Below are positions 1 through 64,000 of a stretch of 64,000 nt of DNA, one piece after another. Where the stretch lies: positions 62,001 through 126,000 of the IMG/VR virus record IMGVR_UViG_3300009430_000004, one strand, 5' to 3'. The position numbers and the translations under genes are program-made. The stretch's first letter is position 1, and the number at the start of each line of letters is the position of its first letter. A model generated the notes under the pieces. The model saw nothing but the letters and a program-made list of their open reading frames with translations, searched no databases and had not been told where the DNA came from.

Positions 1-1047
1 CTTAAGAGCATTGAGATATGCTGAAAACTTTTCTTCCAATACTGTCATTAATGCTGATATACTTAATTGATATATCTGCATTGCATTCTTAGCAAATGAT
101 AGTTGGTCAGAATTCAATTTACTATATGTCTGTTTTATATCATCTGTTTCCTTTTGGTTAGCATCACCCTTATTAACAACTTCAACTTTGGTTGGTTGTT
201 TGGAAGCATCTAGAACCTTAGGTTCTTCCTTTTTAGGCTCTTCCTTGGCAGGTGCTTCAGCTTCTAATACTATAAAGTTATCACAGTATTTAAGCTCAGT
301 TTCAGAATATAATGAATTCTCAACCAAGCAGAAACTTTCTTTTGCTGCGATATTCTTTATCATACCTTCAATTGTTTTAATTTCTTTTTCAGCCTTATTC
401 ATTAATCCCTGAATGAACGGCTCTATGTCCTTACCATAATTATAGCAATAGTTTTTGAATTCTTTTACTAGTCTCTCTAAATTAGGACCCTCGAGAGCAA
501 CAGGCTTAATAGGTCCTTTAGGTTGACCACATCTATAGGTATTTTTTAATCCTATAGTAAGATCTCCGTTCTCATCCAGATAATTAGACAATAATTCAGA
601 TTTTAACTTGTTCATATCTGAATAAGTTTCTTTAGACTTAGGATTAGTTGCAGCAGACCTGATTTTGGTCTCAACGGCAGATGCAACATCTCTCATTTTC
701 TCCATAGGCATTTCCCAATAAGGTAATGCACTTATCTTAAGGTCTGCATAGTTTATCTTATCAAGCTTATTAAAGTTATTATCCATCCATTCCTTGTTGG
801 ATTCAAAAAGGCTCTTAGCCTTTCCTTTAAACACATTAATTAGTCTTTGAAAGAATGATTTGATTCGTTCCCATAAACTTTCAGTTTTAGCATTAGTTTG
901 AGTACCAACTTCTTCAAGAAGAATGTGATGGTCTTCCAAACATGCTATCATGAATTCCGACTCGGCTTCCATTCTTTCAAACAGGATTTCATTGAATTCC
1001 TTGTTGAAGAGTATATGTTTAGCGGTTACTTCCATACAGTAATCCAT
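1..1047 (-). CDS. Putative internal head/virion protein, paralogue of the three neighbouring genes; truncated at window edge (not in ORF track)
   Basis: Hand translation from ATG at 1047 behind SD AAAGGAGTG: MDYCMEVTAKHILFNKEFNEILFERMEAESEFMIACLEDHHILLEEVGTQTNAKTESLWERIKSFFQRLINVFK... It has the same W-x-[KR]-IK-x-FF motif as its neighbours; the frame appears open to base 1. Confidence 0.75.
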   Translation of the reverse strand, partial: MDYCMEVTAKHILFNKEFNEILFERMEAESEFMIACLEDHHILLEEVGTQTNAKTESLWERIKSFFQRLINVFKGKAKSLFESNKEWMDNNFNKLDKINYADLKISALPYWEMPMEKMRDVASAVETKIRSAATNPKSKETYSDMNKLKSELLSNYLDENGDLTIGLKNTYRCGQPKGPIKPVALEGPNLERLVKEFKNYCYNYGKDIEPFIQGLMNKAEKEIKTIEGMIKNIAAKESFCLVENSLYSETELKYCDNFIVLEAEAPAKEEPKKEEPKVLDASKQPTKVEVVNKGDANQKETDDIKQTYSKLNSDQLSFAKNAMQIYQLSISALMTVLEEKFSAYLNALK

Positions 1048-1064
1048 TTATATTCACTCCTTTC

Positions 1065-2144
1065 TTAATTTTCTTTCTTCTCTTCTTCTTTTTTATGAGT
1101 CATTGACTTTCTAACTATCACTCTATATAGCTTTAATGCTTCTTTAAGAGCATTAACTTTCTCAACCATTGCTGTTACACAGATATTACCAAGCTCTTTA
1201 GCTTGAGTAAACTTAAAGTTATAGAAAGTATTTATCTTCTCAAGGTCACTAAATGCATAATTCTTCTCAACTTTATTACCAGTATTTTTAATACCATAAC
1301 CACTTTCTTTCTTTTCAATCTTATTCATACCTATGGTCTTATTATTACCCTTGTAATATACACTGGCACTCTTTTCGAAGAATAACTTCATACTGTCTAT
1401 AAGAGCCATTACTTTGTCTCTTTCTTTAACAGCATCATTATATAATTTCTTCGTGTGAGGATAATCGTTGATTATCTTAGTAAGGTATGATTTCTTAACT
1501 TCAATATCTGTTTCCTCATCCTCACCTTTTCTATATAGCTTTCTAGCAGTCTTAACAAATTCGTCTTCTTCTATCTCACCTGACATACCAAGCACATATG
1601 CTCTTAATTTATTCATTTGAGTTGAAGCAACGTATTTATCCTTTTCTTTAATTATGTCACCTTTCTTCTTTCCGTCTAACTGCTCAAGTTCACTGTTGTA
1701 GTCACTAATTATGGCATCTATCTTATCAAGCCTAGGAATACTATCTTGGAATACATAATCATACCCCTTGATAGTGAAGTCTGGATCTAACTTCTGAAGA
1801 TGGTCCTTATATTTAGTTAGGAACGCATCAAAGTCACCGAGATAAGCGTTGATAATCATAAATACTTTCTTCATGAATTCAGTGAACCTTTTCATGAGGT
1901 TTTTGAAGAATCTTATTACAGAATCAATAAAGTCGCCGAATCCTTCTGTAAGTATTTCAAGGCTCTGTTCTTTCATTGATAAATGAGTAACTTGAATATG
2001 ATTCTTGTTAATATCAAAATATTCTTCTTCTAATATTAACATAGTCTCCAAACAAGATTGAGATATATCGAAATCATCAGTTTCACATCTCAGTCTTGAT
2101 GTAGGAGCTGTAGGCTTATTAGTGAAAATATTATTGTATATCAC
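1065..2144 (-). CDS. Putative internal head/virion protein (jumbo-phage paralogue family)
   Basis: 359 aa; acidic N-terminal segment ending ILTE, then amphipathic helix FIDSVIRFFKNLMKRF; late-type promoter at 2173-2184. Confidence 0.65.
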   Translation of the reverse strand: MIYNNIFTNKPTAPTSRLRCETDDFDISQSCLETMLILEEEYFDINKNHIQVTHLSMKEQSLEILTEGFGDFIDSVIRFFKNLMKRFTEFMKKVFMIINAYLGDFDAFLTKYKDHLQKLDPDFTIKGYDYVFQDSIPRLDKIDAIISDYNSELEQLDGKKKGDIIKEKDKYVASTQMNKLRAYVLGMSGEIEEDEFVKTARKLYRKGEDEETDIEVKKSYLTKIINDYPHTKKLYNDAVKERDKVMALIDSMKLFFEKSASVYYKGNNKTIGMNKIEKKESGYGIKNTGNKVEKNYAFSDLEKINTFYNFKFTQAKELGNICVTAMVEKVNALKEALKLYRVIVRKSMTHKKEEEKKEN

Positions 2145-2172
2145 TTATATCACTCCTTTTCTTGTATTCTTT

Positions 2173-2184
2173 TATTAATTTGTT
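2173..2184 (-). promoter_or_regulatory. Late-type phage promoter AACA-N6-TA (representative copy)
   Basis: Intergenic copies upstream of genes. Minus strand: 2173, 4424, 6934, 27554, 34738, 34923, 61626. Plus strand: 7386, 11562, 36311, 39427, 41652 (TG), 46737, 48136, 51320. Matches the AR9 late consensus AACA-N6-T[A/G]. Confidence 0.75.
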
Positions 2185-2195
2185 TGGAATAAAAA

Positions 2196-2231
2196 AATTA
2201 TACTAGATGACCGAAGCCATCTAGTATAATT
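2196..2231 (-). terminator. Intrinsic terminator
   Basis: aattatactagatg-accgaagc-catctagtataatt flanked by an A tract. Confidence 0.75.
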
Positions 2232-2239
2232 CTTATTTA

Positions 2240-3319
2240 TTAAACGTATTTCATTGCAGCTTCAAGGATTGACTCAGCACCTTCGCCAGCTTCGTTGGCA
2301 TCACCATCAAAACCTTCTTTAACAGGTTTGAATGTTAGGTAATGCTTAAGAATAGCTTCGAACTCTCTTGCCATTTCCTTTATGCAGTCAGCTTCAACCT
2401 TTGATAGAGATGAAAGCACAGTTGCTCCGAATCTCAACATTTCAGTTGCATGTGATACATATGGAGAAACCTTTGAATAGTCATCTCCCTTAAACTTGTT
2501 AGCAGCCTTGTCGATAGCTTTTATAATCTTATCGAACTCAGTGTTAACCTTTTGCTCTTCTTTTTCAACTTCCTTAAGAGCCTTGTCTTTTTCTTTGATG
2601 AAGCTCATCATGTATTCTTTGGAGTTACTTGAGAAGTCTTCAAACTCTTCTTTAGTGTCTTCACCATTTCTGAAGGCTTTCTGAACTTCTTCCATAACTT
2701 CTTCAACAGAGTCTCCACCAAGCTTCTTGAGTAATTCTTCTTTTTCATCAGCAGTGTTATACTCTGCTTTGTAAGAAGACTTATTCTTATCAAGTGCATC
2801 ATGATGGCTATCTGATTTAGTAACATCAGCATCAACAACACCGTTTCTGTAAGTGTCCATTGCCATTGTGATTATACCTATATTCTTAGCACATGCATTT
2901 CCGCCAGCATCATAAGTATACTTAAATGTTGTATACTTGAAGCCCTTAGCAGTCTTTCCTCTTAATTCTTTTTCAAACTTCTTAACGAAATCTGAACCAG
3001 AAGTGAAAATTATAGCAAGCATTCTCTTGAACTTGTTGTACCATTCTTTTATTTTAGCCCAAAGCTTGCTGAACATTTCTTTTATTTTAGCCCATACACC
3101 TTTCCCGAAAGCTTCGAGAAGAACTTCTGGGTCAGCAGCACTTTCTAGAACTGCTTCTTCCATCATAACATCAGATATATACATACCTGCTCTGAGCTGG
3201 TAAGAATCTTTAGCAGACTCAGTTATGATTTGATCAAAACATTCATTAGTCGGTTGGATAAATCCAACATTCTCTGTAGCAGGAACGTAGCTTTTTGATC
3301 TATTTCCGAATATAGCCAT
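2240..3319 (-). CDS. Putative internal head/virion protein (paralogue)
   Basis: 359 aa; AVLE/VLLE followed by GVWAKIKEMFSKLWAKIKEW; aligns by eye with 3340..4392 (SG.[DE]F..K[FY]EK.LR....G[FY].Y..FKYT). Confidence 0.7.
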   Translation of the reverse strand: MAIFGNRSKSYVPATENVGFIQPTNECFDQIITESAKDSYQLRAGMYISDVMMEEAVLESAADPEVLLEAFGKGVWAKIKEMFSKLWAKIKEWYNKFKRMLAIIFTSGSDFVKKFEKELRGKTAKGFKYTTFKYTYDAGGNACAKNIGIITMAMDTYRNGVVDADVTKSDSHHDALDKNKSSYKAEYNTADEKEELLKKLGGDSVEEVMEEVQKAFRNGEDTKEEFEDFSSNSKEYMMSFIKEKDKALKEVEKEEQKVNTEFDKIIKAIDKAANKFKGDDYSKVSPYVSHATEMLRFGATVLSSLSKVEADCIKEMAREFEAILKHYLTFKPVKEGFDGDANEAGEGAESILEAAMKYV

Positions 3320-3339
3320 TTTCTTTCCCTCCCTCTATA

Positions 3340-4392
3340 TTAATCTACTTTTTTATACCTGAATGCATTTACGCAGACAGCTTTGTAAGTGTTATTTCTT
3401 TCAGTAACTGCTTCTTTCCAAGCTCTGAACCAGTCAAGAGCAATTGTCTTAGCTTCGCTGAATAATGAAGCTTCTTTCTGAGCAACTTGAACCATTCTAG
3501 CAGCAACGTTTCTAACGTGCTCAGACTTGGTTTTGTCACCAACAGCTTTATCTGAAGCCTTTTCCCATTCTCCAACCTTCTTAATTTTCTTTTCGAAAAT
3601 CTTATCACAATCTTTGATTGCGTCTTCAGCATTCTTAAGGTCTTTGTTAGTCTTAAGAACATTGATGATCTCTCCGATGTTAATCTTAACATCTTCCTTA
3701 TCATTGTCATCAGTAGCTCCATCTCTGAAGTGTGCAAATAGAGCTTCTTTAAACTCTTCATTGTCAAGACTTCCGCTACCAGTAGCATAAGTTCCTCTTA
3801 AGGAATCAAAGAAATCAGATCTTTCTTCATCAATTCTGTCAATGAATTTGTCAAGATCTTCTATCTTAGATCCAGCAGGTTCTGGAACTGCGAATTTCTT
3901 TTCAATTTCTTTCTCTGCAACTTCAAGTAATGTTGAAGCCTTATCACCGTCAAGGTTAGTGTACTTGAACATCTTATACTCATAACCTGAAAGGTTAAGT
4001 TTTCTAAGTTGCTTCTCGTACTTTGTTGCAAACTCTTTGCCTGATTTAAACATTCCGTCGAAGAATCTTACAACAGAAGCAAAGAATTGCTTAATTTTTC
4101 CCCACATTTTCTCGAGGAACGTTTTTATTTTAGCCCAAACGTCTTTGACCATTCCTTCAGCAACAGCTTCGAATTCAGCCATTCTAGCCTCTACTGCACT
4201 TGATTCGGTTAAAATCTTAAGATCTCTCTTAAGGCTAAGTTCTTCCATATCGAGAGCGTGTATAGACTCAATAATTGCTAATTGATCTTCAAAGCCTTCT
4301 TGAATAGCCAGTAAATCTCCATTATTTTCGCAAGAATAACCCTCGAAAACAGGAGCAGTTAAATTAGTAGTATTTCTACCAAATATACTCAT
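3340..4392 (-). CDS. Putative internal head/virion protein (paralogue)
   Basis: 350 aa; ILTE/AVAE followed by VWAKIKTFLEKMWGKIKQFF; late-type promoter at 4424-4435. Confidence 0.7.
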   Translation of the reverse strand: MSIFGRNTTNLTAPVFEGYSCENNGDLLAIQEGFEDQLAIIESIHALDMEELSLKRDLKILTESSAVEARMAEFEAVAEGMVKDVWAKIKTFLEKMWGKIKQFFASVVRFFDGMFKSGKEFATKYEKQLRKLNLSGYEYKMFKYTNLDGDKASTLLEVAEKEIEKKFAVPEPAGSKIEDLDKFIDRIDEERSDFFDSLRGTYATGSGSLDNEEFKEALFAHFRDGATDDNDKEDVKINIGEIINVLKTNKDLKNAEDAIKDCDKIFEKKIKKVGEWEKASDKAVGDKTKSEHVRNVAARMVQVAQKEASLFSEAKTIALDWFRAWKEAVTERNNTYKAVCVNAFRYKKVD

Positions 4393-4463
4393 GATCTACT
4401 CACAACCTTTCTATAATATTTTTTATAAATATGTTTGTAATTGTAATTTAAATAATCTGAAAT

Positions 4464-5462
4464 TTATAATAGTTTAAATCCATTCTGGTCTGTAGATGCA
4501 GACTGGGACTGGATATTGTCGAGCGTCCAGCTCTTATTTTCTTGTTTTAAAGCAACCGCAGTTTTATTTTCTGTTAAACCATGGTTAACCTTTATTCTGT
4601 CTGAAATCTCATTAAGCTTATTAATAGCTTCTTGTTGTTTCTTGAGAATCTCATTTTTCTTCTTAGCAGATACTGTACCAGATTCAAGACTTTGCTTATT
4701 TATCTCAAGCAACCTAGCCTGTTGTTTAAGATAGTCAGCAGTTTTCATTCTAGAATAGTAGAAGAAGAATATTAATTCTCTTATAAGAGGTACTAATACT
4801 ACAACCCCTCCTATTATTAATGTTGGTACAATAAGGTCGTCAACCCCAACAAAACCTTCCTTGCCGCTATTAACAACGGCATTTAATACTCTGGCAAAGT
4901 CTCCTTGTTTAACACTAAGATTGAACTTGTCAAGATTAGTAATACATAAGGAACCTCCTTGCCTAGCATTCTTTATAATGGTGAACTCTACTCGGTCAGG
5001 TCTCTTAATGAAATCCACATAAGAAGCCAGAATAGTGGACACAGCTTCAACACAAGCATATACTAGAGTATTATACTGAAGGATTATAAACTCTTTTTCA
5101 AGCTTGAACCCTTTCTCGAATAAATCTCTGTATGCTGCTATGTTAGATATAGCTTGAGTTACCACATCTATCTCAGCAATCCTAGTATTGGCTTTTGTAG
5201 CAATTTCTTTTATTAAGGACAGTACCGATGTCATTGAGTTGTACCCTGAATAAGCTGTGATGTCACCCTTACTTTGAGGGATGTCATCAAAATCAATATG
5301 AGCTTTGTCAACAGCGGATTTATACAGATTTGATATCATCGCATTGTTAACATTGTTCATCTCAGACTCCATAAGGGAATATAGTCTATTCCTCTCACTG
5401 TAAGTAACAGCGTTTTCTACCAATATTTTCATAACTGGATTTATAGTTATCATTTTTCTCAC
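4464..5462 (-). CDS. Hypothetical virion-region protein with one hydrophobic helix
   Basis: 332 aa; hydrophobic stretch LIVPTLIIGGVVVLVPLIRELIFFFYY; downstream of 5481..6914 in the same operon. Confidence 0.5.
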   Translation of the reverse strand: MRKMITINPVMKILVENAVTYSERNRLYSLMESEMNNVNNAMISNLYKSAVDKAHIDFDDIPQSKGDITAYSGYNSMTSVLSLIKEIATKANTRIAEIDVVTQAISNIAAYRDLFEKGFKLEKEFIILQYNTLVYACVEAVSTILASYVDFIKRPDRVEFTIIKNARQGGSLCITNLDKFNLSVKQGDFARVLNAVVNSGKEGFVGVDDLIVPTLIIGGVVVLVPLIRELIFFFYYSRMKTADYLKQQARLLEINKQSLESGTVSAKKKNEILKKQQEAINKLNEISDRIKVNHGLTENKTAVALKQENKSWTLDNIQSQSASTDQNGFKLL

Positions 5463-5480
5463 CTCACTTTTCTAAAAAAA

Positions 5481-6914
5481 TTAGTATCTGTTAACAAGTT
5501 TGAGCATTTCTTTAAATGTCTTATCATTGGAGTTTTCTTTCTCCAATCCATTAAATGTTACAGATTCGAAGTTATTCTTACCATCGAACATGAAGTGTGC
5601 AATTTGTGTTGAATTGTCAACAACCACAAATCCAAGTAAGAAGTAAGTTTGCATAACTTTGTCTACGAAGTCAGGATTCATCAAATCATAACCGTAGTTT
5701 GTTTTAATATATTCAACTTCTTCCATTGATAACACTATTGAAGCGTTAGGAAGAATTTGAGTTGGTAGCATAATTGCACTCTTGATTTTAGCAAGAGCTC
5801 TTCTTCTCTTTAGTGTGATCCACCATGGAGAAGAACCTGCACTTCTATTTACTACATCATCTTTTATTTCTTTGATATTGAATACGAAATCCTTGAAGAA
5901 ACTAATCTCTCCAGAAGTCCATCTTATGAAATCAAAGAATTTGTTATTACTCTTACATCCGTTAATGATATTTGTTACCATTTCATCGGAATTGATAGGA
6001 TGCATTGTTGCCTTAACTCCGATTATGAAATCAAGGTATCCACCGTCAGTTTTATCTGGTCCAAGAATCTTCACTCTGATATGAAGAGTAGTTGGAACTA
6101 ATTCGTTGGATTTCTTAACATCATTATCAGTTAATACTTTATCGGCAAGTCTAACATCCATTTGACTTGGTGCAAATCTCTTATTCTCAGCAGCCTTAGT
6201 CTCATACTGATTAACAGTAGTGCTTATGATGTTATTAGACATCATATTATTGAGGTTTGTGCTCCTATCCGTATTATTATTAGTAATAGGTCTAGGGCTT
6301 CCCCCTCCTTTACCACCTTTAGCTTCAGTTACGATACTATTATGGTATTTTGAGAGATTCTCATTTGCAAATTTATATAATGTACCACCCGTTGGGATGA
6401 ATTTGTCATTGAGATTATCAAATCTCACATGCTCAAGAACACTTCCAAGAAGCTCCTTGTTCTCAGCAATAACTTTACCAGTAGCACCATCGTATATTCC
6501 AGCTATTACAGCTTTAGTCCCATTTTCACTTACATAAAGTGTATAGTTATCTTTAAGAACATCCACACCAAAATTCATTACATCCATTAAGTCTGACTTA
6601 ACATCTGTATTCTGATGAAATTGTCTTAAGAAACCAGCAGGGTCTTTATCTGCGTCCACTCTAAGAAATGGACTCATAGTGATGGCTACTTGAGTGAAAG
6701 TTGAATACTGTCTTTCAAGAGCTTTCGTAATCATTTGAAGTGTTTGGATATCTAATGATCTAGACACTAGCACTGGAAATTGAAGTGTTCCTTCCATGCT
6801 TCTCTTGGATATTGAAGAATACTTCTTTTTTCTAAAGTATTCATCCATAGTTCCAGCAGCATCTATGTCACGCACGGTGTCTAATATATCCTTTAGAATG
6901 CTCATTTTTATCAC
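5481..6914 (-). CDS. Hypothetical virion structural protein
   Basis: 477 aa, SD AAAGGGTG, late-type promoter at 6934-6945; internal IVTE followed by a G/N-rich linker. Confidence 0.5.
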   Translation of the reverse strand: MIKMSILKDILDTVRDIDAAGTMDEYFRKKKYSSISKRSMEGTLQFPVLVSRSLDIQTLQMITKALERQYSTFTQVAITMSPFLRVDADKDPAGFLRQFHQNTDVKSDLMDVMNFGVDVLKDNYTLYVSENGTKAVIAGIYDGATGKVIAENKELLGSVLEHVRFDNLNDKFIPTGGTLYKFANENLSKYHNSIVTEAKGGKGGGSPRPITNNNTDRSTNLNNMMSNNIISTTVNQYETKAAENKRFAPSQMDVRLADKVLTDNDVKKSNELVPTTLHIRVKILGPDKTDGGYLDFIIGVKATMHPINSDEMVTNIINGCKSNNKFFDFIRWTSGEISFFKDFVFNIKEIKDDVVNRSAGSSPWWITLKRRRALAKIKSAIMLPTQILPNASIVLSMEEVEYIKTNYGYDLMNPDFVDKVMQTYFLLGFVVVDNSTQIAHFMFDGKNNFESVTFNGLEKENSNDKTFKEMLKLVNRY

Positions 6915-7036
6915 CCTTTCTATTAATATGATTTATTAATATGTTTTAAAAACAAAAAAAATATTCACCCTTAACATTGCCTATTATTATAAGGGGTTAA
7001 GGGCAAATAGCGGTTTGGCTCCCGTTATTCTTCTAT

Positions 7037-7210
7037 CTATCTACACATGTTTTCATTAAACATTTTCATTGTTTCTTGTTGTTTATTATAATCATCTTTC
7101 TTCATATAATTATCGAGTTTTTCTTTCCTCGTTTTATTTACCTCTTCTCTGTTTGCTAGCTTACTAGCAACCCCCGTCATCATAATAATTGTTTGTGCTA
7201 AATAAATCAT
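7037..7210 (-). CDS. Small early protein (about 57 aa)
   Basis: The track ORF starts at 7279, but SD GGGAGG precedes the ATG at 7210 (MIYLAQTIIMMTGVASKL...); early-type promoter at 7346-7355. Confidence 0.5.
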   Translation of the reverse strand: MIYLAQTIIMMTGVASKLANREEVNKTRKEKLDNYMKKDDYNKQQETMKMFNENMCR

Positions 7211-7385
7211 AAAAACCATCCTCCCGAATTTTATTTTTAAGTCATCTCTAACTAACGCTATATTGCGGGCGGTTTTCATAAATTATTTTTCACAGTGTCT
7301 AAAAGAGATTGATGTCTTTTATCTTTCTCCTTTATACACATTGTAATAATATATATCTATTCTTTCCATTAAATTTTCAAGTGGA

Positions 7386-7397
7386 AACAAATATATA
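7386..7397 (+). promoter_or_regulatory. Late-type promoter for the baseplate operon
   Basis: AACA-AATATA-TA about 30 nt before the ATG at 7428. Confidence 0.7.
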
Positions 7398-7427
7398 ATT
7401 TAAAATAGAAAAAAAGAAGGTGATATA

Positions 7428-8909
7428 ATGCGTCTTAAAGTTAAAATAACAACAGGTGGTAGTCCACTTAGGATAAGAAGTGGTGCAAGTACATCAACTT
7501 CTGTAGTAGGTTCATTCAACAAGGGTGCTGAAACCATAGTTGTAGAATCACAATCAAGTGGTGGATGGACCTGGTATAAACTAGAAGATGGACGTGGGTG
7601 GATTTGTGGTAAAGAACCTTCTGCAAGCTATAACTATGTTACGGTACTAGAGGATTTAACACCCAAACCTGCTCCGCAACCAGCCCCAGACCCGACACCT
7701 CCAGCACCTGCACCAGATGCACCAAAACCTCAGCCACCAAAAGACCCTCCGCCTCCAGCAGTAGACCATGATAAAATAAATAGTCTAATGGAGAAGAAGG
7801 ATGTAGCTAAGGATATTGTATTTGGTAGTGAGATGAAGGATAAATTTGCTTTCGGGTTACCAGATTATGACCGTATAGATTTTACACCAAATTCGTCAGG
7901 ATTTCCTACATCGGTAGTGGATAATGGTGTAAAAATATATAATTATTTTACTGACACATCGTTCCTTAATAACAATTTAAAGGCTGTTAGGAATAATTTG
8001 AATTTGATAGGTGATGATGGGTTTAAGTCAATCAGTAGAAACCTATTTAGAAGATTTAATAGGTTTAAGGTTGCTTATCCAGATTACCACCTAGGTAAAA
8101 CATTTTCACATGTATTCTTTACAAGACCAGACTTAAATTTGGTCGACCCTTTAGGTGGAGGGAACTATCAGTTAAATTCACAGGTTTCTAATGACCCTGT
8201 GTTTTACTACTTATTTAAAAACAATCCTGAAGTAATCTTATCTTTGACAAGACATTTTTCGGCAGGACATGATTTTCATGCATTTCTGTCTAATACTGCA
8301 AGTTCATTTGAATTGTCAGATGAGTTTATCAAGACTGTTGAACATGGTGAAACCTTTACAGGGTATAAAGTACAGTATGGAAAAAATAATATTGAGTCTA
8401 GAACTGCTGGGTCATTCTCGGTCAGTTATATAGATGACCAGGATTTCTCAGTTTATAAAACTCACAAAGCTTGGATAGAATATATCTCAAGGGTGTATCG
8501 TGGCGAGATAAAAGCCGACCGTGATTATATAAAGAAAAAAATATTAGACTATGCTTGTAGTGTATACTACATAGTCTGTGGACCAGATGGAGAAACTATT
8601 TTATTCTGGTCTAAATATTATGGAGTATTTCCAACAAATGCTCCTTCGAGCACACAAAGCTGGTCAAGAGGAAACATGGTTAAAATGCCAGAATACTCTA
8701 TAAACTATGCTTACGCATTTAAAGAAGATTTCAGCCCTCTGTCTTTAGCAGAATTTAATAAAAATAGCACAGGTTATTATTTGTACAAGAAGACATATGA
8801 AAAAGAATTATTGTCAACTGGTAAAGCAATGGCTGGTGCTCCATTTATTGAGACTAGACAGGATAATTCAGGAGGGTATGACTTCAAATTGAAATTCCGA
8901 TATTTTTAA
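7428..8909 (+). CDS. Tail/baseplate structural protein with N-terminal SH3b domain and Pro-rich linker
   Basis: SH3b signature PLRIRSGASTS...WYKLEDGRGWI; PKPAPQPAPDPTPPAPAP linker; beta-rich, tail-tube-like C-terminal region; adjacent to the baseplate wedge gene. Confidence 0.65.
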   Translation: MRLKVKITTGGSPLRIRSGASTSTSVVGSFNKGAETIVVESQSSGGWTWYKLEDGRGWICGKEPSASYNYVTVLEDLTPKPAPQPAPDPTPPAPAPDAPKPQPPKDPPPPAVDHDKINSLMEKKDVAKDIVFGSEMKDKFAFGLPDYDRIDFTPNSSGFPTSVVDNGVKIYNYFTDTSFLNNNLKAVRNNLNLIGDDGFKSISRNLFRRFNRFKVAYPDYHLGKTFSHVFFTRPDLNLVDPLGGGNYQLNSQVSNDPVFYYLFKNNPEVILSLTRHFSAGHDFHAFLSNTASSFELSDEFIKTVEHGETFTGYKVQYGKNNIESRTAGSFSVSYIDDQDFSVYKTHKAWIEYISRVYRGEIKADRDYIKKKILDYACSVYYIVCGPDGETILFWSKYYGVFPTNAPSSTQSWSRGNMVKMPEYSINYAYAFKEDFSPLSLAEFNKNSTGYYLYKKTYEKELLSTGKAMAGAPFIETRQDNSGGYDFKLKFRYF

Positions 8910-8924
8910 AAAAGGGGTGATAAA

Positions 8925-11561
8925 ATGTCTACTAAACGAGATTATTCGAGTATTTATTCCATAAAAGAGTTTGCAATGACCGAGATAGCACCCAAGTATT
9001 TTGACCTTGATGATGTTAATCAACTCAATATAGGTTTACTTGGTTACACTACAGAACTTGTCGCAAACACAACGGAAGATACTTTTAACTCAGTTTCTAC
9101 ATTTATAAAAGAAATGTTCCCCAATAAGGCAATTATACCTGAGTCTATATACAATTATGCATCTCTATTCCAACTAGATAACCTATTTGCTAATCCGTCA
9201 AATTTATCAGTAATGCTATTCTTGAATGAGGCGGATATTATCAAATTGGGTACTAAGAAAGATAACTATTATGAGTTCGTATTAGACTCAAATCTTGTCA
9301 TAGATATTGAGGGAAAACAATTTATGCCAGATTATGATATCGTCATTAACTGTAAACCATACAAGGGTGATTATATCTTTACGGCTTCATATGATTTAAA
9401 TTACAAGAATTCTCTAAGTGATATAGTTAATCCGTACATCAAGACTAAGAGAATAAAGTATACAAATACCAATTATATTGGTTTATTATTAAAGGTACGA
9501 CAGGTTAATAAATTCCAGCAAACTGAATATATTATAACAAACGACAAGATTAATTTACCAACCTTGTCATTCCAGTTCTTTGACCAATTAGCTAACTTCG
9601 AGGTGTTCTATAAAGCACCTGAAGATAAGACATATACTCAGTTAATTAAGAGGCTTATGAATACGCCTCCTATAAGAACTCCATTCTGCTACTATAAGTT
9701 TAAGAATGAACATCAAATTGAAATAACCTTTACATCAAGAGATAATTACTTCCAACCAAAGTTCAACTCAGAATTGTTAATTCATTATGAGACAACTACA
9801 GGTGTAAAAGGGAACTTCTCTTTCTATAAAGGTAACAATGTTGCTGTTATACCTAAGTCTGATAAATATGCCTATAATAATAACATTGCTCTATTTGCTA
9901 TTGTGCAATCTGAGAGTGTGAATGGAAGGGATAGTTTAGGACTTGACGAGATAAGGAGTATAGTAGTTGAGAAATTCTCTACAGTTAGCTCCTATACAAA
10001 TGAGAACGACCTACAGATGTACTTCTCAAACTTCCGCTATAAATACGGTAATGAGGTACTATTCTTGAAAAGGCGTGACGATGCTTTCGAGCGTCTATTC
10101 TCAGCATTTGCCATTATGAAAGATATGAATAAGGATATTTATCCTACAAATACTCTACATTTGGATATGACTCCATCTCAGTTTGATATAGAATATGAAC
10201 AATCCAACCGATATATTTTAAAGGCTGGACGTTTATTTAGATATAAAGCTGATAGTAGAGATACTTCGGAATTGATTCCTGGTAAGACATTAAAAGATGA
10301 TATAAGTGCATTAACTGACCCATTTGTCTACACGAATCCTTTCCTTATTACAGTAACAAAGAATCCTAGTATTGTTGGGTTCTATCTAAATTCAATCAAC
10401 TATAGATTCCCTCTTGAATATAGCTATGTTAATAGTGACTCATTAGTACAGTTTATCTGTAACAGTGTTAACGTATCTAGAAACTCTTTAATGGGGGAAG
10501 ATACCTATAAGTTGACCATACTCCTAACCCCTACAACTGATTTAGAAACATCATTGGTATCTGAGGATGGGACTGATTTGGGGTTATTGAAAGTAAAAGG
10601 TATGTTAGAAGATTATAGTGCTGCCGAGATGTGTTATGTTGATTTTACATTTAAGGAATATAACGATAAGACCAATATGTATACGTATGAAGCAGATATA
10701 AAAACTGATGACTATATGACAAATAGCCAAAAAATAAGAGCGTATGATATGCACGATATCATAACTGGAGAGAGTGAAATAAAGCTCATTCCAATGGTAG
10801 ACTTAAACCTTAATATATACGCTTTTTATAAATATCCAGACCAGAAACTAACTCATAAGTTTGATTATCTTACAGAGTTGCATGATTACACTCTGACCAA
10901 TATGTATACAACTTATGAGCAAAAGATAAACCTGATGTCTCCTATGAATATAGTGAGAAGTAAGATGAAATACAAAGACCTTGGTAATGACACATATGGT
11001 ATGAATATATCCTTCTTACCATTAATCAAGGCATCTACATTGAAAAATCCTGAAATGTATACTCATTTCATGGAAACACTATTCTTACAGTATACTTACA
11101 TGCAAGGGGCAGTTAATAGTATCACCAATAACTATGGTATAGACTTAAAGTTCTATAATACTTACGGTAAGTCTAAAAACTTCTTAGCAGGTGATGATTT
11201 GAAGCTTCTTGACCGTGTTAACTGTAGTATCAAATTCTTGATAGCTCCTAATATAGGTGCTGAACAAGAAACCCTTAAGAGAGACATACAACTGTTTGTC
11301 AAGAACTATATCGAAGGGGTTAATAATAGAGGTTACAACTCGATTTATATCTCTAATTTAATTCAACAGTTAGAGAATAATTTCCCTGATATTCGATACT
11401 TAAAGTTCTTAAATATTAATAACTATGACTCATCAGTACAGGTTATTGAGAATAAAACTGTTGACCTTAATAGGTTAACCAAGGATGAACGCTTAAACTA
11501 TGTACCAGAGTATTTGACGATTCATGAAAGCGATATCGTTATAGATTTTATACAGAATTAA
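8925..11561 (+). CDS. Putative baseplate wedge protein
   Basis: 878 aa; layout resembles myovirus wedge proteins (N-terminal KAIIPESIYNYA, central YETTTGVKGN and NGRDSLGLDEIR, C-terminal IYISNLIQQLENNF). Confidence 0.6.
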   Translation: MSTKRDYSSIYSIKEFAMTEIAPKYFDLDDVNQLNIGLLGYTTELVANTTEDTFNSVSTFIKEMFPNKAIIPESIYNYASLFQLDNLFANPSNLSVMLFLNEADIIKLGTKKDNYYEFVLDSNLVIDIEGKQFMPDYDIVINCKPYKGDYIFTASYDLNYKNSLSDIVNPYIKTKRIKYTNTNYIGLLLKVRQVNKFQQTEYIITNDKINLPTLSFQFFDQLANFEVFYKAPEDKTYTQLIKRLMNTPPIRTPFCYYKFKNEHQIEITFTSRDNYFQPKFNSELLIHYETTTGVKGNFSFYKGNNVAVIPKSDKYAYNNNIALFAIVQSESVNGRDSLGLDEIRSIVVEKFSTVSSYTNENDLQMYFSNFRYKYGNEVLFLKRRDDAFERLFSAFAIMKDMNKDIYPTNTLHLDMTPSQFDIEYEQSNRYILKAGRLFRYKADSRDTSELIPGKTLKDDISALTDPFVYTNPFLITVTKNPSIVGFYLNSINYRFPLEYSYVNSDSLVQFICNSVNVSRNSLMGEDTYKLTILLTPTTDLETSLVSEDGTDLGLLKVKGMLEDYSAAEMCYVDFTFKEYNDKTNMYTYEADIKTDDYMTNSQKIRAYDMHDIITGESEIKLIPMVDLNLNIYAFYKYPDQKLTHKFDYLTELHDYTLTNMYTTYEQKINLMSPMNIVRSKMKYKDLGNDTYGMNISFLPLIKASTLKNPEMYTHFMETLFLQYTYMQGAVNSITNNYGIDLKFYNTYGKSKNFLAGDDLKLLDRVNCSIKFLIAPNIGAEQETLKRDIQLFVKNYIEGVNNRGYNSIYISNLIQQLENNFPDIRYLKFLNINNYDSSVQVIENKTVDLNRLTKDERLNYVPEYLTIHESDIVIDFIQN

Positions 11562-11605
11562 AACATTATAGTAATTAACTTTAGTTATAGAAAGGAGAGA
11601 ATAGC

Positions 11606-12727
11606 ATGAGTGTATTTAAAAACATTGAGACCCGTGTTGAGAAATTCTCTACAGGAATAAAAGATCTCAATAACTATAATAAGATAAGTAACGGTGCGGC
11701 GTCGAAAGAATATCTTAACAAGAAAGCTGTTTTAGAACATTGTGAGGATATCGACGATAAGGCTAAAAAGTCTGAGAAAGATTACAACTATAGACAGAAG
11801 AATCAGGGAATATTCAATAAGCAATTACTTGAATCCCAGCTTCTATTAAAGGTTAATGAGTTAACCACACAAGGTAAGGTAACAGTATTCAAGGAGATTC
11901 TCTTTGAAGTATTTAAGAAGGCTCTTTATCTGGATGAGAGCTTTATTATGGAAAACTATGAAAATGTTAGAGCATTAACAGATTCATATGTTGATAATAA
12001 TAAAGGTATCAAACTACTTGAGTCTGCTACTCAAAGAACAAATTCTCCTCTTTTACGAAATATGCTTACTCTTTGTGAAAACACTGCAAGAAAAGTTGCT
12101 ACAAGAAAGATGCAACAAATCAATGAGTGTAGGAATCCTGAGCAATTGGATGATATCAACTTCGAGATGAACGAAGAAGAAAAAGAAACATTCAATTACG
12201 AAAAGGATAAATTGGGTATTGATGAGCTTGCTAAATTGGTAAAAGATAAGGTATTGACTGTTGTTCAGGACGAAAAGAGTCGTGAAGCTAAGCAGGAAGA
12301 ACTTTATTCTGATATCGAAGGTGAGTTAAAGGAAAACCCTGATGTTACTACTGAGGAAGCTGCTAAAGAAGCTTTAGCGAAAATAGCTATTAAGCAAAAT
12401 CCTATTGAAGAGACAACTTTGTTCAATGCATTACTTAGACATTCATATAAGGAATTGCTTGAAAATGTAGCTATCGCATCTGATGATGGTAATAAAGAGC
12501 AAAAAAGAAAAGAAGAAAATGAAGACCTTGATGACATTGATTATGACATCGAGGATGAAGTTGGTGATGACGATGTTCTAGGTTCAGATGACTTAGATAT
12601 CGACATGGACTTGGTATTAGCTGAAGCTATAACTAAGTACACGCTTATGGAAATGGCATATACTATCAGACTTGAAGAATATTCTATCGAGGCTGTTAGA
12701 AAAGTAACACAATCACTTTTAAAATAA
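11606..12727 (+). CDS. Hypothetical acidic virion protein
   Basis: 373 aa; late-type promoter at 11562-11573; repeated LLES/AVLE/LLEN motifs. Confidence 0.5.
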   Translation: MSVFKNIETRVEKFSTGIKDLNNYNKISNGAASKEYLNKKAVLEHCEDIDDKAKKSEKDYNYRQKNQGIFNKQLLESQLLLKVNELTTQGKVTVFKEILFEVFKKALYLDESFIMENYENVRALTDSYVDNNKGIKLLESATQRTNSPLLRNMLTLCENTARKVATRKMQQINECRNPEQLDDINFEMNEEEKETFNYEKDKLGIDELAKLVKDKVLTVVQDEKSREAKQEELYSDIEGELKENPDVTTEEAAKEALAKIAIKQNPIEETTLFNALLRHSYKELLENVAIASDDGNKEQKRKEENEDLDDIDYDIEDEVGDDDVLGSDDLDIDMDLVLAEAITKYTLMEMAYTIRLEEYSIEAVRKVTQSLLK

Positions 12728-12772
12728 AAAAGTAGAGTAGGAATGGTTTATCACCATTCCTACTCTATTTTT
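12728..12772. terminator. Bidirectional intrinsic terminator between convergent genes
   Basis: agagtaggaatggt-ttatc-accattcctactct with A and T tails. Confidence 0.8.
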
Positions 12773-13110
12773 CTTTTGAGGCGAACTATAAGTTCGTTAT
12801 TATTTTTTATAAATTTAAATAAAAAATTAACATCTATATCAGGACCTATCAGTTCTGATAGTTCATTGGAGATGTCGGCTTTGACATCCTCCATAATCTT
12901 CTTCTTGTCAACTTTAATAGTTAACTCATTTGTTGATATTTTATTTATTGTATATTTATCTTTAATAGATTCATTAAGCTTAGTAATTAACTGTTCGCAG
13001 TTAATTTTGTCTTTTTTCTTTTTTAACTTTTTAAATTGAGATTGGATGTAACTTGTTACACATTCATTTTCGAATAGATTAACAACTGCTGCCATCATTC
13101 TCACCTCCAA
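12760..13110 (-). CDS. Hypothetical protein
   Basis: 116 aa; SD GGAGGTG points to a start at the internal MM; ends in a bidirectional terminator. Confidence 0.5.
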   Translation of the reverse strand: MEVRMMAAVVNLFENECVTSYIQSQFKKLKKKKDKINCEQLITKLNESIKDKYTINKISTNELTIKVDKKKIMEDVKADISNELSELIGPDIDVNFLFKFIKNNNELIVRLKRKIE

Positions 13111-13151
13111 TTTCCTTTCTATTAGATATTTGTATATATGCTTGTAAGAAA

Positions 13152-13814
13152 TTACACAATTGAGTCTTTTTCTGTAATTTTATCCAGATTTTCCTGGTAG
13201 TATTTCCATCCCTCAACTTTTTTCTTATTATACTTACAATCAAATTTTTCCATGTATTCTAAATGTATTTCTATTCTTGGTTTAAAAGAATAGAATTTTC
13301 TAACTGCCCCATCCACTATTAGACAATCATCCAATAGAAGATGCTTCTGAATCATATCAGAATATGTCTTTCCAGCATTGTCCCAATCAGGTTTGGGTAT
13401 AGCAACTAATAGTTTAAGCTCAGCTAATATTTTTTCTATCTTACTCATCTGTGCTGGCATCGGCATATATAAATCGCAATAGAATTTACATGGTGTTACT
13501 ATTAAATCATACTCATCATCTGAGTTTTCTATAAAATCTTTAAATATTTGACTGTTGTCACTAGCATTCTTTACATAGAATACTTTCGTTCTACCTGAAT
13601 ATCTTGCACGAGGGGTTGCTTTCGGCAAGAAATAAAATATAAAATCAAGTTCAACCCATCGTGCTCTTTTTAATCTCAGGATAGCTTCTTTAATCTTTTC
13701 AACCTCTTTTACTTTAAGCTTCAACTCCTGAACGATATATACAAATCTATCGTATATATTATTAGGAATTTCACCATATTTCTCTTTATATTCTCGTATC
13801 TCTTTTTTGCTCAT
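13152..13814 (-). CDS. rusA: RusA-like Holliday junction resolvase
   Basis: PKATPRAR plus KPDWDNAGKTYSDMIQ...LDDCLIVD, the RusA acidic catalytic motif. Confidence 0.75.
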   Translation of the reverse strand: MSKKEIREYKEKYGEIPNNIYDRFVYIVQELKLKVKEVEKIKEAILRLKRARWVELDFIFYFLPKATPRARYSGRTKVFYVKNASDNSQIFKDFIENSDDEYDLIVTPCKFYCDLYMPMPAQMSKIEKILAELKLLVAIPKPDWDNAGKTYSDMIQKHLLLDDCLIVDGAVRKFYSFKPRIEIHLEYMEKFDCKYNKKKVEGWKYYQENLDKITEKDSIV

Positions 13815-13825
13815 ATCATCAATCC

Positions 13826-15538
13826 TTAAATCTTAAATATTGGTTCTACTTTACCTCTGATGTCCTGTATAAACTGCCTGAAATAGTTTCCAGGTAAATC
13901 TACCATTTGACCGAAGAACACGGCAAACATCGTTTCTAGTTTAAGCATAAAGTTAGGTTTTGTTATGTCAACTCCGCATGTAACTGCAAGAAAATCTATT
14001 AACCCTTGATTCTGGAAGAATAGGTCTGGTTTTGTACTGGATGTCATCATAAGGTTACTGTATAAGTCTTTTACACCAACTGTTATTTTAACCTCAGATG
14101 GTAAACCATCAGCAGTCCAGGAACCATCTCCCCCCTTATCAATATTAATAGAGTCAATTATTCCAAGTTCACATGAGAACCATCCTTTTGAGAATACCTT
14201 TACTAAAAACGGTGAGGCATAACTGTTAGCAGTAGATTGTCTAGGTAATGATAGTGCTAATATATGCATCATTGGTACAAGTATATTCAAATATATACTT
14301 TCTTTATCTCCATATGGAGATACTAGATTAATAGTTACATTGTACGACTTATTATATGCTGAATCACCCCATAATTCTGGGAATATAATATTTGATCCAG
14401 ATAATACAGTAGAGGACATACCCAGAAGCCTTGTAAAGAAGTTCTCTTTTGAGTTTTTAAGCATTTTCTGTGCTATGTCATCCATACCTTTCGCAAAGCT
14501 TTCTCTCATATCATCCAACCCTTTGACCGCAGCAGTGTTAGTTAGGAAGGCAACTTCCTTAATAATTCCTTCTGCACTATCAAACATACCTTCAAGTTTT
14601 GAAGTAGTTGTATTATTATTGGTTGATTCTGAAAACGATGTATTAGGTTCAACGAAAAATTGTGTGTATTGGTATTGACCAAACATCGCTTCATATAAAT
14701 CTGCTGTCATTTCTTTGGGACTGAATACTGAGCTATTCTTTTCATTCTTTTGTTTATAGTCATTTTTATACTTATAATCACCCCAGTCATAATATTTATA
14801 TGCTGTTGTGCCATTAGGTCCAGTTTCGTCAGCTAATCCAATATATATTGCACACATTCTACATAGAATATTTACATATTTAATGAACTCTGCATAGTCT
14901 GGAATAAAATCAAAGTATCTAATATCCTTATTGCCAAGAATCTTATCCAACACTGATTTCGTATCAGAATCGTTCGACTTACTGGTAAAGAATGATGTCA
15001 TTGCTTTTTGCTCCGAATCTGATAAATCTGGTAAATAATTCGGTCTACCAGGTATAAAATAAACTATCGGAGATTCAGCCACTATCGACTCAAGATATTT
15101 ACGTCCTAAATCCATCTCTTCATTTAATCTAAAATCAGTTTGTTTTGTAAATTGAAATGGAGAGCCAAATAGTCTTGTTGAAGCATCTATTCTTTTGTCA
15201 TAACCTTTCTTAGATTGGTCATATAACATCTGAATTACTTTGGAATCAAGTCCTAAACTTGTTCCTGTTGAAGCATCTTCGGGCATAGCAGGGGCGGGAG
15301 TTGGAGCTGGTGCTGGAGGCTTTTGCTCTTCCAGATTCTTTAACACCTTCGTGTAATTCTTAAATATCCATCCTCTACCGTCCTCTAATTTATACCAATC
15401 ACCCGAGACACCATTTACCGTTACAACAGATCCCTTAGGAAGGGCCCCATTAGTTCCATTACTTGTACTCGGTCCTTTTCTTATATTTAACGGGTCACTT
15501 TGTGTAGCAACTTGTACTTCTAATCTCATATTTATCAC
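13826..15538 (-). CDS. Tail/baseplate structural protein with N-terminal SH3b domain
   Basis: PLNIRKGPSTS...WYKLEDGRGWI; PPAPAPTPAPA linker; C-terminal tail-tube/hub-like region (PELWGDS...GIIDSINIDKG...PSEVKITVGVKDL); directly downstream of the tape-measure-like gene. Confidence 0.65.
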   Translation of the reverse strand: MINMRLEVQVATQSDPLNIRKGPSTSNGTNGALPKGSVVTVNGVSGDWYKLEDGRGWIFKNYTKVLKNLEEQKPPAPAPTPAPAMPEDASTGTSLGLDSKVIQMLYDQSKKGYDKRIDASTRLFGSPFQFTKQTDFRLNEEMDLGRKYLESIVAESPIVYFIPGRPNYLPDLSDSEQKAMTSFFTSKSNDSDTKSVLDKILGNKDIRYFDFIPDYAEFIKYVNILCRMCAIYIGLADETGPNGTTAYKYYDWGDYKYKNDYKQKNEKNSSVFSPKEMTADLYEAMFGQYQYTQFFVEPNTSFSESTNNNTTTSKLEGMFDSAEGIIKEVAFLTNTAAVKGLDDMRESFAKGMDDIAQKMLKNSKENFFTRLLGMSSTVLSGSNIIFPELWGDSAYNKSYNVTINLVSPYGDKESIYLNILVPMMHILALSLPRQSTANSYASPFLVKVFSKGWFSCELGIIDSINIDKGGDGSWTADGLPSEVKITVGVKDLYSNLMMTSSTKPDLFFQNQGLIDFLAVTCGVDITKPNFMLKLETMFAVFFGQMVDLPGNYFRQFIQDIRGKVEPIFKI

Positions 15539-15604
15539 CTTCCTTAAAAAAATAATAGAGATAAGACACTACATCTTATCTCTATGTTTTATTTATATTA
15601 TTTG

Positions 15605-18600
15605 TTAATTAGTTCTTCCTTTAGCTATACCTTTGGCAGTCTGATAATCTCTCTGTTGCTTGTTATTACGTCTATCATTAGCCATACCCATGATTGGGTT
15701 GATATAGTTATTAGTTTGTGGAGGAGCTACTACAATTGTAGAGCCTGCTGGCTTTTCACCATCTTCTCCTTCAATAGAAGTTGTTGTTTGTGATTTAGTA
15801 ATGACATTAACAACACACTCTTTCTTATTAAGCTCTTTAATACCTTCTGATGTAGCTCCAGTATTATTCTCAATGTTTCTAAGGACTTCAATTGCTGTCT
15901 TAAGTAAGTCATCAGATAATCCTGCCTTTTGGATATCACTATTTCCATACATATAAGACCTAACTTCTGGATTTGGATCTTCATAGAAGCTTGGTAATCT
16001 CATACCTTCAGATTTAATTTTACCCTCGCCTGAAAGTGCATTATTTAGAGTATCTGTTATAGACTCAGTTAGGTCACCGAATCCCCCTTTAACATCTTGA
16101 ACTTTTTCTGGTGCTGAAGTTCTTTGGGAGCTAGTAAGCTTAGTGGTAATATCACACATCATATCACCGAACCCACCAAGTATGGTTTCTGGTTCTCTTA
16201 CTATCCTATCTCCAAATCCTCCTTGTTCAGGGTCCCAATCAACAAGAGAATTGAATGAGCTCTTAAGTCTGTTAGAATAAATACTCTTTGGACCCCAATA
16301 ACTCTTAGACATAAACTCATTGTAGAAGTGCTGGAACTCTGCCTTACCAGTTGCACTGGTTGGAGAATATCTTTCTAGGAATGGTTTTACTAAAGCTGGA
16401 CCACTATTTGCTATCTCAGCAAGGAATGCTATTGACCTTGGATCTTTTATCTTGCCTGGTTCAACACCATATTTATATACAGGAGCTAAGTTACGGTTCT
16501 TAACATGGTCTAATAAGAACGAATCTTGAACCTTCTTAGTTACCTGCATATTAGATGCTAGGTATTTCTCAAGTCTGTCCTGTTCAGATTGACTCCAAGG
16601 ACTACTGTCATTCCAATTCTTCGAAGCAAAGTATCTAGCTTCAGGGTTGTCAGGCATCTCTTGTAACATTCTGTCCATGATTGCCTTAGCGTTTCCACCT
16701 CTCCATTGGATTATACCAATAGATGGTGATATTCTTTGTCCAGTTGAAGCATTTACGTCATTTCTTCCGTAAGTATACTTACCACCAGACTCATGTTTAA
16801 CTGTTAACTCGGCTGTCTTCTTAAGTATGGCATCTTGTACATTCTTAGGTATGAAGTCTATATTAAAGTTTCCAACATAACCATCACTTGAACTACTTCC
16901 TGTTAGGAAGCTATCTCCCCATGAAAGTTGTTTATTTTCACCAGAATATAGATTTTCTGAATATAAACTAAATGCTTCACTCATCTTTCCAAACAAGTCG
17001 AGTATAGTAGGATTTTCCATCGTTCCACCTATTGGTGATGATGATGGTGTATATGCTTCTGGATTTCTAGGGTCAGGTAATGAACCTCCAGTGTATCTGA
17101 ATCCCCATCCCTTTCTAGCTTCATCCAATACTGTATTTAAATTGTAAGTTTTTGAATAAGCTGGACCTCTTGGATCATTGATTACTATACCATTAGGACC
17201 ATCATTTGCAACAGCAACAACAAAGTGTCCTGAAGACGTAAATGGTGATTGGTCAGCAGAATGCTTCCTTGTACCAGATAATATGATTGGCACATGTTGG
17301 TCTAGCATTGATTGTAATTGTGAACGCTGGGAACTTGGATTTATTTCTGTTTTTTGTAAGCTGAACATACTTGCCATTTTATCGAAATAACCCCATGATG
17401 TACCAGCACTTGAACTATATCCACCCTTTTGAGCAAGGTCTGCCATTTGAGGTGGCTCATATCTTTTTCCTGTAAGCTGAGTTGCAACCATCGCCATGGA
17501 CGTAGGTCCACATCCTCTAGCCTTTAGTGTTGGGTTTTCGGAACGTGTTCCGAATTGTGGACTATGGTCATATGCATATCTTCCCCATCTATCATCTCCC
17601 TGTGAATAGTATGCGAAGTTGTTTATAGTGTCCGACTCAACACCAAAACCTCCCCCCTCTACTTTAGGGACACGCTTATTAAGGGACTTATTGTACTTAG
17701 TATCAGGTACTGGCACGTTTCCGTAACCGCCTTCACCCCAACCTAATTTATCAAGTTCATCACTGGCTCTTCCAGTAAAGAAATTCTTAACAGAATCAAA
17801 TCCATTTTTAAAGAAGTTTCCTATACCTTTGAAGAAACCACCTATTCTATCGAGACCTTCAGTAAGGTGTTTCTTTATATCTTTCCACTTGTCTGATATG
17901 GTATCTCCGATGTTGCCCCATAATTCTTTTGCACCATCAGCAAGTTTCTTAGCACCTGTAGTAATGGTCTCCTTGGCTTCACCCAATCTATCTTTAACAG
18001 GTTCTGGCATACTATTCCATATATTTCCCGCAGTATCTTTAATGTTAGCAGCGGCTGTTCCAATTAAGGACTTAGCACTCTCCCATTGTTTACCTACTCC
18101 AGATTTTATGGATTCCCAGGTTTCCCCTGCTTCAGCTTTGAATGCTTCTAATTTTTCACCGATAATACCTTTTGCTGTACCCCATGCATCACCGATGTTA
18201 GATTTTATATTACCCCATGTTTCAGAAGTGTTTGCTTTAAATTCTTCGAGCTTTCCTCCAATAGTTTCCTTAGCTGAGCTCCATGCATTTCCGATGTTAG
18301 TCTTTAATGCATCCCAAGTCTCAGAAGCATTTTGTTTGAAAGCTTCCAGTTTCTCTCCAACCACAGTTTTGGCTGAATCCCAAGCACTTCCTATATTGGT
18401 TTTCAATGCTTCCCATTTCTCGGAAGTATATTGTCCTACGGCACTAAGTGCACCACCAATAGTTTCCTTTGCAGAATTCCATTGTTTACCGATACCTTCC
18501 TTAATACCGTTCCATGTTTCACTAGCTTCTTTCTTAAACTCTTCAAGTTTTTCATTTATTTTTTCTTTAGCAGATGTCCATGCTTTCTTAGCAGGTTCAA

Positions 18601-21600
18601 CTAAATTATCACCTATAAACTTCTTAGTACCTTCCATAAAGTCATTGAACCTAAGTCCAATACCATAGAATGTCTTAGCAGTCTTTTCAGCATCTAGTAG
18701 ACCAAGACTAAGTTTTTCTAGGGCTTCTGCTGCACCTGAAGCAGCTCTCATGCCAGTTGTAATCTTTCCATCTCCTTTGAGGTTGAAGTTCTGTTTTACC
18801 ATATCGTCATTCTTAAATGCGTTTACAGCTCCACCTAAAGCAGAATTGTCCCATACCATTTTAGCACCTTTCTTGGTTGCATCCCAAGCGACCGATGCTC
18901 CTTGTTGTATCTTTTCTCCTGCCCATTGAGCCCCCTGAGATATCTTCTCTCCAGCCCAAGCGGCTCCTTTCTTGGTAGCATCCCATGCTACAGAAGCACC
19001 TTGAGCTATCTTGTTTCCTGCCCACTGAGCACCTTCACCTATCTTATTTCCTGCCCAAGATAAGGCTCCAGTAGTGGCATTCCATGCCTTTGATGTTTTG
19101 TCCCCTACCCATGATGCTCCAGCTTTTATGCCTTTCCAAGTATTTGACACACCATCAGCAATGTGTTGTCCTACAGTTTTATTTACTTTGTCGTTATATG
19201 CATCTACCGATAACTTAGTACCGTTAGCTTCATTATAAGCATCTACTTCAGCTTTAAAGTCAGCTTGTGCTTGTTCGAGCTTAGCTCCTTTTTCATCAGA
19301 TGTTATAGCTTTGTAGATTTGAGTAGCCATCATCTGGATAAAGTCTACGCCAGTCATCTCAACACAGATATCGTTCAATATCTCTATTACGAAGAACCAA
19401 CTTACATTAAGTAATGCTTTCATACCTGACGATATAGCTCTCATTATCCAGTCAACTTCATCTGAATCAACTTTAAACAAGTGAGCCGCTTCAAAACCTC
19501 CAGTCACAGCACCCCATGTTGCCCATACAGCATCAGAAGCTAATGCTGTTGCAGCAGCGGCTGCTATTTTTGCAAGCCCTTTGGCTACTTTTGGTAAATA
19601 TTTAACCCATTTGACTTTCTTTAATACCTTACCTAGAACATCCATAGCAGGTCCTATAGCTTTGGCAGCTTTAGGGAACTTCTTTTCAAACATCCTAGCG
19701 ATATTATCAACAGCGTCCATAGCCATCTTTGTAAATTTCTCTATTCTCCCTTTGTTAACAGCATCAACTACATCGTCAGCACCATCAACAGCTATCTTAG
19801 TAACATCTTCTCCTGATTCTTTAGCAGCCTTAGCAGCGGCGAAATCTACTACCTTTCCACCACCAGCTTTCTTAACTACATCATTAGCAGGATTAACAGC
19901 TTGTGCTATTTTTGAAGTACCTTCAGTAGCTTCGTCAACAAATGATACATTAGAAGTTTCCATTATAACTTCGCCAGCTTCAACATCACCTTTATTACCA
20001 AATTGCTTAACTTTGTCAACCACTTTGGATATAGGTCCTTTATTCTTGGCGGTAGCCCTAGCGGCATCATCTGCCACATTAACTCCTTTTTCTACAATAT
20101 TAGGGAAGAATTTCTTAGCTATATTATCCCATGTTCCTGTGAACTTTTCTGCTATATTATCCCAAACACCTTTGCTCTTTTCTGCAATATCGTCCCATAC
20201 AACATGAGCTTTCTCAGATACATCATCCCACATTTCAATGCCTTTTTTCTTAATAGGTGGGAAGACTTCGTCCCATACTTTCTTAACACCTTGGAAGGTT
20301 TTCTTAAATTCTTGGATAGAATTCTTAAGAGGAGCCATTAGGTGTTCAGAAGCTTTCTTTATTCCATACCCAACCGCACGAGTTCCATGTTCAACTAAGT
20401 CAGAGTTTACTATGGTTGTTCCGCCAACATCGGTTCTACTATCATTACCCTTTCCAAGTAGCCATTCCATTGCCTTCTTAAGTAATGGTAGAAGTGTTAA
20501 TGCTCCAACCATAAATAATCCCTTCTTACCGAATATATCAGCCCAATCAGTTGTATGTTGTCTCGTATCTTTACCTAACCCTGCAAGCAATTCTAGAATT
20601 CTGTCTTTCCAATTTCGTTCATGTTGTTTTTCTTCCTTGAGGGCATTAGCTGCTTGCACATTAGCGGCAGTTAATCTAGATGCATGTGCTTGTCTAGCAG
20701 CCGCTTCTGATTCTAATCTTTCATTTTGTTTCTTAGCTTCTTCTTCTTTGTCATTACTTTCATCGAATTTATCCATTCCAGCAAGAACTGAAGCCGCTAA
20801 ATTATTATTCTTAAACTCTGGAGCAACCATTGCAGTGCTACTTCCTCCAACAAGACTGCTAACACTAAATCCACTTTGTCTTTCAATACCCTGCATATCA
20901 GTATCAATTCGTACTGGTAGTGGGGTTATTCTATTGAATGCTTCTTTCATACTGTCAGGACTTAGAGCTGTAGCTAAAACTCCATTGGATTGGTCAACTC
21001 TAACCGCAAATGGTTGGATCTTTTCAAATGAACTTACTATCTTTTCTGGGCATAAGTATACTGGTAGACAAACATCCGAACCAACTATTCTTACACTTTG
21101 AACAAGACTGTCTGTATTGGTTTCTAATGATCTAGGAGCAGCCATTCTATTAGTGCCTATACTTTGAACCTCTCTTACAACGTCCAGAGTACCACCAACT
21201 ACAACTACTTTTTGCTCTTGAATTCCTAATAACTTTCCTAATCCTTGAGATAGGAACTTTAATGGTGATGTAACTATTTGCCACAACGTATTTCCAACCT
21301 CAGCTAACTTCTCACCAACACCTGTGATAGTCTTAAGTGTAAAATCAGCAATGTTGCTTCCGACAGCAAATAGCATATCTGTCGTTCTCTTAGTCATTTC
21401 TAAACCGAAATCTGTAACTATTGTAAATGTCTTTCCTATAGTGTTACCAACAGTTTCAACCAACCCCATTGTCATCTTTCCGAATTTAACTAATAATTCA
21501 CCAGTACCTTTTCCAAGCTGGAAGAACAAAGAGCCAACTCCTTTTCCGAAGCCAATCATTGTTTCCTTCACTGCTCCCATAGCACCTGAGAATATCTTAG

Positions 21601-24600
21601 CTACACCCATTAGGGATTCTCCTATTGCAGGTCCCACTACTTTGAGGGTTTCACCGACTGCTTTAAAAGCGTCGCCTACCATACCAACTATTTGTCCAGG
21701 TAACTTAACAAGAGATATTACAGCAGTCTTAGCTATATTACCTAATTCAATAGCAAAGTTTTTAATTCCTTTGGCTATTGTAACAGGAACGCTAAGTATT
21801 GCCTTAGCAGCATCCTTTATACCTGTTCCTATTTTACCTATAAACTCACCAACTGTCCTAAGTTTTGCAACAAAGAACTCTTTAATGCTGTCTAAAGGTT
21901 TGTATAACATCTTTCTTACTCTGCCAAAGAACCCAACTCTGTCTTTGTTAGCTGGGTCAGCAGCACCATCATCTGAAGTATTAGCCATTTTCTGAACTGA
22001 TTTTCTGATTTTATTGATATTGCTACCAACACCGTTTAATTGTCCATTTACTTCAGAAGCTATATTTCTAACATCTGTTGCGATTCTAGCAAGAAGAGCA
22101 TCTTTACCCTTAGGTAATCCTTTGCTTATATTATTAACCAATCTATTGGAATCGTTAACTGGTCCAGTTGCTGAGCTTGCAGGAACTGACTGATGCCCAG
22201 CCGCTTCACGAATAGCATTGGCTTGTTTTGCAGGCACTACCATTTCACCTTGGTGAAGGTTAGCCTTATAATTATCATGAGGTACATTGTCTATACCAGA
22301 TGCATGTGAATGTTCTTCATCTTCTTCTTTGTCTTTATTCTTTCCGAACCCTAAAGCATCTTTTAATCCACTAAATTTTTCACCTATGTTATAAGTTAAT
22401 CTATCTGTTGGATTAGGTTCTGTTGCTTCATTATCTATGGTCGGAACTGGAGTATCTGAGCTTAATGTTAGCGTAGAGGATTTATGACCTGGGATTATCC
22501 TAGATGCTATTTTGTCTATTGCATTATTGATTGATTCTAAGAATCCCGATGTTCTACGCATTTCATTAGATATATCATTTTGAAGTATATCTCTATTCTC
22601 CTGAGAAACTGTTATAAGCTCTTCCATTCTATTATTAGTCTCTTCTTGAGCCTCAATGACTGGTGTAGCTCCAGCTTCTTCCTTTTTCTCCTCTTCGGTT
22701 TTAGGTTTAACTCCGAATAATTTAGCTAAAGTTGAATCTAGTGAACCACTTTCGATAGCTTTCCTAATCATCTTCTTCTGCTTCTTATCCAAAGATTTGA
22801 AGTCTACTGACCCACCTTCACCAAGCAATTGCTCTAGAGGAACTTTTGTCATATCTGATATTTTTCTAGCAATCTCTTCTTGTGGCATTCCTATCTTAGA
22901 CTTATTTTTACCTTCAAGATCAGGTCTGTAAATACGAGACACATCCACATCAAGATAATTACCATCTTTGTCTTTTAAGAAATTGTCATAATCATATTTT
23001 AACCCTAGGCTTCTATAGATATCTAAACGCTGTTTCTTAGCTTCGAGTAATGCTCTTTCTTTGGAGAAAGTTTCATCCTGCTCTTTATTCCTCTTAGCTA
23101 TTTGCTGCATTCTCTCACCATTAGGGTCTGCATAATCTGCCCCGTTTTCACCGTATCTTGCGGCATCACGGGTTTGTTTATTGAAATACATGTCATTCAG
23201 ACGCCCAAAGAATCCTTTACCTACTTTATTTCCGTCTTTATCTTTAGTAGAGAATAGACCAAGTTTTTCTCCTTTAGCTCGTCTTTCTTTGAAATTAAGT
23301 ATTCCACCTTCTTTAACAACATTTCCATTCTCATCAACAGTTTCTTTTCCATTCCAGCCTTGGTCTATCATGGAAGTTAAACCTCTTTGAGCATGTTTTT
23401 TAGTTAATCCTTGTGATAACATATTTAATCCTTTAAATGGAGCAGCTAATAGATTACCCATTATCTTCCCACTAAAATTAAGGATTTTTGAGAAGAAACC
23501 TTTTAATGGTTTCATAACCTTATCTTCCATAAACTTTCCAAACGGCATTCCAACATGTTTCTCAAATACATTTCCAATAAAACTAGTAAAGTTTTCCCAG
23601 CCCTTCTTAAACATATCTTTCATGTTAGTTACCATTATTGAGAATTCTTTCTTTAATGGTGCTATAGCATCAGCAAATGGATTTGCAATGCTCTTAGTGA
23701 ACCATTCTTTGATGTTGAGATTGATTTCTGAGAATTTAAGTTTAAGAGGTTCTTGGACTTCTAGTTTAAACCAGTTAGAGAATTTACCAATTAAACCACC
23801 TTGTCTCTTATTTGTCTTTTCATCAAACTCTCCAAATATAGCTTTTTTCCATTTCTCGGATGAAAGAGCAATACCAGCAGCCGCACCAAGTACAGCACCA
23901 CCAAGCGGACCTCCTGGAAGCATTAAAGCACCCATTATACCCAACTTGCTAGTTACTAACCCAAGGGCGGAACCCCCTATAATACCAGCTCCAACATTTC
24001 CAAGCAAATCTTTATTTTTATTGGTACTTCTAAATATCTTATTGAATATGCCACCATCTCGTTTTCCATCAGCACCTTTTTCACCAAATAGGAACTTTTG
24101 AACTGCTTCTGAACGATATAACATTGAACCTGCTATACCCATAACAGCTCCTCCTACAGGACCACCAGGAAGGAAGAATGATGGTAACATACCAAATCCT
24201 AATAATGGTTTCATAGCTCCTACAACAGCTCCACCAACCATACCAGCCTTATTCTTCTTGAAGAATTCTTGTGTAGACTTGCTTATAACTCCTCCTGTTC
24301 TCTCACCCATAGAATCTTTATCACCGAATAACCAGTTTTTAAATCTATCAGATTGAGTTAGAAAGCCTAAAGTTGAACCTACAATTGCTCCTCCAATAGG
24401 ACCGCCAGGTAATAGTAATGAACCCAATAATCCGAGCTTACCACCCATTAGTAAACCAGCACCACTTCCGATAATACCAAATGCTAATGATTTAGGTGCT
24501 CGTTCTTTTATCTTCTTTGTCATTTCATCAAATGCGATGTAATTATTATTCTTAGTACCGTCTTTGTTTTTCTTTGGACCAAACATGGCTTCACTAAAAT

Positions 24601-27526
24601 TAGTAAATCCATTCTTCAATGCATTGAATGCCCCAGTAAATACACCTTTCTGTAAATCAGGGTCATTAGCATTTTTATCACCAAAGAGATATATTTTTAA
24701 TGTATCCTTGAAACCACCAAATACTTTCTTCACTTCTCCAAATACACTATTTTCATTATCACCGAATGAAACTCCTGCTCTATTAGTATATCCTTTACCA
24801 GTAAAGTAATACTTAGCACCGTCCCATATATCGAGCATCTCATTGGCTGTATCAGACATTAAACCGCCTTCTCTAGCACCATTTTCACCAGTAGGTCTAC
24901 CAAAGATAAAGTCGGCAAGTTTTCCCATTTTCTTCTGTAAGGAAGTGTAAAAATCACTTTGTTTTATCTTAGTAAACATACCGTCTTTACCAAATAGAGC
25001 TTCTTTAGCAGGAAGGAATATATCGTTCTTTATCCAATTACCAAAGTCAGCAAATTTACCTTTAAGATTAGCAAGAGTTTGATCCATAAAAGATGAGCTT
25101 GGAGAGCCATCTTTGGATGCACCGAATACTATCTTAAACATAGCGGAGTCTATCTTATCAAATACACCTTTCATTAACTTAGCAGGTGTTTGTAAAATGT
25201 CGTCAACTTTCTCTCTTATCATGTTATATTTATCTTGAGCTCCACCTTTAAGGAACTTAGCGAACCATTTAGCAACAGTTTCCTGTTGATCTGGATTTTC
25301 TTGCTCGCTTTTCATTTTAGCATATGCTTCAGCATGTTCCCTGAGCTCTTTGTCTGATTTATCAGATAAATCAATAGATGAACCAAATACCCATTTACCA
25401 TCTTCCTCTTTCTTTCTTTTCTGTTCTTCGGATAACCTTTGAACAGCCTTGTTATATTTAGAGTTATTGGTAGCGTAGTCTGTTTCTTCTTTCTTCATCT
25501 TAGCAGTTCTTTCACGGATTCTATCTAACGGTGAAGGTGTCCCCCCTGAAGGTGTTGGGGGTGTTCCTGACCCATTCCCTGGAGATGTTGAGCTATCTCC
25601 ATTAGGAAACACAATGATGCCGTCAAGTAATATTTTCTTAATATCTCTTAAATAATCAAGAGTATTATGACCAAATTTATCAACAGCATTCATTCCAAAT
25701 CCTCGTCTAACCTCATATTTACCAGTCGTAGAATCACGCTTAATATGCTCATCAAAACCTGATGCCTGGAACGCAGACACACCATATTTATACTGGTTTT
25801 CTTCAGCCTCTGTCATAAATCTTTCGAGACCTTTTCTAGCATTAATATGAGAAGTACCAGCCATATCAAGTAATGTATTATTTGGTAATGACATTACTAT
25901 TTGTTTGAATAACCTCTGCATATCATTGCTCTTAAACTGATGAACATTCTTTAACTCATCAATAGTATTTCCTTCAGCATCCTTCTCATTAAAAGGATTT
26001 ACACCATAAGGTGTTTTAGCTAATTTAACGAAGAATTTATCTATATCTTCCCTAAATGCATCTCTATCCTTATTGTCTTCGATTAGGAATGCTTCAGAAC
26101 GAGTTTTAATTTCATCTATTACATCACTGAAGTTAGAAAGAATTGTTCTTTCTTGCTCCTTTTTGAATTCCTTTGACATTTCAAATACTGAACGGAATGA
26201 ACCTTTTTCATAGTCAAAGGCTTGCTCTTCCTTGCCAGATAAAGTGGCAAGTATCTTTCTCAAGTATGTTGGGATTACATCTGTGATGGCTTTCTTTGTG
26301 ACACCATCAAAGGGAACTGTCCCTTTCTTATATTGAGATAAATCAATAGATGTCTTAGTCTTAACATTTGCTCCAAATATTTGCCCTATGATTTGTAGAA
26401 ACGGATTATTAGAATTGAAAGCCAATCTATTAATCTTCATCAATAAAGCAGGGAAAAAATTTTGGAACGATTGATCCATATTTTCCATTGACTTCTTTAG
26501 GAAGCCAGGAATTAAAGATGCTACTATCTTGGTTGATATGAAACTAAGTGGTGATGCTGCCAAGAACTTCAATGTATCTGTATCTTCAAGCATTGATTTG
26601 ATTGGAGATAAGAACATGTTTGAGTCTATAGCATTACCAAGGTTTTTCTTCATCATATTCATGTAGCCTTTTACATTTAGACCACCCCTTGATAGTAACG
26701 CATTATCTAATGGATCTTCTTTAATTTTCTTTTCTTGTTCTTGGTCAACTCCCTTAGATGACACTGTTTGTAAATGTGTCAAAGTATCATTTAATACTTT
26801 AAGGTTTTCTTCATAGAATTTCAAAGAAGCTCCTATATATTTACCCATAGATTCACTTTGGAAATTGACCAAAAGACTTAAATTGGCATTCAGTGACTCC
26901 ATGCCTTGTACTATTGCGGAGCTAGTTTGTCTGTTTACAAGCAAAGCGTTTGATGAAAGTCCTATGTTAACATCATTAATAGACTGGGCAGCTTGTATAG
27001 TTGCCTGAGTTTGTCTTTCTAATGCTTTAACCATAGGATTATTTTTATTCATTGAAGGCTCTACTACATTGACAGTAGTGTTTTTATTAACAACTGGACT
27101 GGATATATCATCCATGGAATCTGATAGACTAAAGTCATCATTACCCATTTCAAAGTCTCCGTCCCCAAAGTCGAAATCGTCTAAGCCTTCGTTATAGATA
27201 GCTTCTTGTCGCTCTTTATTATAAATCTTACCAGACTTAATATCTTCAAGAGCATTTTTCAAAACATCCCTACCTATGCCTATTTGACTATTAGCATTTA
27301 TAGAATCTGTGACCCTTTTACCAATGGATCTAAAGTTTCTTATCTCTGTAAAGAGTTCGCTAACAGTATCTTCATTTGAGGTAACGAATTCCATTGATGC
27401 TGGCATCATCTCATTGACTAATTCTGTAGATGTATAGCCTAATGACTTACCAACATTCTTAAACCAATTTAAGGCTCCACTTGACTTAGTTGTAAGTGAA
27501 CCTTTATTCTTATTCTTTGTCGCCAT
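15605..27526 (-). CDS. Giant tape-measure-like tail protein with C39-like peptidase and lysozyme-like domains
   Basis: 3973 aa; Trp-periodic helical repeats; HASGIDNVPHDNYKANLHQGEMVVP motif typical of tape measure proteins; YYSQGDDRWG...GCGPTSMAMV...GHFVV...INDP (C39-like); HESGG...SIGIIQW (lysozyme-like). Confidence 0.8.
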   Translation of the reverse strand: MATKNKNKGSLTTKSSGALNWFKNVGKSLGYTSTELVNEMMPASMEFVTSNEDTVSELFTEIRNFRSIGKRVTDSINANSQIGIGRDVLKNALEDIKSGKIYNKERQEAIYNEGLDDFDFGDGDFEMGNDDFSLSDSMDDISSPVVNKNTTVNVVEPSMNKNNPMVKALERQTQATIQAAQSINDVNIGLSSNALLVNRQTSSAIVQGMESLNANLSLLVNFQSESMGKYIGASLKFYEENLKVLNDTLTHLQTVSSKGVDQEQEKKIKEDPLDNALLSRGGLNVKGYMNMMKKNLGNAIDSNMFLSPIKSMLEDTDTLKFLAASPLSFISTKIVASLIPGFLKKSMENMDQSFQNFFPALLMKINRLAFNSNNPFLQIIGQIFGANVKTKTSIDLSQYKKGTVPFDGVTKKAITDVIPTYLRKILATLSGKEEQAFDYEKGSFRSVFEMSKEFKKEQERTILSNFSDVIDEIKTRSEAFLIEDNKDRDAFREDIDKFFVKLAKTPYGVNPFNEKDAEGNTIDELKNVHQFKSNDMQRLFKQIVMSLPNNTLLDMAGTSHINARKGLERFMTEAEENQYKYGVSAFQASGFDEHIKRDSTTGKYEVRRGFGMNAVDKFGHNTLDYLRDIKKILLDGIIVFPNGDSSTSPGNGSGTPPTPSGGTPSPLDRIRERTAKMKKEETDYATNNSKYNKAVQRLSEEQKRKKEEDGKWVFGSSIDLSDKSDKELREHAEAYAKMKSEQENPDQQETVAKWFAKFLKGGAQDKYNMIREKVDDILQTPAKLMKGVFDKIDSAMFKIVFGASKDGSPSSSFMDQTLANLKGKFADFGNWIKNDIFLPAKEALFGKDGMFTKIKQSDFYTSLQKKMGKLADFIFGRPTGENGAREGGLMSDTANEMLDIWDGAKYYFTGKGYTNRAGVSFGDNENSVFGEVKKVFGGFKDTLKIYLFGDKNANDPDLQKGVFTGAFNALKNGFTNFSEAMFGPKKNKDGTKNNNYIAFDEMTKKIKERAPKSLAFGIIGSGAGLLMGGKLGLLGSLLLPGGPIGGAIVGSTLGFLTQSDRFKNWLFGDKDSMGERTGGVISKSTQEFFKKNKAGMVGGAVVGAMKPLLGFGMLPSFFLPGGPVGGAVMGIAGSMLYRSEAVQKFLFGEKGADGKRDGGIFNKIFRSTNKNKDLLGNVGAGIIGGSALGLVTSKLGIMGALMLPGGPLGGAVLGAAAGIALSSEKWKKAIFGEFDEKTNKRQGGLIGKFSNWFKLEVQEPLKLKFSEINLNIKEWFTKSIANPFADAIAPLKKEFSIMVTNMKDMFKKGWENFTSFIGNVFEKHVGMPFGKFMEDKVMKPLKGFFSKILNFSGKIMGNLLAAPFKGLNMLSQGLTKKHAQRGLTSMIDQGWNGKETVDENGNVVKEGGILNFKERRAKGEKLGLFSTKDKDGNKVGKGFFGRLNDMYFNKQTRDAARYGENGADYADPNGERMQQIAKRNKEQDETFSKERALLEAKKQRLDIYRSLGLKYDYDNFLKDKDGNYLDVDVSRIYRPDLEGKNKSKIGMPQEEIARKISDMTKVPLEQLLGEGGSVDFKSLDKKQKKMIRKAIESGSLDSTLAKLFGVKPKTEEEKKEEAGATPVIEAQEETNNRMEELITVSQENRDILQNDISNEMRRTSGFLESINNAIDKIASRIIPGHKSSTLTLSSDTPVPTIDNEATEPNPTDRLTYNIGEKFSGLKDALGFGKNKDKEEDEEHSHASGIDNVPHDNYKANLHQGEMVVPAKQANAIREAAGHQSVPASSATGPVNDSNRLVNNISKGLPKGKDALLARIATDVRNIASEVNGQLNGVGSNINKIRKSVQKMANTSDDGAADPANKDRVGFFGRVRKMLYKPLDSIKEFFVAKLRTVGEFIGKIGTGIKDAAKAILSVPVTIAKGIKNFAIELGNIAKTAVISLVKLPGQIVGMVGDAFKAVGETLKVVGPAIGESLMGVAKIFSGAMGAVKETMIGFGKGVGSLFFQLGKGTGELLVKFGKMTMGLVETVGNTIGKTFTIVTDFGLEMTKRTTDMLFAVGSNIADFTLKTITGVGEKLAEVGNTLWQIVTSPLKFLSQGLGKLLGIQEQKVVVVGGTLDVVREVQSIGTNRMAAPRSLETNTDSLVQSVRIVGSDVCLPVYLCPEKIVSSFEKIQPFAVRVDQSNGVLATALSPDSMKEAFNRITPLPVRIDTDMQGIERQSGFSVSSLVGGSSTAMVAPEFKNNNLAASVLAGMDKFDESNDKEEEAKKQNERLESEAAARQAHASRLTAANVQAANALKEEKQHERNWKDRILELLAGLGKDTRQHTTDWADIFGKKGLFMVGALTLLPLLKKAMEWLLGKGNDSRTDVGGTTIVNSDLVEHGTRAVGYGIKKASEHLMAPLKNSIQEFKKTFQGVKKVWDEVFPPIKKKGIEMWDDVSEKAHVVWDDIAEKSKGVWDNIAEKFTGTWDNIAKKFFPNIVEKGVNVADDAARATAKNKGPISKVVDKVKQFGNKGDVEAGEVIMETSNVSFVDEATEGTSKIAQAVNPANDVVKKAGGGKVVDFAAAKAAKESGEDVTKIAVDGADDVVDAVNKGRIEKFTKMAMDAVDNIARMFEKKFPKAAKAIGPAMDVLGKVLKKVKWVKYLPKVAKGLAKIAAAAATALASDAVWATWGAVTGGFEAAHLFKVDSDEVDWIMRAISSGMKALLNVSWFFVIEILNDICVEMTGVDFIQMMATQIYKAITSDEKGAKLEQAQADFKAEVDAYNEANGTKLSVDAYNDKVNKTVGQHIADGVSNTWKGIKAGASWVGDKTSKAWNATTGALSWAGNKIGEGAQWAGNKIAQGASVAWDATKKGAAWAGEKISQGAQWAGEKIQQGASVAWDATKKGAKMVWDNSALGGAVNAFKNDDMVKQNFNLKGDGKITTGMRAASGAAEALEKLSLGLLDAEKTAKTFYGIGLRFNDFMEGTKKFIGDNLVEPAKKAWTSAKEKINEKLEEFKKEASETWNGIKEGIGKQWNSAKETIGGALSAVGQYTSEKWEALKTNIGSAWDSAKTVVGEKLEAFKQNASETWDALKTNIGNAWSSAKETIGGKLEEFKANTSETWGNIKSNIGDAWGTAKGIIGEKLEAFKAEAGETWESIKSGVGKQWESAKSLIGTAAANIKDTAGNIWNSMPEPVKDRLGEAKETITTGAKKLADGAKELWGNIGDTISDKWKDIKKHLTEGLDRIGGFFKGIGNFFKNGFDSVKNFFTGRASDELDKLGWGEGGYGNVPVPDTKYNKSLNKRVPKVEGGGFGVESDTINNFAYYSQGDDRWGRYAYDHSPQFGTRSENPTLKARGCGPTSMAMVATQLTGKRYEPPQMADLAQKGGYSSSAGTSWGYFDKMASMFSLQKTEINPSSQRSQLQSMLDQHVPIILSGTRKHSADQSPFTSSGHFVVAVANDGPNGIVINDPRGPAYSKTYNLNTVLDEARKGWGFRYTGGSLPDPRNPEAYTPSSSPIGGTMENPTILDLFGKMSEAFSLYSENLYSGENKQLSWGDSFLTGSSSSDGYVGNFNIDFIPKNVQDAILKKTAELTVKHESGGKYTYGRNDVNASTGQRISPSIGIIQWRGGNAKAIMDRMLQEMPDNPEARYFASKNWNDSSPWSQSEQDRLEKYLASNMQVTKKVQDSFLLDHVKNRNLAPVYKYGVEPGKIKDPRSIAFLAEIANSGPALVKPFLERYSPTSATGKAEFQHFYNEFMSKSYWGPKSIYSNRLKSSFNSLVDWDPEQGGFGDRIVREPETILGGFGDMMCDITTKLTSSQRTSAPEKVQDVKGGFGDLTESITDTLNNALSGEGKIKSEGMRLPSFYEDPNPEVRSYMYGNSDIQKAGLSDDLLKTAIEVLRNIENNTGATSEGIKELNKKECVVNVITKSQTTTSIEGEDGEKPAGSTIVVAPPQTNNYINPIMGMANDRRNNKQQRDYQTAKGIAKGRTN
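17850..19150 (-). repeat. 11/22-residue Trp-periodic coding repeats within the tape-measure-like protein
   Basis: Examples: GAQWAGNKIAQGASVAWDATKKGAAWAGEKISQGAQWAGEKIQQGASVAWDATKK, and repeated KLEEFK..ASETW..IK..IG..W.SAK units. Boundaries approximate. Confidence 0.8.
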
Positions 27527-27553
27527 ATCTTCTCACTCCTTTCTCGGAATTAT

Positions 27554-27565
27554 TAAGATATTGTT
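27554..27565 (-). promoter_or_regulatory. Late-type promoter for the tape-measure operon
   Basis: AACA-ATATCT-TA about 28 nt before the ATG at 27526. Confidence 0.7.
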
Positions 27566-27603
27566 TTAATACAAAAAAATAAAGGGATTGAAAAGAAAAA
27601 TTA

Positions 27604-27631
27604 AAACCCCATAGCCGAAGCTATGGGGTTT
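27604..27631 (-). terminator. Intrinsic terminator
   Basis: aaaccccatagc-cgaa-gctatggggttt (UUCG loop on the minus strand). Confidence 0.75.
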
Positions 27632-27653
27632 GATACTGCCTTATGCAGCTATA

Positions 27654-28205
27654 TTATTTCTTTTTACCGTTAACTTTGCTCTTAAGCCATTTTGGGCATT
27701 TGGATTTCTTTTGAAGAATCTTGTGTGCCTTCTTTTGAACATGGATCTTTTCCTTGCTTCTGATATCTGTGAACTCTCCAACTGATTCGCCTACTTCGTC
27801 AAGCAGCATAGAACCTATGAAGTTTTCCCTTGGGATAAAATCAAATTTCTTTCCTGCATCCATGTAAACGTATGGAAGCTCTGAACAGATTTCATACATA
27901 CCGTCAACATTTCTGATCTCATAAGAAGCATCAAGAACTTTAGCAGCAGCCTGCTTGTCAACACCGAAATCCTGAAGTATAACTTTGAGCATGTTTCTGA
28001 ATTCTTGAACTGGGAATACATCTTTCTTAACCAGCTCACCGTCTTTTGTGGAAACAGCTTCCACTTTGTATCCAACTTCATTTAACCAAGCTTTTGCTAG
28101 CTTGTCGAAGTCTGACCTGCTGAATGATCTAACAGGTTTTCCTTTCTTTGAAACTGAAACGTTTGCTTTTATTTCAGCAAAAACTTCACTGAATGATTTA
28201 GCCAT
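27654..28205 (-). CDS. Hypothetical basic protein, possibly DNA-binding
   Basis: 183 aa; perfect SD GGAGGT, own AACT-N6-TA promoter variant and strong terminator; Lys-rich termini. Confidence 0.55.
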   Translation of the reverse strand: MAKSFSEVFAEIKANVSVSKKGKPVRSFSRSDFDKLAKAWLNEVGYKVEAVSTKDGELVKKDVFPVQEFRNMLKVILQDFGVDKQAAAKVLDASYEIRNVDGMYEICSELPYVYMDAGKKFDFIPRENFIGSMLLDEVGESVGEFTDIRSKEKIHVQKKAHKILQKKSKCPKWLKSKVNGKKK

Positions 28206-28278
28206 GATACATACCTCCTAATTTTAATTAGATTTTTAGTGGTTTATTTTATTAATTAGTTTAGGGTGTAATAATTTA

Positions 28279-28512
28279 TTACACGCTAATATCTATTACT
28301 AACTTGTCACTGGATTTGCCATCCTTGTCCTTTTTGTCCTTCTTTTTCTTTTTATCTTTGTCCTTCTTATCTCTGTCTTTATCCTTTTCTTTCTTATCTT
28401 TGTGTTTCTTATCTGACTTTTCACTAATCTTCTTTTCATAGCCTTTCATCATGTCAAACACATCGTCAATGACAAATTCATCAATATTAACTTCGCCTTT
28501 TCCTTTAGCCAT
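28279..28512 (-). CDS. Small K/D-rich low-complexity early protein
   Basis: KDKKEKDKDRDKKDKDKKKKKDKKDKD; SD GGGAGG; early-type promoter at 28559-28568. Confidence 0.65.
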   Translation of the reverse strand: MAKGKGEVNIDEFVIDDVFDMMKGYEKKISEKSDKKHKDKKEKDKDRDKKDKDKKKKKDKKDKDGKSSDKLVIDISV

Positions 28513-28638
28513 ATTTTTTCTCTCCCTCCCTTACGTTTTATTATTACTATACGCTGTAATAATATATATTTATTATACACATTACATTTCATATGTATGT
28601 TCCTAGTATATTAAAATCGTATTTTCGACACCCTCAAA

Positions 28639-28648
28639 TATATATTAT
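28639..28648 (+). promoter_or_regulatory. Early-type phage promoter TATATATTAT (representative copy)
   Basis: Exact intergenic 10-mer at + 28639, 29198, 35015, 35445, 38601, 41166, 45842, 48804, 49325, 54161 and - 7346, 28559. All lie upstream of small non-structural genes; resembles the phiKZ early motif TATATTAC. Confidence 0.75.
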
Positions 28649-28747
28649 TATTGTGTACATACATAAATAGATATTAGATTTGTATGTTCCGCTAGTAAAT
28701 TTGGTGCTAGTGAAAAATATTTTTGATTCTGTGGGAGGAATTAAATT

Positions 28748-29134
28748 ATGTTATTATCAATGTTAAAAATGAGAAAAATCAGATCTATCATCGCTACTGA
28801 ATTGAATAGAAACGCACATATTATAAATTCAGTTTCTTACCCTGTAACAGTTAATGAGCAAATGAATCATACTGCATGCAATGAGCATCGTGAGTATGTA
28901 CCATATATATCATTATCATGTTGGCATCATGGGAAGGATGGTGAGAAGATTTACAATCACACAAGCGGAATAACTATATATGCTGGTAGCATATTATATA
29001 TCTGTAAAACTAAGAAGCTTGACGTTGAATCTTATACAAGGAGTATCATGTCTCATTTAATACATAAGATTGCTACTTGTCAAGATCCAACATATCCAAC
29101 TGAACTTCAAAAGCCTGCTACTAAAACAGCATAG
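28748..29134 (+). CDS. Hypothetical early protein
   Basis: 128 aa; SD GGGAGG; early-type promoter at 28639-28648. Confidence 0.6.
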   Translation: MLLSMLKMRKIRSIIATELNRNAHIINSVSYPVTVNEQMNHTACNEHREYVPYISLSCWHHGKDGEKIYNHTSGITIYAGSILYICKTKKLDVESYTRSIMSHLIHKIATCQDPTYPTELQKPATKTA

Positions 29135-29241
29135 GCTTAATAAGAGATAAAGGTTGTTTATTGAACCTTTATTTTTTTTACTTAAGTGGATTTTAATTAT
29201 ATATTATACAATTGTAATAATAAATAAAAGGAGATGACTTT

Positions 29242-29574
29242 ATGGCTAAAGTTTACGGACATGTTGTCCACACTCAAAGAGTATCAACAAATATTGATGA
29301 CTTACAGCGTATTGCTGAGAATGGGGATTTATCTAAGAAAGACTTAAGGGTATTTCTGTTTCTAGCTTGTAGATTAGAAACCGAGAGGATTAAGAAAATA
29401 GATAAGAAGCAAATGGCTAAGAGCCTTGATTTATCTAAAGATGAAGTTAAGAAATGTTTAGACACATTAGAAGAACATGGTATTATAGAACGTGATTCTG
29501 ATGACCATGTTGAAGATGGATACCGATTCACATATACTAAGAATATGAGAAGAATGGATTCTATTCAACTATAA
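29242..29574 (+). CDS. Winged helix-turn-helix DNA-binding protein
   Basis: LSKKDLRVFLFL...KKQMAKSLDLSKDEVKKCLDTLEEHGIIER is a wHTH pattern. Confidence 0.75.
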   Translation: MAKVYGHVVHTQRVSTNIDDLQRIAENGDLSKKDLRVFLFLACRLETERIKKIDKKQMAKSLDLSKDEVKKCLDTLEEHGIIERDSDDHVEDGYRFTYTKNMRRMDSIQL

Positions 29575-29584
29575 ATAAATTAAA

Positions 29585-29631
29585 AAATAAAATAAGAGAT
29601 ATAGGTATATACCTATATCTCTTATTTTTTT
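29585..29631. terminator. Bidirectional intrinsic terminator between convergent genes
   Basis: aaaataagagatataggta-ta-tacctatatctcttatttt, a perfect palindrome. Confidence 0.8.
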
Positions 29632-30169
29632 ATGATTGTATTTTTTTCTTAAATTTCTCAAAAGTATCTCTGAGAGCTATATTAGTCTTAATATGAAGAA
29701 TTGGGTCTATTTTACCGTATCTTTTAAAATGGTCTGGTTCAAAGTCTCTTTTCATAGCTCTTAATGTAGATAAAGCAAATGATGTACCTAAGATTATAAC
29801 GGCATGTTTCTCAATTTCATTAATATCCATTCTCATTGTCTGTACACCGTCAACTATTGCTCGTCTACCTTTAAGTAACTGCATCATAATAGGAGTAACC
29901 TTTGAGGCATACTCTTCATCAGATAAGTTTTTAAGTGTCGTAACACCCATTATTTTTTTAACCTCATCTGTTAAAATATCCATTTCTATGAAATCGCAGT
30001 TATATTCCTGAGCTATTTGTGAACCGTAAGTGGATTTACCACTACCTGATAAACCTGCAATAAATAGAAGATTTACTTCACCAGACTTAAACTTATCAAA
30101 GTTATACTCAAAATTTTTATCTGATAATATAGCACCTTCTTTTAATATTAAACCTTTTAAATATCCCAA
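29630..30169 (-). CDS. P-loop nucleotide-kinase-like domain; probably the frameshifted C-terminus of the upstream RNAP gene
   Basis: LLFIAGLSGSGKST Walker A motif and IVDG; the TTG start has no SD; the frame stays open upstream to about 30253, overlapping the end of the beta gene. Confidence 0.7.
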   Translation of the reverse strand: MGYLKGLILKEGAILSDKNFEYNFDKFKSGEVNLLFIAGLSGSGKSTYGSQIAQEYNCDFIEMDILTDEVKKIMGVTTLKNLSDEEYASKVTPIMMQLLKGRRAIVDGVQTMRMDINEIEKHAVIILGTSFALSTLRAMKRDFEPDHFKRYGKIDPILHIKTNIALRDTFEKFKKKIQS

Positions 30170-30228
30170 CTCGCTATCTATTATAAATCCAGATTCCTTT
30201 ATTGATGAATATTCACCTCTGGATATAG

Positions 30229-33200
30229 TTAATTCTTCATGTTTTTTATTTGCCTAACAGCAACTAATTTATCTCCTTCTACTTTACATGTTGGTTTGTT
30301 TGATGGTTTAATATAATGACCAACAACGGTAAGCTTATTATTCTTATCCAATATCGGACATACAATTTCACCCTCACTAAATTCTTTCTTAGTAAAATAG
30401 CTTGGATTATCATCTACATTCTTTGCTTTATAAAGATTGATTAATGTAGCTTCAAGCAATGCTCTTCCATCGTTTCCTCTATAATCTTTTCCACAGTCAG
30501 GGCATGTACCAGTTTCATTCCATGCTTCTTCATAACCTATGAGTGCTCCACAATGAACACATCTAGCCATGATATCTCCCATAGATTCTTTCACAGGCTC
30601 CCATGGTTTACCAGAATAGATTTCCTGTAACTTACGCTTCATTTCAACCAAAACCTTATTACCAAACATGGTAAGTAGTATAGATGGTGTCATACGAGCT
30701 AAGACAGCTCCAGGAGCTATAACTGAAGAAACTTCTTCCTGTGATCTAAACTCTGAGTAAGGTTCATAACCTTCAGGTATAACCTCACCAATGATTGACT
30801 TTAGTGCTGTAAAGAACGTTATCTTATCTCCAACACCTACAGTATCTTTATATTTAATATAGAACTCGATTAATACACCTTCTCCAACTTCTGTTCCTTT
30901 AATCTTACCGTCCTTAGCCTCTATTTTTCCAGTGGCATCATTTAACAGAACACCTGCTTTGAATACAGAGTCGGATTTATCGTATTTGTTAATAATCTTC
31001 TTTTTCTTATTTATTTTTTCATAGTAATCTGAAACTATCTTTCTTAATGTCGGTGAAAGTTCTTCTAGTTCTACTGTTGAATATATCTTTATATCTTCAA
31101 TGACACCTGAGTATTTTGATTTAATAGGTGTCTTACCAAGAGACTTAATCTCTTCCTTAAGTTCATTTCCTACAGAAGCTAGGAACTTATTCAATGAATC
31201 GTCATCGAATGATGTTTCAAACCTAATTAATTCATCACCAACTTGTACCTTCTGTCCAATATCAACTATATAATCAACATTGGCGTTTTTACCAAGGGAT
31301 ACTACTTTCTGCATAACTACATCAGCAGCCATATCATAGCTTAGCTTTTTAGTTACGAAGGTTGAGTCTTCATATGTTGAATAAGTTGATAAACATGCTA
31401 CTTTTTGTAATGAACCTATATTAAATCTATTTCCATCTAATGGTGATTCACTAAAGAAGTGTTTATCAGATGCAAGAATATCATTTTCCTTAAACTTCTG
31501 ACCTTTCTTTAAATTACATGATAGTTGATTTGATAGGAAGAATCCACCTGCACCATTCTTAACAACTCTTGGCTGTGTATCAATAGCTTGAACTGATCCA
31601 TCCTTATACTTAACCATTGCAATTCCAGCATCTTCGTTAACTTCTACAACTTCCCCATCCAACTTAGCTCTAACAATAAAGTCGTTAGAAAGATGGTAAT
31701 GGATTACTTGTTCAGATCCGTTTGAAATCAATACTGGTGATGATTTGGCTATAGGTATAATGTGTTTGGACTGTTTAGTAGCCATCGCTGTTCTAATAGA
31801 GTCGTCACGGGTAACCCCTAGAGGGGATAATAACTCGGCAGGAGAGAATAGATTAGCATCTGTAAGCTTCTCTAACCTATCATCATTTACTTCAATATAA
31901 CCTCTTGGACTTACAATGTTTGGTTCAAGGGATAACTGTCTAACAACACCACAGTTTGCATCTGGAGAGGTTGATATAGATAGAATTCCCATCATAGTTG
32001 GGTCGTAAGAACGTTTGTCCTGAGTATAAGCTTCTGGAAGGTTCATACCTACATGACCCTTTGGAGTTATTGCTCGGGACTTTTCAAGTTCAACGATAGG
32101 ATTTAATATACTATAATCCTCAACAGTCTGTAATGTTAACAGTTTCTTCAACACTATATCCTGAGGTACTGAAATCTTAACTGGATTGTTATTGTACGCT
32201 GTAATTCTATATTGAGAATAAGCGTCAGCTATCTGTTTATATAGAATAGCATTCACTATTTCATTTGAACGCACTCTGTAGATATTCATATTATTTTCTT
32301 TGATTGATGAATTATCTGCAAGCAGAGAATTCGCAAATAATATTAAGCTAACGAAATCTGTAGGATAATTTAAATCCTCAAGAACTTCTTTAGTTATAGG
32401 GTCTATCATAAAGTCATAGAAGTTGTCAAATGCGTTACCTATCATCTTATTATTAAACATGATTTCGAAGATTGATAAGTATGCATCTTTACCATCAAAG
32501 TCGGCATAATCAAATGCTTTAGTTGGTATATCTGCGAAGGCATTTAGTAACAATGAATTCTCATAAGGATATTTGTCATATACAAGATATCCATCAGCGA
32601 ATTGTACAACACCTTCATTATTTGATACTTTAGGACGAGTGTCACTAAAGTGATGTCTTATATTTGCTTTTCTTAGTACACTGGTTATACCTTCAACATA
32701 ACCTAATAGCAATAATACAGGAACATTCTTGCTCATGATTGTTGCCTTAGTGTACATAAACTTCTTACCAGCAGTTGCAGAATCAAAATCCTCTACAAGT
32801 TTACCTTGGTCGCATGATAAGATAAAGTCTATAATATCCATTCCACCCATCATCTGAGTATTCAAGTCCATCAATATAGGTTCATTATTATTAAGGAAGA
32901 AACCTATACAGAAGTCGTTTTCTGTGAGTCTGTATTTTTTAGTATCAATTCTTGCCCGAACTTCATCCTGATTGAAAACAAACTCCGCATTATTAACCTT
33001 TATAATGCTATAAATCTTTGATAACTCGTCATATTCGAGTATAGACTTATATTTTGAGTTAGCAGCTAAGTTGTTACCATACTTAACCTTAACATTACTA
33101 CTTGGATTCAACAATGCTTTCTTAAACTTCTCAATCTTAGATGAAACCTTAGTACCAAATCTCCTAATAAACATCTTGTTGTAATTACTACAAACTTGAA

Positions 33201-34704
33201 CTTCATCAGGTCCAGTTTTAACTACGGGTTTCATGAAGAGTTGTTTTACGATAAGCTTTTTATTTCCACCAAGATACATAAATTTGTCATCTATAAACTT
33301 AGGCACATCAAATCGTAATCTGTGACGTACTCTATTGGCATCTTCAAGGTCAACTATATAAGTTTCCTTGAAGTTCATTTCATCTGAGCTGTCCACAACT
33401 TCGATATTTCTAACATAAACAGGTATTGACTTATCGTTAAGGGAAGTAATTATATTAACTAAATCCTTCTTAGATAAGGTTTCGTTATATGCTTTTTCAA
33501 AGTGTGGATATTTAATAGTTGTCATATTCTTATTGGTTGTTGTAACCTTATTCGATACATCAATTGATGGAATAGCGATTGATTTAGTATCCATCTTTTG
33601 AATTTCCTCAAGAGTCATTCTCTCAAGCTTTATTTTCCTCTGTTTTTCACGAAGTTCCTGGTCTCTCTTTATAGATAGAGTTGAACGACCTGTTTTTTGA
33701 CTTTGGTTAATATCATATACTTTCTTCAGAAGCTGTTGGTCAACAATCAGCTTATCTTCAAGCTTTTTCTTAATATCGTCAGCATCATCTTTAATATTAA
33801 CCTTCTCTTCTTCCATGACATCTTCAAGTCTATCCTTAACACTTTCTTCAAGCTCAGGACTTTCCTCTTCGTTTCCAGTGAACTTGTACGTTTCAATGAA
33901 TTTTGCAGCAACATCATTGAATATCTCGTATCTCTTAGCATCTTCCTCTATTTGTTTTTCATCATCCAATGCTGAAAGGTCAGCATGTATTTTTGAAATT
34001 TCTCTACGGAAGGCTGTGAATGATTTATCATCACATTGAGCAGGATTAACTCTCATCATTGAGTCATTATTATAGAAGACTATGTTGACATCCCCTAATT
34101 CCTTAAATTTGTCGAAGTATTTATACATCGCAAAATAAAGAAGTAGAACAGGATTATCAAAATTTAATCTCCTATTCTCAGCAGCTCTCTTTAATCCAGC
34201 TATCCTCCAGTCATCCATTCCTACAACGATTGTTTTTATTTTATAACCGTCCAATCGAGGATCATTAATGATATTCTTGAGATAATCAATATACCCTTTT
34301 GTTTTTAAGTCATATTTTAGCTTTCTGGCAAAATCAAAATATATAGTATTGTAAGTAGCTAGGTCAAAATACACATTCCTTTCATTAAGATTACTTATTG
34401 AAGGGACAGTATTTAGGAATTTAATTCCTGACTCTAGCTCACCATATATCGCTTCTCTCTCTTTTCTGTAGATTTTCCTATATGTCTTATTAGCTAACTT
34501 ACCTTTATAAATAGAGTCCATATAATAGAAATGGAACTTATTATTGTGATAAAGGTTTTTGTTTTCTATAAGACGCATAGAAGCATCCAGAGAACCGTTA
34601 TTGATGAATACAATACTATACATACTTTGAGCTTTTTGATCTACAGGCAATTGTGCCTTTTGTTTAAACACTTTCAAGTGCGGAATATCCGAAATAAAAA
34701 TCAT
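30229..34704 (-). CDS. rpoB: Multisubunit RNA polymerase beta-like subunit (probably virion RNAP) with long N-terminal extension and C-terminal Zn ribbon/SET-like appendage
   Basis: STSPDANCGVVRQL, RTAMATKQSKH, TYEDSTFV, VGDKITFFTALKSIIGEV and PGAVLARMT correspond to bacterial beta motifs (ETPEG.NIG, RALMGANMQRQ, NFEDS, GDKMAGRHGNKG, PLGVPSRMN). Late-type promoter at 34738-34749. Confidence 0.9.
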   Translation of the reverse strand: MIFISDIPHLKVFKQKAQLPVDQKAQSMYSIVFINNGSLDASMRLIENKNLYHNNKFHFYYMDSIYKGKLANKTYRKIYRKEREAIYGELESGIKFLNTVPSISNLNERNVYFDLATYNTIYFDFARKLKYDLKTKGYIDYLKNIINDPRLDGYKIKTIVVGMDDWRIAGLKRAAENRRLNFDNPVLLLYFAMYKYFDKFKELGDVNIVFYNNDSMMRVNPAQCDDKSFTAFRREISKIHADLSALDDEKQIEEDAKRYEIFNDVAAKFIETYKFTGNEEESPELEESVKDRLEDVMEEEKVNIKDDADDIKKKLEDKLIVDQQLLKKVYDINQSQKTGRSTLSIKRDQELREKQRKIKLERMTLEEIQKMDTKSIAIPSIDVSNKVTTTNKNMTTIKYPHFEKAYNETLSKKDLVNIITSLNDKSIPVYVRNIEVVDSSDEMNFKETYIVDLEDANRVRHRLRFDVPKFIDDKFMYLGGNKKLIVKQLFMKPVVKTGPDEVQVCSNYNKMFIRRFGTKVSSKIEKFKKALLNPSSNVKVKYGNNLAANSKYKSILEYDELSKIYSIIKVNNAEFVFNQDEVRARIDTKKYRLTENDFCIGFFLNNNEPILMDLNTQMMGGMDIIDFILSCDQGKLVEDFDSATAGKKFMYTKATIMSKNVPVLLLLGYVEGITSVLRKANIRHHFSDTRPKVSNNEGVVQFADGYLVYDKYPYENSLLLNAFADIPTKAFDYADFDGKDAYLSIFEIMFNNKMIGNAFDNFYDFMIDPITKEVLEDLNYPTDFVSLILFANSLLADNSSIKENNMNIYRVRSNEIVNAILYKQIADAYSQYRITAYNNNPVKISVPQDIVLKKLLTLQTVEDYSILNPIVELEKSRAITPKGHVGMNLPEAYTQDKRSYDPTMMGILSISTSPDANCGVVRQLSLEPNIVSPRGYIEVNDDRLEKLTDANLFSPAELLSPLGVTRDDSIRTAMATKQSKHIIPIAKSSPVLISNGSEQVIHYHLSNDFIVRAKLDGEVVEVNEDAGIAMVKYKDGSVQAIDTQPRVVKNGAGGFFLSNQLSCNLKKGQKFKENDILASDKHFFSESPLDGNRFNIGSLQKVACLSTYSTYEDSTFVTKKLSYDMAADVVMQKVVSLGKNANVDYIVDIGQKVQVGDELIRFETSFDDDSLNKFLASVGNELKEEIKSLGKTPIKSKYSGVIEDIKIYSTVELEELSPTLRKIVSDYYEKINKKKKIINKYDKSDSVFKAGVLLNDATGKIEAKDGKIKGTEVGEGVLIEFYIKYKDTVGVGDKITFFTALKSIIGEVIPEGYEPYSEFRSQEEVSSVIAPGAVLARMTPSILLTMFGNKVLVEMKRKLQEIYSGKPWEPVKESMGDIMARCVHCGALIGYEEAWNETGTCPDCGKDYRGNDGRALLEATLINLYKAKNVDDNPSYFTKKEFSEGEIVCPILDKNNKLTVVGHYIKPSNKPTCKVEGDKLVAVRQIKNMKN

Positions 34705-34763
34705 TTTCGATCACCCTTTCTCATAATAGTCTAGTATTATAAGAATGTTAGTGATCGAAAACG
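34702..34763 (-). promoter_or_regulatory. RBS/start-codon-sequestering hairpin containing a late-type promoter, upstream of RNAP beta
   Basis: mRNA cguuuucgaucac...gugaucgaaaaUG and uucuuauaaua/uauuaugagaa arms; AACA-TTCTTA-TA at 34749-34738 lies in the 5' arm. Confidence 0.75.
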
Positions 34764-34922
34764 TTATATACCCTACGAGTGTATGTGTTACAAAATCCCT
34801 CAACTTGGAAGCCTTACCCCCAAGTACATCTTGGGAAAAATCGCAAATTTGTTATCATAGAGCGTTGTCTCAGCACCCGTCATCTATGACCTCCTGGTTA
34901 CTTCTAAAAAGGTTTTCACCAT
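34764..34922 (-). ncRNA. Putative structured small RNA or leader (contains a possible 27-codon sORF at 34800..34883)
   Basis: Follows promoter 34923-34934; GC-richer than its flanks; stems ucauaga/ucuauga and acuugg/ccaagu. Confidence 0.4.
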
Positions 34923-35122
34923 TAATTTAATGTTTGTCCATATATCTTTTTAAACTTTAATTTTTGAGCTAACATGTGTATAATAAAGAAAACCGTAAAC
35001 TTGAGATAATTAAGTATATATTATTAATGTGTATAGCACCAGATAATAGATAAGCTGTACGTAATATATACACTTATATTTCATGTGGGTAAACAACAAA
35101 CAAAATTTAGGAGGAATAAACC

Positions 35123-35374
35123 ATGGAAAAATCAATAAAAAATTATTTCGGAATCGGTGTTAGAAAAGGTGTTAAGTTAGAAAGTCAAGGATTAGTTGAC
35201 TTAAGTATATTAGCTGAGCTTAAGATTAGAAAAGGAACAAACAAAACTCTCATAGCAAAGCAAATGCAACAAGGTGAGAACATAGAGAAATATATAAACA
35301 ATGTAAAACAGACTTTGTTAGATTTAGGCGTACAAGAAAAAGACATTTTAGGAATCTACAATTTCTTAGCGTAG
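35123..35374 (+). CDS. Hypothetical early protein
   Basis: 83 aa; SD AGGAGG; early-type promoter at 35015-35024; terminator near 35405-35440. Confidence 0.65.
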   Translation: MEKSIKNYFGIGVRKGVKLESQGLVDLSILAELKIRKGTNKTLIAKQMQQGENIEKYINNVKQTLLDLGVQEKDILGIYNFLA

Positions 35375-35492
35375 CAAGTTTCTTTAATTTGTCCCATAGA
35401 ATAAAAATAGGGTTCGATTCGTCGAGCCTTATTTTTTTTATATTTATATATTATTTATAGGTATAGTAATACGTATTAAAGGAGGTAATTAT

Positions 35493-36302
35493 ATGACTAT
35501 CAAACTAGATAGAATAGTTTGTCAACAGAGAATAACAAGAAAAAGGCACATATGGTGGCAATATACTATTGCTGATGACAAAATATATTTGAGAACTATA
35601 AAAGGTGGATATCCGAAGTTCGGAGAATTATTCATCGCATTAATGAGAGATGTACCGTTTTGTAGACATTATTTTTCCGAGGATTTTATAGTAGATAAAT
35701 ATATTACTCTAGAATCAGGAATATTTGGTACAGGTGGTAAGAAGGATGTCACACATCATCTATGGGCGTATATAGATCAAGATGATGAAGATATTAATGT
35801 GATAAACTTGTCAGATGAATATGAATTTAAAGAACCTTTAATATATCCTATAGACAAGTTAATCCAGATATTCAATATGTTGTATTCGGATTATATTGAC
35901 GAATATATAATACAAGATAAACGCTATTATAAATTAAATACTGTTGAGCTATATGACAAGAATTGGTATAAACGAAGTTATAGTGAATTATTTGTTAGAT
36001 TTAATAAGATGGATGAAGAAAAGCTCCCATATATTTTATCTAAACATTTTGGAGGATTTACTAAGAAAGATTCCAAATTAGAAGTATTTAATTATAATAT
36101 GTGCACTATGTGGGATAAGAAGGATGAGAGAGGTATTAAATACCGTGATGTTATAAAGAAGAAGTTTGGTGGATTACTTAGTAGTTTCTATATAGTATAC
36201 TATGCAGATGGGTGTACTATTGATACAACACGGGTAGAAGATAAATTCCTTAAAAAGTTATTAGGGGAGTTTACTAATAAAAATGAGCAAATTAAAAAAT
36301 AA
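35493..36302 (+). CDS. Hypothetical early protein
   Basis: 269 aa; SD AAGGAGGT; early-type promoter at 35445-35454. Confidence 0.65.
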   Translation: MTIKLDRIVCQQRITRKRHIWWQYTIADDKIYLRTIKGGYPKFGELFIALMRDVPFCRHYFSEDFIVDKYITLESGIFGTGGKKDVTHHLWAYIDQDDEDINVINLSDEYEFKEPLIYPIDKLIQIFNMLYSDYIDEYIIQDKRYYKLNTVELYDKNWYKRSYSELFVRFNKMDEEKLPYILSKHFGGFTKKDSKLEVFNYNMCTMWDKKDERGIKYRDVIKKKFGGLLSSFYIVYYADGCTIDTTRVEDKFLKKLLGEFTNKNEQIKK

Positions 36303-36322
36303 TATGGACAAACAATATAATA

Positions 36323-36575
36323 GATGGGGGACCGTACAATTTTTGTACTTGCCTACTTCCAACAAAAATTAGATTAAGGATTGTGGTTTAAACCACATAA
36401 TTCCTTGCTCTACAGTTGGGGGTAGGGGGACCGTACCGCTAGGTAATAGTTAAGACAGTCTCGAAGAGACTGAGTAGTAAAGGACAAGTGCCAGACGAGA
36501 GCTATAATATAGAGAAAAAAATAAAAAGAAGAAAATATAATTAAGAGTATATACCAAAAAAAGGTATATACTCAT
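36323..36575 (+). ncRNA. Putative structured non-coding RNA
   Basis: No long ORF and GC-richer; promoter 36311-36322; long hairpin 36352-36426; hairpin cagtctc-gaa-gagactg; 12-nt direct repeat GGGGGACCGTAC; terminator 36545-36578. Confidence 0.55.
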
Positions 36576-36597
36576 TTTAATTTATCTTAAAAAGGAG

Positions 36598-37179
36598 ATG
36601 AAATTATTAATGGATAATAAAATAGTTAGTATAGGTTCAGTTAATAAAAATTCAAGAGACTCTAAGTTTAAGAGACATATACAAAGTAATTTTACTCAGG
36701 ACAATCTAAAAAGAGAGATTGAAAATATGGCATCATTTATTAACTATGATCCTAAATTACTACTTAGTGTGAAGGAAGAAGTTGATAGATATTTTGAATC
36801 AGGTTCATTCTATAATTCAGTCTTTCAAGAGATTTCTGATGGAATTGGTACTAATGACTGTAGATTAGTAACTGACCCATTTGGAACTAAAATGTTTATA
36901 TATAAGATAGAAATCAAGTTAATAATAGGTATGTCAGATGTAGTTAGACATAATAGATTTCTTATAGATGCTATTGCTAAATATGCATTCAGAACTTATA
37001 AGAATGAAGGTTATAAGCAATATTTACTAGATGTATTTGAGACGCAAAACATGGGAATACAATTCATGGAAATTTATATACAAGATAAAGATATTTATAT
37101 GGGAGGAGAGATTAAATTACTTAAAGGTGAATTGTACGATAAGATGTATCACTATTATGAATTATTAGGTGACCAATAG
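36598..37179 (+). CDS. Hypothetical protein
   Basis: 193 aa; first gene of a tightly packed + strand cluster. Confidence 0.55.
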   Translation: MKLLMDNKIVSIGSVNKNSRDSKFKRHIQSNFTQDNLKREIENMASFINYDPKLLLSVKEEVDRYFESGSFYNSVFQEISDGIGTNDCRLVTDPFGTKMFIYKIEIKLIIGMSDVVRHNRFLIDAIAKYAFRTYKNEGYKQYLLDVFETQNMGIQFMEIYIQDKDIYMGGEIKLLKGELYDKMYHYYELLGDQ

Positions 37180-37570
37180 GGGTAGAGGGAAGATGTATGA
37201 AATAATAATTAAGTTTGTTAAAGGAACCACATTCAATGTTACTAGAAGAAGATTAATTAAGATGCTTAAACAGCTAGCGAAGAAAGATAAAGTTACGCTA
37301 GCTTATGAATATAATAATAGTATGGGACATCATAATATAAGGGAGATGAAAGGTAAGATAGTCGGATTTAGCGTTATACCAGTATTATATGATGGTAAAA
37401 CACCATATGAATATCAGATAAATGTAAATTACAGAGAAGCTGGGACTGAGGCTATGAAATCTTGGCAAGTATTTGTAACAGCAGATGCAGAGTTTTATGG
37501 ATACTGCCAAATAAGATGGTGTAACAGTGGTCCATGTTGTTATATAACAGGTTCATGGGAGGGTAAATAA
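37169..37570 (+). CDS. Hypothetical protein
   Basis: 133 aa; probable start at the internal MYEII after AGAGGGAAG. Confidence 0.55.
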   Translation: MTNRGRGKMYEIIIKFVKGTTFNVTRRRLIKMLKQLAKKDKVTLAYEYNNSMGHHNIREMKGKIVGFSVIPVLYDGKTPYEYQINVNYREAGTEAMKSWQVFVTADAEFYGYCQIRWCNSGPCCYITGSWEGK

Positions 37571-37963
37571 ATGCACGAGATACATTTTCTAATGTTTGTA
37601 AAAGATCCTAAAACCAAAGAGATAGTTAAATTATGTGTGGTTGCAGACAGTAATTGTTTTATTAGTGCAACTGTTAGAGAAGACTTCATGTTAGATGTCT
37701 ATGATAATAAATTACTAGGAGAATTAGAAAGAAACTTTCCTATAGAATTACTTCATTTAAGTAGTAGCAGCATAGCTGATTTCTTTCATAGCTCCTGTAT
37801 ATTTCCAAGACCCATACAAGACTTCTATGAGAAATATAAAGATGAATACTTTTCAATGGAATTCTATATGTTGCAGGCAAGTTTAGATGACATAAAGAAG
37901 TTTAAAACAAAATATAACTTGCCTATATTTACAAGAGATATCTATCTTACTTTTAATAAGTAA
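37571..37963 (+). CDS. Hypothetical protein
   Basis: 130 aa; SD GGGAGG; abuts the previous stop. Confidence 0.55.
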   Translation: MHEIHFLMFVKDPKTKEIVKLCVVADSNCFISATVREDFMLDVYDNKLLGELERNFPIELLHLSSSSIADFFHSSCIFPRPIQDFYEKYKDEYFSMEFYMLQASLDDIKKFKTKYNLPIFTRDIYLTFNK

Positions 37964-37964
37964 G

Positions 37965-38567
37965 ATGATAAATAAAATCAAAGGAGGTATTATCATGCCA
38001 AGAGAAGAAATGCATGAAGACCTATATAAAGAAATGAAGGATTATGTCGATACATTCGACGATGACAAAGAAAACAATAGGGAAGAAGACGATGAATATT
38101 ATGACAACAGGTATATCTATAAGAATTATCAGATTTTATCTGAAGCATTAAAAGCTTATGACCCTATTGAAATTACAACTATTGGGGCGTTGTTGCCGAA
38201 GAATTATGACCCAGATTCAATTAGTGATGATTACGATAATGCTGAATTTTATTCAGAGAAGTTTAGGTCTATTGATGATATCGTTGAAAAACTAGAGGAT
38301 GATGGATTTATGGTAACGAGTTTACCAGAGGATTTTGAAATGGCATCGCTTGATTTTCATGCTGAGGATGAGGATCTTGAAATAGAGGGTTGGATGTCAC
38401 AAAATAATAATTATAGAGTCATATTTGTATTTGCAATATTAGAAGATTCATATTATCCTTTTGCAACTATAATGAATGACGATGGGAAAATTATAAAGAA
38501 TAAGGATAAGAAGAAACCTAATATTATAAACTTAAAGATTCCGTTTATATCTAATTCATTTTTATAA
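37965..38567 (+). CDS. Hypothetical highly acidic protein
   Basis: D/E-rich; likely start ATG 37995 after AAGGAGGT. Confidence 0.6.
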   Translation: MINKIKGGIIMPREEMHEDLYKEMKDYVDTFDDDKENNREEDDEYYDNRYIYKNYQILSEALKAYDPIEITTIGALLPKNYDPDSISDDYDNAEFYSEKFRSIDDIVEKLEDDGFMVTSLPEDFEMASLDFHAEDEDLEIEGWMSQNNNYRVIFVFAILEDSYYPFATIMNDDGKIIKNKDKKKPNIINLKIPFISNSFL

Positions 38568-38647
38568 GAGGGTGTTAACACCCTCTATTATTTTTTCAAG
38601 TATATATTATAGAAGTGAGATAAATAAACAATAAAGGAGTAGATAAT

Positions 38648-39254
38648 ATGAAATTTTATTCAATGAAAGATTTAAAAGAAAAGACTAAAATGCAAATTAC
38701 AGAGTTTCCAAAGATATCAATATGGTTTACAAACTACCCCTGAAGATTTTAGTATAAAGGCAAACTATTTCGCTGACACTGGAGATATCGTATTTGTTTA
38801 CAGGGATGAAAAAGGTGAATATCAATCCAATGTTGTTAAGATACATGATAGCTATGGACTTGGTGTTTGTAAGTTATCTATAATGGATACTAAGATATTC
38901 ATTGTATTTGGTAAGAATACATTGAAGAATGAATCGGGATATGCATATTCAATGAAACCTGAAATCAATAAGATTCTTGAAGAATACTTTAGTGAGCTCG
39001 GTGTTGAAGTAACTTATGTTGAAGAACTTGAGGTATCTGAGTATATATCTGGGTTCCATGATGCAAAGGAATTCTTTAATAAATGCCCATATGAAATAAA
39101 GAGTTTTGATATAGACCTTGATGATGTATATATGGAAGATTGTGATGTTAAGGTGGTTAGACAGCTATTTGATATAGCAGACCAATATGATGTCACCGAT
39201 GAAATCGAAATCAAGGCTACAAAAGAACTAAAGGGATATCTTGATAAAAAATGA
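38648..39254 (+). CDS. Early gene interrupted by an apparent +1 frameshift at CCC_TGA (38738-38743)
   Basis: ATG 38648 with SD AAGGAG gives 31 aa to CCC TGA; the +1 frame (PEDFSIKANYF...) runs without stops into track ORF 38883..39254, which has no SD of its own. Confidence 0.65.
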
Positions 39255-39421
39255 TGGTAATGATAGAGAAAGAAAAAGTAGAATCTGTTGACTGGATTGA
39301 CTTTGAAGATGTTGAACTTAATAATGCTACTAAAGAACATTTCGACCAGATTGATACTCTTATAACAGATGAATCAAATCGAGATGATATAGGATTCAGG
39401 GTTCGATATATTCTTAAATAG
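39251..39421 (+). CDS. Small acidic protein (56 aa, below track cutoff)
   Basis: ATGA overlap with the upstream stop; MMVMIEKEKVESVDWIDFEDVELNNATKEHFDQIDTLITDESNRDDIGFRVRYILK. Confidence 0.5.
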   Translation: MMVMIEKEKVESVDWIDFEDVELNNATKEHFDQIDTLITDESNRDDIGFRVRYILK

Positions 39422-39444
39422 TCAAAAACAATCAAATAATAAAT

Positions 39445-40008
39445 ATGGCACTATCTCAGTGCCATATTTTTTTAGGAGGTGATGAAATGAAGTTACATGT
39501 TTTATTTGATTCAAAATCTAGTAACGTTGTGGCAATGGCTGAAGAAAAAGACTATGTCCTCCGTTATATCTTACAGAATAATTTTAATGAAGACTATAAA
39601 ATATCAAGTATCAAAAAGAAAAGTTTAGTTGAGAAATATTTGATAGTTTACGAGGAGTTTTTATTAGATGAATATGAGGAATTAGTCCTCACTACTCTTG
39701 AAAGAAGAATAGTTAATAATACTATGGGTGAAGAGCAGGCGAGGATAGAAAATACTATTGACGAATTAATGAAAATGGTCGCAGAGTATAATTTTAGTAG
39801 TAAGGATTCTGCTAAACTTAAAGAAGCTATAAAAGTATTAGAGAAGAATTCTAAGCCTAAGCGACTAAGTATTCTACTTAATATTAAGGAGTTTATTTTC
39901 ACTTTATTTTCACCAAGTGGAAAGAATATCATAGATTATTTTAAACAGCAATTTGGTATACAAGAGGAAACTAAATACTTCATCCACATCAATATAGAGG
40001 AGGATTAG
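39445..40008 (+). CDS. Hypothetical protein, likely paralogue of 50346..50813 and 50826..51293
   Basis: Likely start 39487 after AGGAGGTG; similar N-terminal beta pattern and C-terminal helical pattern to the other two. Confidence 0.55.
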   Translation: MALSQCHIFLGGDEMKLHVLFDSKSSNVVAMAEEKDYVLRYILQNNFNEDYKISSIKKKSLVEKYLIVYEEFLLDEYEELVLTTLERRIVNNTMGEEQARIENTIDELMKMVAEYNFSSKDSAKLKEAIKVLEKNSKPKRLSILLNIKEFIFTLFSPSGKNIIDYFKQQFGIQEETKYFIHINIEED

Positions 40009-40009
40009 T

Positions 40010-40339
40010 ATGAAAGATCTAGGATTCACTATAGAACGTAAACCTGGGGTTAGGGAAGGTTTGGTAGTAATAAAACCTGGTGAGAAGACAGGTGATGATA
40101 TTAAAAGTATTCATGAACTTATGCAAATAAAGGATAAACTTAATCCAACGGAATTCTATAATTGTCTTATGGCTCTAAATGCTGGAGCTGAGTTTATCCA
40201 TTTTGAATATAATGACGAGAAGGATTGTATTGAGATAAGTCATGCTTATTATTTTACTGACGAATTTGAATATGAAACTTGGAGGAAAACTTACTCAATA
40301 AGTTATCCTATAGAGATTATAAAGTTGAAAAAAGAATGA
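40010..40339 (+). CDS. Hypothetical protein
   Basis: 109 aa; SD GAGGAGG. Confidence 0.55.
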   Translation: MKDLGFTIERKPGVREGLVVIKPGEKTGDDIKSIHELMQIKDKLNPTEFYNCLMALNAGAEFIHFEYNDEKDCIEISHAYYFTDEFEYETWRKTYSISYPIEIIKLKKE

Positions 40340-40396
40340 GGTGTACGTGAGTACACCTATTTTTTTATATTTGGACAAACTTTTATTTAAATAATT

Positions 40397-41131
40397 ATGA
40401 ATGGGATGGGTAATATGAATACCGCAGGAAAGCTAATAGTTATAGAGGGACCAGATGGTTCTGGAAAGAAAACACATGCAAAGAAACTATCGGAGAGGTT
40501 AGATAAAGAGGGAATGAGTAATATGCAGGTAGCATTCCCAAACTATGGGTCACCTCAATGTGCAATGGTTGAGAAATATTTAGACCCAAATGGTGGATTT
40601 AAAAATCTCTATGGTGAAGATAATCTGACATATATAAAACAAGCATCATTATTTTATGCAATTGATAGAGTTGCAACGTTTATTGATACAAAAAACGAGA
40701 CTGGTGAATCGTTACTTGAAATGTTGAGACAAGGTATGCATATAGTATGCGATAGATATACCACATCCAACATACTTCATCAGGTTGGAAATTTATCACA
40801 CACTGAGCATATGATTCCATATATTGACTGGGTTCAGGACACAGAATATTATCATCTCGGCTTACCAAAGCCAGACCTAGTAATATTCCTTGATGTTGTA
40901 CCTGAGATTTCCATGGAGAATATGAGGCGTCGTTACCATGGTAAAGATGGTGTTGACAAACATGAGAACATGGCTCACTTATCTAAAGTATTTGAGAGAA
41001 AAGATAGAGTTATTAAATACTGTGGATGGGAAAAGATAAATTGCTGTGACGACAAGGGAAAGATGCTTCCACAAGAAGTAATACACAAATCCATTTTCAA
41101 GAAGGTTAGGAAAGTACTAAATCAAAAATAA
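40397..41131 (+). CDS. tmk: Thymidylate kinase
   Basis: LIVIEGPDGSGKKT P-loop; LFYAIDR; CDRYTTS; LPKPDLVIFLDV. Confidence 0.9.
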   Translation: MNGMGNMNTAGKLIVIEGPDGSGKKTHAKKLSERLDKEGMSNMQVAFPNYGSPQCAMVEKYLDPNGGFKNLYGEDNLTYIKQASLFYAIDRVATFIDTKNETGESLLEMLRQGMHIVCDRYTTSNILHQVGNLSHTEHMIPYIDWVQDTEYYHLGLPKPDLVIFLDVVPEISMENMRRRYHGKDGVDKHENMAHLSKVFERKDRVIKYCGWEKINCCDDKGKMLPQEVIHKSIFKKVRKVLNQK

Positions 41132-41217
41132 GTTTAACCCTATTGGTAAACTCTAAGCCAACAATTATATATTATTAATAAGTGTATATAAAATAAAAAC
41201 CTTAGGGGGTAGACAAA

Positions 41218-41550
41218 ATGATTTATAGTATTAATCATGACAAAGTAGGTTTATATGCAATTAATTTGGATTGGGTGTTTGCTCATGGGACTCTAGAAGA
41301 ATTCCTAGAATATGATTGTGTTAAAACCGATTCATTAATGGTATTCCATCATTATCTTAAAGTGGATAAAGGAGAATTACCATATGCTATTATAGAAGAT
41401 AGTGCCGAAAATCAATTCGGTGAGATAGTTAGAGTTAAAATATTCTTATGGAAAACCCAAATTATGAGAGGGTTTATTGTTAATATAAGAGATGAAGAAG
41501 CTATTAAACATGCACAAGAAAAATTCGACGAAAGGTCGACCATGTTGTAA
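41218..41550 (+). CDS. Hypothetical early protein
   Basis: 110 aa; early-type promoter at 41166-41175; terminator near 41578-41625. Confidence 0.6.
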   Translation: MIYSINHDKVGLYAINLDWVFAHGTLEEFLEYDCVKTDSLMVFHHYLKVDKGELPYAIIEDSAENQFGEIVRVKIFLWKTQIMRGFIVNIRDEEAIKHAQEKFDERSTML

Positions 41551-41734
41551 TAAATTATAGATTTCTCAGCCTCTCAAAATAGTGTCTACATATACGGAAA
41601 TCCGTGTTGTAGACATTATTTTTTTGTCTAAAATTGACTTTTAAAAGTTGGAACAATACAATGAATCCAAAATAGGGTGATAAAATTGTCACCCTATTAT
41701 TTTTTTATTCGATGACCAACTTTTAAATAAATCA

Positions 41735-44146
41735 ATGGAAAGAAATGTAAAATCTAGGAGGATGGGAAGTATGAAACCACAAATTATTTCTGACAATGCA
41801 CAGAGAATTTTAACAGAGAAAAATTACTTTAGAAATGGTGAAACCCACTGGGGAGATATCACCGACAGAGTATCAAAAGGAATCTCATTAGGAGAGCCTA
41901 AGGTAGAAGACAGGGAGAACGTTGCTCATGAAATAAATGAAGCATTAAAATCCCTTGAGTTTATATTTAGTAGTCCATGCCTTCTCAACGCAAGTGTTGT
42001 GAATCCTGGACAATTATCATCATGTTTCGTGGTAGGGTTGAGAGACAACATAGAAGCTATCAGTAAATGTGATGCAAACTTTGCAAAGATATTCCAACGT
42101 AATGGAGGAGCTGGAACAGACTTATCTGTTTTAAGACCTAACAAATCAAGAGTTGAGAATACTAATGGTTATTCATGTGGTGTTGTAGGATTTATGTATA
42201 AATTCAATGCAACAGCAGATATAATGACAAGAAATAATCCTACTAAAAGAGGAGCATTAAAGCTAAATCTTTCAGTATGGCATCCAGATATAATTGACTT
42301 CATCCACTCAAAATCAAAGGATGGGGAACTATCATTGATGAATATATCAGTTTCATTATTCGATGAGTTCATGATGGCTTGTTTAAATGATGAAGACTGG
42401 AATCTTGAATTCCCTGATTATTCATTTAATAAGGAAGTATATAACAATGAATGGGATGGAGACCTTGCTTTATGGAAAGAAAAGGGTTACCCTGTAGTTG
42501 TTTATCAGACTATAAAAGCAAGAGAATTGCTTGACATACTTTGTTTACAAGCATGGAAGACTGGTGAACCTGGAGTTAACTTCCAAGATGTAATGAATAG
42601 GGCTAATATGAATCCACATCTTGGTAGACAGATATTCACAAATCCATGTAACGAATTTGCTAATCTTATTTACACAAGCTGTAACTTAGCAAGCTTGAAC
42701 TTATTAAGACTTGTTATTGCTGGTAAATTTGATAGACAAAAGTTTATTAAGATGGTTAAGAATGGAATTAGATGGCTTGATGATATGATATCAGTTAACA
42801 AGCTCCCTCTACCTGAAATTCAAGAAATGACTGAGAAAATCAGACCTGTTGGATTAGGTGTTATGGGATTTGCTGATGTTTTATATGCTCTAAGAATTCC
42901 ATATAACTCAGTACAGGGTATACAATTTGCAGATGATTTGTTCTCTTTAATGAGACAGGCGGCTATTGAAGCTTCATCTGAATTAGCAGAGGAAAGAGGA
43001 TGTTATCCTGGATGGGAAGGAAGCAAGTGGCAACAGATGGGTATTCCAATGAGGAATAGTAATCTCTTATCAATTGCTCCAACAGGAACAATCTCAACAA
43101 TTGCTGATGTAAGTGGTTCTATTGAGCCAAACTTTGCATTAGTATTCTACAGAAAGACAAACTCAGGACAAAAATACTTATTCGTAAACGAGACATTCAA
43201 AGCTGAACTCGTTGAAAGAGGTATATATAGTGAAGAATTACTTGAGAAGATATTCAAGAATCACGGAAGCTGCGTGGGTATATCAGAGGTTCCAGAGGAT
43301 ATGCAGAGAATATATGTTACCGCACATGATATCACACCAATGGATCATTTGGATATGGTTGCTGTAATACAAAAACATATCGACCTTGCTATCAGTAAAA
43401 CAATTAACTTTGAAAACTCTGTTCCAGTTGAGGATATTAAGGGAGTTATTACTGAAGCTTGGAAAAAAGGTGTTAAGGGTATGACTGTATACAGAGATGG
43501 GTGTAGATCTGACCAGACTTTAACAACAGGTTCTACTTATGATAAGAAAGAAGAACCAAAGAAGATTAAGACAAGAAGAGAAATGGGTAGAAGACTTCCA
43601 GGTGCAACTTATGATGCTGAATCAGCATGTGGAAAGTTCTATTTAACTGTAAATAGAGATGCTGAAGGTAACTTTGTTGAAACCTTCGTTAATTTCAAGA
43701 AAGGACTTTGTAAATCAAATATAGATGGACTTAACAGGATGATTTCATTGGCTTTAAGGAATGGAATTCCAGCCGAAGCAGTAATTGAACAATTGAAAGG
43801 AATTTCATGTTCAGCTTGCACTAGAGTTGCTTCTAATGGAGATAAGCAAATTGATGGAATTAGCTGTCCAGATATAATTGCTAAGGTTCTTGAGCAAGAA
43901 TTTAAAATGGCTGCAACAAATCAAACACCAGTATCGGTGAATAAGGTTGAATTTCCAGCCGTTTGGACAACAGGTAAAGATGTTGCTGGAACAGGAATAG
44001 ATGCTAATTTAGTTAAATCTCATAAAACTCCACAAGAAGTAGCAGAATGTATTGCTAATAACATCTGCCCAGAATGTGGTACTGAGTTAACTCACGGAGC
44101 ATGTGTAGAATGTCCAGATTGTGGCTGGAATAAGTGTGGAGCTTAA
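41735..44146 (+). CDS. nrdJ: Class II (adenosylcobalamin-dependent) ribonucleotide reductase with TSCPD-like and C-terminal Zn-ribbon regions
   Basis: QLSSCFV, TGEPG, TNPCNE, SCNLASLNL, RPVGLG, IAPTGTIS, ISKTIN, KGMTVYRDG, SCPD, terminal CPECG...CPDCG. Likely start 41771; no NrdB gene nearby. Confidence 0.9.
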   Translation: MERNVKSRRMGSMKPQIISDNAQRILTEKNYFRNGETHWGDITDRVSKGISLGEPKVEDRENVAHEINEALKSLEFIFSSPCLLNASVVNPGQLSSCFVVGLRDNIEAISKCDANFAKIFQRNGGAGTDLSVLRPNKSRVENTNGYSCGVVGFMYKFNATADIMTRNNPTKRGALKLNLSVWHPDIIDFIHSKSKDGELSLMNISVSLFDEFMMACLNDEDWNLEFPDYSFNKEVYNNEWDGDLALWKEKGYPVVVYQTIKARELLDILCLQAWKTGEPGVNFQDVMNRANMNPHLGRQIFTNPCNEFANLIYTSCNLASLNLLRLVIAGKFDRQKFIKMVKNGIRWLDDMISVNKLPLPEIQEMTEKIRPVGLGVMGFADVLYALRIPYNSVQGIQFADDLFSLMRQAAIEASSELAEERGCYPGWEGSKWQQMGIPMRNSNLLSIAPTGTISTIADVSGSIEPNFALVFYRKTNSGQKYLFVNETFKAELVERGIYSEELLEKIFKNHGSCVGISEVPEDMQRIYVTAHDITPMDHLDMVAVIQKHIDLAISKTINFENSVPVEDIKGVITEAWKKGVKGMTVYRDGCRSDQTLTTGSTYDKKEEPKKIKTRREMGRRLPGATYDAESACGKFYLTVNRDAEGNFVETFVNFKKGLCKSNIDGLNRMISLALRNGIPAEAVIEQLKGISCSACTRVASNGDKQIDGISCPDIIAKVLEQEFKMAATNQTPVSVNKVEFPAVWTTGKDVAGTGIDANLVKSHKTPQEVAECIANNICPECGTELTHGACVECPDCGWNKCGA

Positions 44147-44218
44147 TAAAAAACATTATTGGAGATAGTTAGATTTTATCTAACTATCTCCTTAACTTAT
44201 ATTTAGGGGGTGTTTTAA

Positions 44219-44890
44219 ATGTTACCCGAAACAATTTTTCATAAATCTCCTTGGATAGAAGGGGAATATCAATACTTTGAAGATAATGACGGAACTAAAT
44301 GGAAAAGAAAATTTGATATGAGTGGTAGTAGTAACCATGGAAAATGGGAAAAAATAAGTGGAGGGGGAGAAAGGATGGAAAGAGTTGATAAAATTAACTA
44401 CTATTTAGACCAGGCTGAAGTTATTGCTGAAAGAAGCACATGTCTTAGAAGACAATATGGTGCTATAATAGTAAAGAATGACGAACCTATCGCATCAGGA
44501 TATAATGGAGCACCAAGAGGTGTCGTAAACTGTTGTGATGTTGAGTTCTGTATGAGAGAAATAAAGAATATTCCAGCAGGCGAACGATATGAAATGTGTC
44601 GTTCGGTACATGCTGAGATGAATGCAATGTTATCTGCTAAAAGGTCAGATATGATAGGTTCAACAATGTATCTAGTTGGACTCGATGTTGCTACAGGAAG
44701 TTATTCTAAATATAACAAACCCTGTAAAATATGCTCCAGAATGATAATTAATTCTGGCATAGAAGAAGTCGTAATGAGAATAGATAAACAAAACTATGAA
44801 ACCATAGTAACAGCTTCTCTTCAGAGTGAAATGGATGAAGAGATGATGATAATGGAATATGAAGCTAAGAAAATAAAGGAGGGAAAGTAA
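44219..44890 (+). CDS. dCMP deaminase
   Basis: RSTCLRRQYGA, GYNGAPRG, VHAEMNA and PCKIC Zn-deaminase motifs; the deaminase domain starts at the internal MERVDK after GGAGGGGG. Confidence 0.9.
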   Translation: MLPETIFHKSPWIEGEYQYFEDNDGTKWKRKFDMSGSSNHGKWEKISGGGERMERVDKINYYLDQAEVIAERSTCLRRQYGAIIVKNDEPIASGYNGAPRGVVNCCDVEFCMREIKNIPAGERYEMCRSVHAEMNAMLSAKRSDMIGSTMYLVGLDVATGSYSKYNKPCKICSRMIINSGIEEVVMRIDKQNYETIVTASLQSEMDEEMMIMEYEAKKIKEGK

Positions 44891-44894
44891 AAAA

Positions 44895-45822
44895 ATGGGA
44901 TTAATTAAATTAATAACTCATGGAGATATGGACGGTATCTCATGTTATTTGATGGTTAAACTTATACCTAACCATAAGAATGTAGATGTTACATTTGAGG
45001 ATTACAACACAGTCAATAATACAATAATTATATTTGTTAACAGCGGAGAATATAAAAATTATTCTCATGTCTATGTAACTGACCTAGGAATTAGTGAAGA
45101 GGCTGCTGCTAAATTAGATTCTATTAAGGATGAGTGTATGGTTACATTCATAGACCACCATGATACTAATAAGTGGATAGCTGAAAAATATTCATGGGCT
45201 ACTGTTATTTCTACAGTAGACGGAAGAAAGATTTCTGCAACAAAACTAATATTTGATAAATATAATCAATATATGCCAATCAATTGCATAGGTCAAATAA
45301 GCCTTTTCGCAAGTCTCGTTAGCGATTATGACACCTACACATGGAAAGATGAGAATAAACAAGATCCTAAACTTCTACAGGATTTATTCTCAATTTACGG
45401 TAGGAATATTTTCCTTGAGAAGATGGAGCAAAGACTAGCTACAAACCAACCTATAATAACAGAAGACGATAAGTTCCTTTCTTATGATTGAAAGACATCG
45501 TATTGATAGATATATCAAGTATAAGATGAAGGAAGTTATCTATAGAGAACTTAATGGATTTAAAGTCGGTATAGTATTTGCTGACCAATATGTGAGTGAA
45601 TTGGGAAATACTCTATGTGAAAAACTAGATATTGATATTGCGGCAATAGTTGATTTCAACTCAAAATGTATCAACTATAGATGTATTCGAGATGATATAC
45701 ATTTAGGGAAAGAATTCGCTTCACTATATGGTGGAGGGGGACACCCTAAGGCGGCAGGCAGTCAACTTACTAAGGAACTTATTAGTAGTGTAGCAGATAT
45801 GGTATTTACATTAGATAAATAG
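44895..45822 (+). CDS. DHH/DHHA1 phosphoesterase split into two ORFs (44895..45491 and 45484..45822) by an apparent +1 frameshift
   Basis: THGDMDG, VTDLG, IDHH and DYDT in ORF1; GGGGHPKAAG in ORF2. Removing one T near 45478-45480 gives continuous KFLLMIERHRIDRY. Confidence 0.8.
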
Positions 45823-45920
45823 TAAATTCAAAACCGATGTTTATATATTATAATAATAGATAGGGAGATAAGATATACCTATCTATTATTATAATTTTAT
45901 TCTGTGGGAGGAATTAAATC

Positions 45921-46667
45921 GTGGAAATTAAAAACAGTGTTGAAAAATTTATGGTAGTTGAAAGAAAGGTTCATGAACTTGTCATCTATATGGACAACAT
46001 GATTGAACTTGGTTCTATTAAAACATATGAAGACTTTAGGAAGACACTTAAAGAATATTATAAAAGTGAAAAATTCCTAGACACTTCTAGCCGTATGGGA
46101 GAACAAGCATCTATCTATATAGGTAATATGGTAAGCAGTTATATCATATGTAAGTGTGATGAGTTATTTGGTGCTAAGTTATGTCAGGAGAGTCTTAATG
46201 CAATTAAGAAGCTCGTTGAAAGCACCACAGTGTCATTCATTAATATTCTTAGCCCTTTAAGTATTTCGATGGTTAAATCAATACCAGAGGCTATGTTAGA
46301 ATATGCATGGATTTCCAAAATAACTGCTATGGCATGTGAAGAAAAATCTGTACAAACACGAGTTGATTTAATAACTCAGATTCATAGTCAAATAGAATCT
46401 GGACAAATTGATGTTTTAGTCATGGATCATAATCGTGTATTTGTAAAAGGTGTTGAAAATCAACAGCTTGTTGATACTTGTAGTAACTATAATCATTATA
46501 TTGATGAGATAGTGAAGCGACTAAATGAGAAAGGTGTTTATACGAATATAAACACAATGCATGATTTCTCCGAATTCCTTAATGAAGATATTGAATATAA
46601 CTATATAAGGGTTACTATATCGGGTAAAGGAAACTTGGATTTCATAGCAAAAGATTTCAATAAATAA
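45921..46667 (+). CDS. Hypothetical early protein
   Basis: 248 aa; GTG start with SD GGGAGG; early-type promoter at 45842-45851. Confidence 0.6.
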   Translation: MEIKNSVEKFMVVERKVHELVIYMDNMIELGSIKTYEDFRKTLKEYYKSEKFLDTSSRMGEQASIYIGNMVSSYIICKCDELFGAKLCQESLNAIKKLVESTTVSFINILSPLSISMVKSIPEAMLEYAWISKITAMACEEKSVQTRVDLITQIHSQIESGQIDVLVMDHNRVFVKGVENQQLVDTCSNYNHYIDEIVKRLNEKGVYTNINTMHDFSEFLNEDIEYNYIRVTISGKGNLDFIAKDFNK

Positions 46668-46764
46668 AATAAAAAAATAAGGTGATTTAGGTCATCTTAT
46701 TTTTTTTCTATTTTTGTAAAAAAATATAGACATGCTAACAAATATTTAATAAATAAAGAAGGGG

Positions 46765-47604
46765 ATGGTGGGTAAAATGAATAAAGCCGACAGAATATTT
46801 AGAGAACTTTGTACAAATATTATGGAGAATGGGGTTAGCACAGAAGGTCAAAAAGTTAGACCAAAGTATGCAGATGGAACTCCTTCACACACATTATTTC
46901 TAAATCAAGTTTCAGAGGAATATGACATCTCCAAGGGAGAATTTCCAATAATAACTGTGAGACCAATTGCTTGGAAATTTGGGATAAAGGAAATCCTCTG
47001 GATATATCAGGATCAAACAAATGATTTAACCGTACTTAAAGAGAAGTATGGTATTGACTGGTGGGATGAGTGGAATGTTGGAGACAACACTATAGGACAA
47101 AGATATGGTGCAACTATCCGTAGATATGACTTGATGAATAAGTTATTAAACGGAATTAAAAATGAACCATATGGTCGTCGCCACATCATCAATTTATATC
47201 AATACGCTGACTTTGAAGAGACAAAAGGATTATTCCCATGTGCAATGGAGACTCATTGGACAGTTAGAGGAGAATTCCTTGATATGACAATGATTCAGCG
47301 TTCATCAGATTACTTAATGGCTAACCATATAAACAAAATGCAATACGTTGCATTACTTATGATGGTTGCTAAACACTGTGGCTACAAGCCAGGAAAGTTT
47401 GTACATTTCACTCAAAATGTACACATCTATGATAGACATGTTGAGCAAGCTAAAGAATTATTAGCTAGAGAGCCAAGAGATGCAAGTCCTCAACTTATCT
47501 TAGATACAGATAAGACAAACTTCTACGAGTTTACAATTGACGATTTTAAGATGATCGACTATGACCCAATTAAGCCAAATGTAAAGCTAGAAATAGCTAT
47601 ATAA
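46765..47604 (+). CDS. thyA: Thymidylate synthase
   Basis: EILW, YG, RRH, LFPC (catalytic Cys), QRSSD...INKMQY, NVHIYDRH. Confidence 0.93.
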   Translation: MVGKMNKADRIFRELCTNIMENGVSTEGQKVRPKYADGTPSHTLFLNQVSEEYDISKGEFPIITVRPIAWKFGIKEILWIYQDQTNDLTVLKEKYGIDWWDEWNVGDNTIGQRYGATIRRYDLMNKLLNGIKNEPYGRRHIINLYQYADFEETKGLFPCAMETHWTVRGEFLDMTMIQRSSDYLMANHINKMQYVALLMMVAKHCGYKPGKFVHFTQNVHIYDRHVEQAKELLAREPRDASPQLILDTDKTNFYEFTIDDFKMIDYDPIKPNVKLEIAI

Positions 47605-47614
47605 GAGGTGTGAG

Positions 47615-48121
47615 ATGACTGTTAAGAATATCAGTATGATTGTAGATGTAGATAATGAGAATGGGATAGGATATCGAAATAAGTTACTATGTCATATCTC
47701 AGAAGATTTAAAATACTTTAAGAAGATGACACATGGGAAGGCAATAGTAATGGGTCTTAACACATTCTTATCATTACCTAAGGCACCATTACCAAATAGG
47801 ATTAATATAGTCCTTACTACAAAAACGGCAGGATTTGCAGACCCCAATATTATAGTAATGCATTCAATTGAAAGCGTTATAAAATGGGCTGAAGCTAATC
47901 CTGAGATAGAAGTAATGATATGTGGTGGTGCATCAGTATATGAACAGTTCATGGAATATGCAAGTAAGTTATATGTAACTCATATAGCCCACACCTTTCA
48001 GGCAGATACATTCTTCCCAGGCTTTGATGATTGGGAACCTGTTTGGGTGCAAGCTGATAGAGAAAACTTAAAACACCAATATCCACATATATTTACTATA
48101 TATGAGAAAATCCAGGAATAA
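47615..48121 (+). CDS. folA: Dihydrofolate reductase
   Basis: GIG.NKL, DLKYFKKMT, VMG..TF.SLP, PLPNRINIVLT, CGGASVY, ADTFFP. Confidence 0.93.
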   Translation: MTVKNISMIVDVDNENGIGYRNKLLCHISEDLKYFKKMTHGKAIVMGLNTFLSLPKAPLPNRINIVLTTKTAGFADPNIIVMHSIESVIKWAEANPEIEVMICGGASVYEQFMEYASKLYVTHIAHTFQADTFFPGFDDWEPVWVQADRENLKHQYPHIFTIYEKIQE

Positions 48122-48175
48122 AAATCTAATGGGTAAACATCTAAGTAAAATATTTTATTAGAGGGGGTTACCACT

Positions 48176-48745
48176 ATGCCACAGGTAAACGTTGATTTAA
48201 CTCAGGTAGTTGTATCTGTAATCGGTATTATGATGACATGGATACTTTCAAAACTTTCCAAATGGATGGATGCAAAAGCAGAAGTAATTAAGCAGGCGAA
48301 CAAGAACGACAAGTTGGATAAATATGTTGATATTGCGAAGAATACAGTTCTCGACGCTGTAAAAGCTATCAACCAGTCAGTAGTTGATGACTTGAAAGAG
48401 AAATCCGCTGATGGTAAGCTTACAGACGCAGAGAAGGAAGATATTCTTTGGGAAGCAGTTGAAAATGTATTAGCATCTTTATCTGATAATTTGAAAGGTA
48501 CACTTGCTGCTGTTTATGGCGACTTACCAACATGGGTAAAAATCCAAGTTGAAAATGCAGTTATTCAGGAGAAAGAACGTAAGAGCGACCTTGTCAGCAT
48601 AACTGACCTGGCTAGCCAGTACGGTGAAATTCTAACTGAGGGATATGAAGAAGATACTGATGTAGAAGCTGATGCACAAGCAGAAGTTACTACAGGTGTA
48701 GTTGAAGAATCAACCGATAAGGTTGAAGAGGAAGCTAAAGGTTAA
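48176..48745 (+). CDS. Putative holin (LL-H-like) with acidic C-terminal tail
   Basis: Single N-terminal TM helix; AKNTVLDAVKAINQ...DGKLTDAEK...IQVENAV pattern; late-type promoter at 48136-48147. Confidence 0.6.
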   Translation: MPQVNVDLTQVVVSVIGIMMTWILSKLSKWMDAKAEVIKQANKNDKLDKYVDIAKNTVLDAVKAINQSVVDDLKEKSADGKLTDAEKEDILWEAVENVLASLSDNLKGTLAAVYGDLPTWVKIQVENAVIQEKERKSDLVSITDLASQYGEILTEGYEEDTDVEADAQAEVTTGVVEESTDKVEEEAKG

Positions 48746-48755
48746 AGACAAAAGA

Positions 48756-48797
48756 GGGAAGAGCTGATGAAGCTCTTCCCACATATTTTATTTTTTT
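48756..48797 (+). terminator. Intrinsic terminator after the holin
   Basis: gggaagagct-gatga-agctcttccc followed by a T-rich tract. Confidence 0.7.
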
Positions 48798-48860
48798 CTC
48801 GTTTATATATTATACAGACGTAGTTATATCACGATATGAGACAATTAAGGAGGAAATAAA

Positions 48861-49133
48861 ATGGATAATAAGGGCGTTCTTTTTGACGTTATAAACCATA
48901 TGAAAATAGGAGAAGTAGTAGATAAACATCTGCAACCTTTAGTGGGGATTACCACCAAAAATGTTGACAAATATGTAGGCGATATACTCGACGCCACAGT
49001 AGAAATGTCCATTTCAATCCTCAAGGGTCAAGGTAAGATGGTTATTGATGTTCCTATGACAGACAACTTTGCTAGAATTTATAAAATGAATATTCTAGCT
49101 AGAAATATTTGCGAGGTGATGATGCATGGCTAA
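48861..49133 (+). CDS. Hypothetical early protein
   Basis: 90 aa; SD AAGGAGG; early-type promoter at 48804-48813. Confidence 0.6.
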   Translation: MDNKGVLFDVINHMKIGEVVDKHLQPLVGITTKNVDKYVGDILDATVEMSISILKGQGKMVIDVPMTDNFARIYKMNILARNICEVMMHG

Positions 49134-49281
49134 GAATAAAAGATTAAAAATAGAAGTTAAACCAACGCTTGGAGACATAGCTAGATATCACTCTCTCATT
49201 CAAGCGTATGAATTTGACGAGCATATAAGAGAGATAGCTCGTGAGACAGTAAAGGATTATCTTAAGAAGACCAACAGGTAG
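49126..49281 (+). CDS. Small basic protein (51 aa, below track cutoff)
   Basis: SD GAGGTG; MAKNKRLKIEVKPTLGDIARYHSLIQAYEFDEHIREIARETVKDYLKKTNR. Confidence 0.55.
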   Translation: MAKNKRLKIEVKPTLGDIARYHSLIQAYEFDEHIREIARETVKDYLKKTNR

Positions 49282-49381
49282 CAGATAAATATCATATCGT
49301 GGTATAACCATTTTTAAATTAAATTATATATTATTTACATAGCTACAAATCTATAAAAATAAATTTGGGGGGTAAGTAACC

Positions 49382-49795
49382 ATGAACGAACTGATTCAAT
49401 TATTAAACAAAGTTAACAACAGAGAGATACCTGTATCTTCTACAGTATCTCAGGATTTGCTAGAAGTTATTCAATGGTCTAAAAATAGACCTATAAGCAA
49501 AGAAACCGTTAGACAATATCTAATTGAAACAGACCGCTATGAGACAGAAGAAGACCTAGACCTATTCATGAGAGACTTGTTCACTATTTACGCAGTCGTT
49601 CATGAGCAGGAACATAGAAATCAGATATCAAATCTAGTTAAATCCACAGTGTTAACTGGAGGCGTTTTCGTACCGAACAACAATACAGTACGAGAATTAA
49701 TAAATTCTGGTTTTAGGTGTTATCCAGTTACTTATTCCAATGAGGGAATGGTATTGGGTATAATAACAAAGGTAGGACATATAGTCATAGCATAA
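49382..49795 (+). CDS. Hypothetical early protein
   Basis: 137 aa; early-type promoter at 49325-49334. Confidence 0.6.
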   Translation: MNELIQLLNKVNNREIPVSSTVSQDLLEVIQWSKNRPISKETVRQYLIETDRYETEEDLDLFMRDLFTIYAVVHEQEHRNQISNLVKSTVLTGGVFVPNNNTVRELINSGFRCYPVTYSNEGMVLGIITKVGHIVIA

Positions 49796-49816
49796 AACAT
49801 ACAGGGGGACTGGGTT

Positions 49817-50062
49817 ATGTATTTGGGTGAGATATTGTCAGAAGTAGAAAAACATATGAAAGAAAATAAAGTGGCACTAGAAGATGCTGCTATAAATGTA
49901 CTAAACGGACTACCTGGTGGAAGGTTGCTCAATCTTGTTAAACAAGATACAATAAAATATCTATTACTCGGTAAAGAGGGGAAAACTAAATATAGATATT
50001 TTGAACCAGTATTAGAAATAGAAGATGGACATAACATATGCACATATGTTATATACGGCTAA
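49817..50062 (+). CDS. Hypothetical protein
   Basis: 81 aa; SD AGGGGG. Confidence 0.5.
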   Translation: MYLGEILSEVEKHMKENKVALEDAAINVLNGLPGGRLLNLVKQDTIKYLLLGKEGKTKYRYFEPVLEIEDGHNICTYVIYG

Positions 50063-50102
50063 CATTCGTTAGCCGTTTTATATTTTTTTAGGAGGTGATA
50101 AA

Positions 50103-50342
50103 TTGTATAATGAAGATAAGATAAATCAATTGGATAGATTCGTTTCTGACCTAGCATTTCATTATGGACAGGTTGAAAATTTTACTCAATATCTTAACTT
50201 AGATGAAACTGATTCTAAAGTTGTTGAGACTGGATTAAAGATTATTAAAAAGAAAATAAAGAAAATGACAAAGTCTAGATCAGTTGAAGAACTGAAAGAA
50301 GTTGTTAAGGTTAAAAAAGTTCTTAAAGAAAGAAGTGATTAG
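50103..50342 (+). CDS. Hypothetical protein
   Basis: 79 aa; TTG start with perfect SD AGGAGGTG. Confidence 0.55.
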   Translation: MYNEDKINQLDRFVSDLAFHYGQVENFTQYLNLDETDSKVVETGLKIIKKKIKKMTKSRSVEELKEVVKVKKVLKERSD

Positions 50343-50345
50343 GGG

Positions 50346-50813
50346 ATGAAATATTATATAGTATTAAGAAAAGATGGTAGCTACAGGGGGTTTACAACTA
50401 TCAAAGAAGTATTCGAAGATTTCACTAGGCAAAGGAATATGAAAGACTTCGAAGTATGTATAATGAATAAAAAGGATATGGAACCAAGACTGTTACAAGA
50501 AATAAACAGCAGTTATACTGAATTAGTACCCAATAGTGGTCTTTTAATGTTTCCTGATGAAGAGGAATACTTTATAGAAGGATTTAACCAATATCTCCTT
50601 GAGCTTAAAATGTATACATCATATCTATTAAAAGATATTCAATATATAGAATTTCAAGATAATGAAGAGAGAGATATAGTTATTAAAACTATAAAGATAA
50701 TCTATCAGATATTAAAAGACATTGAGGATGGTGAAAATAGTGATGCTTGTGTTGAGTATGACAGATATTTTAAAATGAAGGATATGGTTCAACACATAAT
50801 AAACCAATTCTAA
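50346..50813 (+). CDS. Hypothetical protein (tandem paralogue)
   Basis: 155 aa; MKYYIV...YIEFQDNEERDIV...C.EYD.YF is shared with the next gene. Confidence 0.65.
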   Translation: MKYYIVLRKDGSYRGFTTIKEVFEDFTRQRNMKDFEVCIMNKKDMEPRLLQEINSSYTELVPNSGLLMFPDEEEYFIEGFNQYLLELKMYTSYLLKDIQYIEFQDNEERDIVIKTIKIIYQILKDIEDGENSDACVEYDRYFKMKDMVQHIINQF

Positions 50814-50825
50814 GAAGGTGTTTAT

Positions 50826-51293
50826 ATGAAATACTATGTTATCTTTAGTAATAAAGGTAAATTTTTAGGTTATAGTAAGGATAAAGAATTAGTAAATAAG
50901 TTAGTTAAAAGTCGAAAGAAAGACTCTCTCATCGTGCATACGATGAAAGAAAAGGAAGTAACACCTGACCTTAAAAAGAGGTTAGAACATGGAATATATG
51001 ATATTTCTATTTATAAAGATGAAAGAACAAAGGAGGAAATAGTATTATTTGTACAAGAAGAAATCCGAGCTTTCGATGAATTAAATGATAGGATAATAGC
51101 ATTTAGATCTGATTTAGATTTCTTGATACTTAACTGGAAATATATAAAATTTGATGATGATGAGAAAAAGATAGTTGACAAAATGTTAACAACTCTGGAT
51201 ACTATCATATCAGAGATAGACTATACTGAATGTCATATAGATTACGATTTCTATTTTAATGTAATAAAGTATCTAAAACAATTTTTATATTAA
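50826..51293 (+). CDS. Hypothetical protein (tandem paralogue)
   Basis: 155 aa; MKYYVI...YIKFDDDEKKIV...CHIDYDFYF. Confidence 0.65.
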   Translation: MKYYVIFSNKGKFLGYSKDKELVNKLVKSRKKDSLIVHTMKEKEVTPDLKKRLEHGIYDISIYKDERTKEEIVLFVQEEIRAFDELNDRIIAFRSDLDFLILNWKYIKFDDDEKKIVDKMLTTLDTIISEIDYTECHIDYDFYFNVIKYLKQFLY

Positions 51294-51352
51294 GCATTCT
51301 CTAGTCTTTAACTTTATATAACAATACAATAAGAAATTATATAAGTGAAGGG

Positions 51353-52030
51353 GTGACTATGATGAGGGTGCCAAAGATTGAGAATTATAATAATAGGAAC
51401 CTTATTGAACTTAAAAAGATTAAGGAAGTTCCCAAACTAACAAGAAATGTTATTCTCATGAATGATAAAGATAAAATAAAACTAATAAAGACTATTGAGA
51501 AAATCATAAGAGGGTCTCAAGAGTATAAGCAATATGTGCAATATCTTAGAGATGAGATTGATATGACACTTTGCTCTTTCTTCAATAAAATATCAAATAA
51601 GGAATCAAAAAGGATTTCGATCGAAATTCATCACGAACCTTTTACCTTATTCGATTTAACTCAAATAGTTTTGGAGAAGTGGATAGCTAATGAAGAAGAT
51701 GTTAATCCTATCATGATTGCAGAAGAAGTGATGAGAATACACTACAGGGGACAAGTCGGATTAATTCCTTTATCAATAACAGTTCATGAACTGGTTCACA
51801 ATGGTAAAATATTTATTCCATTGCAAAATGTATATGGTGATTTCATATCCTTCCTAGAAGAATATGACCCATATATTCCAAATGACTTAAAAGACATACT
51901 AGAAGTAAAATTAAAAATGTCAAAAGAAATTCAAGCACTAGATATGACATTGCTTGAGAAGAAATTTATCTATTTAGAAGTTGATGGGATGACATTCCCT
52001 CAACCAATCAATGATTTAGTTGAAGTGTAA
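51353..52030 (+). CDS. HNH-like (His-Me finger) protein, paralogue of 60936..61592
   Basis: C...IEIHHEPFTLFD...LIPLSITVHELVH; late-type promoter at 51320-51331. Confidence 0.6.
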   Translation: MTMMRVPKIENYNNRNLIELKKIKEVPKLTRNVILMNDKDKIKLIKTIEKIIRGSQEYKQYVQYLRDEIDMTLCSFFNKISNKESKRISIEIHHEPFTLFDLTQIVLEKWIANEEDVNPIMIAEEVMRIHYRGQVGLIPLSITVHELVHNGKIFIPLQNVYGDFISFLEEYDPYIPNDLKDILEVKLKMSKEIQALDMTLLEKKFIYLEVDGMTFPQPINDLVEV

Positions 52031-52092
52031 AAAAATTTATCCTAGATGATTACTCATCTAGGATATTTTTATGTGATTAAGGAGGTATACAT

Positions 52093-52488
52093 ATGGACGA
52101 TAAAGATTATATGGTCTATATTATTAAAGATGACATGGATTTAACGGACGATGAATTCAAACTAATTAAAAATCTCTTTGAGTCGTTTGAGAATGAAGAT
52201 GAAGAAGATGGCGGAGAAAAAAAGACTGCAATGTTTGCAGGGGTAAATCATCTTCCTATGACAGACCTCAAAAAGATTCGTGATGCAATCTTTAAGGATT
52301 GCTCAGATTATAAACAGGTAATATTTATAAGAAATGATGACCCTATAACAGTGTCACGTATATTATTTCAACTTGGTTATGACCAATATATGTTATTCGA
52401 AACAGATGGTGATGAATTACTTATTTATATAATTGAAGACAAAACCTTACATGAAGTAAAATTAGATGATTCAGGCTTTGACCTGTAA
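52093..52488 (+). CDS. Hypothetical acidic protein
   Basis: 131 aa; SD AAGGAGGT. Confidence 0.6.
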   Translation: MDDKDYMVYIIKDDMDLTDDEFKLIKNLFESFENEDEEDGGEKKTAMFAGVNHLPMTDLKKIRDAIFKDCSDYKQVIFIRNDDPITVSRILFQLGYDQYMLFETDGDELLIYIIEDKTLHEVKLDDSGFDL

Positions 52489-52661
52489 AAAAACAGTAGT
52501 TACCCTACTAGCACCACCAAGCTAGTAGGGTAACCATCTTACGTTTAAGGAGGTAACTTCATGGAAATTATGAGCAAACTTATAAATTGTATTTAGGCAA
52601 ACTATTATATAAAAGTTTGAAATTTGTTTACCTGAAAATGGTAAAATGAGGGGGTAAGGGT

Positions 52662-53294
52662 ATGACCCGACTACGTATTTTTACAGATGGTGGTGCTTAT
52701 GCCAAAGACAATGGTAAATTCACAGCAGTATCATCTTACAGAATTTATAAAGATGACGAATTGTTACACGATAAACAAGAAGTGCATGATGATAAAACAA
52801 ATAATTATGCTGAGATATATGCAATAGCTACAGCTTTGGAGAATGTCCAAGATTATTTAGAGGTTGCTGAACCAGAAGAGTTTAGTGTAGAAGTATATAG
52901 CGACTCATTACTTTGTGTTCAATCACTGAATGTTTGGATTTATAATTGGATTAAGAAAGCTAAAGATGGTGTTATGTATAACTCCACAGGACAAAAGGTT
53001 GCAAATCAAGAGCTCATTAAAAGAGCTTTTAAAATAAAATATAAGTTAAAAGGTCACATCAATGTGTGGCATATTAATTCACATGAGCCACTCAAGAAAG
53101 TGAAAGAACTTTATAAGAAGTTCTTAAAGTTTAATAAATGTGATATAACATATGATGACTTCTTATTTGCGTATTTACAAAATAAGAAGTGTGATGAAGC
53201 TATAGACCCTATATATCGAGAATTTATTAAAAATAATAATGTAGATAACAAAGATATAAATTTGGATGGGGAGGTAACCAATAATGAATTTTAA
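52662..53294 (+). CDS. rnhA: Ribonuclease HI
   Basis: IFTDGG, TNNYAEIYA, YSDS, W...W, VANQEL, HINSH, NKKCD. Confidence 0.88.
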   Translation: MTRLRIFTDGGAYAKDNGKFTAVSSYRIYKDDELLHDKQEVHDDKTNNYAEIYAIATALENVQDYLEVAEPEEFSVEVYSDSLLCVQSLNVWIYNWIKKAKDGVMYNSTGQKVANQELIKRAFKIKYKLKGHINVWHINSHEPLKKVKELYKKFLKFNKCDITYDDFLFAYLQNKKCDEAIDPIYREFIKNNNVDNKDINLDGEVTNNEF

Positions 53295-54093
53295 AGATGA
53301 ATTATACAATAAAACTCTTGAAGAGTTAATAGACGAATTATATAAACATCCTTTCTACACCCATAACCATATGGTTGTGAAAGATGTTATAGCTGAAAGA
53401 TTAAAAGATAAACCAGACTATGATAAATACCTTGTATGTTTTCCAAGCAAATTCTCTCCAAGGTCGGAGCAGCTTCATTTAGAACAGGACATGCACAGTA
53501 TTAGAGGACTTGTTGAATGGGATAGAGTTGAAAGCTTAATGGAAGATGAATATTCTTTAATACCATTCTCAGACCTCAGTACCTTCATTGAAGATGAAAG
53601 ATTCGGATATGTTGAAAGATACATGGCAGAATATGATCTAGGTTTAAAACAATTGGTTGTAGCTTGCTACATAACAGATGGTAAAAATGTAATGTTGCTT
53701 GATTGTAAACAAGGTAGAATGGCTGGAAACTATACTATGGTTCAAGGTCATGTTGAATATGACCCAACAATTTATTTTAAGTCTCAGTTAGAATTCCTAA
53801 GGGATAATGCCTTTAGAGAATTTAGTGAGGAATTAAAATTATCAAAGGAGATAATATTCCCTTTGACACCAAAGTTTCTCTATAATGGGGAAATCCAACT
53901 TGTTCAATTAGAACATTTTGGAATAATATATGAGGTTAGAGTAGAAAACCTCAACGAGTACATCCACAATATAACGAGTGGAGAACCTGAAAAGCACACA
54001 CCAGTATGTATATCCCTGAAAGACACGGCGGATTTGGATGGGAAGATTGACAACTGGGCAAGTGTTGTTCTCAAACATCTAAGGGAACATTAA
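53284..54093 (+). CDS. Nudix-fold hydrolase
   Basis: KQLVVACYI...GHVE...AFREFSEEL (Nudix box with extended spacer), followed by HFGIIY. Confidence 0.65.
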   Translation: MNFKDELYNKTLEELIDELYKHPFYTHNHMVVKDVIAERLKDKPDYDKYLVCFPSKFSPRSEQLHLEQDMHSIRGLVEWDRVESLMEDEYSLIPFSDLSTFIEDERFGYVERYMAEYDLGLKQLVVACYITDGKNVMLLDCKQGRMAGNYTMVQGHVEYDPTIYFKSQLEFLRDNAFREFSEELKLSKEIIFPLTPKFLYNGEIQLVQLEHFGIIYEVRVENLNEYIHNITSGEPEKHTPVCISLKDTADLDGKIDNWASVVLKHLREH

Positions 54094-54207
54094 AAATATA
54101 AATTGGCATAATATACTGTATCTTCGGTATATTATGTTAATTTTTATCGGTAAAATAAAGTATATATTATATCTATAAGACAAAATACAATTTAGGAGGG
54201 TAACAAC

Positions 54208-55146
54208 ATGAAAGTTATGGGTAATTCAACCGCATTTCTTTTTGAAGTCTATGTCGTAGACTTTGGCGATAATTATCATAGATTACCAACAGAACCATCA
54301 AGTGAGTTGGAAATAGAGGCTAGGAGAATAAGACGTAGGTATAAGAACCTGACAGATTATATGAGGGCACTTGCTATATACCAAGAGTATATGAGTTTAT
54401 TAGCTCAAAAACATGGCGGTCCAAGATTATTTAAGATAAAACTTAAAAATGAATTGGTCGAAGACTTCGTGCCACCGAAACCACGTATGAAAAATACTGA
54501 GATGAATAAGTTCATTCTTAAGAATAAGATAATAGTGGGCAATATTAAGTCAGTAAAGATAGATGAAGAATTACTAGAAAAATATGTGGAAGATGTTTCG
54601 GATGAGCAACATGTAGAAGTCCTTGAACCAACGGCGGCATTTGACCCAATTGCCAATAGAGTAATTAAAGAAGAAGGGTCGTCGTTAGTGTCAATTAAGA
54701 AAGTTCAAAAGATATCTAATATAGATTATCTTGAAGAATATTTTAAGACTAAAAATGTAATTAAACATGAGGAAGAAATCAAAGATGTTCCATCTATAAA
54801 AGAAATAATGAGTGGCGAATATCTTGATAAGATAAAAGATACGTCCGATACGGACGATGTTCTATTCTATAAAGGAAATTATATGCATAGAGATTCTGTA
54901 GAAGAATTGCAGGTGTACCAAACGCTTGGTGATTTAGGATGGAACTCGCTTAAGGTTATGAAGAGTAAAGATGTTAGTAAAAACATCACTAGAATTATGA
55001 AGGAAAGAACTAAGAAAGATAAAAAGAAAAAAGGTAAGAAGAACGATGACTTCTTAGTACAGGTAATGACAGATGGAGATTATGAAAACTTCGATGCATT
55101 TCAAGAAGATATGTTAAATTTCTCATCTGCAAATATATTTAAATAA
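54208..55146 (+). CDS. Hypothetical early protein
   Basis: 312 aa; SD AGGAGG; early-type promoter at 54161-54170. Confidence 0.6.
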   Translation: MKVMGNSTAFLFEVYVVDFGDNYHRLPTEPSSELEIEARRIRRRYKNLTDYMRALAIYQEYMSLLAQKHGGPRLFKIKLKNELVEDFVPPKPRMKNTEMNKFILKNKIIVGNIKSVKIDEELLEKYVEDVSDEQHVEVLEPTAAFDPIANRVIKEEGSSLVSIKKVQKISNIDYLEEYFKTKNVIKHEEEIKDVPSIKEIMSGEYLDKIKDTSDTDDVLFYKGNYMHRDSVEELQVYQTLGDLGWNSLKVMKSKDVSKNITRIMKERTKKDKKKKGKKNDDFLVQVMTDGDYENFDAFQEDMLNFSSANIFK

Positions 55147-55172
55147 AATAATTTAACTGGGGGTAAATATAA

Positions 55173-55901
55173 ATGAGTAAGCTACCAATATTTAAATCAG
55201 TTCCAGAAGTAATGGCGTATATACACAATAATAATATACCACAGGAGAAAGTGCCAGATTATATGGCACGTATTCTCCCTGATAATCCCAAGGAGGATTT
55301 ATTGAGATATATGTTAAGTTTATTAGATACTAGCGAGCATATGCCTGATTCGGCAAAAGAAAAGTATCTTAAAAAGTTAGCTAATAGAATAGATAGGCGT
55401 CTTAGAGGTGTTGTCAAGAAAGAAAAGAAACTTGTTATTATGCAAGAGTTAGTTAAAGAATTCACTGTTGAGACAATACTTGAAAGAGATAAGTATAAAG
55501 AAGGTAACTCAGAAGGTTGGAAATCAACTAAGGAACATGTCACCACAATTTGTGAAAAAGTGTTGAGAGAATCCTCTGAGCTAACTGAAGAACAGAAAAC
55601 AGAAAGACTCGCTCTATTAAAAGAGAGATATAGAAATTGCACTGACGAATTCTTAGATATTGTGAGATTAAAGAAGTTTATTGCTGGTATTTGTGAGGTT
55701 GGGCTATTGAACACCCGAGAAAATGAATACCAATTGATTTTATATATTATACCTAAGGATATAAAGAATGTAGAGCCAGAGTTAGACCTGCCTACAGGAC
55801 CTAGCCTACCAAAGGGCTATGGGGTATTAAACCTTTCAGAAGATGTCAAAAATTATATTAAGAGGAGTGAAAATAACAATGTCGAGGACATTAAGAAGTA
55901 G
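55173..55901 (+). CDS. Hypothetical protein
   Basis: 242 aa ORF within the operon. Confidence 0.55.
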   Translation: MSKLPIFKSVPEVMAYIHNNNIPQEKVPDYMARILPDNPKEDLLRYMLSLLDTSEHMPDSAKEKYLKKLANRIDRRLRGVVKKEKKLVIMQELVKEFTVETILERDKYKEGNSEGWKSTKEHVTTICEKVLRESSELTEEQKTERLALLKERYRNCTDEFLDIVRLKKFIAGICEVGLLNTRENEYQLILYIIPKDIKNVEPELDLPTGPSLPKGYGVLNLSEDVKNYIKRSENNNVEDIKK

Positions 55902-57435
55902 AATAATGGAACACTTCGAAGCACCTTCGATGAAGGATATATTCAAAGTGTGCGATAACTCTGTTGTATCAGATAATAATGAGAAAGTAAATATGATTTT
56001 AAACTTATTACAACAGTATAAAAAAGATTTTATAGAATTGGGATCTGGAACCAATAGGTTGTCTATTTTAATGGACAACTATGTATTTAAGATAGCTCTA
56101 GACAAATGGGGGATGCGAGATAATGCTAATGAGTTCGCTATGTCTCATGAATTACAACCATATGTTATAAAAACATATGAAACCAATGACCTCATAGCTG
56201 TTTGTGAGTATGTAACACTCATAAGCCGTGAAGAGTTTATTGAGCGTAAACCTGAGATACAGAAAATTCTAGCAATACTTGCAGAAGGATATTTACTAGG
56301 GGATGTTGGTACTGTCCCAAAGAACTTCTGTAACTGGGGTTACAGAGATAATGGCGAATTAGTCATACTTGACTTTGCCTATATTTATAGAGTAAGAGGT
56401 GATGAAGTTCTCTGCTCATCAGATGGAACCATACTTGAATATGATGAGAACTTCTATAACTTAAGATGCCCTAAATGTAATAGAAAATATTCATTTATGG
56501 ATGTAAGAAGAAAGATTCCTATGGCTGATGAAGAAAAGGAAGTCTTCATGGCAAAGGAATTGTCTTATAAGCTGACTAAACCTGTTCAAGAGGTTAGTGA
56601 AAAGGATGCCAATGAGGAGGAGAAATCCTCTTTATATAATAACACAAATACAAAACGCAAGGAGGACCCCAATATGAAAATTGACAATTACCCAGATAGG
56701 AAAGAAGTTGAGGAGGAAGTGATGCAGGAGGAATCCTATTATGACGCCCTCAATCTATTTTCAGGAATGAATCAACCTTTAAAAGTTAATAATGATGATA
56801 CCATCGTTACAGATGAATCATTAAAGAAGGTTGAAGATGTAGTAAGAAATATTAATGAGGAATGCTCTCAGGAGATAACCTCAAACATCACCGAAGTAAT
56901 AGGTGATGGTGTAGAAGATGTGAAACTTGTCAATGTAAAAGTTGAGTCAATCACTGTTGAAAACGGTGAGGCTGTTGAACATCAGGTAGGTGAGAGTACC
57001 TATATCATAGGTATGGACCTCGCTAGAGGTAACCTCGATATAGACGAGGATGAAAATGTAGAAAATAGTGGTGATAAACCTGCTAACTGGCAGGATGTAA
57101 ACTGCGAGGAACAAGCTACTCAAACAAATCTTAATGAACAGCAATCAGGGGATGTTGGTAAGATAACAGTTAATGTTAGCCAACACACTCAGCAAATAAA
57201 TAGTTCATTAAAGATTATAAAGAGTGATGAAGGTGCTGATTGTGAATCACAAGCGACAGTTCAAACTGCAACATGTACAAAGGAAGAAAACATTGATGCT
57301 GTTGCTGAAGCACTCAGAAAAGAATTAGGAGAAGATGATGCGACTCTCGAAGGTGGAGATGATTATGAACATCTTTACGAAGAGAACGACAGACAGAAGA
57401 GAGGGAATAGACGAGAAAGAAAAGAATGGAGGTAA
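55843..57435 (+). CDS. Protein-kinase-like protein with Cys-rich knuckle and long acidic tail
   Basis: LGSGTNR (Gly loop), YVFKIA, N.NE, GDV....NFCNWG (catalytic loop), VILDFAY (DFG-like), CPKC; likely start ATG 55879 after GAGGAG. Confidence 0.7.
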   Translation: MSKIILRGVKITMSRTLRSRIMEHFEAPSMKDIFKVCDNSVVSDNNEKVNMILNLLQQYKKDFIELGSGTNRLSILMDNYVFKIALDKWGMRDNANEFAMSHELQPYVIKTYETNDLIAVCEYVTLISREEFIERKPEIQKILAILAEGYLLGDVGTVPKNFCNWGYRDNGELVILDFAYIYRVRGDEVLCSSDGTILEYDENFYNLRCPKCNRKYSFMDVRRKIPMADEEKEVFMAKELSYKLTKPVQEVSEKDANEEEKSSLYNNTNTKRKEDPNMKIDNYPDRKEVEEEVMQEESYYDALNLFSGMNQPLKVNNDDTIVTDESLKKVEDVVRNINEECSQEITSNITEVIGDGVEDVKLVNVKVESITVENGEAVEHQVGESTYIIGMDLARGNLDIDEDENVENSGDKPANWQDVNCEEQATQTNLNEQQSGDVGKITVNVSQHTQQINSSLKIIKSDEGADCESQATVQTATCTKEENIDAVAEALRKELGEDDATLEGGDDYEHLYEENDRQKRGNRRERKEWR

Positions 57436-57439
57436 TTAA

Positions 57440-58099
57440 ATGGGCTGTGTAATGAGGATGAATTCTGAAAAGTTCATCATGAATTTTATGAAAGACTACG
57501 ATCCAAGTGAATTTCAATTCATCTTGGTGTCAGAGAATATTTCAACAGAGAAGAGATATAAAAATGTAATGTCGGTGCCAGCTCTGATACCACCTCCAAA
57601 CATAATAGCGACTCATATTAATGAGGGTTATGGTAAGGAGTACAAGAAAAAATATCTTGACTTTCTTAAGAAAGGCGAGATAAACTCCTTAGTATCAATC
57701 ATTGTTAAAGCTGCTTTAGGAGGAATGAATATCGTCCTTCTATGTTCCAAGTCAGAAGATGAATACAAATATCTTAAACTTCTTTGTGAGTTTATCGAAG
57801 ATGAGTATAAACTCAAAACTTATACCCTGAAGTCATTTAAGGAAGACCCTAAGAAAGCCTCTAAGATTAAGAACAAGGAAGAGGTTGTTAGAGTTCTTGC
57901 AAAAGCTATGGAGAAGCTTCATGATGTTGGAAACAAACTATCACCAGAAATTGATGAGGACAAATTCATCAAGAGATTGAAGAAGCTTGATAAGAATGAG
58001 CTCCGAGTATACTGTAAGAACAAGGGTATCAAGATAGATAATGACATGGATAAGAAAGATATCATAAAGAAGATTAGAAAGAAAGTATTCAAGGACTAA
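57440..58099 (+). CDS. Hypothetical protein with C-terminal SAP/Rho-N-like helix-extension-helix
   Basis: LKKLDKNELRVYCKNKGIKIDNDMDKKDIIKKI. Confidence 0.55.
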   Translation: MGCVMRMNSEKFIMNFMKDYDPSEFQFILVSENISTEKRYKNVMSVPALIPPPNIIATHINEGYGKEYKKKYLDFLKKGEINSLVSIIVKAALGGMNIVLLCSKSEDEYKYLKLLCEFIEDEYKLKTYTLKSFKEDPKKASKIKNKEEVVRVLAKAMEKLHDVGNKLSPEIDEDKFIKRLKKLDKNELRVYCKNKGIKIDNDMDKKDIIKKIRKKVFKD

Positions 58100-58177
58100 A
58101 AACAAGTAAGCCTTAGCAGAAATGCTAAGGCTTATATTTTAATTTTTTACTATACATAATTTTAAAGAGGTGATTAT

Positions 58178-58672
58178 ATGAAAAGTATAAAAGATATTGA
58201 AGCAATAATTAAACAACAAGAATGGAAAACTGAAGGCTTCGATAAAGATAAATATATTGAAGAACTTTTAGGCGAATTGAGATTGAAAGCTATACAGCTA
58301 GAAGCTGTTCTATATACATCAGATATAACCGAAAAAGCTAATGGACAGCTAGGAAGGATGTATAATGAAAAATGTAGGGAGCTTGAGAATCTTAAAAAGT
58401 TCAGTGCAGAAACTATAAGACCTGTCGTAATGGACGAAACTATGGATGCCATGATTGTTAGAACAAGTGGTTTACATCCTAGCTTTGAACCATTCTATCA
58501 GAGAAGGGTACAATTGACAGAGGAAGAAGCAAAATATATATTGGAAGTTCAATCAGAACAAATGGGTGAACCTGGAATGGTCTGCATAGGTTTGGAGCCT
58601 GTGAGAAGAGCACCATGTGACCTAGGGGTTATATGTCTACAGGATTTCGTTAAAAAGGACGAAAAAAAATAA
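58178..58672 (+). CDS. Hypothetical protein
   Basis: 164 aa; SD GAGGTG. Confidence 0.55.
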   Translation: MKSIKDIEAIIKQQEWKTEGFDKDKYIEELLGELRLKAIQLEAVLYTSDITEKANGQLGRMYNEKCRELENLKKFSAETIRPVVMDETMDAMIVRTSGLHPSFEPFYQRRVQLTEEEAKYILEVQSEQMGEPGMVCIGLEPVRRAPCDLGVICLQDFVKKDEKK

Positions 58673-58744
58673 TAAACTAAGAATAACTTAGTTTATTATC
58701 AATAGTAGAGACAGATTATCTGAAAGGAGGAACCCCTTACGATT

Positions 58745-59497
58745 ATGTTGTATGAAAGACACAATTACTTGAATAAAAATATAGCATATTTAGTGTCAAA
58801 TGAGATAGTAGAGTATGATATCAAGTCGGCAGGATTTAATATCATGAAACGATATAAGCTACTTGAAGATTACAAGATTAGCTATCTTGAGAGACTAAAT
58901 AAGAAGCAAAGACAAATCCAAATAGGTTTGTATATAAAAAATGATAAAGAACTTGGCAAAACATTAAATGAAAAGTTCGTTGAAGTGCGTAGGTGGTTCT
59001 TCGAGCAGAATAATATTCAAGACGATGACGTTCTTTCTATAAAGAAAGACGCTATTATAACACTTAAACGATGTTTAAATACACAACTTGATAACCTCGA
59101 ATTCATCGAGAAAAATATTTATACATCATACTATTATCTAAACAACATGGAATTCTATTATAATCGTGATAATATTCACGTCAAAGGCATCTCAGATGAA
59201 TTACTAGAATTGCATAAAGAATACATGTTGGATTTTCTACATGACTTCTTTAAGATGAACGAGATATCCAAAAGAAAAAAAGTAGTAGAATTACTAAATG
59301 ATTTTGCTTTCTATTATAAGGATAGAAAGTTAGAAATGGGATACTATAGAGAGTTAAATAAACAATCACTTTTCAGGTTGAGGGATAACCTGTTTAACAA
59401 CACACTCGGGATAAAGGATGTAGGAGACATAAGCAAAATAGACATAGGTTATAATTATTTCAATTATGTCGTTCCATTAATAAGTATTTTAATTTAA
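58745..59497 (+). CDS. Divergent family-B DNA polymerase palm-like protein
   Basis: EYDIKSA resembles PolB motif A (DxxS) and SIKKDAII resembles motif C; only 250 aa, consistent with the split polymerases of phiKZ-like phages. Confidence 0.5.
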   Translation: MLYERHNYLNKNIAYLVSNEIVEYDIKSAGFNIMKRYKLLEDYKISYLERLNKKQRQIQIGLYIKNDKELGKTLNEKFVEVRRWFFEQNNIQDDDVLSIKKDAIITLKRCLNTQLDNLEFIEKNIYTSYYYLNNMEFYYNRDNIHVKGISDELLELHKEYMLDFLHDFFKMNEISKRKKVVELLNDFAFYYKDRKLEMGYYRELNKQSLFRLRDNLFNNTLGIKDVGDISKIDIGYNYFNYVVPLISILI

Positions 59498-59504
59498 AAG
59501 GAGT

Positions 59505-59720
59505 GTGTATTTTATGTTTAATAATAATGATGGAAATAACAGATGGAGAATAGTTCCAATGAAAAGAGGCGGATACAGAATTGAGCCAGGTAGTATATTA
59601 GATGGAATTGAATCTCCTGCTGGAATAGTGGCAGCTATCGTAATCATAGGGTATGCAGCATATAAGATTTATCAAGTGCTTGCACCGTTACTCTATGGAA
59701 GTTTCTTTATAATGTTTTAA
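59505..59720 (+). CDS. Small membrane protein
   Basis: 71 aa with a hydrophobic C-terminal half. Confidence 0.5.
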   Translation: MYFMFNNNDGNNRWRIVPMKRGGYRIEPGSILDGIESPAGIVAAIVIIGYAAYKIYQVLAPLLYGSFFIMF

Positions 59721-59721
59721 T

Positions 59722-59955
59722 TTGAAGGGGGTAAATGATATGTCAAATAAAAAGTTTACAAAAATCGCATTATGTATTATTACTTGTACAACAGGCGTAT
59801 TGCTAGTTAATGGTTTAATATTAGCTTTTGCAGCTTATGTATGTTCCAATGCAACTTTGTTTGACGTTCTTACGTTAACTTTCAAATTAACAAGCGGATT
59901 TTGGGCAGTTGTTTTAAGTGCAATATTGGTTCACTATAAAAGATTAATTGCATAA
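59722..59955 (+). CDS. Small two-TM membrane protein
   Basis: Two hydrophobic segments; likely start at MSNKK after GGGGGT. Confidence 0.5.
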   Translation: MKGVNDMSNKKFTKIALCIITCTTGVLLVNGLILAFAAYVCSNATLFDVLTLTFKLTSGFWAVVLSAILVHYKRLIA

Positions 59956-60010
59956 AAGCAAGCTGGGGGATAAAAGATGGGGAAGAAATTTATAAAAAGC
60001 AAAAGAAAAT

Positions 60011-60046
60011 GACCAAGTAGCGAAAGCTACTTGGTCTTTATTTTTT
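60011..60046. terminator. Terminator between convergent operons
   Basis: gaccaagtagc-gaaa-gctacttggtc followed by a T tract. Confidence 0.75.
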
Positions 60047-60431
60047 TCTCTTTTTGATATTCCATTAATAATAACTCCACATTCTTAGTGACATATCTAA
60101 TTATATATGTCCTATCGTGGTAAAATTCAAGTTCTTTTAAGAATGATTCATTAAAGGACGTTAAAACTCTTTCAACCAATTCCTTTAGGTCATCCTCAAA
60201 CTTATAAATTATTTTGATATCTTTTAGTTCATATTCGAATTTATATTTGTACATAAACTCCCTTTGAACTGTCTCATTGATGATTGTGAGAAGCTTTTTG
60301 TATTTAAGTCCGCTCACCTTTGTTTTTTTATTTTCCTCTAACCATTTTCCTATTTTGGAAACAAGTATTAGGTTTGAGACAATCATCGCTAACGCAACAA
60401 CTATCATAGCTATTAGATTAATATCCTTCAT
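60027..60431 (-). CDS. Membrane-anchored hypothetical protein
   Basis: N-terminal TM helix; TAATG translational coupling to the GGDEF gene. Confidence 0.6.
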   Translation of the reverse strand: MKDINLIAMIVVALAMIVSNLILVSKIGKWLEENKKTKVSGLKYKKLLTIINETVQREFMYKYKFEYELKDIKIIYKFEDDLKELVERVLTSFNESFLKELEFYHDRTYIIRYVTKNVELLLMEYQKEKKIKTK

Positions 60432-60910
60432 TATACCATCTCCCCTCTTTTTAGATTCTTAAGATTAAAGAATATAGTCTCAAGCGATTGATTTTCAAGG
60501 TCTTGGAAAGACATATATGTCTCAGGACATAATTTATAAGCTGCCATCTTATCCATTGTTTTAGTAAAAGTTTCCCAATCAATATCATGTTTAAGGAGAA
60601 CTATAAGCTCATCTCCTCCAAATCTAATTGGTATAAAATCATCTACTTTTGCTGCAATTAATGAATGTAAAATAGCCATTGCTGTCCGCATTATACACAT
60701 GTCTCCAACCATGTACCCCTGAGTTTCATTCATACATTTTAAATCTTTAATATCCACAAATATCATTTTGTTATAATCTTTTAAGTTTTCGAAATACAGA
60801 ATTTCCCTTCTGTAAAAAAAAGTTAGGTTGTCCCTCAATAGAGTTTCAACCTTTAAAGCAGCCTCACAGTTACAATTACCGCAAGCTTCTTTGAAGAATT
60901 TGTTGCTCAT
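60431..60910 (-). CDS. Stand-alone GGDEF (diguanylate cyclase-like) domain protein
   Basis: IFVDIKDLKCMNETQGYMVGD...RFGGDELIV matches D-I-D-x-FK-x-IND-xx-GH-xx-GD...R-x-GGDEF; SD AGGAGG. Confidence 0.75.
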   Translation of the reverse strand: MSNKFFKEACGNCNCEAALKVETLLRDNLTFFYRREILYFENLKDYNKMIFVDIKDLKCMNETQGYMVGDMCIMRTAMAILHSLIAAKVDDFIPIRFGGDELIVLLKHDIDWETFTKTMDKMAAYKLCPETYMSFQDLENQSLETIFFNLKNLKRGEMV

Positions 60911-60935
60911 AACCCACGCCTCCTAAGTTATTATA

Positions 60936-61592
60936 TTAAAAGTCAAGATTCTTAGACCATTTAGTTATAGAATCTTTTAACTCCAATACATTTTTATCGA
61001 AACTATCATATTTCTCCGATAATTCGATATAATGATTAATTTTACTTATTTGTTCCTCGTGTAATCCATTCTTATATTTTTTCAGAAAGGCGGTTAAATC
61101 TCCAAATGCTTGATGTAAGTTAATAAATATATTGTTTTCATGAACCTCTTGATGAACAGTCTTGGATAACATAACAACTTGAATATTGTTAGCAAAGTGC
61201 TCATCTATGAGTATATCAGATACTATAAATGTATTTATTTTCTTATTATTATAAATTAGATAATCGGTTACTATAGCGGCGTAGTCGAATAATGTGAGAA
61301 TAGGACCATGATGCATTTCTATTTCGGCATATTCATCCTCAATATTGGATAATACCTGACAAAATGTCAATCCTATTTCTTCCTTAAGATATTTTATATA
61401 TCTTGAATAAAAGTTTGATGTTCTAACCATCTTCTCGACAGATTTAACAAAAGATACGAAATTGTCAATATTAGAGAAATATTCAGCATCTTTATAAAAT
61501 GGTAATTCATACTCACCAGTGTCTGACTCGATGGTTGGATTCTTGCTAATTTTCTTGTAGTCAATATTAGGTAATTTATTCATAACCATCAT
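60936..61592 (-). CDS. HNH-like protein, paralogue of 51353..52030
   Basis: C...IEMHHGPILTLFD...VVMLSKTVHQEVH; late-type promoter at 61626-61637. Confidence 0.6.
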   Translation of the reverse strand: MMVMNKLPNIDYKKISKNPTIESDTGEYELPFYKDAEYFSNIDNFVSFVKSVEKMVRTSNFYSRYIKYLKEEIGLTFCQVLSNIEDEYAEIEMHHGPILTLFDYAAIVTDYLIYNNKKINTFIVSDILIDEHFANNIQVVMLSKTVHQEVHENNIFINLHQAFGDLTAFLKKYKNGLHEEQISKINHYIELSEKYDSFDKNVLELKDSITKWSKNLDF

Positions 61593-61670
61593 CCCCTTTT
61601 TGATTTTATTTGTACTACAATTACTTAATATATTGTTAATGTTATAAATATGAAAGGAGTTGACGATATA

Positions 61671-64000
61671 ATGTATATTTTGGATACTATATTTAGAGAC
61701 CTTCGTACGATAATAAATACTATAGTTATCAAGTACGATAAAAAAGGAAAAGAATTAGATACATTAGACATCGTAAGAGAATCTGATAGATATATATCTG
61801 CAAAATTAGCTCAGGATAGTTTTAATACTTATCAGAGCTTTGATATTGATGTTATAGTTGCAGCGGGAATCAATGACCTTGAATTTGCAACAAAATGTAA
61901 TGCGGATAAATATCTAATCCCCCTCACTAAGAGGAATGATGTTGTTTCAAAACAACGTGAAAAAGTTATAAACACTTATGTTGAAAGAAATAATTACTAC
62001 AGAATGCTCAATGGACTACCTGATATTGAAGATTTTGATTATATCTTCGTTGATGAAATAACCTGCACTGAGCTAAGTCTTAATCCTAATACCCCAATAC
62101 ATGAGTATACTAAGGAGGAGATAATAAGACTTGAAAGCTATGGCATATTAGAATCAATAAAGAAAGAATATCTAACTAAGAAGTATTTAAATTATCTTGG
62201 ACCTAATAGTATAGATATAGTTAGGGCAAGGAGTGCCAGAAACTTCAGTATTTTGAGAATGTCTCAGAGTATGTCAGAGAGTTTTTATGAAGAGTTTAAT
62301 AACATATATGAACAGTGTAGAGAATACTTTATGTCTGTTCTATATATAAAAGAGTATGGTAAGGAGTATGACTTATATGATAACTTCATGGCAATGATGA
62401 TATTCATAATGTCAATACAAAGACTTATCACAAATACTTTTAAATATGGTATTGAGCGAGATTTCTACGACCTAGGATCAATAGAAATGATGTTCAATGC
62501 TTACAATGTTCCGTTCATAGCGGAACTGCCTATAGAATATCAACGTATTCTCCTTCGTAACCTAAATAACCTTCTAAGGTATAAATCTACTGATAAGGTT
62601 CTATATGATGTTTGTACTCTATTGGGTTTTGAACGTATAAGAATATTTAAGTATTATCTTATGAAGGAACATGCTCTCGATGTCAATGAGAACCCATTGT
62701 TTGTTTATAAAACTATTAAGGATGAGCATGGTAATGACATAGTGGTTGAAGATAAAGAGCAGATGTACCGATTCTATTTCCAGACAGTTGACCTTAAGGA
62801 AAGAAATGTTGCACTTGCACTCACCGACTCGACAGCTAAACTTGATTATAATCAAGTAACTGTAGAAGACCCATATTGGTGGGAAGACGAAGATCTTAGG
62901 GAAGCACTGTACAATACTGAGTTCAATTATGTTGAAACTAAATTCTTGAATATGAATATAATGTACAAATTGACAGAAATGTTATTTGAGGTTATATATA
63001 CATTCAGAATGTTGGTTGATAAAAAAACAGAAGTTGATCGTATTACAATACAACTTCCGAAGATATTCGATAAGAAGGAGATTAAATTATTTGATTTGGC
63101 TATCTTCTTATCTGCTTTACTATGTAAGAAGAATAAGATGAGTGGGAACATCCTACACACCCCATCTAAGATTCTATCAGTAATGGGATTTAATTTCAGT
63201 GCTGATATGAATAAGGTGAGAGAATATATTGATAAAAACCCTCGTCTATTTGACAGAGAAACGCTGAAAAGATATCTTGAGAGATTGAATATTTATAATC
63301 CTCAGGATGTAAATGCGGTATTTACTAATGTTAAGAAGTTTAACGATTTCATTGTAGACAAGATGGCTAAGAGCCAGAATATTGAAGAGTATAGAGCATA
63401 TCAACAATTACACAAGACTCTCATGATAACAAATGAGACAACAGACTTATTCAAAAAAGATGATGGTACTATTGCTGAAACATTCCTTGATTATCTTGAG
63501 TATAGCGACTTTGACCTATATACTTTCGTAACAACATGCGATGAGTCTAAAATTTCTGAGTATATTGAACACGGCTTATTTAAACTAAATGAGCTCATGA
63601 CAACCTTAAAATATACTTATATACTTAATGACTCAAACAATGCATTGCTTAATGCTGTAATAACATTAATTCGTTTCTTCAAGTCATATACAACAGACTT
63701 GAGTAACTTCAATATCTTATATCTAATGGATAGTCGATATTACAATATGATAAAGTTAATCAATGACATCCATTTTATAGATAAATGCAACTGTATTAAA
63801 GAGCCAATGAAGGCTATAAAATTAAAAGAAAAACTTACTCCAAAGAGTAAAATATGGCATAATGATTTGGAGCAATTCAAATACAAGGTTAAATCTGTTA
63901 GTGTTGATGCAACTATTAGTGATGAGAAGCATTTCGAAAATGTTATTTCATCAATTAATGCAAATTATAAAATTTACTCCAAATTGATGCTAGATTATAT
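61671..64000 (+). CDS. Large putative virion structural protein, truncated at window end (not in ORF track)
   Basis: SD AAAGGAG; MYILDTIFRDLRTIINTIVIKYDKK...YVERNNYYRMLNGLP...LRYKSTDKV...; frame appears open to the window end. The E.N.YYR.L.G.P motif is reminiscent of jumbo-phage baseplate-associated proteins. Confidence 0.65.
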   Translation, partial: MYILDTIFRDLRTIINTIVIKYDKKGKELDTLDIVRESDRYISAKLAQDSFNTYQSFDIDVIVAAGINDLEFATKCNADKYLIPLTKRNDVVSKQREKVINTYVERNNYYRMLNGLPDIEDFDYIFVDEITCTELSLNPNTPIHEYTKEEIIRLESYGILESIKKEYLTKKYLNYLGPNSIDIVRARSARNFSILRMSQSMSESFYEEFNNIYEQCREYFMSVLYIKEYGKEYDLYDNFMAMMIFIMSIQRLITNTFKYGIERDFYDLGSIEMMFNAYNVPFIAELPIEYQRILLRNLNNLLRYKSTDKVLYDVCTLLGFERIRIFKYYLMKEHALDVNENPLFVYKTIKDEHGNDIVVEDKEQMYRFYFQTVDLKERNVALALTDSTAKLDYNQVTVEDPYWWEDEDLREALYNTEFNYVETKFLNMNIMYKLTEMLFEVIYTFRMLVDKKTEVDRITIQLPKIFDKKEIKLFDLAIFLSALLCKKNKMSGNILHTPSKILSVMGFNFSADMNKVREYIDKNPRLFDRETLKRYLERLNIYNPQDVNAVFTNVKKFNDFIVDKMAKSQNIEEYRAYQQLHKTLMITNETTDLFKKDDGTIAETFLDYLEYSDFDLYTFVTTCDESKISEYIEHGLFKLNELMTTLKYTYILNDSNNALLNAVITLIRFFKSYTTDLSNFNILYLMDSRYYNMIKLINDIHFIDKCNCIKEPMKAIKLKEKLTPKSKIWHNDLEQFKYKVKSVSVDATISDEKHFENVISSINANYKIYSKLMLDY

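What the first reader, a model, noticed from the sequence alone, without database searches (positions are those of the whole stretch)
40397..48121. AR9-type (uracil-read) late promoter consensus in a phage carrying a full dTTP pathway
Seen: 15 intergenic AACA-N6-T[A/G] sites plus AACT-N6-TA variants (near 28250, 40378, 41718 and 52600), including one in front of thyA. The window also encodes dCMP deaminase, ThyA (Asn at the dUMP-specificity position, INKMQY), DHFR and Tmk. Known: Bacillus phage AR9 has dU-DNA and its non-virion RNAP needs template-strand uracils in this consensus. Inference: this phage probably has thymine DNA, so its RNAP would read the same promoter without uracil. That would be a natural comparator for how dU-specific recognition evolved. 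The AACT variants precede tmk, nrdJ and rnhA and could be a middle class.
Basis: partly seen in the sequence, partly recalled or inferred. Interest (0 to 1): 0.6.

Follow-up and report, generated by a model that had tools for sequence, protein, structure and literature searches.

The report
AR9-type late promoters without uracil
An uncultured 218-kb jumbo phage, distantly related to Bacillus phage AR9, has AR9's short late-promoter motif and its five-subunit phage RNA polymerase, but it and all ten sampled relatives encode thymidylate synthesis, so its polymerase probably reads thymine where AR9's enzyme strictly needs uracil.

Summary
AACA-N6-TA is a real promoter-like signal that depends on position and orientation. 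In the whole genome, 53 sites lie 15-45 nt upstream of start codons, against 9.0 +/- 3.0 in shuffles and 5 antisense. The signal is specific for N6 and for TA; TG is not enriched. Fifteen or sixteen sites lie in the window, including one before thyA.

The genome is a distant AR9 relative with all five nvRNAP subunits, including a gp226 homologue, four vRNAP subunits and AR9's early-promoter core, TATATTAT. The named genes are confirmed: Tmk, RNR, dCMP deaminase, ThyA and DHFR.

New evidence:
- All 10 sampled genomes of this uncultured clade carry ThyA or ThyX, and 9 carry Tmk. None of 6 cultured dU phages carries any of these.
- DHFR occurs only alongside ThyA.
- The HAD deoxyribonucleotidase kept by all six dU phages survives here only as a copy without its nucleophile Asp.
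- The Val of gp226 that excludes thymine, invariant in dU phages, is Gln here and variable across the clade.

The promoter is not identical to AR9's: +2A is conserved, and -11 and -8 are relaxed. The AACT and TACA variants are real and conserved at orthologous genes.

Thymine DNA is a strong inference, not a demonstration. This is a new variant of a known system.

The parts
40339..40358 (+). Intrinsic terminator-like hairpin followed by a T run, just upstream of the tmk promoter variant
40378..40390 (+). AACT-N6-TAA promoter variant before tmk
   Evidence: The G002 tmk orthologue also has AACT-N6-TA after a terminator.
40415..41131 (+). Thymidylate kinase. The open frame starts at 40397; the RBS favours 40415.
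   Evidence: Pfam PF02223, 2e-19. Present in 9 of 10 clade genomes and 0 of 6 dU phages.
41168..41175 (+). Early (vRNAP-type) promoter core TATATTAT before ORF 41218-41550. The AACA match at 41160 overlaps it and is ambiguous.
   Evidence: AR9 early consensus
41671..41698 (+). Terminator-like hairpin before the RNR promoter variant
41718..41730 (+). AACT-N6-TAA promoter variant before the RNR gene
41771..44146 (+). The open frame starts at 41735.
   Evidence: Pfam PF02867 9e-130 and PF12637 7e-20. 23% identity to AR9 NrdE.
44219..44890 (+). dCMP deaminase
   Evidence: Pfam PF00383, 1.5e-16. Homologue of AR9 g221.
44895..45822 (+). NrnB-like DHH/DHHA1 phosphoesterase, split here into two overlapping ORFs (44895-45491 and 45484-45822)
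   Evidence: It is a single ORF in G002 and G006.
45844..45851 (+). Early promoter core TATATTAT before ORF 45921-46667 (unknown function)
46737..46748 (+). Late-type AACA-N6-TA promoter before thymidylate synthase ThyA-DHFR; the predicted start is the A at 46748
   Evidence: The G002 thyA is also preceded by AACA-N6-TA.
46777..47604 (+). Thymidylate synthase ThyA. The open frame starts at 46765.
   Evidence: Pfam 5.5e-72. Best solved relative is B. subtilis ThyA 1B02/1BKO at 2e-50. Catalytic Cys, the RSSD...N motif and a C-terminal ...EIAI are present.
47615..48121 (+). Dihydrofolate reductase
   Evidence: Pfam 2.9e-47. In the clade it occurs only in the three ThyA genomes.
48136..48147 (+). 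Late-type AACA-N6-TA promoter before ORF 48176-48745
52600..52612 (+). AACT-N6-TAA variant before RNase H (52662-53294)
28249..28261 (-). AACT-N6-TAA variant before ORF 27654-28205
   Evidence: AACT is kept at the orthologous position in G002 and G006.
27554..27565 (-). Late AACA-N6-TA promoter before the 3973-aa tape-measure-like gene (15605-27526)
34738..34749 (-). Late AACA-N6-TA promoter before the virion-RNAP beta-like gene (30229-34704)
2173..15588 (.). Six further late AACA-N6-TA sites, each 27-47 nt before a structural-region gene: 2173(-), 4424(-), 6934(-), 7386(+), 11562(+), 15577(-)

Best explanation
The window belongs to a complete, uncultured 218-kb jumbo phage that is a distant relative of Bacillus phage AR9.

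Transcription plan, by homology with AR9:
- A virion RNAP reads early promoters with the core TATATTAT.
- A five-subunit non-virion RNAP (split beta, split beta-prime, and a gp226-type sigma-like subunit) reads late promoters. Their consensus is AACA-N6-TAA, and transcription probably starts at the first A of TAA, about 28-30 nt before the start codon.
- AACT and TACA versions are weaker or specialised members of the same promoter family.

The base. Unlike AR9, this phage makes dTTP through RNR, dCMP deaminase, ThyA with DHFR, and Tmk. It lacks an active copy of the deoxyribonucleotidase that all six dU phages keep. Its DNA therefore most likely carries thymine, and the polymerase must accept 3'-TTGT-5' on the template strand, where AR9's enzyme accepts only 3'-UUGU-5'.

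The recognition helix. The helix of the sigma-like subunit that contacts these bases (the 2.1bis helix) is rebuilt. AR9's D204-x-V206-I-W-x-Y210 becomes N-K-Q-I-W-T-Q here.

Shown: the motif statistics, the homologies, the gene content across the clade and the residue differences. Inferred: that the motif is the nvRNAP promoter, the start site, thymine in the DNA, and how the pocket accommodates the methyl group.
For: Relationship to AR9:
- 66 of 231 predicted proteins have AR9 homologues (22-42% identity). These include all five nvRNAP subunits and four vRNAP subunits.
- A profile of the clade's gp226 homologues hits the AR9 gp226 chain 7S01_A over its full length, E=1.3e-40.
- An AF2 model (pLDDT 87) finds 7S01_A, 7UM0_A and phiKZ gp68 as its top folds.

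Motif:
- 53 sites against 9.0 +/- 3.0 in shuffles and 5 antisense.
- The same pipeline recovers AR9's known promoter: 60 sites against 9.9.
- The motif is also top-ranked or strongly enriched in relatives G002 (54 sites) and G006 (44 sites).

Gene class:
- 15 of 23 homologues of AR9 structural, virion or packaging genes have AACA only directly upstream.
- 9 of 21 replication, nvRNAP and nucleotide-metabolism homologues have TATATTAT.
- The gp226 homologue has an early promoter in three genomes, as in AR9.

Thymine:
- ThyA or ThyX in 10 of 10 clade genomes and 0 of 6 dU phages.
- Tmk in 9 of 10 against 0 of 6.
- DHFR only in the three ThyA genomes. This fits a true DHF-producing thymidylate synthase.
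- The HAD deoxyribonucleotidase has motif I intact (DCDEVL) in all six dU phages. The weak homologues here and in G002 and G007 lack the nucleophile Asp and read TYDEVI.
- Iyer et al. 2021 (PMC7824862) name the absence of TS/Thy1 and of dUTPase as the determinants of dU genomes.

Pocket:
- Fraser et al. 2022 (PMC9209446) report that V206 clashes with the C5 methyl at -10, that V206G accepts T, and that Val is invariant in dU phages.
- Here that position is Gln. Across 116 clade sequences it varies: V 28, L 18, R 16, T 15, G 11, P 9. D204 becomes N in 107 of 116 and Y210 becomes Q in 111 of 116.
- The beta-N pocket residues R363 and K375 are conserved.
- On the gp226 tree the dU phages and this clade fall on opposite sides of one branch, SH-aLRT 99.
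Against: - There is no direct chemistry of the virion DNA and no transcript 5' ends.
- G000 has no dUTPase, so one of the two negative determinants of dU DNA is met.
- 28 of 116 clade homologues, including ThyX-carrying G006, still have Val at the 206 position. That residue alone does not explain the specificity.
- In AR9, exclusion of T at -11 comes from the DNA backbone rather than from a side chain. How T would fit at -11 here is unknown.
- My gene calls are heuristic, so counts could shift by a few sites.
- Ugi absence is uninformative. It is detectable only in AR9 and BpSp.
Confidence: 0.78

Rival explanations
1. The phage still packages dU-DNA like AR9. The thymidylate genes would serve another purpose or act only at some stage, and the polymerase would be uracil-dependent as in AR9.
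For: G000 has no dUTPase. It has a dCMP deaminase like AR9. A distant homologue of the dU-phage HAD nucleotidase is present. Some clade members keep Val at the 206 position.
Against: TS is present in 10 of 10 clade genomes and 0 of 6 dU phages. Tmk is present in 9 of 10 against 0 of 6. DHFR occurs only with ThyA. The HAD homologue lacks its nucleophile Asp and its Lys motif. The 2.1bis helix signature that is invariant in dU phages is not kept. Two clade members do carry dUTPase.
Confidence: 0.07
2. The DNA carries a thymine-derived or 5-substituted uracil base, such as 5-hmdU or a hypermodified T, and not plain thymine. The ThyA homologue would act as a dUMP hydroxymethylase, or the base would be modified after replication.
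For: ThyA-family enzymes include hydroxymethylases, as noted in PMC7824862. Many ORFs in the window have no Pfam match and could hide modification enzymes.
Against: DHFR co-occurs strictly with ThyA, as expected only if DHF is produced. Seven relatives use ThyX instead, which is known only as a thymidylate synthase. ThyA is closest to B. subtilis ThyA and keeps the closing C-terminus. It is 55-58% identical to the thymidylate synthases of Bacillus siphophages.
Confidence: 0.07
3. The motif is read mainly on the non-template strand (5'-AACA-3', which contains no T or U). On this reading the U/T question does not arise for this clade, and the template-strand pocket has lost its role.
For: The AR9 gp226 NTD also binds the complementary AACA strand. 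The groove residues involved (S245, Y246) are largely kept in the clade: S in 83 of 116, F or Y in 95 of 116. The residues that contact template -9G (Y210, F261) are replaced.
Against: The beta-N residues R363 and K375, which hold the -10 template base, are conserved. So are I207 and W208 in this phage. Positions -10 and -9 remain invariant in all genomes, as expected if the same pocket is used.
Confidence: 0.12
4. AACA-N6-TA is not a promoter of the phage RNAP. It could instead be a host-sigma promoter element, an RNA-processing site or a leader element.
For: There are no TSS data for this phage. The motif is short.
Against: It is the same motif, at the same distance and before the same gene classes, as the experimentally mapped AR9 late promoters. 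Sigma-70-like sites are not enriched: 74 against 80.6 expected. The full nvRNAP is encoded. The motif is conserved at orthologous genes although the flanks have diverged.
Confidence: 0.03

Closest known systems
Late promoters of Bacillus phage AR9/PBS1 read by the nvRNAP holoenzyme (gp105, gp089, gp270, gp154, gp226)
   Same: The core is AACA-N6-TA. The position before structural and virion genes is the same. All five polymerase subunits are homologous. The early promoter core TATATTAT is shared, and genes carrying both promoter types occur in both.
   Different: AR9 has dU-DNA and no ThyA, ThyX, Tmk or DHFR. AR9's motif is strict at -11 and -8 and has no +2A preference: 21 of 60, against 50 of 53 here. 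The gp226 helix D-x-V-I-W-x-Y becomes N-K-Q-I-W-T-Q.
Engineered AR9 gp226 V206G mutant (Fraser et al. 2022, PMC9209446)
   Same: Both are gp226-type subunits in which the residue that blocks the thymine methyl at -10 is no longer Val.
   Different: This is a natural variant. The residue is Gln rather than Gly, the position varies across the clade and is sometimes still Val, and neighbouring contact residues (D204, Y210, F261) also differ. V206G relaxed only the -10 pocket.
Other dU jumbo phages with gp226 homologues: vB_BpuM-BpSp, Listeria LPJP1, Staphylococcus S6/SA1 group, Yersinia phiR1-37
   Same: The gp226 family is shared, and so is the AR9-like gene repertoire.
   Different: All six lack TS and Tmk, keep the invariant D-x-V-I-W-x-[YF] helix and keep an intact HAD deoxyribonucleotidase. 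On the gp226 tree they fall on the other side of a branch with 99% support.
phiKZ nvRNAP with gp68 and TATG late promoters (thymine DNA, phage nucleus)
   Same: It is a multisubunit phage RNAP with a structurally related fifth subunit working on thymine DNA. 8QUE_B is the third-best fold match.
   Different: The promoter is different (TATG at the start site, no -10-like AACA). The fifth subunit is far more distant (10% identity).

Membership tests
AR9-type nvRNAP late promoter | Consensus 5'-AACA-N6-TA-3' with a fixed 6-nt spacer | tested here: met
   53 sites against 9.0 +/- 3.0 in shuffles. N6 gives 53 against 5 at N5 and 6 at N7. TA gives 53 against 3 for TG.
AR9-type nvRNAP late promoter | Transcription starts at the A of TA (motif at -11 to +1) | not testable with these tools
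The motif ends at a mode of 26-30 nt before start codons, which fits a short leader holding the RBS.
AR9-type nvRNAP late promoter | Precedes late (virion, structural, vRNAP) genes, while nvRNAP and replication genes have early promoters | tested here: met
   15 of 23 structural homologues have AACA only. 9 of 21 replication/nvRNAP homologues have TATATTAT.
AR9-type nvRNAP late promoter | Cognate five-subunit nvRNAP, including the gp226 specificity subunit, is encoded | tested here: met
   Homologues of AR9 g089, g105, g154, g270 and g226. Hit to PDB 7S01_A at E=1.3e-40.
AR9-type nvRNAP late promoter | Recognition requires uracil at template positions -11 and -10 | not testable with these tools
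   This is a biochemical property. The genomic proxies point the other way: TS and Tmk are present and Val206 is not conserved.
gp226/gp68 sigma-like subunit of jumbo-phage nvRNAPs | Full-length sequence and fold similarity to AR9 gp226 | tested here: met
   hmmsearch E=1.3e-40 over residues 15-461 of 7S01_A. Foldseek E=2.5e-18, probability 1.00.
gp226 subfamily of dU phages | Invariant 2.1bis helix D204-x-V206-I207-W208-x-[Y/F]210 | tested here: not met
   This phage has N-K-Q-I-W-T-Q. In the clade, N204 occurs in 107 of 116, position 206 is variable, and Q210 occurs in 111 of 116.
dU-DNA jumbo phages (PBS1/AR9 type) | No thymidylate synthase (ThyA or ThyX) | tested here: not met
   ThyA at window 46777-47604. 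10 of 10 clade genomes have ThyA or ThyX, against 0 of 6 dU phages.
dU-DNA jumbo phages (PBS1/AR9 type) | No dUTPase | tested here: met
   No PF00692 match in G000. Relatives G004 and G005 do have one.
dU-DNA jumbo phages (PBS1/AR9 type) | Intact HAD 5'(3')-deoxyribonucleotidase (candidate dTMPase; AR9 g151 orthologue) | tested here: not met
   Orthologues with DCDEVL occur in 6 of 6 dU phages. G000 has only a 28%-identical homologue reading TYDEVI, without the nucleophile Asp.
Thymidylate synthase ThyA (EC 2.1.1.45) | Pfam PF00303 over cut-off, catalytic Cys, dUMP-binding Arg/Asn, closing C-terminus, partner DHFR | tested here: met
   242 bits. The alignment to B. subtilis ThyA shows PC, RSSD...N and a C-terminal EIAI. 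DHFR lies 10 nt downstream. Enzyme activity was not tested.

The most novel reading that the evidence does not exclude
A large uncultured clade of AR9-like jumbo phages uses thymine DNA but keeps AR9's template-strand -10-like promoter. More than 270 gp226 homologues were found, and names attached to two of them point to Clostridia hosts. The sigma-like subunit would have evolved a differently built pocket that accepts the 5-methyl group. Position -11 is progressively relaxed, down to NACA in the G007 lineage, and a new +2A contact appears. If so, the clade is a natural evolutionary series between thymine-reading and uracil-only promoter recognition. The conserved AACT variants before tmk, RNR, RNase H and uvsX may mark a separate temporal class that AR9 lacks.
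Probability: 0.45. Interest if true: 0.75.

Novelty: new variant of a known kind. Interest (0 to 1): 0.62.

Why it matters
AR9's non-virion RNA polymerase is the only known multisubunit RNAP that reads a -10-like element on the template strand and requires deoxyuridine there. So far the only thymine-tolerant comparator is an engineered V206G mutant that relaxes one pocket.

This phage and its clade offer a natural comparator:
- the same polymerase architecture and the same core motif;
- gene content that argues for thymine DNA in every sampled member;
- a rebuilt recognition helix.

That makes a specific question testable with recombinant proteins: which changes convert uracil-only recognition into thymine-tolerant recognition, and in which direction did evolution go?

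It also bears on the proposal that uracil dependence is what keeps AR9's polymerase off host DNA. A thymine-DNA relative with an equally short motif and no known nucleus genes would need another solution.

The reviews I read (PMC7598289, PMC13282480) describe RNAP-encoding jumbo phages as either thymine-DNA nucleus formers or AR9-like uracil-DNA phages. I found no paper describing a thymidylate-synthesising AR9-like clade.

Tried and rejected
- Megablast of 40397-48121 against cultured phages found no match. The genome has no close cultured relative.
- tblastn of the gp226 homologue against the phage collection gave only one weak hit, BpSp at 6e-5. The relationship needed a local search against AR9 and a profile.
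- The search for related loci with the single protein found only the phage itself. An alignment was needed.
- The TG start-site alternative is rejected: 11 of 143 sites intergenic, and 3 sites in the upstream window.
- Sigma-70-type promoters are not enriched: 74 against 80.6.
- An Ugi search is uninformative. Ugi is detectable only in AR9 and BpSp, not in the other dU phages.
- UDG was found in none of the 16 genomes, so it does not discriminate.
- Pfam on 25 further ORFs gave only RNase H plus a few matches below the curated cut-offs (23 window ORFs; two genome ORFs outside the window). I therefore found no DNA-modification enzyme, but I cannot exclude one.
No expression or read-level evidence was obtained, read laying was not used, and I did not try to get it another way.
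- The careful maximum-likelihood tree did not finish in the time limit. The quick IQ-TREE result is used. phiR1-37 sits on a very long branch.
- One Pfam call failed on a wrong frame and was repeated without that entry.
- The simple idea that Val206 is replaced by a small residue, as in V206G, is rejected as the general explanation. The position is Gln here and is still Val in ThyX-carrying G006.
Full report
WHAT THE WINDOW IS

The window is bases 62001-126000 of a single 218,088-bp contig. The contig has 33.5% GC, and its ends overlap by 31 bp. IMG/VR classes it as having direct terminal repeats and being 100% complete. It has no close cultured relative.

A local tblastn of my 231 heuristic gene calls against Bacillus phage AR9 (KU878088, fetched) found homologues for 66 of them at 22-42% identity, in syntenic blocks. 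They include:
- all five subunits of AR9's non-virion RNA polymerase (g089, g105, g154, g270 and the specificity subunit gp226);
- four virion-RNAP subunits, one of which lies in the window at 30229-34704 on the minus strand;
- capsid, portal, sheath, protease and tape-measure proteins, and the replication proteins.

THE OBSERVATION

Counted over the whole window on both strands, the loose pattern AACA-N6-T[A/G] is not enriched: 93 matches against 111 expected. The signal is positional.

- Genome-wide, 71 of 214 AACA-N6-TA sites are intergenic, although only 8.4% of the sequence is. AACA-N6-TG shows no enrichment.
- Most intergenic sites point towards the next gene and end at a mode of 26-30 nt before its start codon.
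- In the window 15-45 nt upstream of starts there are 53 sites. Dinucleotide-preserving shuffles give 9.0 +/- 3.0 (maximum 19), and the opposite orientation gives 5.
- AACA is the top-ranked of all 256 four-base words in this test. The spacer is specific (53 at N6, 5 at N5, 6 at N7), and so is the second element (TA 53, TG 3).
- As a positive control, the same script run on AR9 recovers AR9's experimentally defined late promoter: 60 sites against 9.9 +/- 3.2.

Two sites (34971, 36311) are far from any gene start. One (41160) overlaps an early-promoter motif. The site at 46737-46748 lies 28 nt before the likely thyA start.

The gene identifications are confirmed by Pfam. ThyA aligns best to B. 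subtilis ThyA. It has the catalytic Cys, the RSSD...N dUMP-binding motif and a closing C-terminus.

THE TRANSCRIPTION PLAN MATCHES AR9'S

A second intergenic motif, TATATTAT, is enriched: 62 intergenic against 37 coding occurrences. It is the core of AR9's annotated early promoter, AAATATATATTAT.

Comparing promoter type with gene class:
- Of 23 homologues of AR9 structural, virion or packaging genes, 15 have only AACA-N6-TA directly upstream, and two more have TACA.
- Of 21 replication, nvRNAP and nucleotide-metabolism homologues, nine have TATATTAT. Four of those nine also have AACA, like AR9's continuously expressed genes.

The gp226 homologue itself has an early promoter in three clade genomes, as gp226 does in AR9. 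Sigma-70-like sites are not enriched, whereas intrinsic terminators are: 19 against 4.5 expected.

THE SIGMA-LIKE SUBUNIT

The gp226 homologue lies outside the window, at genome 37427-38911.
- It has more than 270 metagenomic relatives, many on contigs of 200-260 kb. The only organism names attached are Herbinix sp. and Romboutsia ilealis.
- A profile of 27 of them matches the solved AR9 gp226 chain (7S01_A, 7UM0, 7UM1) over its full length, E=1.3e-40.
- An AlphaFold model (pLDDT 87) finds the same chains first and phiKZ gp68 third.

Fraser et al. 2022 (PMC9209446) report the following for AR9:
- The template -10 uracil is buried between gp226 I207 and beta-N R363.
- Its C5 atom lies 3.9 A from the C-beta of V206.
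- The V206G mutant accepts thymine at -10.
- Val is invariant in dU phages.
- Y210 stacks on -9G.
- Thymine at -11 is excluded by the DNA backbone.

My alignment agrees with this for the six cultured dU phages (AR9, BpSp, LPJP1, S6, SA1, phiR1-37). All six have D-x-V-I-W-x-[Y/F].

The uncultured clade differs. This phage has N-K-Q-I-W-T-Q. Across 116 clade sequences:
- D204 is Asn in 107.
- Y210 is Gln in 111.
- The Val position is variable: V 28, L 18, R 16, T 15, G 11, P 9.
- W208 is kept.

MAFFT and HMMER give the same mapping. Beta-N R363 and K375 are conserved in this phage. On a quick ML tree of the family, the dU phages and the clade lie on opposite sides of one branch, SH-aLRT 99.

THYMINE OR URACIL

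I searched ten clade genomes (G000-G009, seven of them at least 90% complete) and the six dU phages for the key genes.

| Gene | Clade genomes (10) | dU phages (6) |
|---|---|---|
| Thymidylate synthase (ThyA or ThyX) | 10 | 0 |
| Tmk | 9 | 0 |
| DHFR | 3 | 0 |
| dUTPase | 2 | 0 |

- ThyA is in G000, G002 and G004. ThyX is in the other seven.
- The one clade genome without Tmk is 79% complete.
- DHFR is found in exactly the three ThyA genomes. This is what the chemistry predicts, because only ThyA produces dihydrofolate. It argues that these ThyA proteins are true thymidylate synthases and not hydroxymethylases.
- dUTPase is in G004 and G005 only, not in G000.

Conversely, AR9's HAD-type 5'(3')-deoxyribonucleotidase (g151, a candidate for the dTMP phosphatase known from PBS2) has clear orthologues in all six dU phages. 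In G000, G002 and G007 there are only weak homologues. In the alignment, the dU-phage proteins all carry the HAD motif I, DCDEVL. The clade proteins have TYDEVI or TYDGIL there, so they lack the nucleophile Asp. They also lack the conserved Lys motif.

Ugi and UDG searches do not discriminate.

Iyer et al. 2021 state that the absence of TS/Thy1 and of dUTPase are the negative determinants of uracil genomes. The first is clearly not met here.

I therefore put thymine DNA at about 0.85. It remains an inference from gene content.

THE PROMOTER IS SIMILAR BUT NOT IDENTICAL

Counts at N6, with the mean of the N5 and N7 controls in brackets:

| Genome | AACA | Variants above control |
|---|---|---|
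| AR9 | 60 (5) | none |
| G000 | 53 (5.5) | TACA 13 (5), AACT 14 (5.5) |
| G002 | 54 (4.5) | AACT 13 (3.5) |
| G006 (ThyX) | 44 (12) | CACA 11 (4), AACG 7 (1) |
| G007 (ThyX, 44% GC) | 8 | -11 degenerate: A/C/G/T-ACA 8, 9, 13, 10 against controls of 0-3 |

- Positions -10 and -9 are invariant in every genome.
- +2A is conserved in the clade (50 of 53, 38 of 54 and 38 of 44) but not in AR9 (21 of 60).
- The position that AR9 excludes as thymine through its DNA conformation (-11) is therefore the one that has loosened in the thymidylate-synthesising clade.

THE AACT SITES

With the +2A included, AACT-N6-TAA is spacer-specific: 12 at N6 against 2 and 3 at N5 and N7.

- In the window, the sites before tmk and the RNR gene each follow a terminator directly, with no other promoter motif in between.
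- AACT is kept at orthologous positions despite diverged flanks. This holds for tmk (G000, G002), the ORF at 27654-28205 (G000, G002, G006), g152 (G000, G002; AACA in G006) and g165.
- uvsX has AACT, AACA or TACA, depending on the genome.

They are therefore functional members of the same promoter family. They lean towards nucleotide and replication genes (tmk, RNR, RNase H, uvsX) but also precede genes in structural regions. Whether they form a middle class cannot be decided without timing data.

MECHANISM

Shown: the statistics, the homologies and the residue and gene-content contrasts.

Inferred:
- The nvRNAP holoenzyme with the gp226 homologue initiates at the A of TAA.
- The template strand reads 3'-TTGT-5'.
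- The rebuilt 2.1bis helix, perhaps with more reliance on the non-template AACA groove (whose residues S245 and Y/F246 are kept), lets the enzyme accept the 5-methyl groups.

The simple Val-to-small-residue explanation fails. This phage has Gln, and ThyX-carrying G006 still has Val.

NOVELTY

The promoter type, the polymerase and the uracil rule are known (PMC5312081, PMC5449584, PMC9209446, PMC7598289). What I did not find in the library is an AR9-like lineage that makes thymidylate and keeps the AACA promoter. I rate it a new variant of a known kind.

LIMITS

- There is no DNA chemistry and there are no transcript ends.
- Gene calls are heuristic.
- The tree is a quick search, and phiR1-37 sits on a very long branch.
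- Only ten clade genomes were scored for gene content.

Noticed in passing
window 44895-45491 and 45484-45822 (+): The NrnB-like DHH/DHHA1 phosphoesterase is split into two overlapping ORFs here. It is a single ORF of 338 or 319 aa in relatives G002 and G006, and a single ORF in AR9 (g157). This could be a frameshift, a split gene or an assembly error.
   Followed up: partly
G000:C1:33588-34295 (+), outside the window (L007:13588-14295): A degenerate homologue of the HAD 5'(3')-deoxyribonucleotidase that all six dU phages keep. Motif I reads TYDEVI where the dU phages read DCDEVL, so the nucleophile Asp is lost. It may be a relic of, or a precursor to, the dTMP-removing enzyme.
   Followed up: partly
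window 15605-27526 (-): A 3973-aa ORF whose first 500 or so residues resemble AR9's tape measure protein g204. It has its own late AACA promoter at 27554.
   Followed up: no
window 1-4392 (-): Four tandem genes of 350-394 aa. The fourth (3340-4392) is a distant paralogue of each of the other three (21-35% identity); no other pair matched. Two of the four have their own AACA-N6-TA promoter (2173, 4424).
   Followed up: partly
window 28559, 28641, 29200, 35017, 35447, 41168, 45844, 48806, 49327, 54128, 54163: The early-promoter core TATATTAT is shared with AR9's annotated early promoters. It is usually followed 4-6 nt later by G-T/A, as in AR9. The vRNAP promoter therefore seems conserved between the dU and thymidylate-synthesising lineages.
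   Followed up: partly
relatives G001, G003, G005, G006, G008, G009 (e.g. G006:C1:210558-211679): ThyX appears as one open frame of 445-491 aa with two Thy1 matches (a tandem-domain ThyX). In four genomes it lies 2-3 kb from tmk.
   Followed up: no
L023 and L028 (IMGVR_UViG_3300025000_000053, 249,853 bp): One contig carries two different copies of the gp226 homologue (both 62-63% identical to the query). It may be a chimeric or concatenated assembly of two related phages.
   Followed up: no
window 41771-44146 (+): The RNR is a single large-subunit type with a TSCPD domain and no beta subunit nearby. AR9 has class Ib NrdEF plus NrdI. This fits an anaerobic host, as do the Herbinix and Romboutsia names on related contigs.
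   Followed up: no
G000:C1:182305-182332: Two AACA-N6-TA sites on opposite strands overlap in a near-palindrome and face divergent genes g184 and g185. This is an apparent bidirectional late promoter.
   Followed up: no

What the first reader, a model, noticed from the sequence alone, without database searches (positions are those of the whole stretch)
60027..61592. Phage-encoded minimal GGDEF protein in a late operon, coupled to a membrane protein
Seen: a 159-aa protein with the metal-binding Asp, K..N...G...GD and RFGGDEL, an N-terminal CGNCNC, no sensor domain, no RxxD I-site, and a shortened C-terminus. It is flanked by an HNH-like gene and a translationally coupled TM protein. Known: GGDEF domains make c-di-GMP as dimers, and c-di-GMP controls motility and biofilm in Clostridia and Bacilli. 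Inference: the phage may alter host second-messenger levels (the DHH/DHHA1 enzyme at 44895 could act on the degradation side) or poison host cyclases as a dominant-negative partner.
Basis: partly seen in the sequence, partly recalled or inferred. Interest (0 to 1): 0.6.

Follow-up and report, generated by a model that had tools for sequence, protein, structure and literature searches.

The report
Stand-alone trimmed GGDEF cyclase in jumbo phage
A 218-kb AR9/PBS1-like jumbo phage from groundwater carries a 159-residue, sensor-less and shortened GGDEF protein with an intact diguanylate-cyclase active site, probably used late in infection to raise the host's c-di-GMP; similar stand-alone GGDEF genes are already annotated, but untested, in other large phages.

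Summary
Window 60431-60910 (-) encodes a 159-aa protein that passes the curated GGDEF cut-offs of Pfam and NCBIfam. Its confident AlphaFold2 model (pLDDT 88.6) matches only GGDEF domains strongly (Z 11-12.9). The metal-binding Asp, guanine-reading Asn/Asp and GGDE(L) loop are present. They are invariant in the one full-length homologue (about 50% identical), which lies in a 236-kb phage contig. The RxxD I-site is absent. About 15-20 residues (a beta-hairpin) are missing after the GGDEF loop.

The gene lies in a three-gene minus-strand unit: an AR9 gp261-like protein, the GGDEF, then a single-pass membrane protein. The unit starts at an AR9-type late promoter motif and ends at a terminator.

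- A related contig has the membrane gene directly after the gp261-like gene with no GGDEF, so the pairing is not obligate.
- The DHH link has no specific support.
- It is not an mCpol/Panoptes system.

Stand-alone GGDEFs are already annotated in Bacillus phages SP-15 and G, and at least 105 occur in IMG/VR.

Best reading: a feedback-free diguanylate cyclase acting on host receptors. Activity is untested. Interest is moderate.

The parts
61626..61637 (-). AR9-type late (non-virion RNA polymerase) promoter motif AACA-N6-TA, with the predicted start site at 61626, 34 nt before the ATG at 61592
   Evidence: The motif is defined in AR9 (PMC5312081). In this genome it stands in sense orientation within 100 nt upstream of 76 of 224 crude gene calls, against 12 in antisense. 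Its density is 4.5 per kb in sense intergenic DNA, against 0.8 per kb genome-wide. Most copies lie 15-40 nt before the start codon. This copy was located.
61668..61680 (-). Early-promoter-like element with one mismatch to AAATATATATTAT and an A rather than G at the expected start; probably not functional
   Evidence: Found. In AR9 a one-mismatch copy was inactive (PMC5312081).
60936..61592 (-). 218-aa protein, orthologue of AR9 gp261 (hypothetical), possibly a degenerate HNH-like protein; conserved core gene of AR9/PBS1-like phages
   Evidence: phrog_12252 at E 3.8e-44. tblastn finds 31-41% identity in AR9, PBS1, BpSp, phiR1-37, Staphylococcus jumbo phages and Listeria LPJP1. The divergent arrangement with the gp260-like virion protein is the same as in AR9. 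There is no Pfam hit.
60431..60910 (-). 159-aa stand-alone GGDEF protein (GGDEL loop) with no I-site and a deleted beta-hairpin; predicted diguanylate cyclase
   Evidence: An AGGAGG Shine-Dalgarno sequence lies 8 nt before the ATG.
60027..60431 (-). 134-aa protein with one N-terminal transmembrane helix, a predicted cytoplasmic helical domain and a basic tail; function unknown
   Evidence: The TAATG overlap was seen. It is conserved in L002, L011 and L010 (41% identity). The AlphaFold2 model is all-helical with pLDDT 75.8. Fold matches are unspecific, Z 7.0 or less. No phage homologue was found at E<0.3.
60011..60036 (.). Bidirectional intrinsic terminator (11-bp stem with 6 GC pairs, T-runs on both strands) closing the minus-strand unit and the convergent plus-strand genes
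   Evidence: It overlaps the TAG stop of the membrane gene.

Best explanation
The 159-aa protein is a stand-alone, trimmed GGDEF-domain enzyme. It is carried as a lineage-specific accessory gene of an AR9/PBS1-like jumbo phage.

It is transcribed together with a conserved gp261-like gene and a small membrane-protein gene. Transcription starts from a late promoter read by the phage's non-virion RNA polymerase.

The most likely mechanism has four steps, all inferred:
1. Two copies pair up.
2. Each copy binds GTP-Mg through D53, D100/E101, N61 and D70.
3. Together they make 3',3'-c-di-GMP.
4. Product feedback does not operate, because the RxxD I-site is missing.

The phage genome has no EAL, HD-GYP or PilZ gene. 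The signal would therefore act on host receptors.

The most plausible pay-off is shutting down flagellar rotation or remodelling the surface of the already infected cell. This would exclude superinfection, or spare progeny, in a phage lineage whose cultured members (PBS1, AR9) need working flagella to infect.

Shown here: family membership, fold, conserved active site, operon structure and late-type promoter motif. Inferred: dimerisation, catalysis, product and biological pay-off.
For: Family and fold:
- GGDEF passes the curated cut-offs.
- The AlphaFold2 model has pLDDT 88.6 and pTM 0.82, with a beta-alpha-alpha-beta-beta-alpha-beta-alpha palm.
- The top 50 Foldseek PDB matches are all GGDEF domains.
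- The exhaustive VIA search gives 33 GGDEF entries at Z 8.9-12.9, for example 5euh_A at Z 12.6, rmsd 2.9 A over 132 residues. GTP cyclohydrolase III scores 8.2, class III cyclases 7.4 or less, and Cas10 6.1.

Active site:
- D53, K58, N61, G65, G69, D70, R96, G98, G99, D100 and E101 are invariant between the window protein and its 47-50% identical homologue in L002. Nine of them are invariant or nearly invariant across the 38 aligned GGDEFs; G99 and D100 are not listed there.
- N61 and D70 correspond to the guanine-reading Asn335 and Asp344 of PleD (established knowledge). Asn is the residue linked to guanine recognition in PMC12657218.

Operon:
- The strong Shine-Dalgarno sequence, TAATG coupling and terminator were seen.

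Accessory status: AR9 and BpSp have the gp261 orthologue alone.

No EAL, PilZ or HD_5 match in the complete 218-kb genome.

PBS1 and AR9 are flagellotropic and need functional flagella (PMC9266447). c-di-GMP stops flagellar motors through PilZ-type proteins (PMC13432727).
Against: - No biochemical data exist.
- HMMs match only the N-terminal two thirds of the domain (profile 34-91 of 161 and 10-104 of 168).
- The segment after the GGDEF loop is 46 residues against 60-66 typical. The effect of losing that hairpin on catalysis is unknown.
- The Lys that aligns with the conserved C-terminal 'YxxK' lysine (K151) is Gln in L002 and L011.
- The loop reads GGDEL, not GGDEF.
- There is no recognisable dimerisation domain.
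- The gene is dispensable within the clade: it is absent in L010 and carries a 2-nt deletion in the single L011 contig.
- The host is unknown, so it is not known that it has c-di-GMP receptors or flagella.
- Whether this phage is flagellotropic was not tested.
Confidence: 0.5

Rival explanations
1. It is a catalytically dead or feeble GGDEF that works by binding. It could be a GTP or c-di-GMP sensor, or a partner that heterodimerises with host cyclases and poisons them. The latter is the reader's dominant-negative idea.
For: The domain is truncated after the GGDEF loop and the C-terminal third is not recognised by HMMs. The K151 equivalent is Gln in L002. There is no dimerisation module, so pairing with a host GGDEF is conceivable.
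Against: Every catalytic and base-reading residue is kept over about 50% sequence divergence. That is the pattern of an enzyme, not of degenerate GGDEF receptors, which usually lose the GG[DE]EF acids. The I-site, the usual c-di-GMP binding site of receptor-type GGDEFs, is absent.
Confidence: 0.2
2. It is an active cyclase with another product, such as 3',3'-cGAMP as in Hypr-GGDEFs, c-di-AMP, or a linear dinucleotide. The product would serve as a decoy or interfere with host cyclic-nucleotide immunity.
For: GGDEF-fold enzymes can change product (Hypr GGDEFs, PMC9140294 listed; mCpol makes 2',3'-c-di-AMP). Jumbo phages carry several counter-nucleotide enzymes (PMC7824862).
Against: The position that is Ser in adenine-accepting enzymes is Asp (D70), and N61 is kept. 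Both favour guanine (specificity logic).
Confidence: 0.1
3. The GGDEF and the membrane protein form a two-gene signalling module like mCpol/Panoptes. A minimal cyclase would hold a membrane effector in check, and the phage would use the pair for exclusion of rivals or for lysis timing.
For: A minimal cyclase is immediately followed by, and translationally coupled to, a membrane protein. The same order occurs in L002 and L011. Panoptes has this gene logic.
Against: - The protein is a sequence-level GGDEF, whereas mCpols nearly lack the motif. Cas10 palm scores only Z 6.1 against 12 or more for GGDEFs.
- The partner has one TM helix and an all-helical domain. It does not have two TM helices plus a beta-barrel, CARF or SAVED sensor.
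- The partner occurs without the cyclase in L010 at similar conservation.
- PADLOC finds nothing.
Confidence: 0.07
4. It is a passenger gene drifting towards loss, with no current role.
For: It is absent in L010, frameshifted in L011 and missing from all cultured AR9-like phages. It has only three to four relatives in 1.84 billion representative proteins.
Against: The ORF is intact, with a strong Shine-Dalgarno sequence, in two complete or near-complete jumbo genomes. The active site is selectively conserved.
Confidence: 0.1

Closest known systems
Bacillus phage SP-15 gp150 'diguanylate cyclase' (AMM44948.1 / A0A127AWB9, 183 aa) and Bacillus phage G gp350 (254 aa)
   Same: These are stand-alone or nearly stand-alone GGDEF proteins encoded by jumbo phages of Bacillota. 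They are the best structural matches among viral proteins (E 3.4e-7 and 6.1e-7). They are annotated from sequence only.
   Different: The phage lineages are unrelated (Thornevirus, Donellivirus). Both have the full-length domain, with spacing 62 and 66 against 46 residues. SP-15's gene sits among glycosyltransferase and teichoic-acid-type genes, not next to a membrane protein. Sequence similarity to the window protein was too low for tblastn at E 0.01.
Cellular diguanylate cyclases (PleD, WspR, DgcZ, SadC, GcbC, T. maritima GGDEF)
   Same: Same fold (Z 11-12.9), the same metal-binding, base-reading and GG[DE]E residues, and a short helix before the D-x-L-T motif.
   Different: It has no sensor or dimerisation domain and no RxxD I-site. 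The beta-hairpin after helix 3 is deleted. The loop is GGDEL. An N-terminal CxxC is present. It is phage-encoded and under a late viral promoter.
Other roughly 150-aa hairpin-less GGDEFs seen here (P0024, P0144, and L014 in a 248-kb viral contig)
   Same: They share the small size, the same kind of shortening (spacing 44-46) and an R-R-E-like motif in place of N-R. At least L014 is in a jumbo-size viral contig.
   Different: Identity is only about 30%. They keep the RxxD I-site, lack the CxxC, and have a different gene context (P0144 follows an RdRP-family gene and a DUF488 gene).
mCpol (OptS) of Panoptes
   Same: A minimal palm-domain cyclase of similar size encoded next to a membrane protein.
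   Different: mCpol is Cas10-like, nearly lacks the GGDEF motif, makes 2',3'-c-di-AMP, and pairs with 2TM beta-barrel or CARF effectors. None of these applies here.

Membership tests
GGDEF domain (PF00990 / TIGR00254), diguanylate cyclase | Profile score above the curated cut-off | tested here: met
   Pfam 31.9 bits against 23.8. TIGR00254 40.3 bits against 37.4. Only the N-terminal two thirds of the profile are matched.
GGDEF domain (PF00990 / TIGR00254), diguanylate cyclase | Palm-like GGDEF fold | tested here: met
   The model has pLDDT 88.6. GGDEF structures score Z 11-12.9 and other palm enzymes 8.2 or less. The model was built with an alignment that contains canonical GGDEFs.
GGDEF domain (PF00990 / TIGR00254), diguanylate cyclase | GG[D/E][D/E]F loop with both acidic residues | tested here: met
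   G98-G99-D100-E101-L102, with F replaced by L. The homologue in L002 has GGDEF.
GGDEF domain (PF00990 / TIGR00254), diguanylate cyclase | Metal-binding Asp on strand 1 and guanine-reading Asn/Asp (PleD D327, N335, D344) | tested here: met
   D53, N61 and D70 lie in invariant or nearly invariant columns. The PleD numbering is from established knowledge.
GGDEF domain (PF00990 / TIGR00254), diguanylate cyclase | C-terminal phosphate-binding Lys/Arg (PleD K442, R446) | tested here: inconclusive
   K151 aligns with the conserved YxxK lysine, but it is Gln in L002 and L011. K154 is conserved instead. The alignment of this segment is weak.
GGDEF domain (PF00990 / TIGR00254), diguanylate cyclase | Full-length domain with the beta-hairpin between helix 3 and the SxG strand | tested here: not met
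   Spacing is 46 residues against a mode of 60-66. Only one strand (131-137) lies between helices 3 and 4. This is a variant feature, not one that excludes membership.
GGDEF domain (PF00990 / TIGR00254), diguanylate cyclase | RxxD inhibitory I-site (common, not universal) | tested here: not met
   V89 and F92 stand at the R and D positions. It is also absent in L002.
GGDEF domain (PF00990 / TIGR00254), diguanylate cyclase | Homodimerisation and synthesis of c-di-GMP from GTP | not testable with these tools
   This needs biochemistry.
mCpol / Panoptes (OptS-OptE) | Cas10-like minimal palm that lacks the GGDEF sequence motif | tested here: not met
   The GGDEF motif and profile are present. Cas10 scores Z 6.1 against 12 or more for GGDEFs. 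No mCpol entry is among the 50 rows shown.
mCpol / Panoptes (OptS-OptE) | Obligate partner with two TM helices plus a nucleotide-sensing beta-barrel, CARF or SAVED domain | tested here: not met
   The partner has one TM helix and an all-helical domain. It occurs without the cyclase in L010. PADLOC gave no hit.
HNH endonuclease (for the upstream 218-aa protein) | Match to an HNH profile or a beta-beta-alpha-metal motif | tested here: inconclusive
   There is no Pfam, NCBIfam or PADLOC hit. An ExHH...N...H...H pattern is visible. The nearest family-bearing language-model clusters are HNH at 0.94.

The most novel reading that the evidence does not exclude
Jumbo phages of Bacillota carry a phage-specific class of trimmed, feedback-free GGDEF cyclases. 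These flood the infected cell with c-di-GMP late in infection. That engages the host's own motor brake or surface programme, so that flagellum-dependent relatives (and the phage's own progeny) can no longer infect the doomed cell. This would be superinfection exclusion by hijacking a host second messenger. The conserved N-terminal CxxC might act as a zinc-mediated dimerisation device replacing the missing sensor domain.
Probability: 0.2. Interest if true: 0.65.

Novelty: new variant of a known kind. Interest (0 to 1): 0.4.

Why it matters
Phages are known to interfere with cyclic-nucleotide signalling mostly by degrading or sequestering immune signals. For c-di-GMP, one known route is a phage peptide that binds a host cyclase (PMC8085984). 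I found no paper that characterises a phage-made diguanylate cyclase, although such genes are annotated in several large phages. A 159-residue, regulator-free GGDEF would be a convenient test case for two things. One is whether lytic phages rewrite the host's motility and biofilm switch. The other is the smallest functional diguanylate cyclase, a possible tool for raising c-di-GMP at will. If it is inactive, it is an ordinary accessory gene.

Tried and rejected
- blastn of 59500-62500 against 50,697 phage records found no match.
- tblastn of the GGDEF against phages gave only six weak hits. These turned out to be ordinary multi-domain bacterial-type GGDEF proteins in unverified faecal 'Bacteriophage sp.' scaffolds.
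- The single-protein scan of IMG/VR found nothing. The 38-sequence alignment was too diverse to seed a scan. An 8-sequence alignment worked.
- PADLOC found no defence-system match for any of the three proteins, apart from a chance Cas7d hit at E 0.004.
- Complex prediction of the GGDEF with residues 30-134 of the membrane protein scored 0.00. The verdict was 'no answer', so it is evidence neither for nor against binding.
- The fold search for the membrane protein gave only unspecific helical matches (best Z 7.0, atlastin stalk). The Atlas search gave viral hypotheticals and a weak holin-like lead at 0.85.
- The sequencing-run search found one DNA run (groundwater metagenome, probably the source sample) and no RNA run. 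Expression could not be checked and read laying was not used.
- The mCpol/Panoptes idea was considered and rejected (see the membership test).
- The DHH link was considered and found unspecific.
Full report
**Setting**

The window is bases 62001-126000 of a 218,088-bp virus record with direct terminal repeats, estimated complete. Its multisubunit RNA-polymerase beta-like protein (30229-34704, -) is 35-38% identical to those of Listeria phage LPJP1, Staphylococcus jumbo phages and Bacillus phages AR9 and PBS1. The phage is therefore a distant AR9/PBS1-like jumbo phage, most likely of a Bacillota-type host. The only public run that holds the stretch is a groundwater metagenome.

**The observation**

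Three minus-strand ORFs occupy the flagged stretch:
- 60936-61592, 218 aa
- 60431-60910, 159 aa
- 60027-60431, 134 aa

The 159-aa protein passes the curated cut-offs for GGDEF in Pfam (31.9 against 23.8 bits) and NCBIfam TIGR00254 (40.3 against 37.4 bits). Only the first two thirds of the profiles are matched. phmmer against PDB sequences returns only diguanylate cyclases; the best is DosC at E 3.5e-5.

The I-site RxxD is absent. When the loop is put in register with canonical sequences, V89 and F92 occupy the Arg and Asp places.

**Gene signals**

- The GGDEF gene has an AGGAGG Shine-Dalgarno sequence 8 nt before its ATG.
- Its TAA stop overlaps the ATG of the next gene (TAATG).
- An 11-bp-stem bidirectional terminator at 60011-60036 closes the unit.

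**Fold**

An AlphaFold2 model was built on 38 aligned sequences. It has pLDDT 88.6 and pTM 0.82. It shows two short N-terminal helices, then strand 48-54, helices 57-64 and 66-86, the hairpin 92-96/101-106 that carries GGDEL, helix 112-124, one strand 131-137 and a last helix 143-153.

- Foldseek against PDB lists only GGDEF domains in its first 50 rows.
- An exhaustive VIA-align search of 48,161 representative chains gives 33 GGDEF entries at Z 8.9-12.9, for example GcbC 5euh_A at Z 12.6, rmsd 2.9 A over 132 residues.
- Other palm enzymes score lower: GTP cyclohydrolase III 8.2, class III cyclases 7.4 or less, Cas10 6.1.

The domain is a trimmed version. From the GGDEF loop to the D/E-x-x-hydrophobic-Y/F-x-x-K motif of the last helix there are 46 residues. 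In 132 relatives the mode is 60-66, and only five of them, the window's own protein included, have fewer than 52. What is missing is the beta-hairpin that normally lies between helix 3 and the 'SxG' strand. The ferredoxin-like palm core itself is complete.

**Relatives**

The family is very small.
- The word-index search of 5.8 billion proteins found one homologue, P0002 (50% identity), on a 235,747-bp contig.
- The exhaustive HMMER scan of 1.84 billion representatives found only 541 proteins at E 0.001 or better and three at 1e-10 or better.
- Only one fragment (P0006) also covers the unusual C-terminus. All other hits are ordinary GGDEF proteins matching residues about 25-120 at 30-45% identity.

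In the two relatives with context, L002 and L011, the gene order is the same: 218-aa gene, GGDEF, membrane-protein gene. Between the window protein and L002 (47-50% identity) every active-site residue is invariant, and L002 has the canonical GGDEF loop.

Two observations argue that the gene is dispensable.
- In L010, a 2.8-kb contig of a related phage, the membrane-protein gene follows the 218-aa gene after 26 nt, with no GGDEF gene between them.
- In L011 the GGDEF reading frame is broken by a 2-nt deletion relative to L002. This rests on a single contig, so an assembly error cannot be excluded.

**Neighbours**

*The 218-aa protein.* It belongs to phrog_12252 (E 3.8e-44). It is the orthologue of AR9 gp261 and has homologues in PBS1, BpSp, phiR1-37, Staphylococcus jumbo phages and LPJP1. 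In AR9 and BpSp it stands divergently next to the gp260-like virion protein, as it does here, but it is alone on its strand. The GGDEF and the membrane protein are therefore additions of this sub-lineage. 'HNH-like' is a lead only.

*The 134-aa protein.* It has one N-terminal hydrophobic helix followed by a Lys-rich stretch, which by the positive-inside rule suggests a cytoplasmic C-terminal domain. The model is all-helical with moderate confidence (pLDDT 75.8). No informative fold or sequence match was found. Its conservation is the same whether or not a GGDEF precedes it: 41% identity to both L002 and L010.

**Timing**

The AR9 late promoter consensus AACA-N6-TA/G (PMC5312081) is strongly enriched in this genome.
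- It stands in sense orientation upstream of 76 of 224 crude gene calls, against 12 in antisense.
- Its density is 4.5 per kb in sense intergenic DNA, against 0.8 per kb genome-wide.
- Most copies lie 15-40 nt before the start codon.

One copy, AACAATATATTA at 61637-61626, lies 34 nt before the first ATG of the 218-aa gene. The AR9 early consensus is also conserved in this genome, with 34 sites at one mismatch or fewer. The only copy near the operon (61680) has a core mismatch and lacks the G start, a kind of deviation that inactivated an AR9 site. 'Late operon' is thus a reasonable inference, not a measurement.

**What it most likely does**

The conserved metal ligands (D53, D100/E101) and guanine-reading residues (N61, D70), together with a complete palm core, point to a working diguanylate cyclase. 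It would have no sensor input and no product inhibition. The complete phage genome has no EAL, PilZ or HD-GYP-type (HD_5) match, so the product would have to act on host receptors.

The cultured relatives PBS1 and AR9 are flagellotropic and need functional flagella (PMC9266447). c-di-GMP stops flagellar motors through PilZ-type proteins (PMC13432727). In B. subtilis this is the MotI clutch, which I state from my own knowledge. Motor arrest in the infected cell, giving superinfection exclusion or protection of progeny, is therefore the most specific pay-off I can propose. It is speculation.

Points against activity:
- the missing hairpin
- the weakly conserved C-terminal Lys (Gln in L002)
- the lack of any dimerisation domain
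- the evidence of dispensability

I put 0.5 on 'active cyclase that raises host c-di-GMP'.

**Rivals**

A binding-only or dominant-negative role is less parsimonious, because catalytic residues are selectively kept.

A different nucleotide product is disfavoured by the Asn/Asp pair.

The mCpol/Panoptes analogy (minimal cyclase plus membrane effector) fails on three tested points:
- the protein is a sequence-level GGDEF, whereas mCpols nearly lack the motif;
- the partner is not a 2TM protein with a sensor domain;
- the partner exists without the cyclase.

The 198-aa protein at 44895 matches only the DHH N-terminal domain, below the cut-off. It sits beside a dCMP deaminase and a ribonucleotide reductase. 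Its homologues in many large Bacillota phages are annotated as oligoribonuclease. DHH enzymes of jumbo phages have been proposed as counter-defence phosphodiesterases (PMC7824862).

**Comparison with what is known**

Phage-encoded GGDEF proteins are not new as annotations.
- BFVD holds 'diguanylate cyclase' of Bacillus phage SP-15 (183 aa), Bordetella phage CN1 (152 aa) and gp350 of Bacillus phage G.
- A tblastn with a canonical small GGDEF hits 175 phage-database records, some of them bacterial contamination.
- A pattern scan of IMG/VR confirmed at least 105 loci. Eleven lie in contigs of 150-425 kb, and several other ORFs are about 150-210 aa.
- SP-15's gene lies inside a glycosyltransferase and teichoic-acid-type cluster.

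The 2021 survey of 224 jumbo phages discusses phosphodiesterases but no GGDEF cyclase. Phrase searches found no paper characterising a phage-made diguanylate cyclase.

The present protein is therefore a divergent, trimmed, I-site-less variant of an annotated but functionally unexplored class. Its shortening is shared with a few other small GGDEFs (P0024, P0144, L014), at least one of them in a jumbo-size viral contig.

**Verdict**

Novelty: new variant of a known kind. Interest: moderate (0.4). The decisive step is a simple enzyme assay.

Noticed in passing
window 15605-27526 (-): A single ORF of 3,973 aa, by far the largest in the window. It was not analysed.
   Followed up: no
whole genome G000; example window 61626-61637 (-): The AR9 late promoter motif AACA-N6-TA/G is conserved and strongly enriched upstream of genes in this distant relative (76 of 224 genes in sense, 12 in antisense). 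The AR9 early consensus AAATATATATTAT-N6-G is also present, with 34 sites at one mismatch or fewer. Both promoter types of the two viral RNA polymerases therefore seem to be conserved across the group.
   Followed up: partly
L010:1-497: A related phage contig has the membrane-protein gene directly after the gp261-like gene, with no GGDEF gene between them. The cyclase gene was either inserted in, or lost from, this spot within the clade.
   Followed up: yes
L011:907-944: A 2-nt deletion relative to L002 splits the GGDEF ORF into 78-aa and 127-aa pieces in a single 1.3-kb Logan contig. It may be a pseudogene or an assembly error.
   Followed up: partly
window 60431-60910 (-), residues 10, 13, 108, 128: A CxxC near the N-terminus is conserved in the window, L002 and L011. 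C128 (in L-C-P) and residue 108 (His in the window, Cys in L002) are conserved between the window and L002. Together they might form a zinc site, either within one chain or between two chains as a dimerisation device.
   Followed up: no
window 57440-58099 (+); L013:1171-6465: The 219-aa protein here has a weak DUF488-N3a match (E 0.1). In an unrelated contig, a DUF488-N3a gene and a 1,393-aa RdRP-family (PF05183) gene stand directly before another roughly 150-aa minimal GGDEF (P0144). This may be coincidence or a recurring neighbourhood.
   Followed up: no
L094 (Bacillus phage SP-15, 131137-136571): SP-15's stand-alone GGDEF gene is embedded among genes for UTP-glucose-1-phosphate uridylyltransferase, glycosyltransferases and a CDP-glycerol glycerophosphotransferase. 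This hints at a link between phage c-di-GMP and cell-wall or DNA glycosylation in that phage.
   Followed up: no
window 41735-45491 (+): A nucleotide-metabolism cluster holds a ribonucleotide reductase large subunit, a dCMP/cytidine deaminase (223 aa) and a 198-aa DHH-type phosphoesterase. Homologues of the DHH protein in Clostridioides, Bacillus, Lysinibacillus, Moorella and Streptococcus phages are annotated as oligoribonuclease (NrnB).
   Followed up: partly
L005-L007 (MT836378, MT838645, MT838977): Unverified 'Bacteriophage sp.' scaffolds from human faecal samples carry ordinary multi-domain GGDEF proteins next to housekeeping-type genes (for example a Mg-chelatase/ComM-like gene). They are probably bacterial DNA in a phage collection, so counts of 'phage GGDEFs' from that collection are inflated.
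   Followed up: partly
window 59505-59955 (+): Two small hydrophobic ORFs (71 and 77 aa) converge on the same bidirectional terminator as the GGDEF unit. An 84-aa membrane ORF occupies the same place in L010.
   Followed up: no
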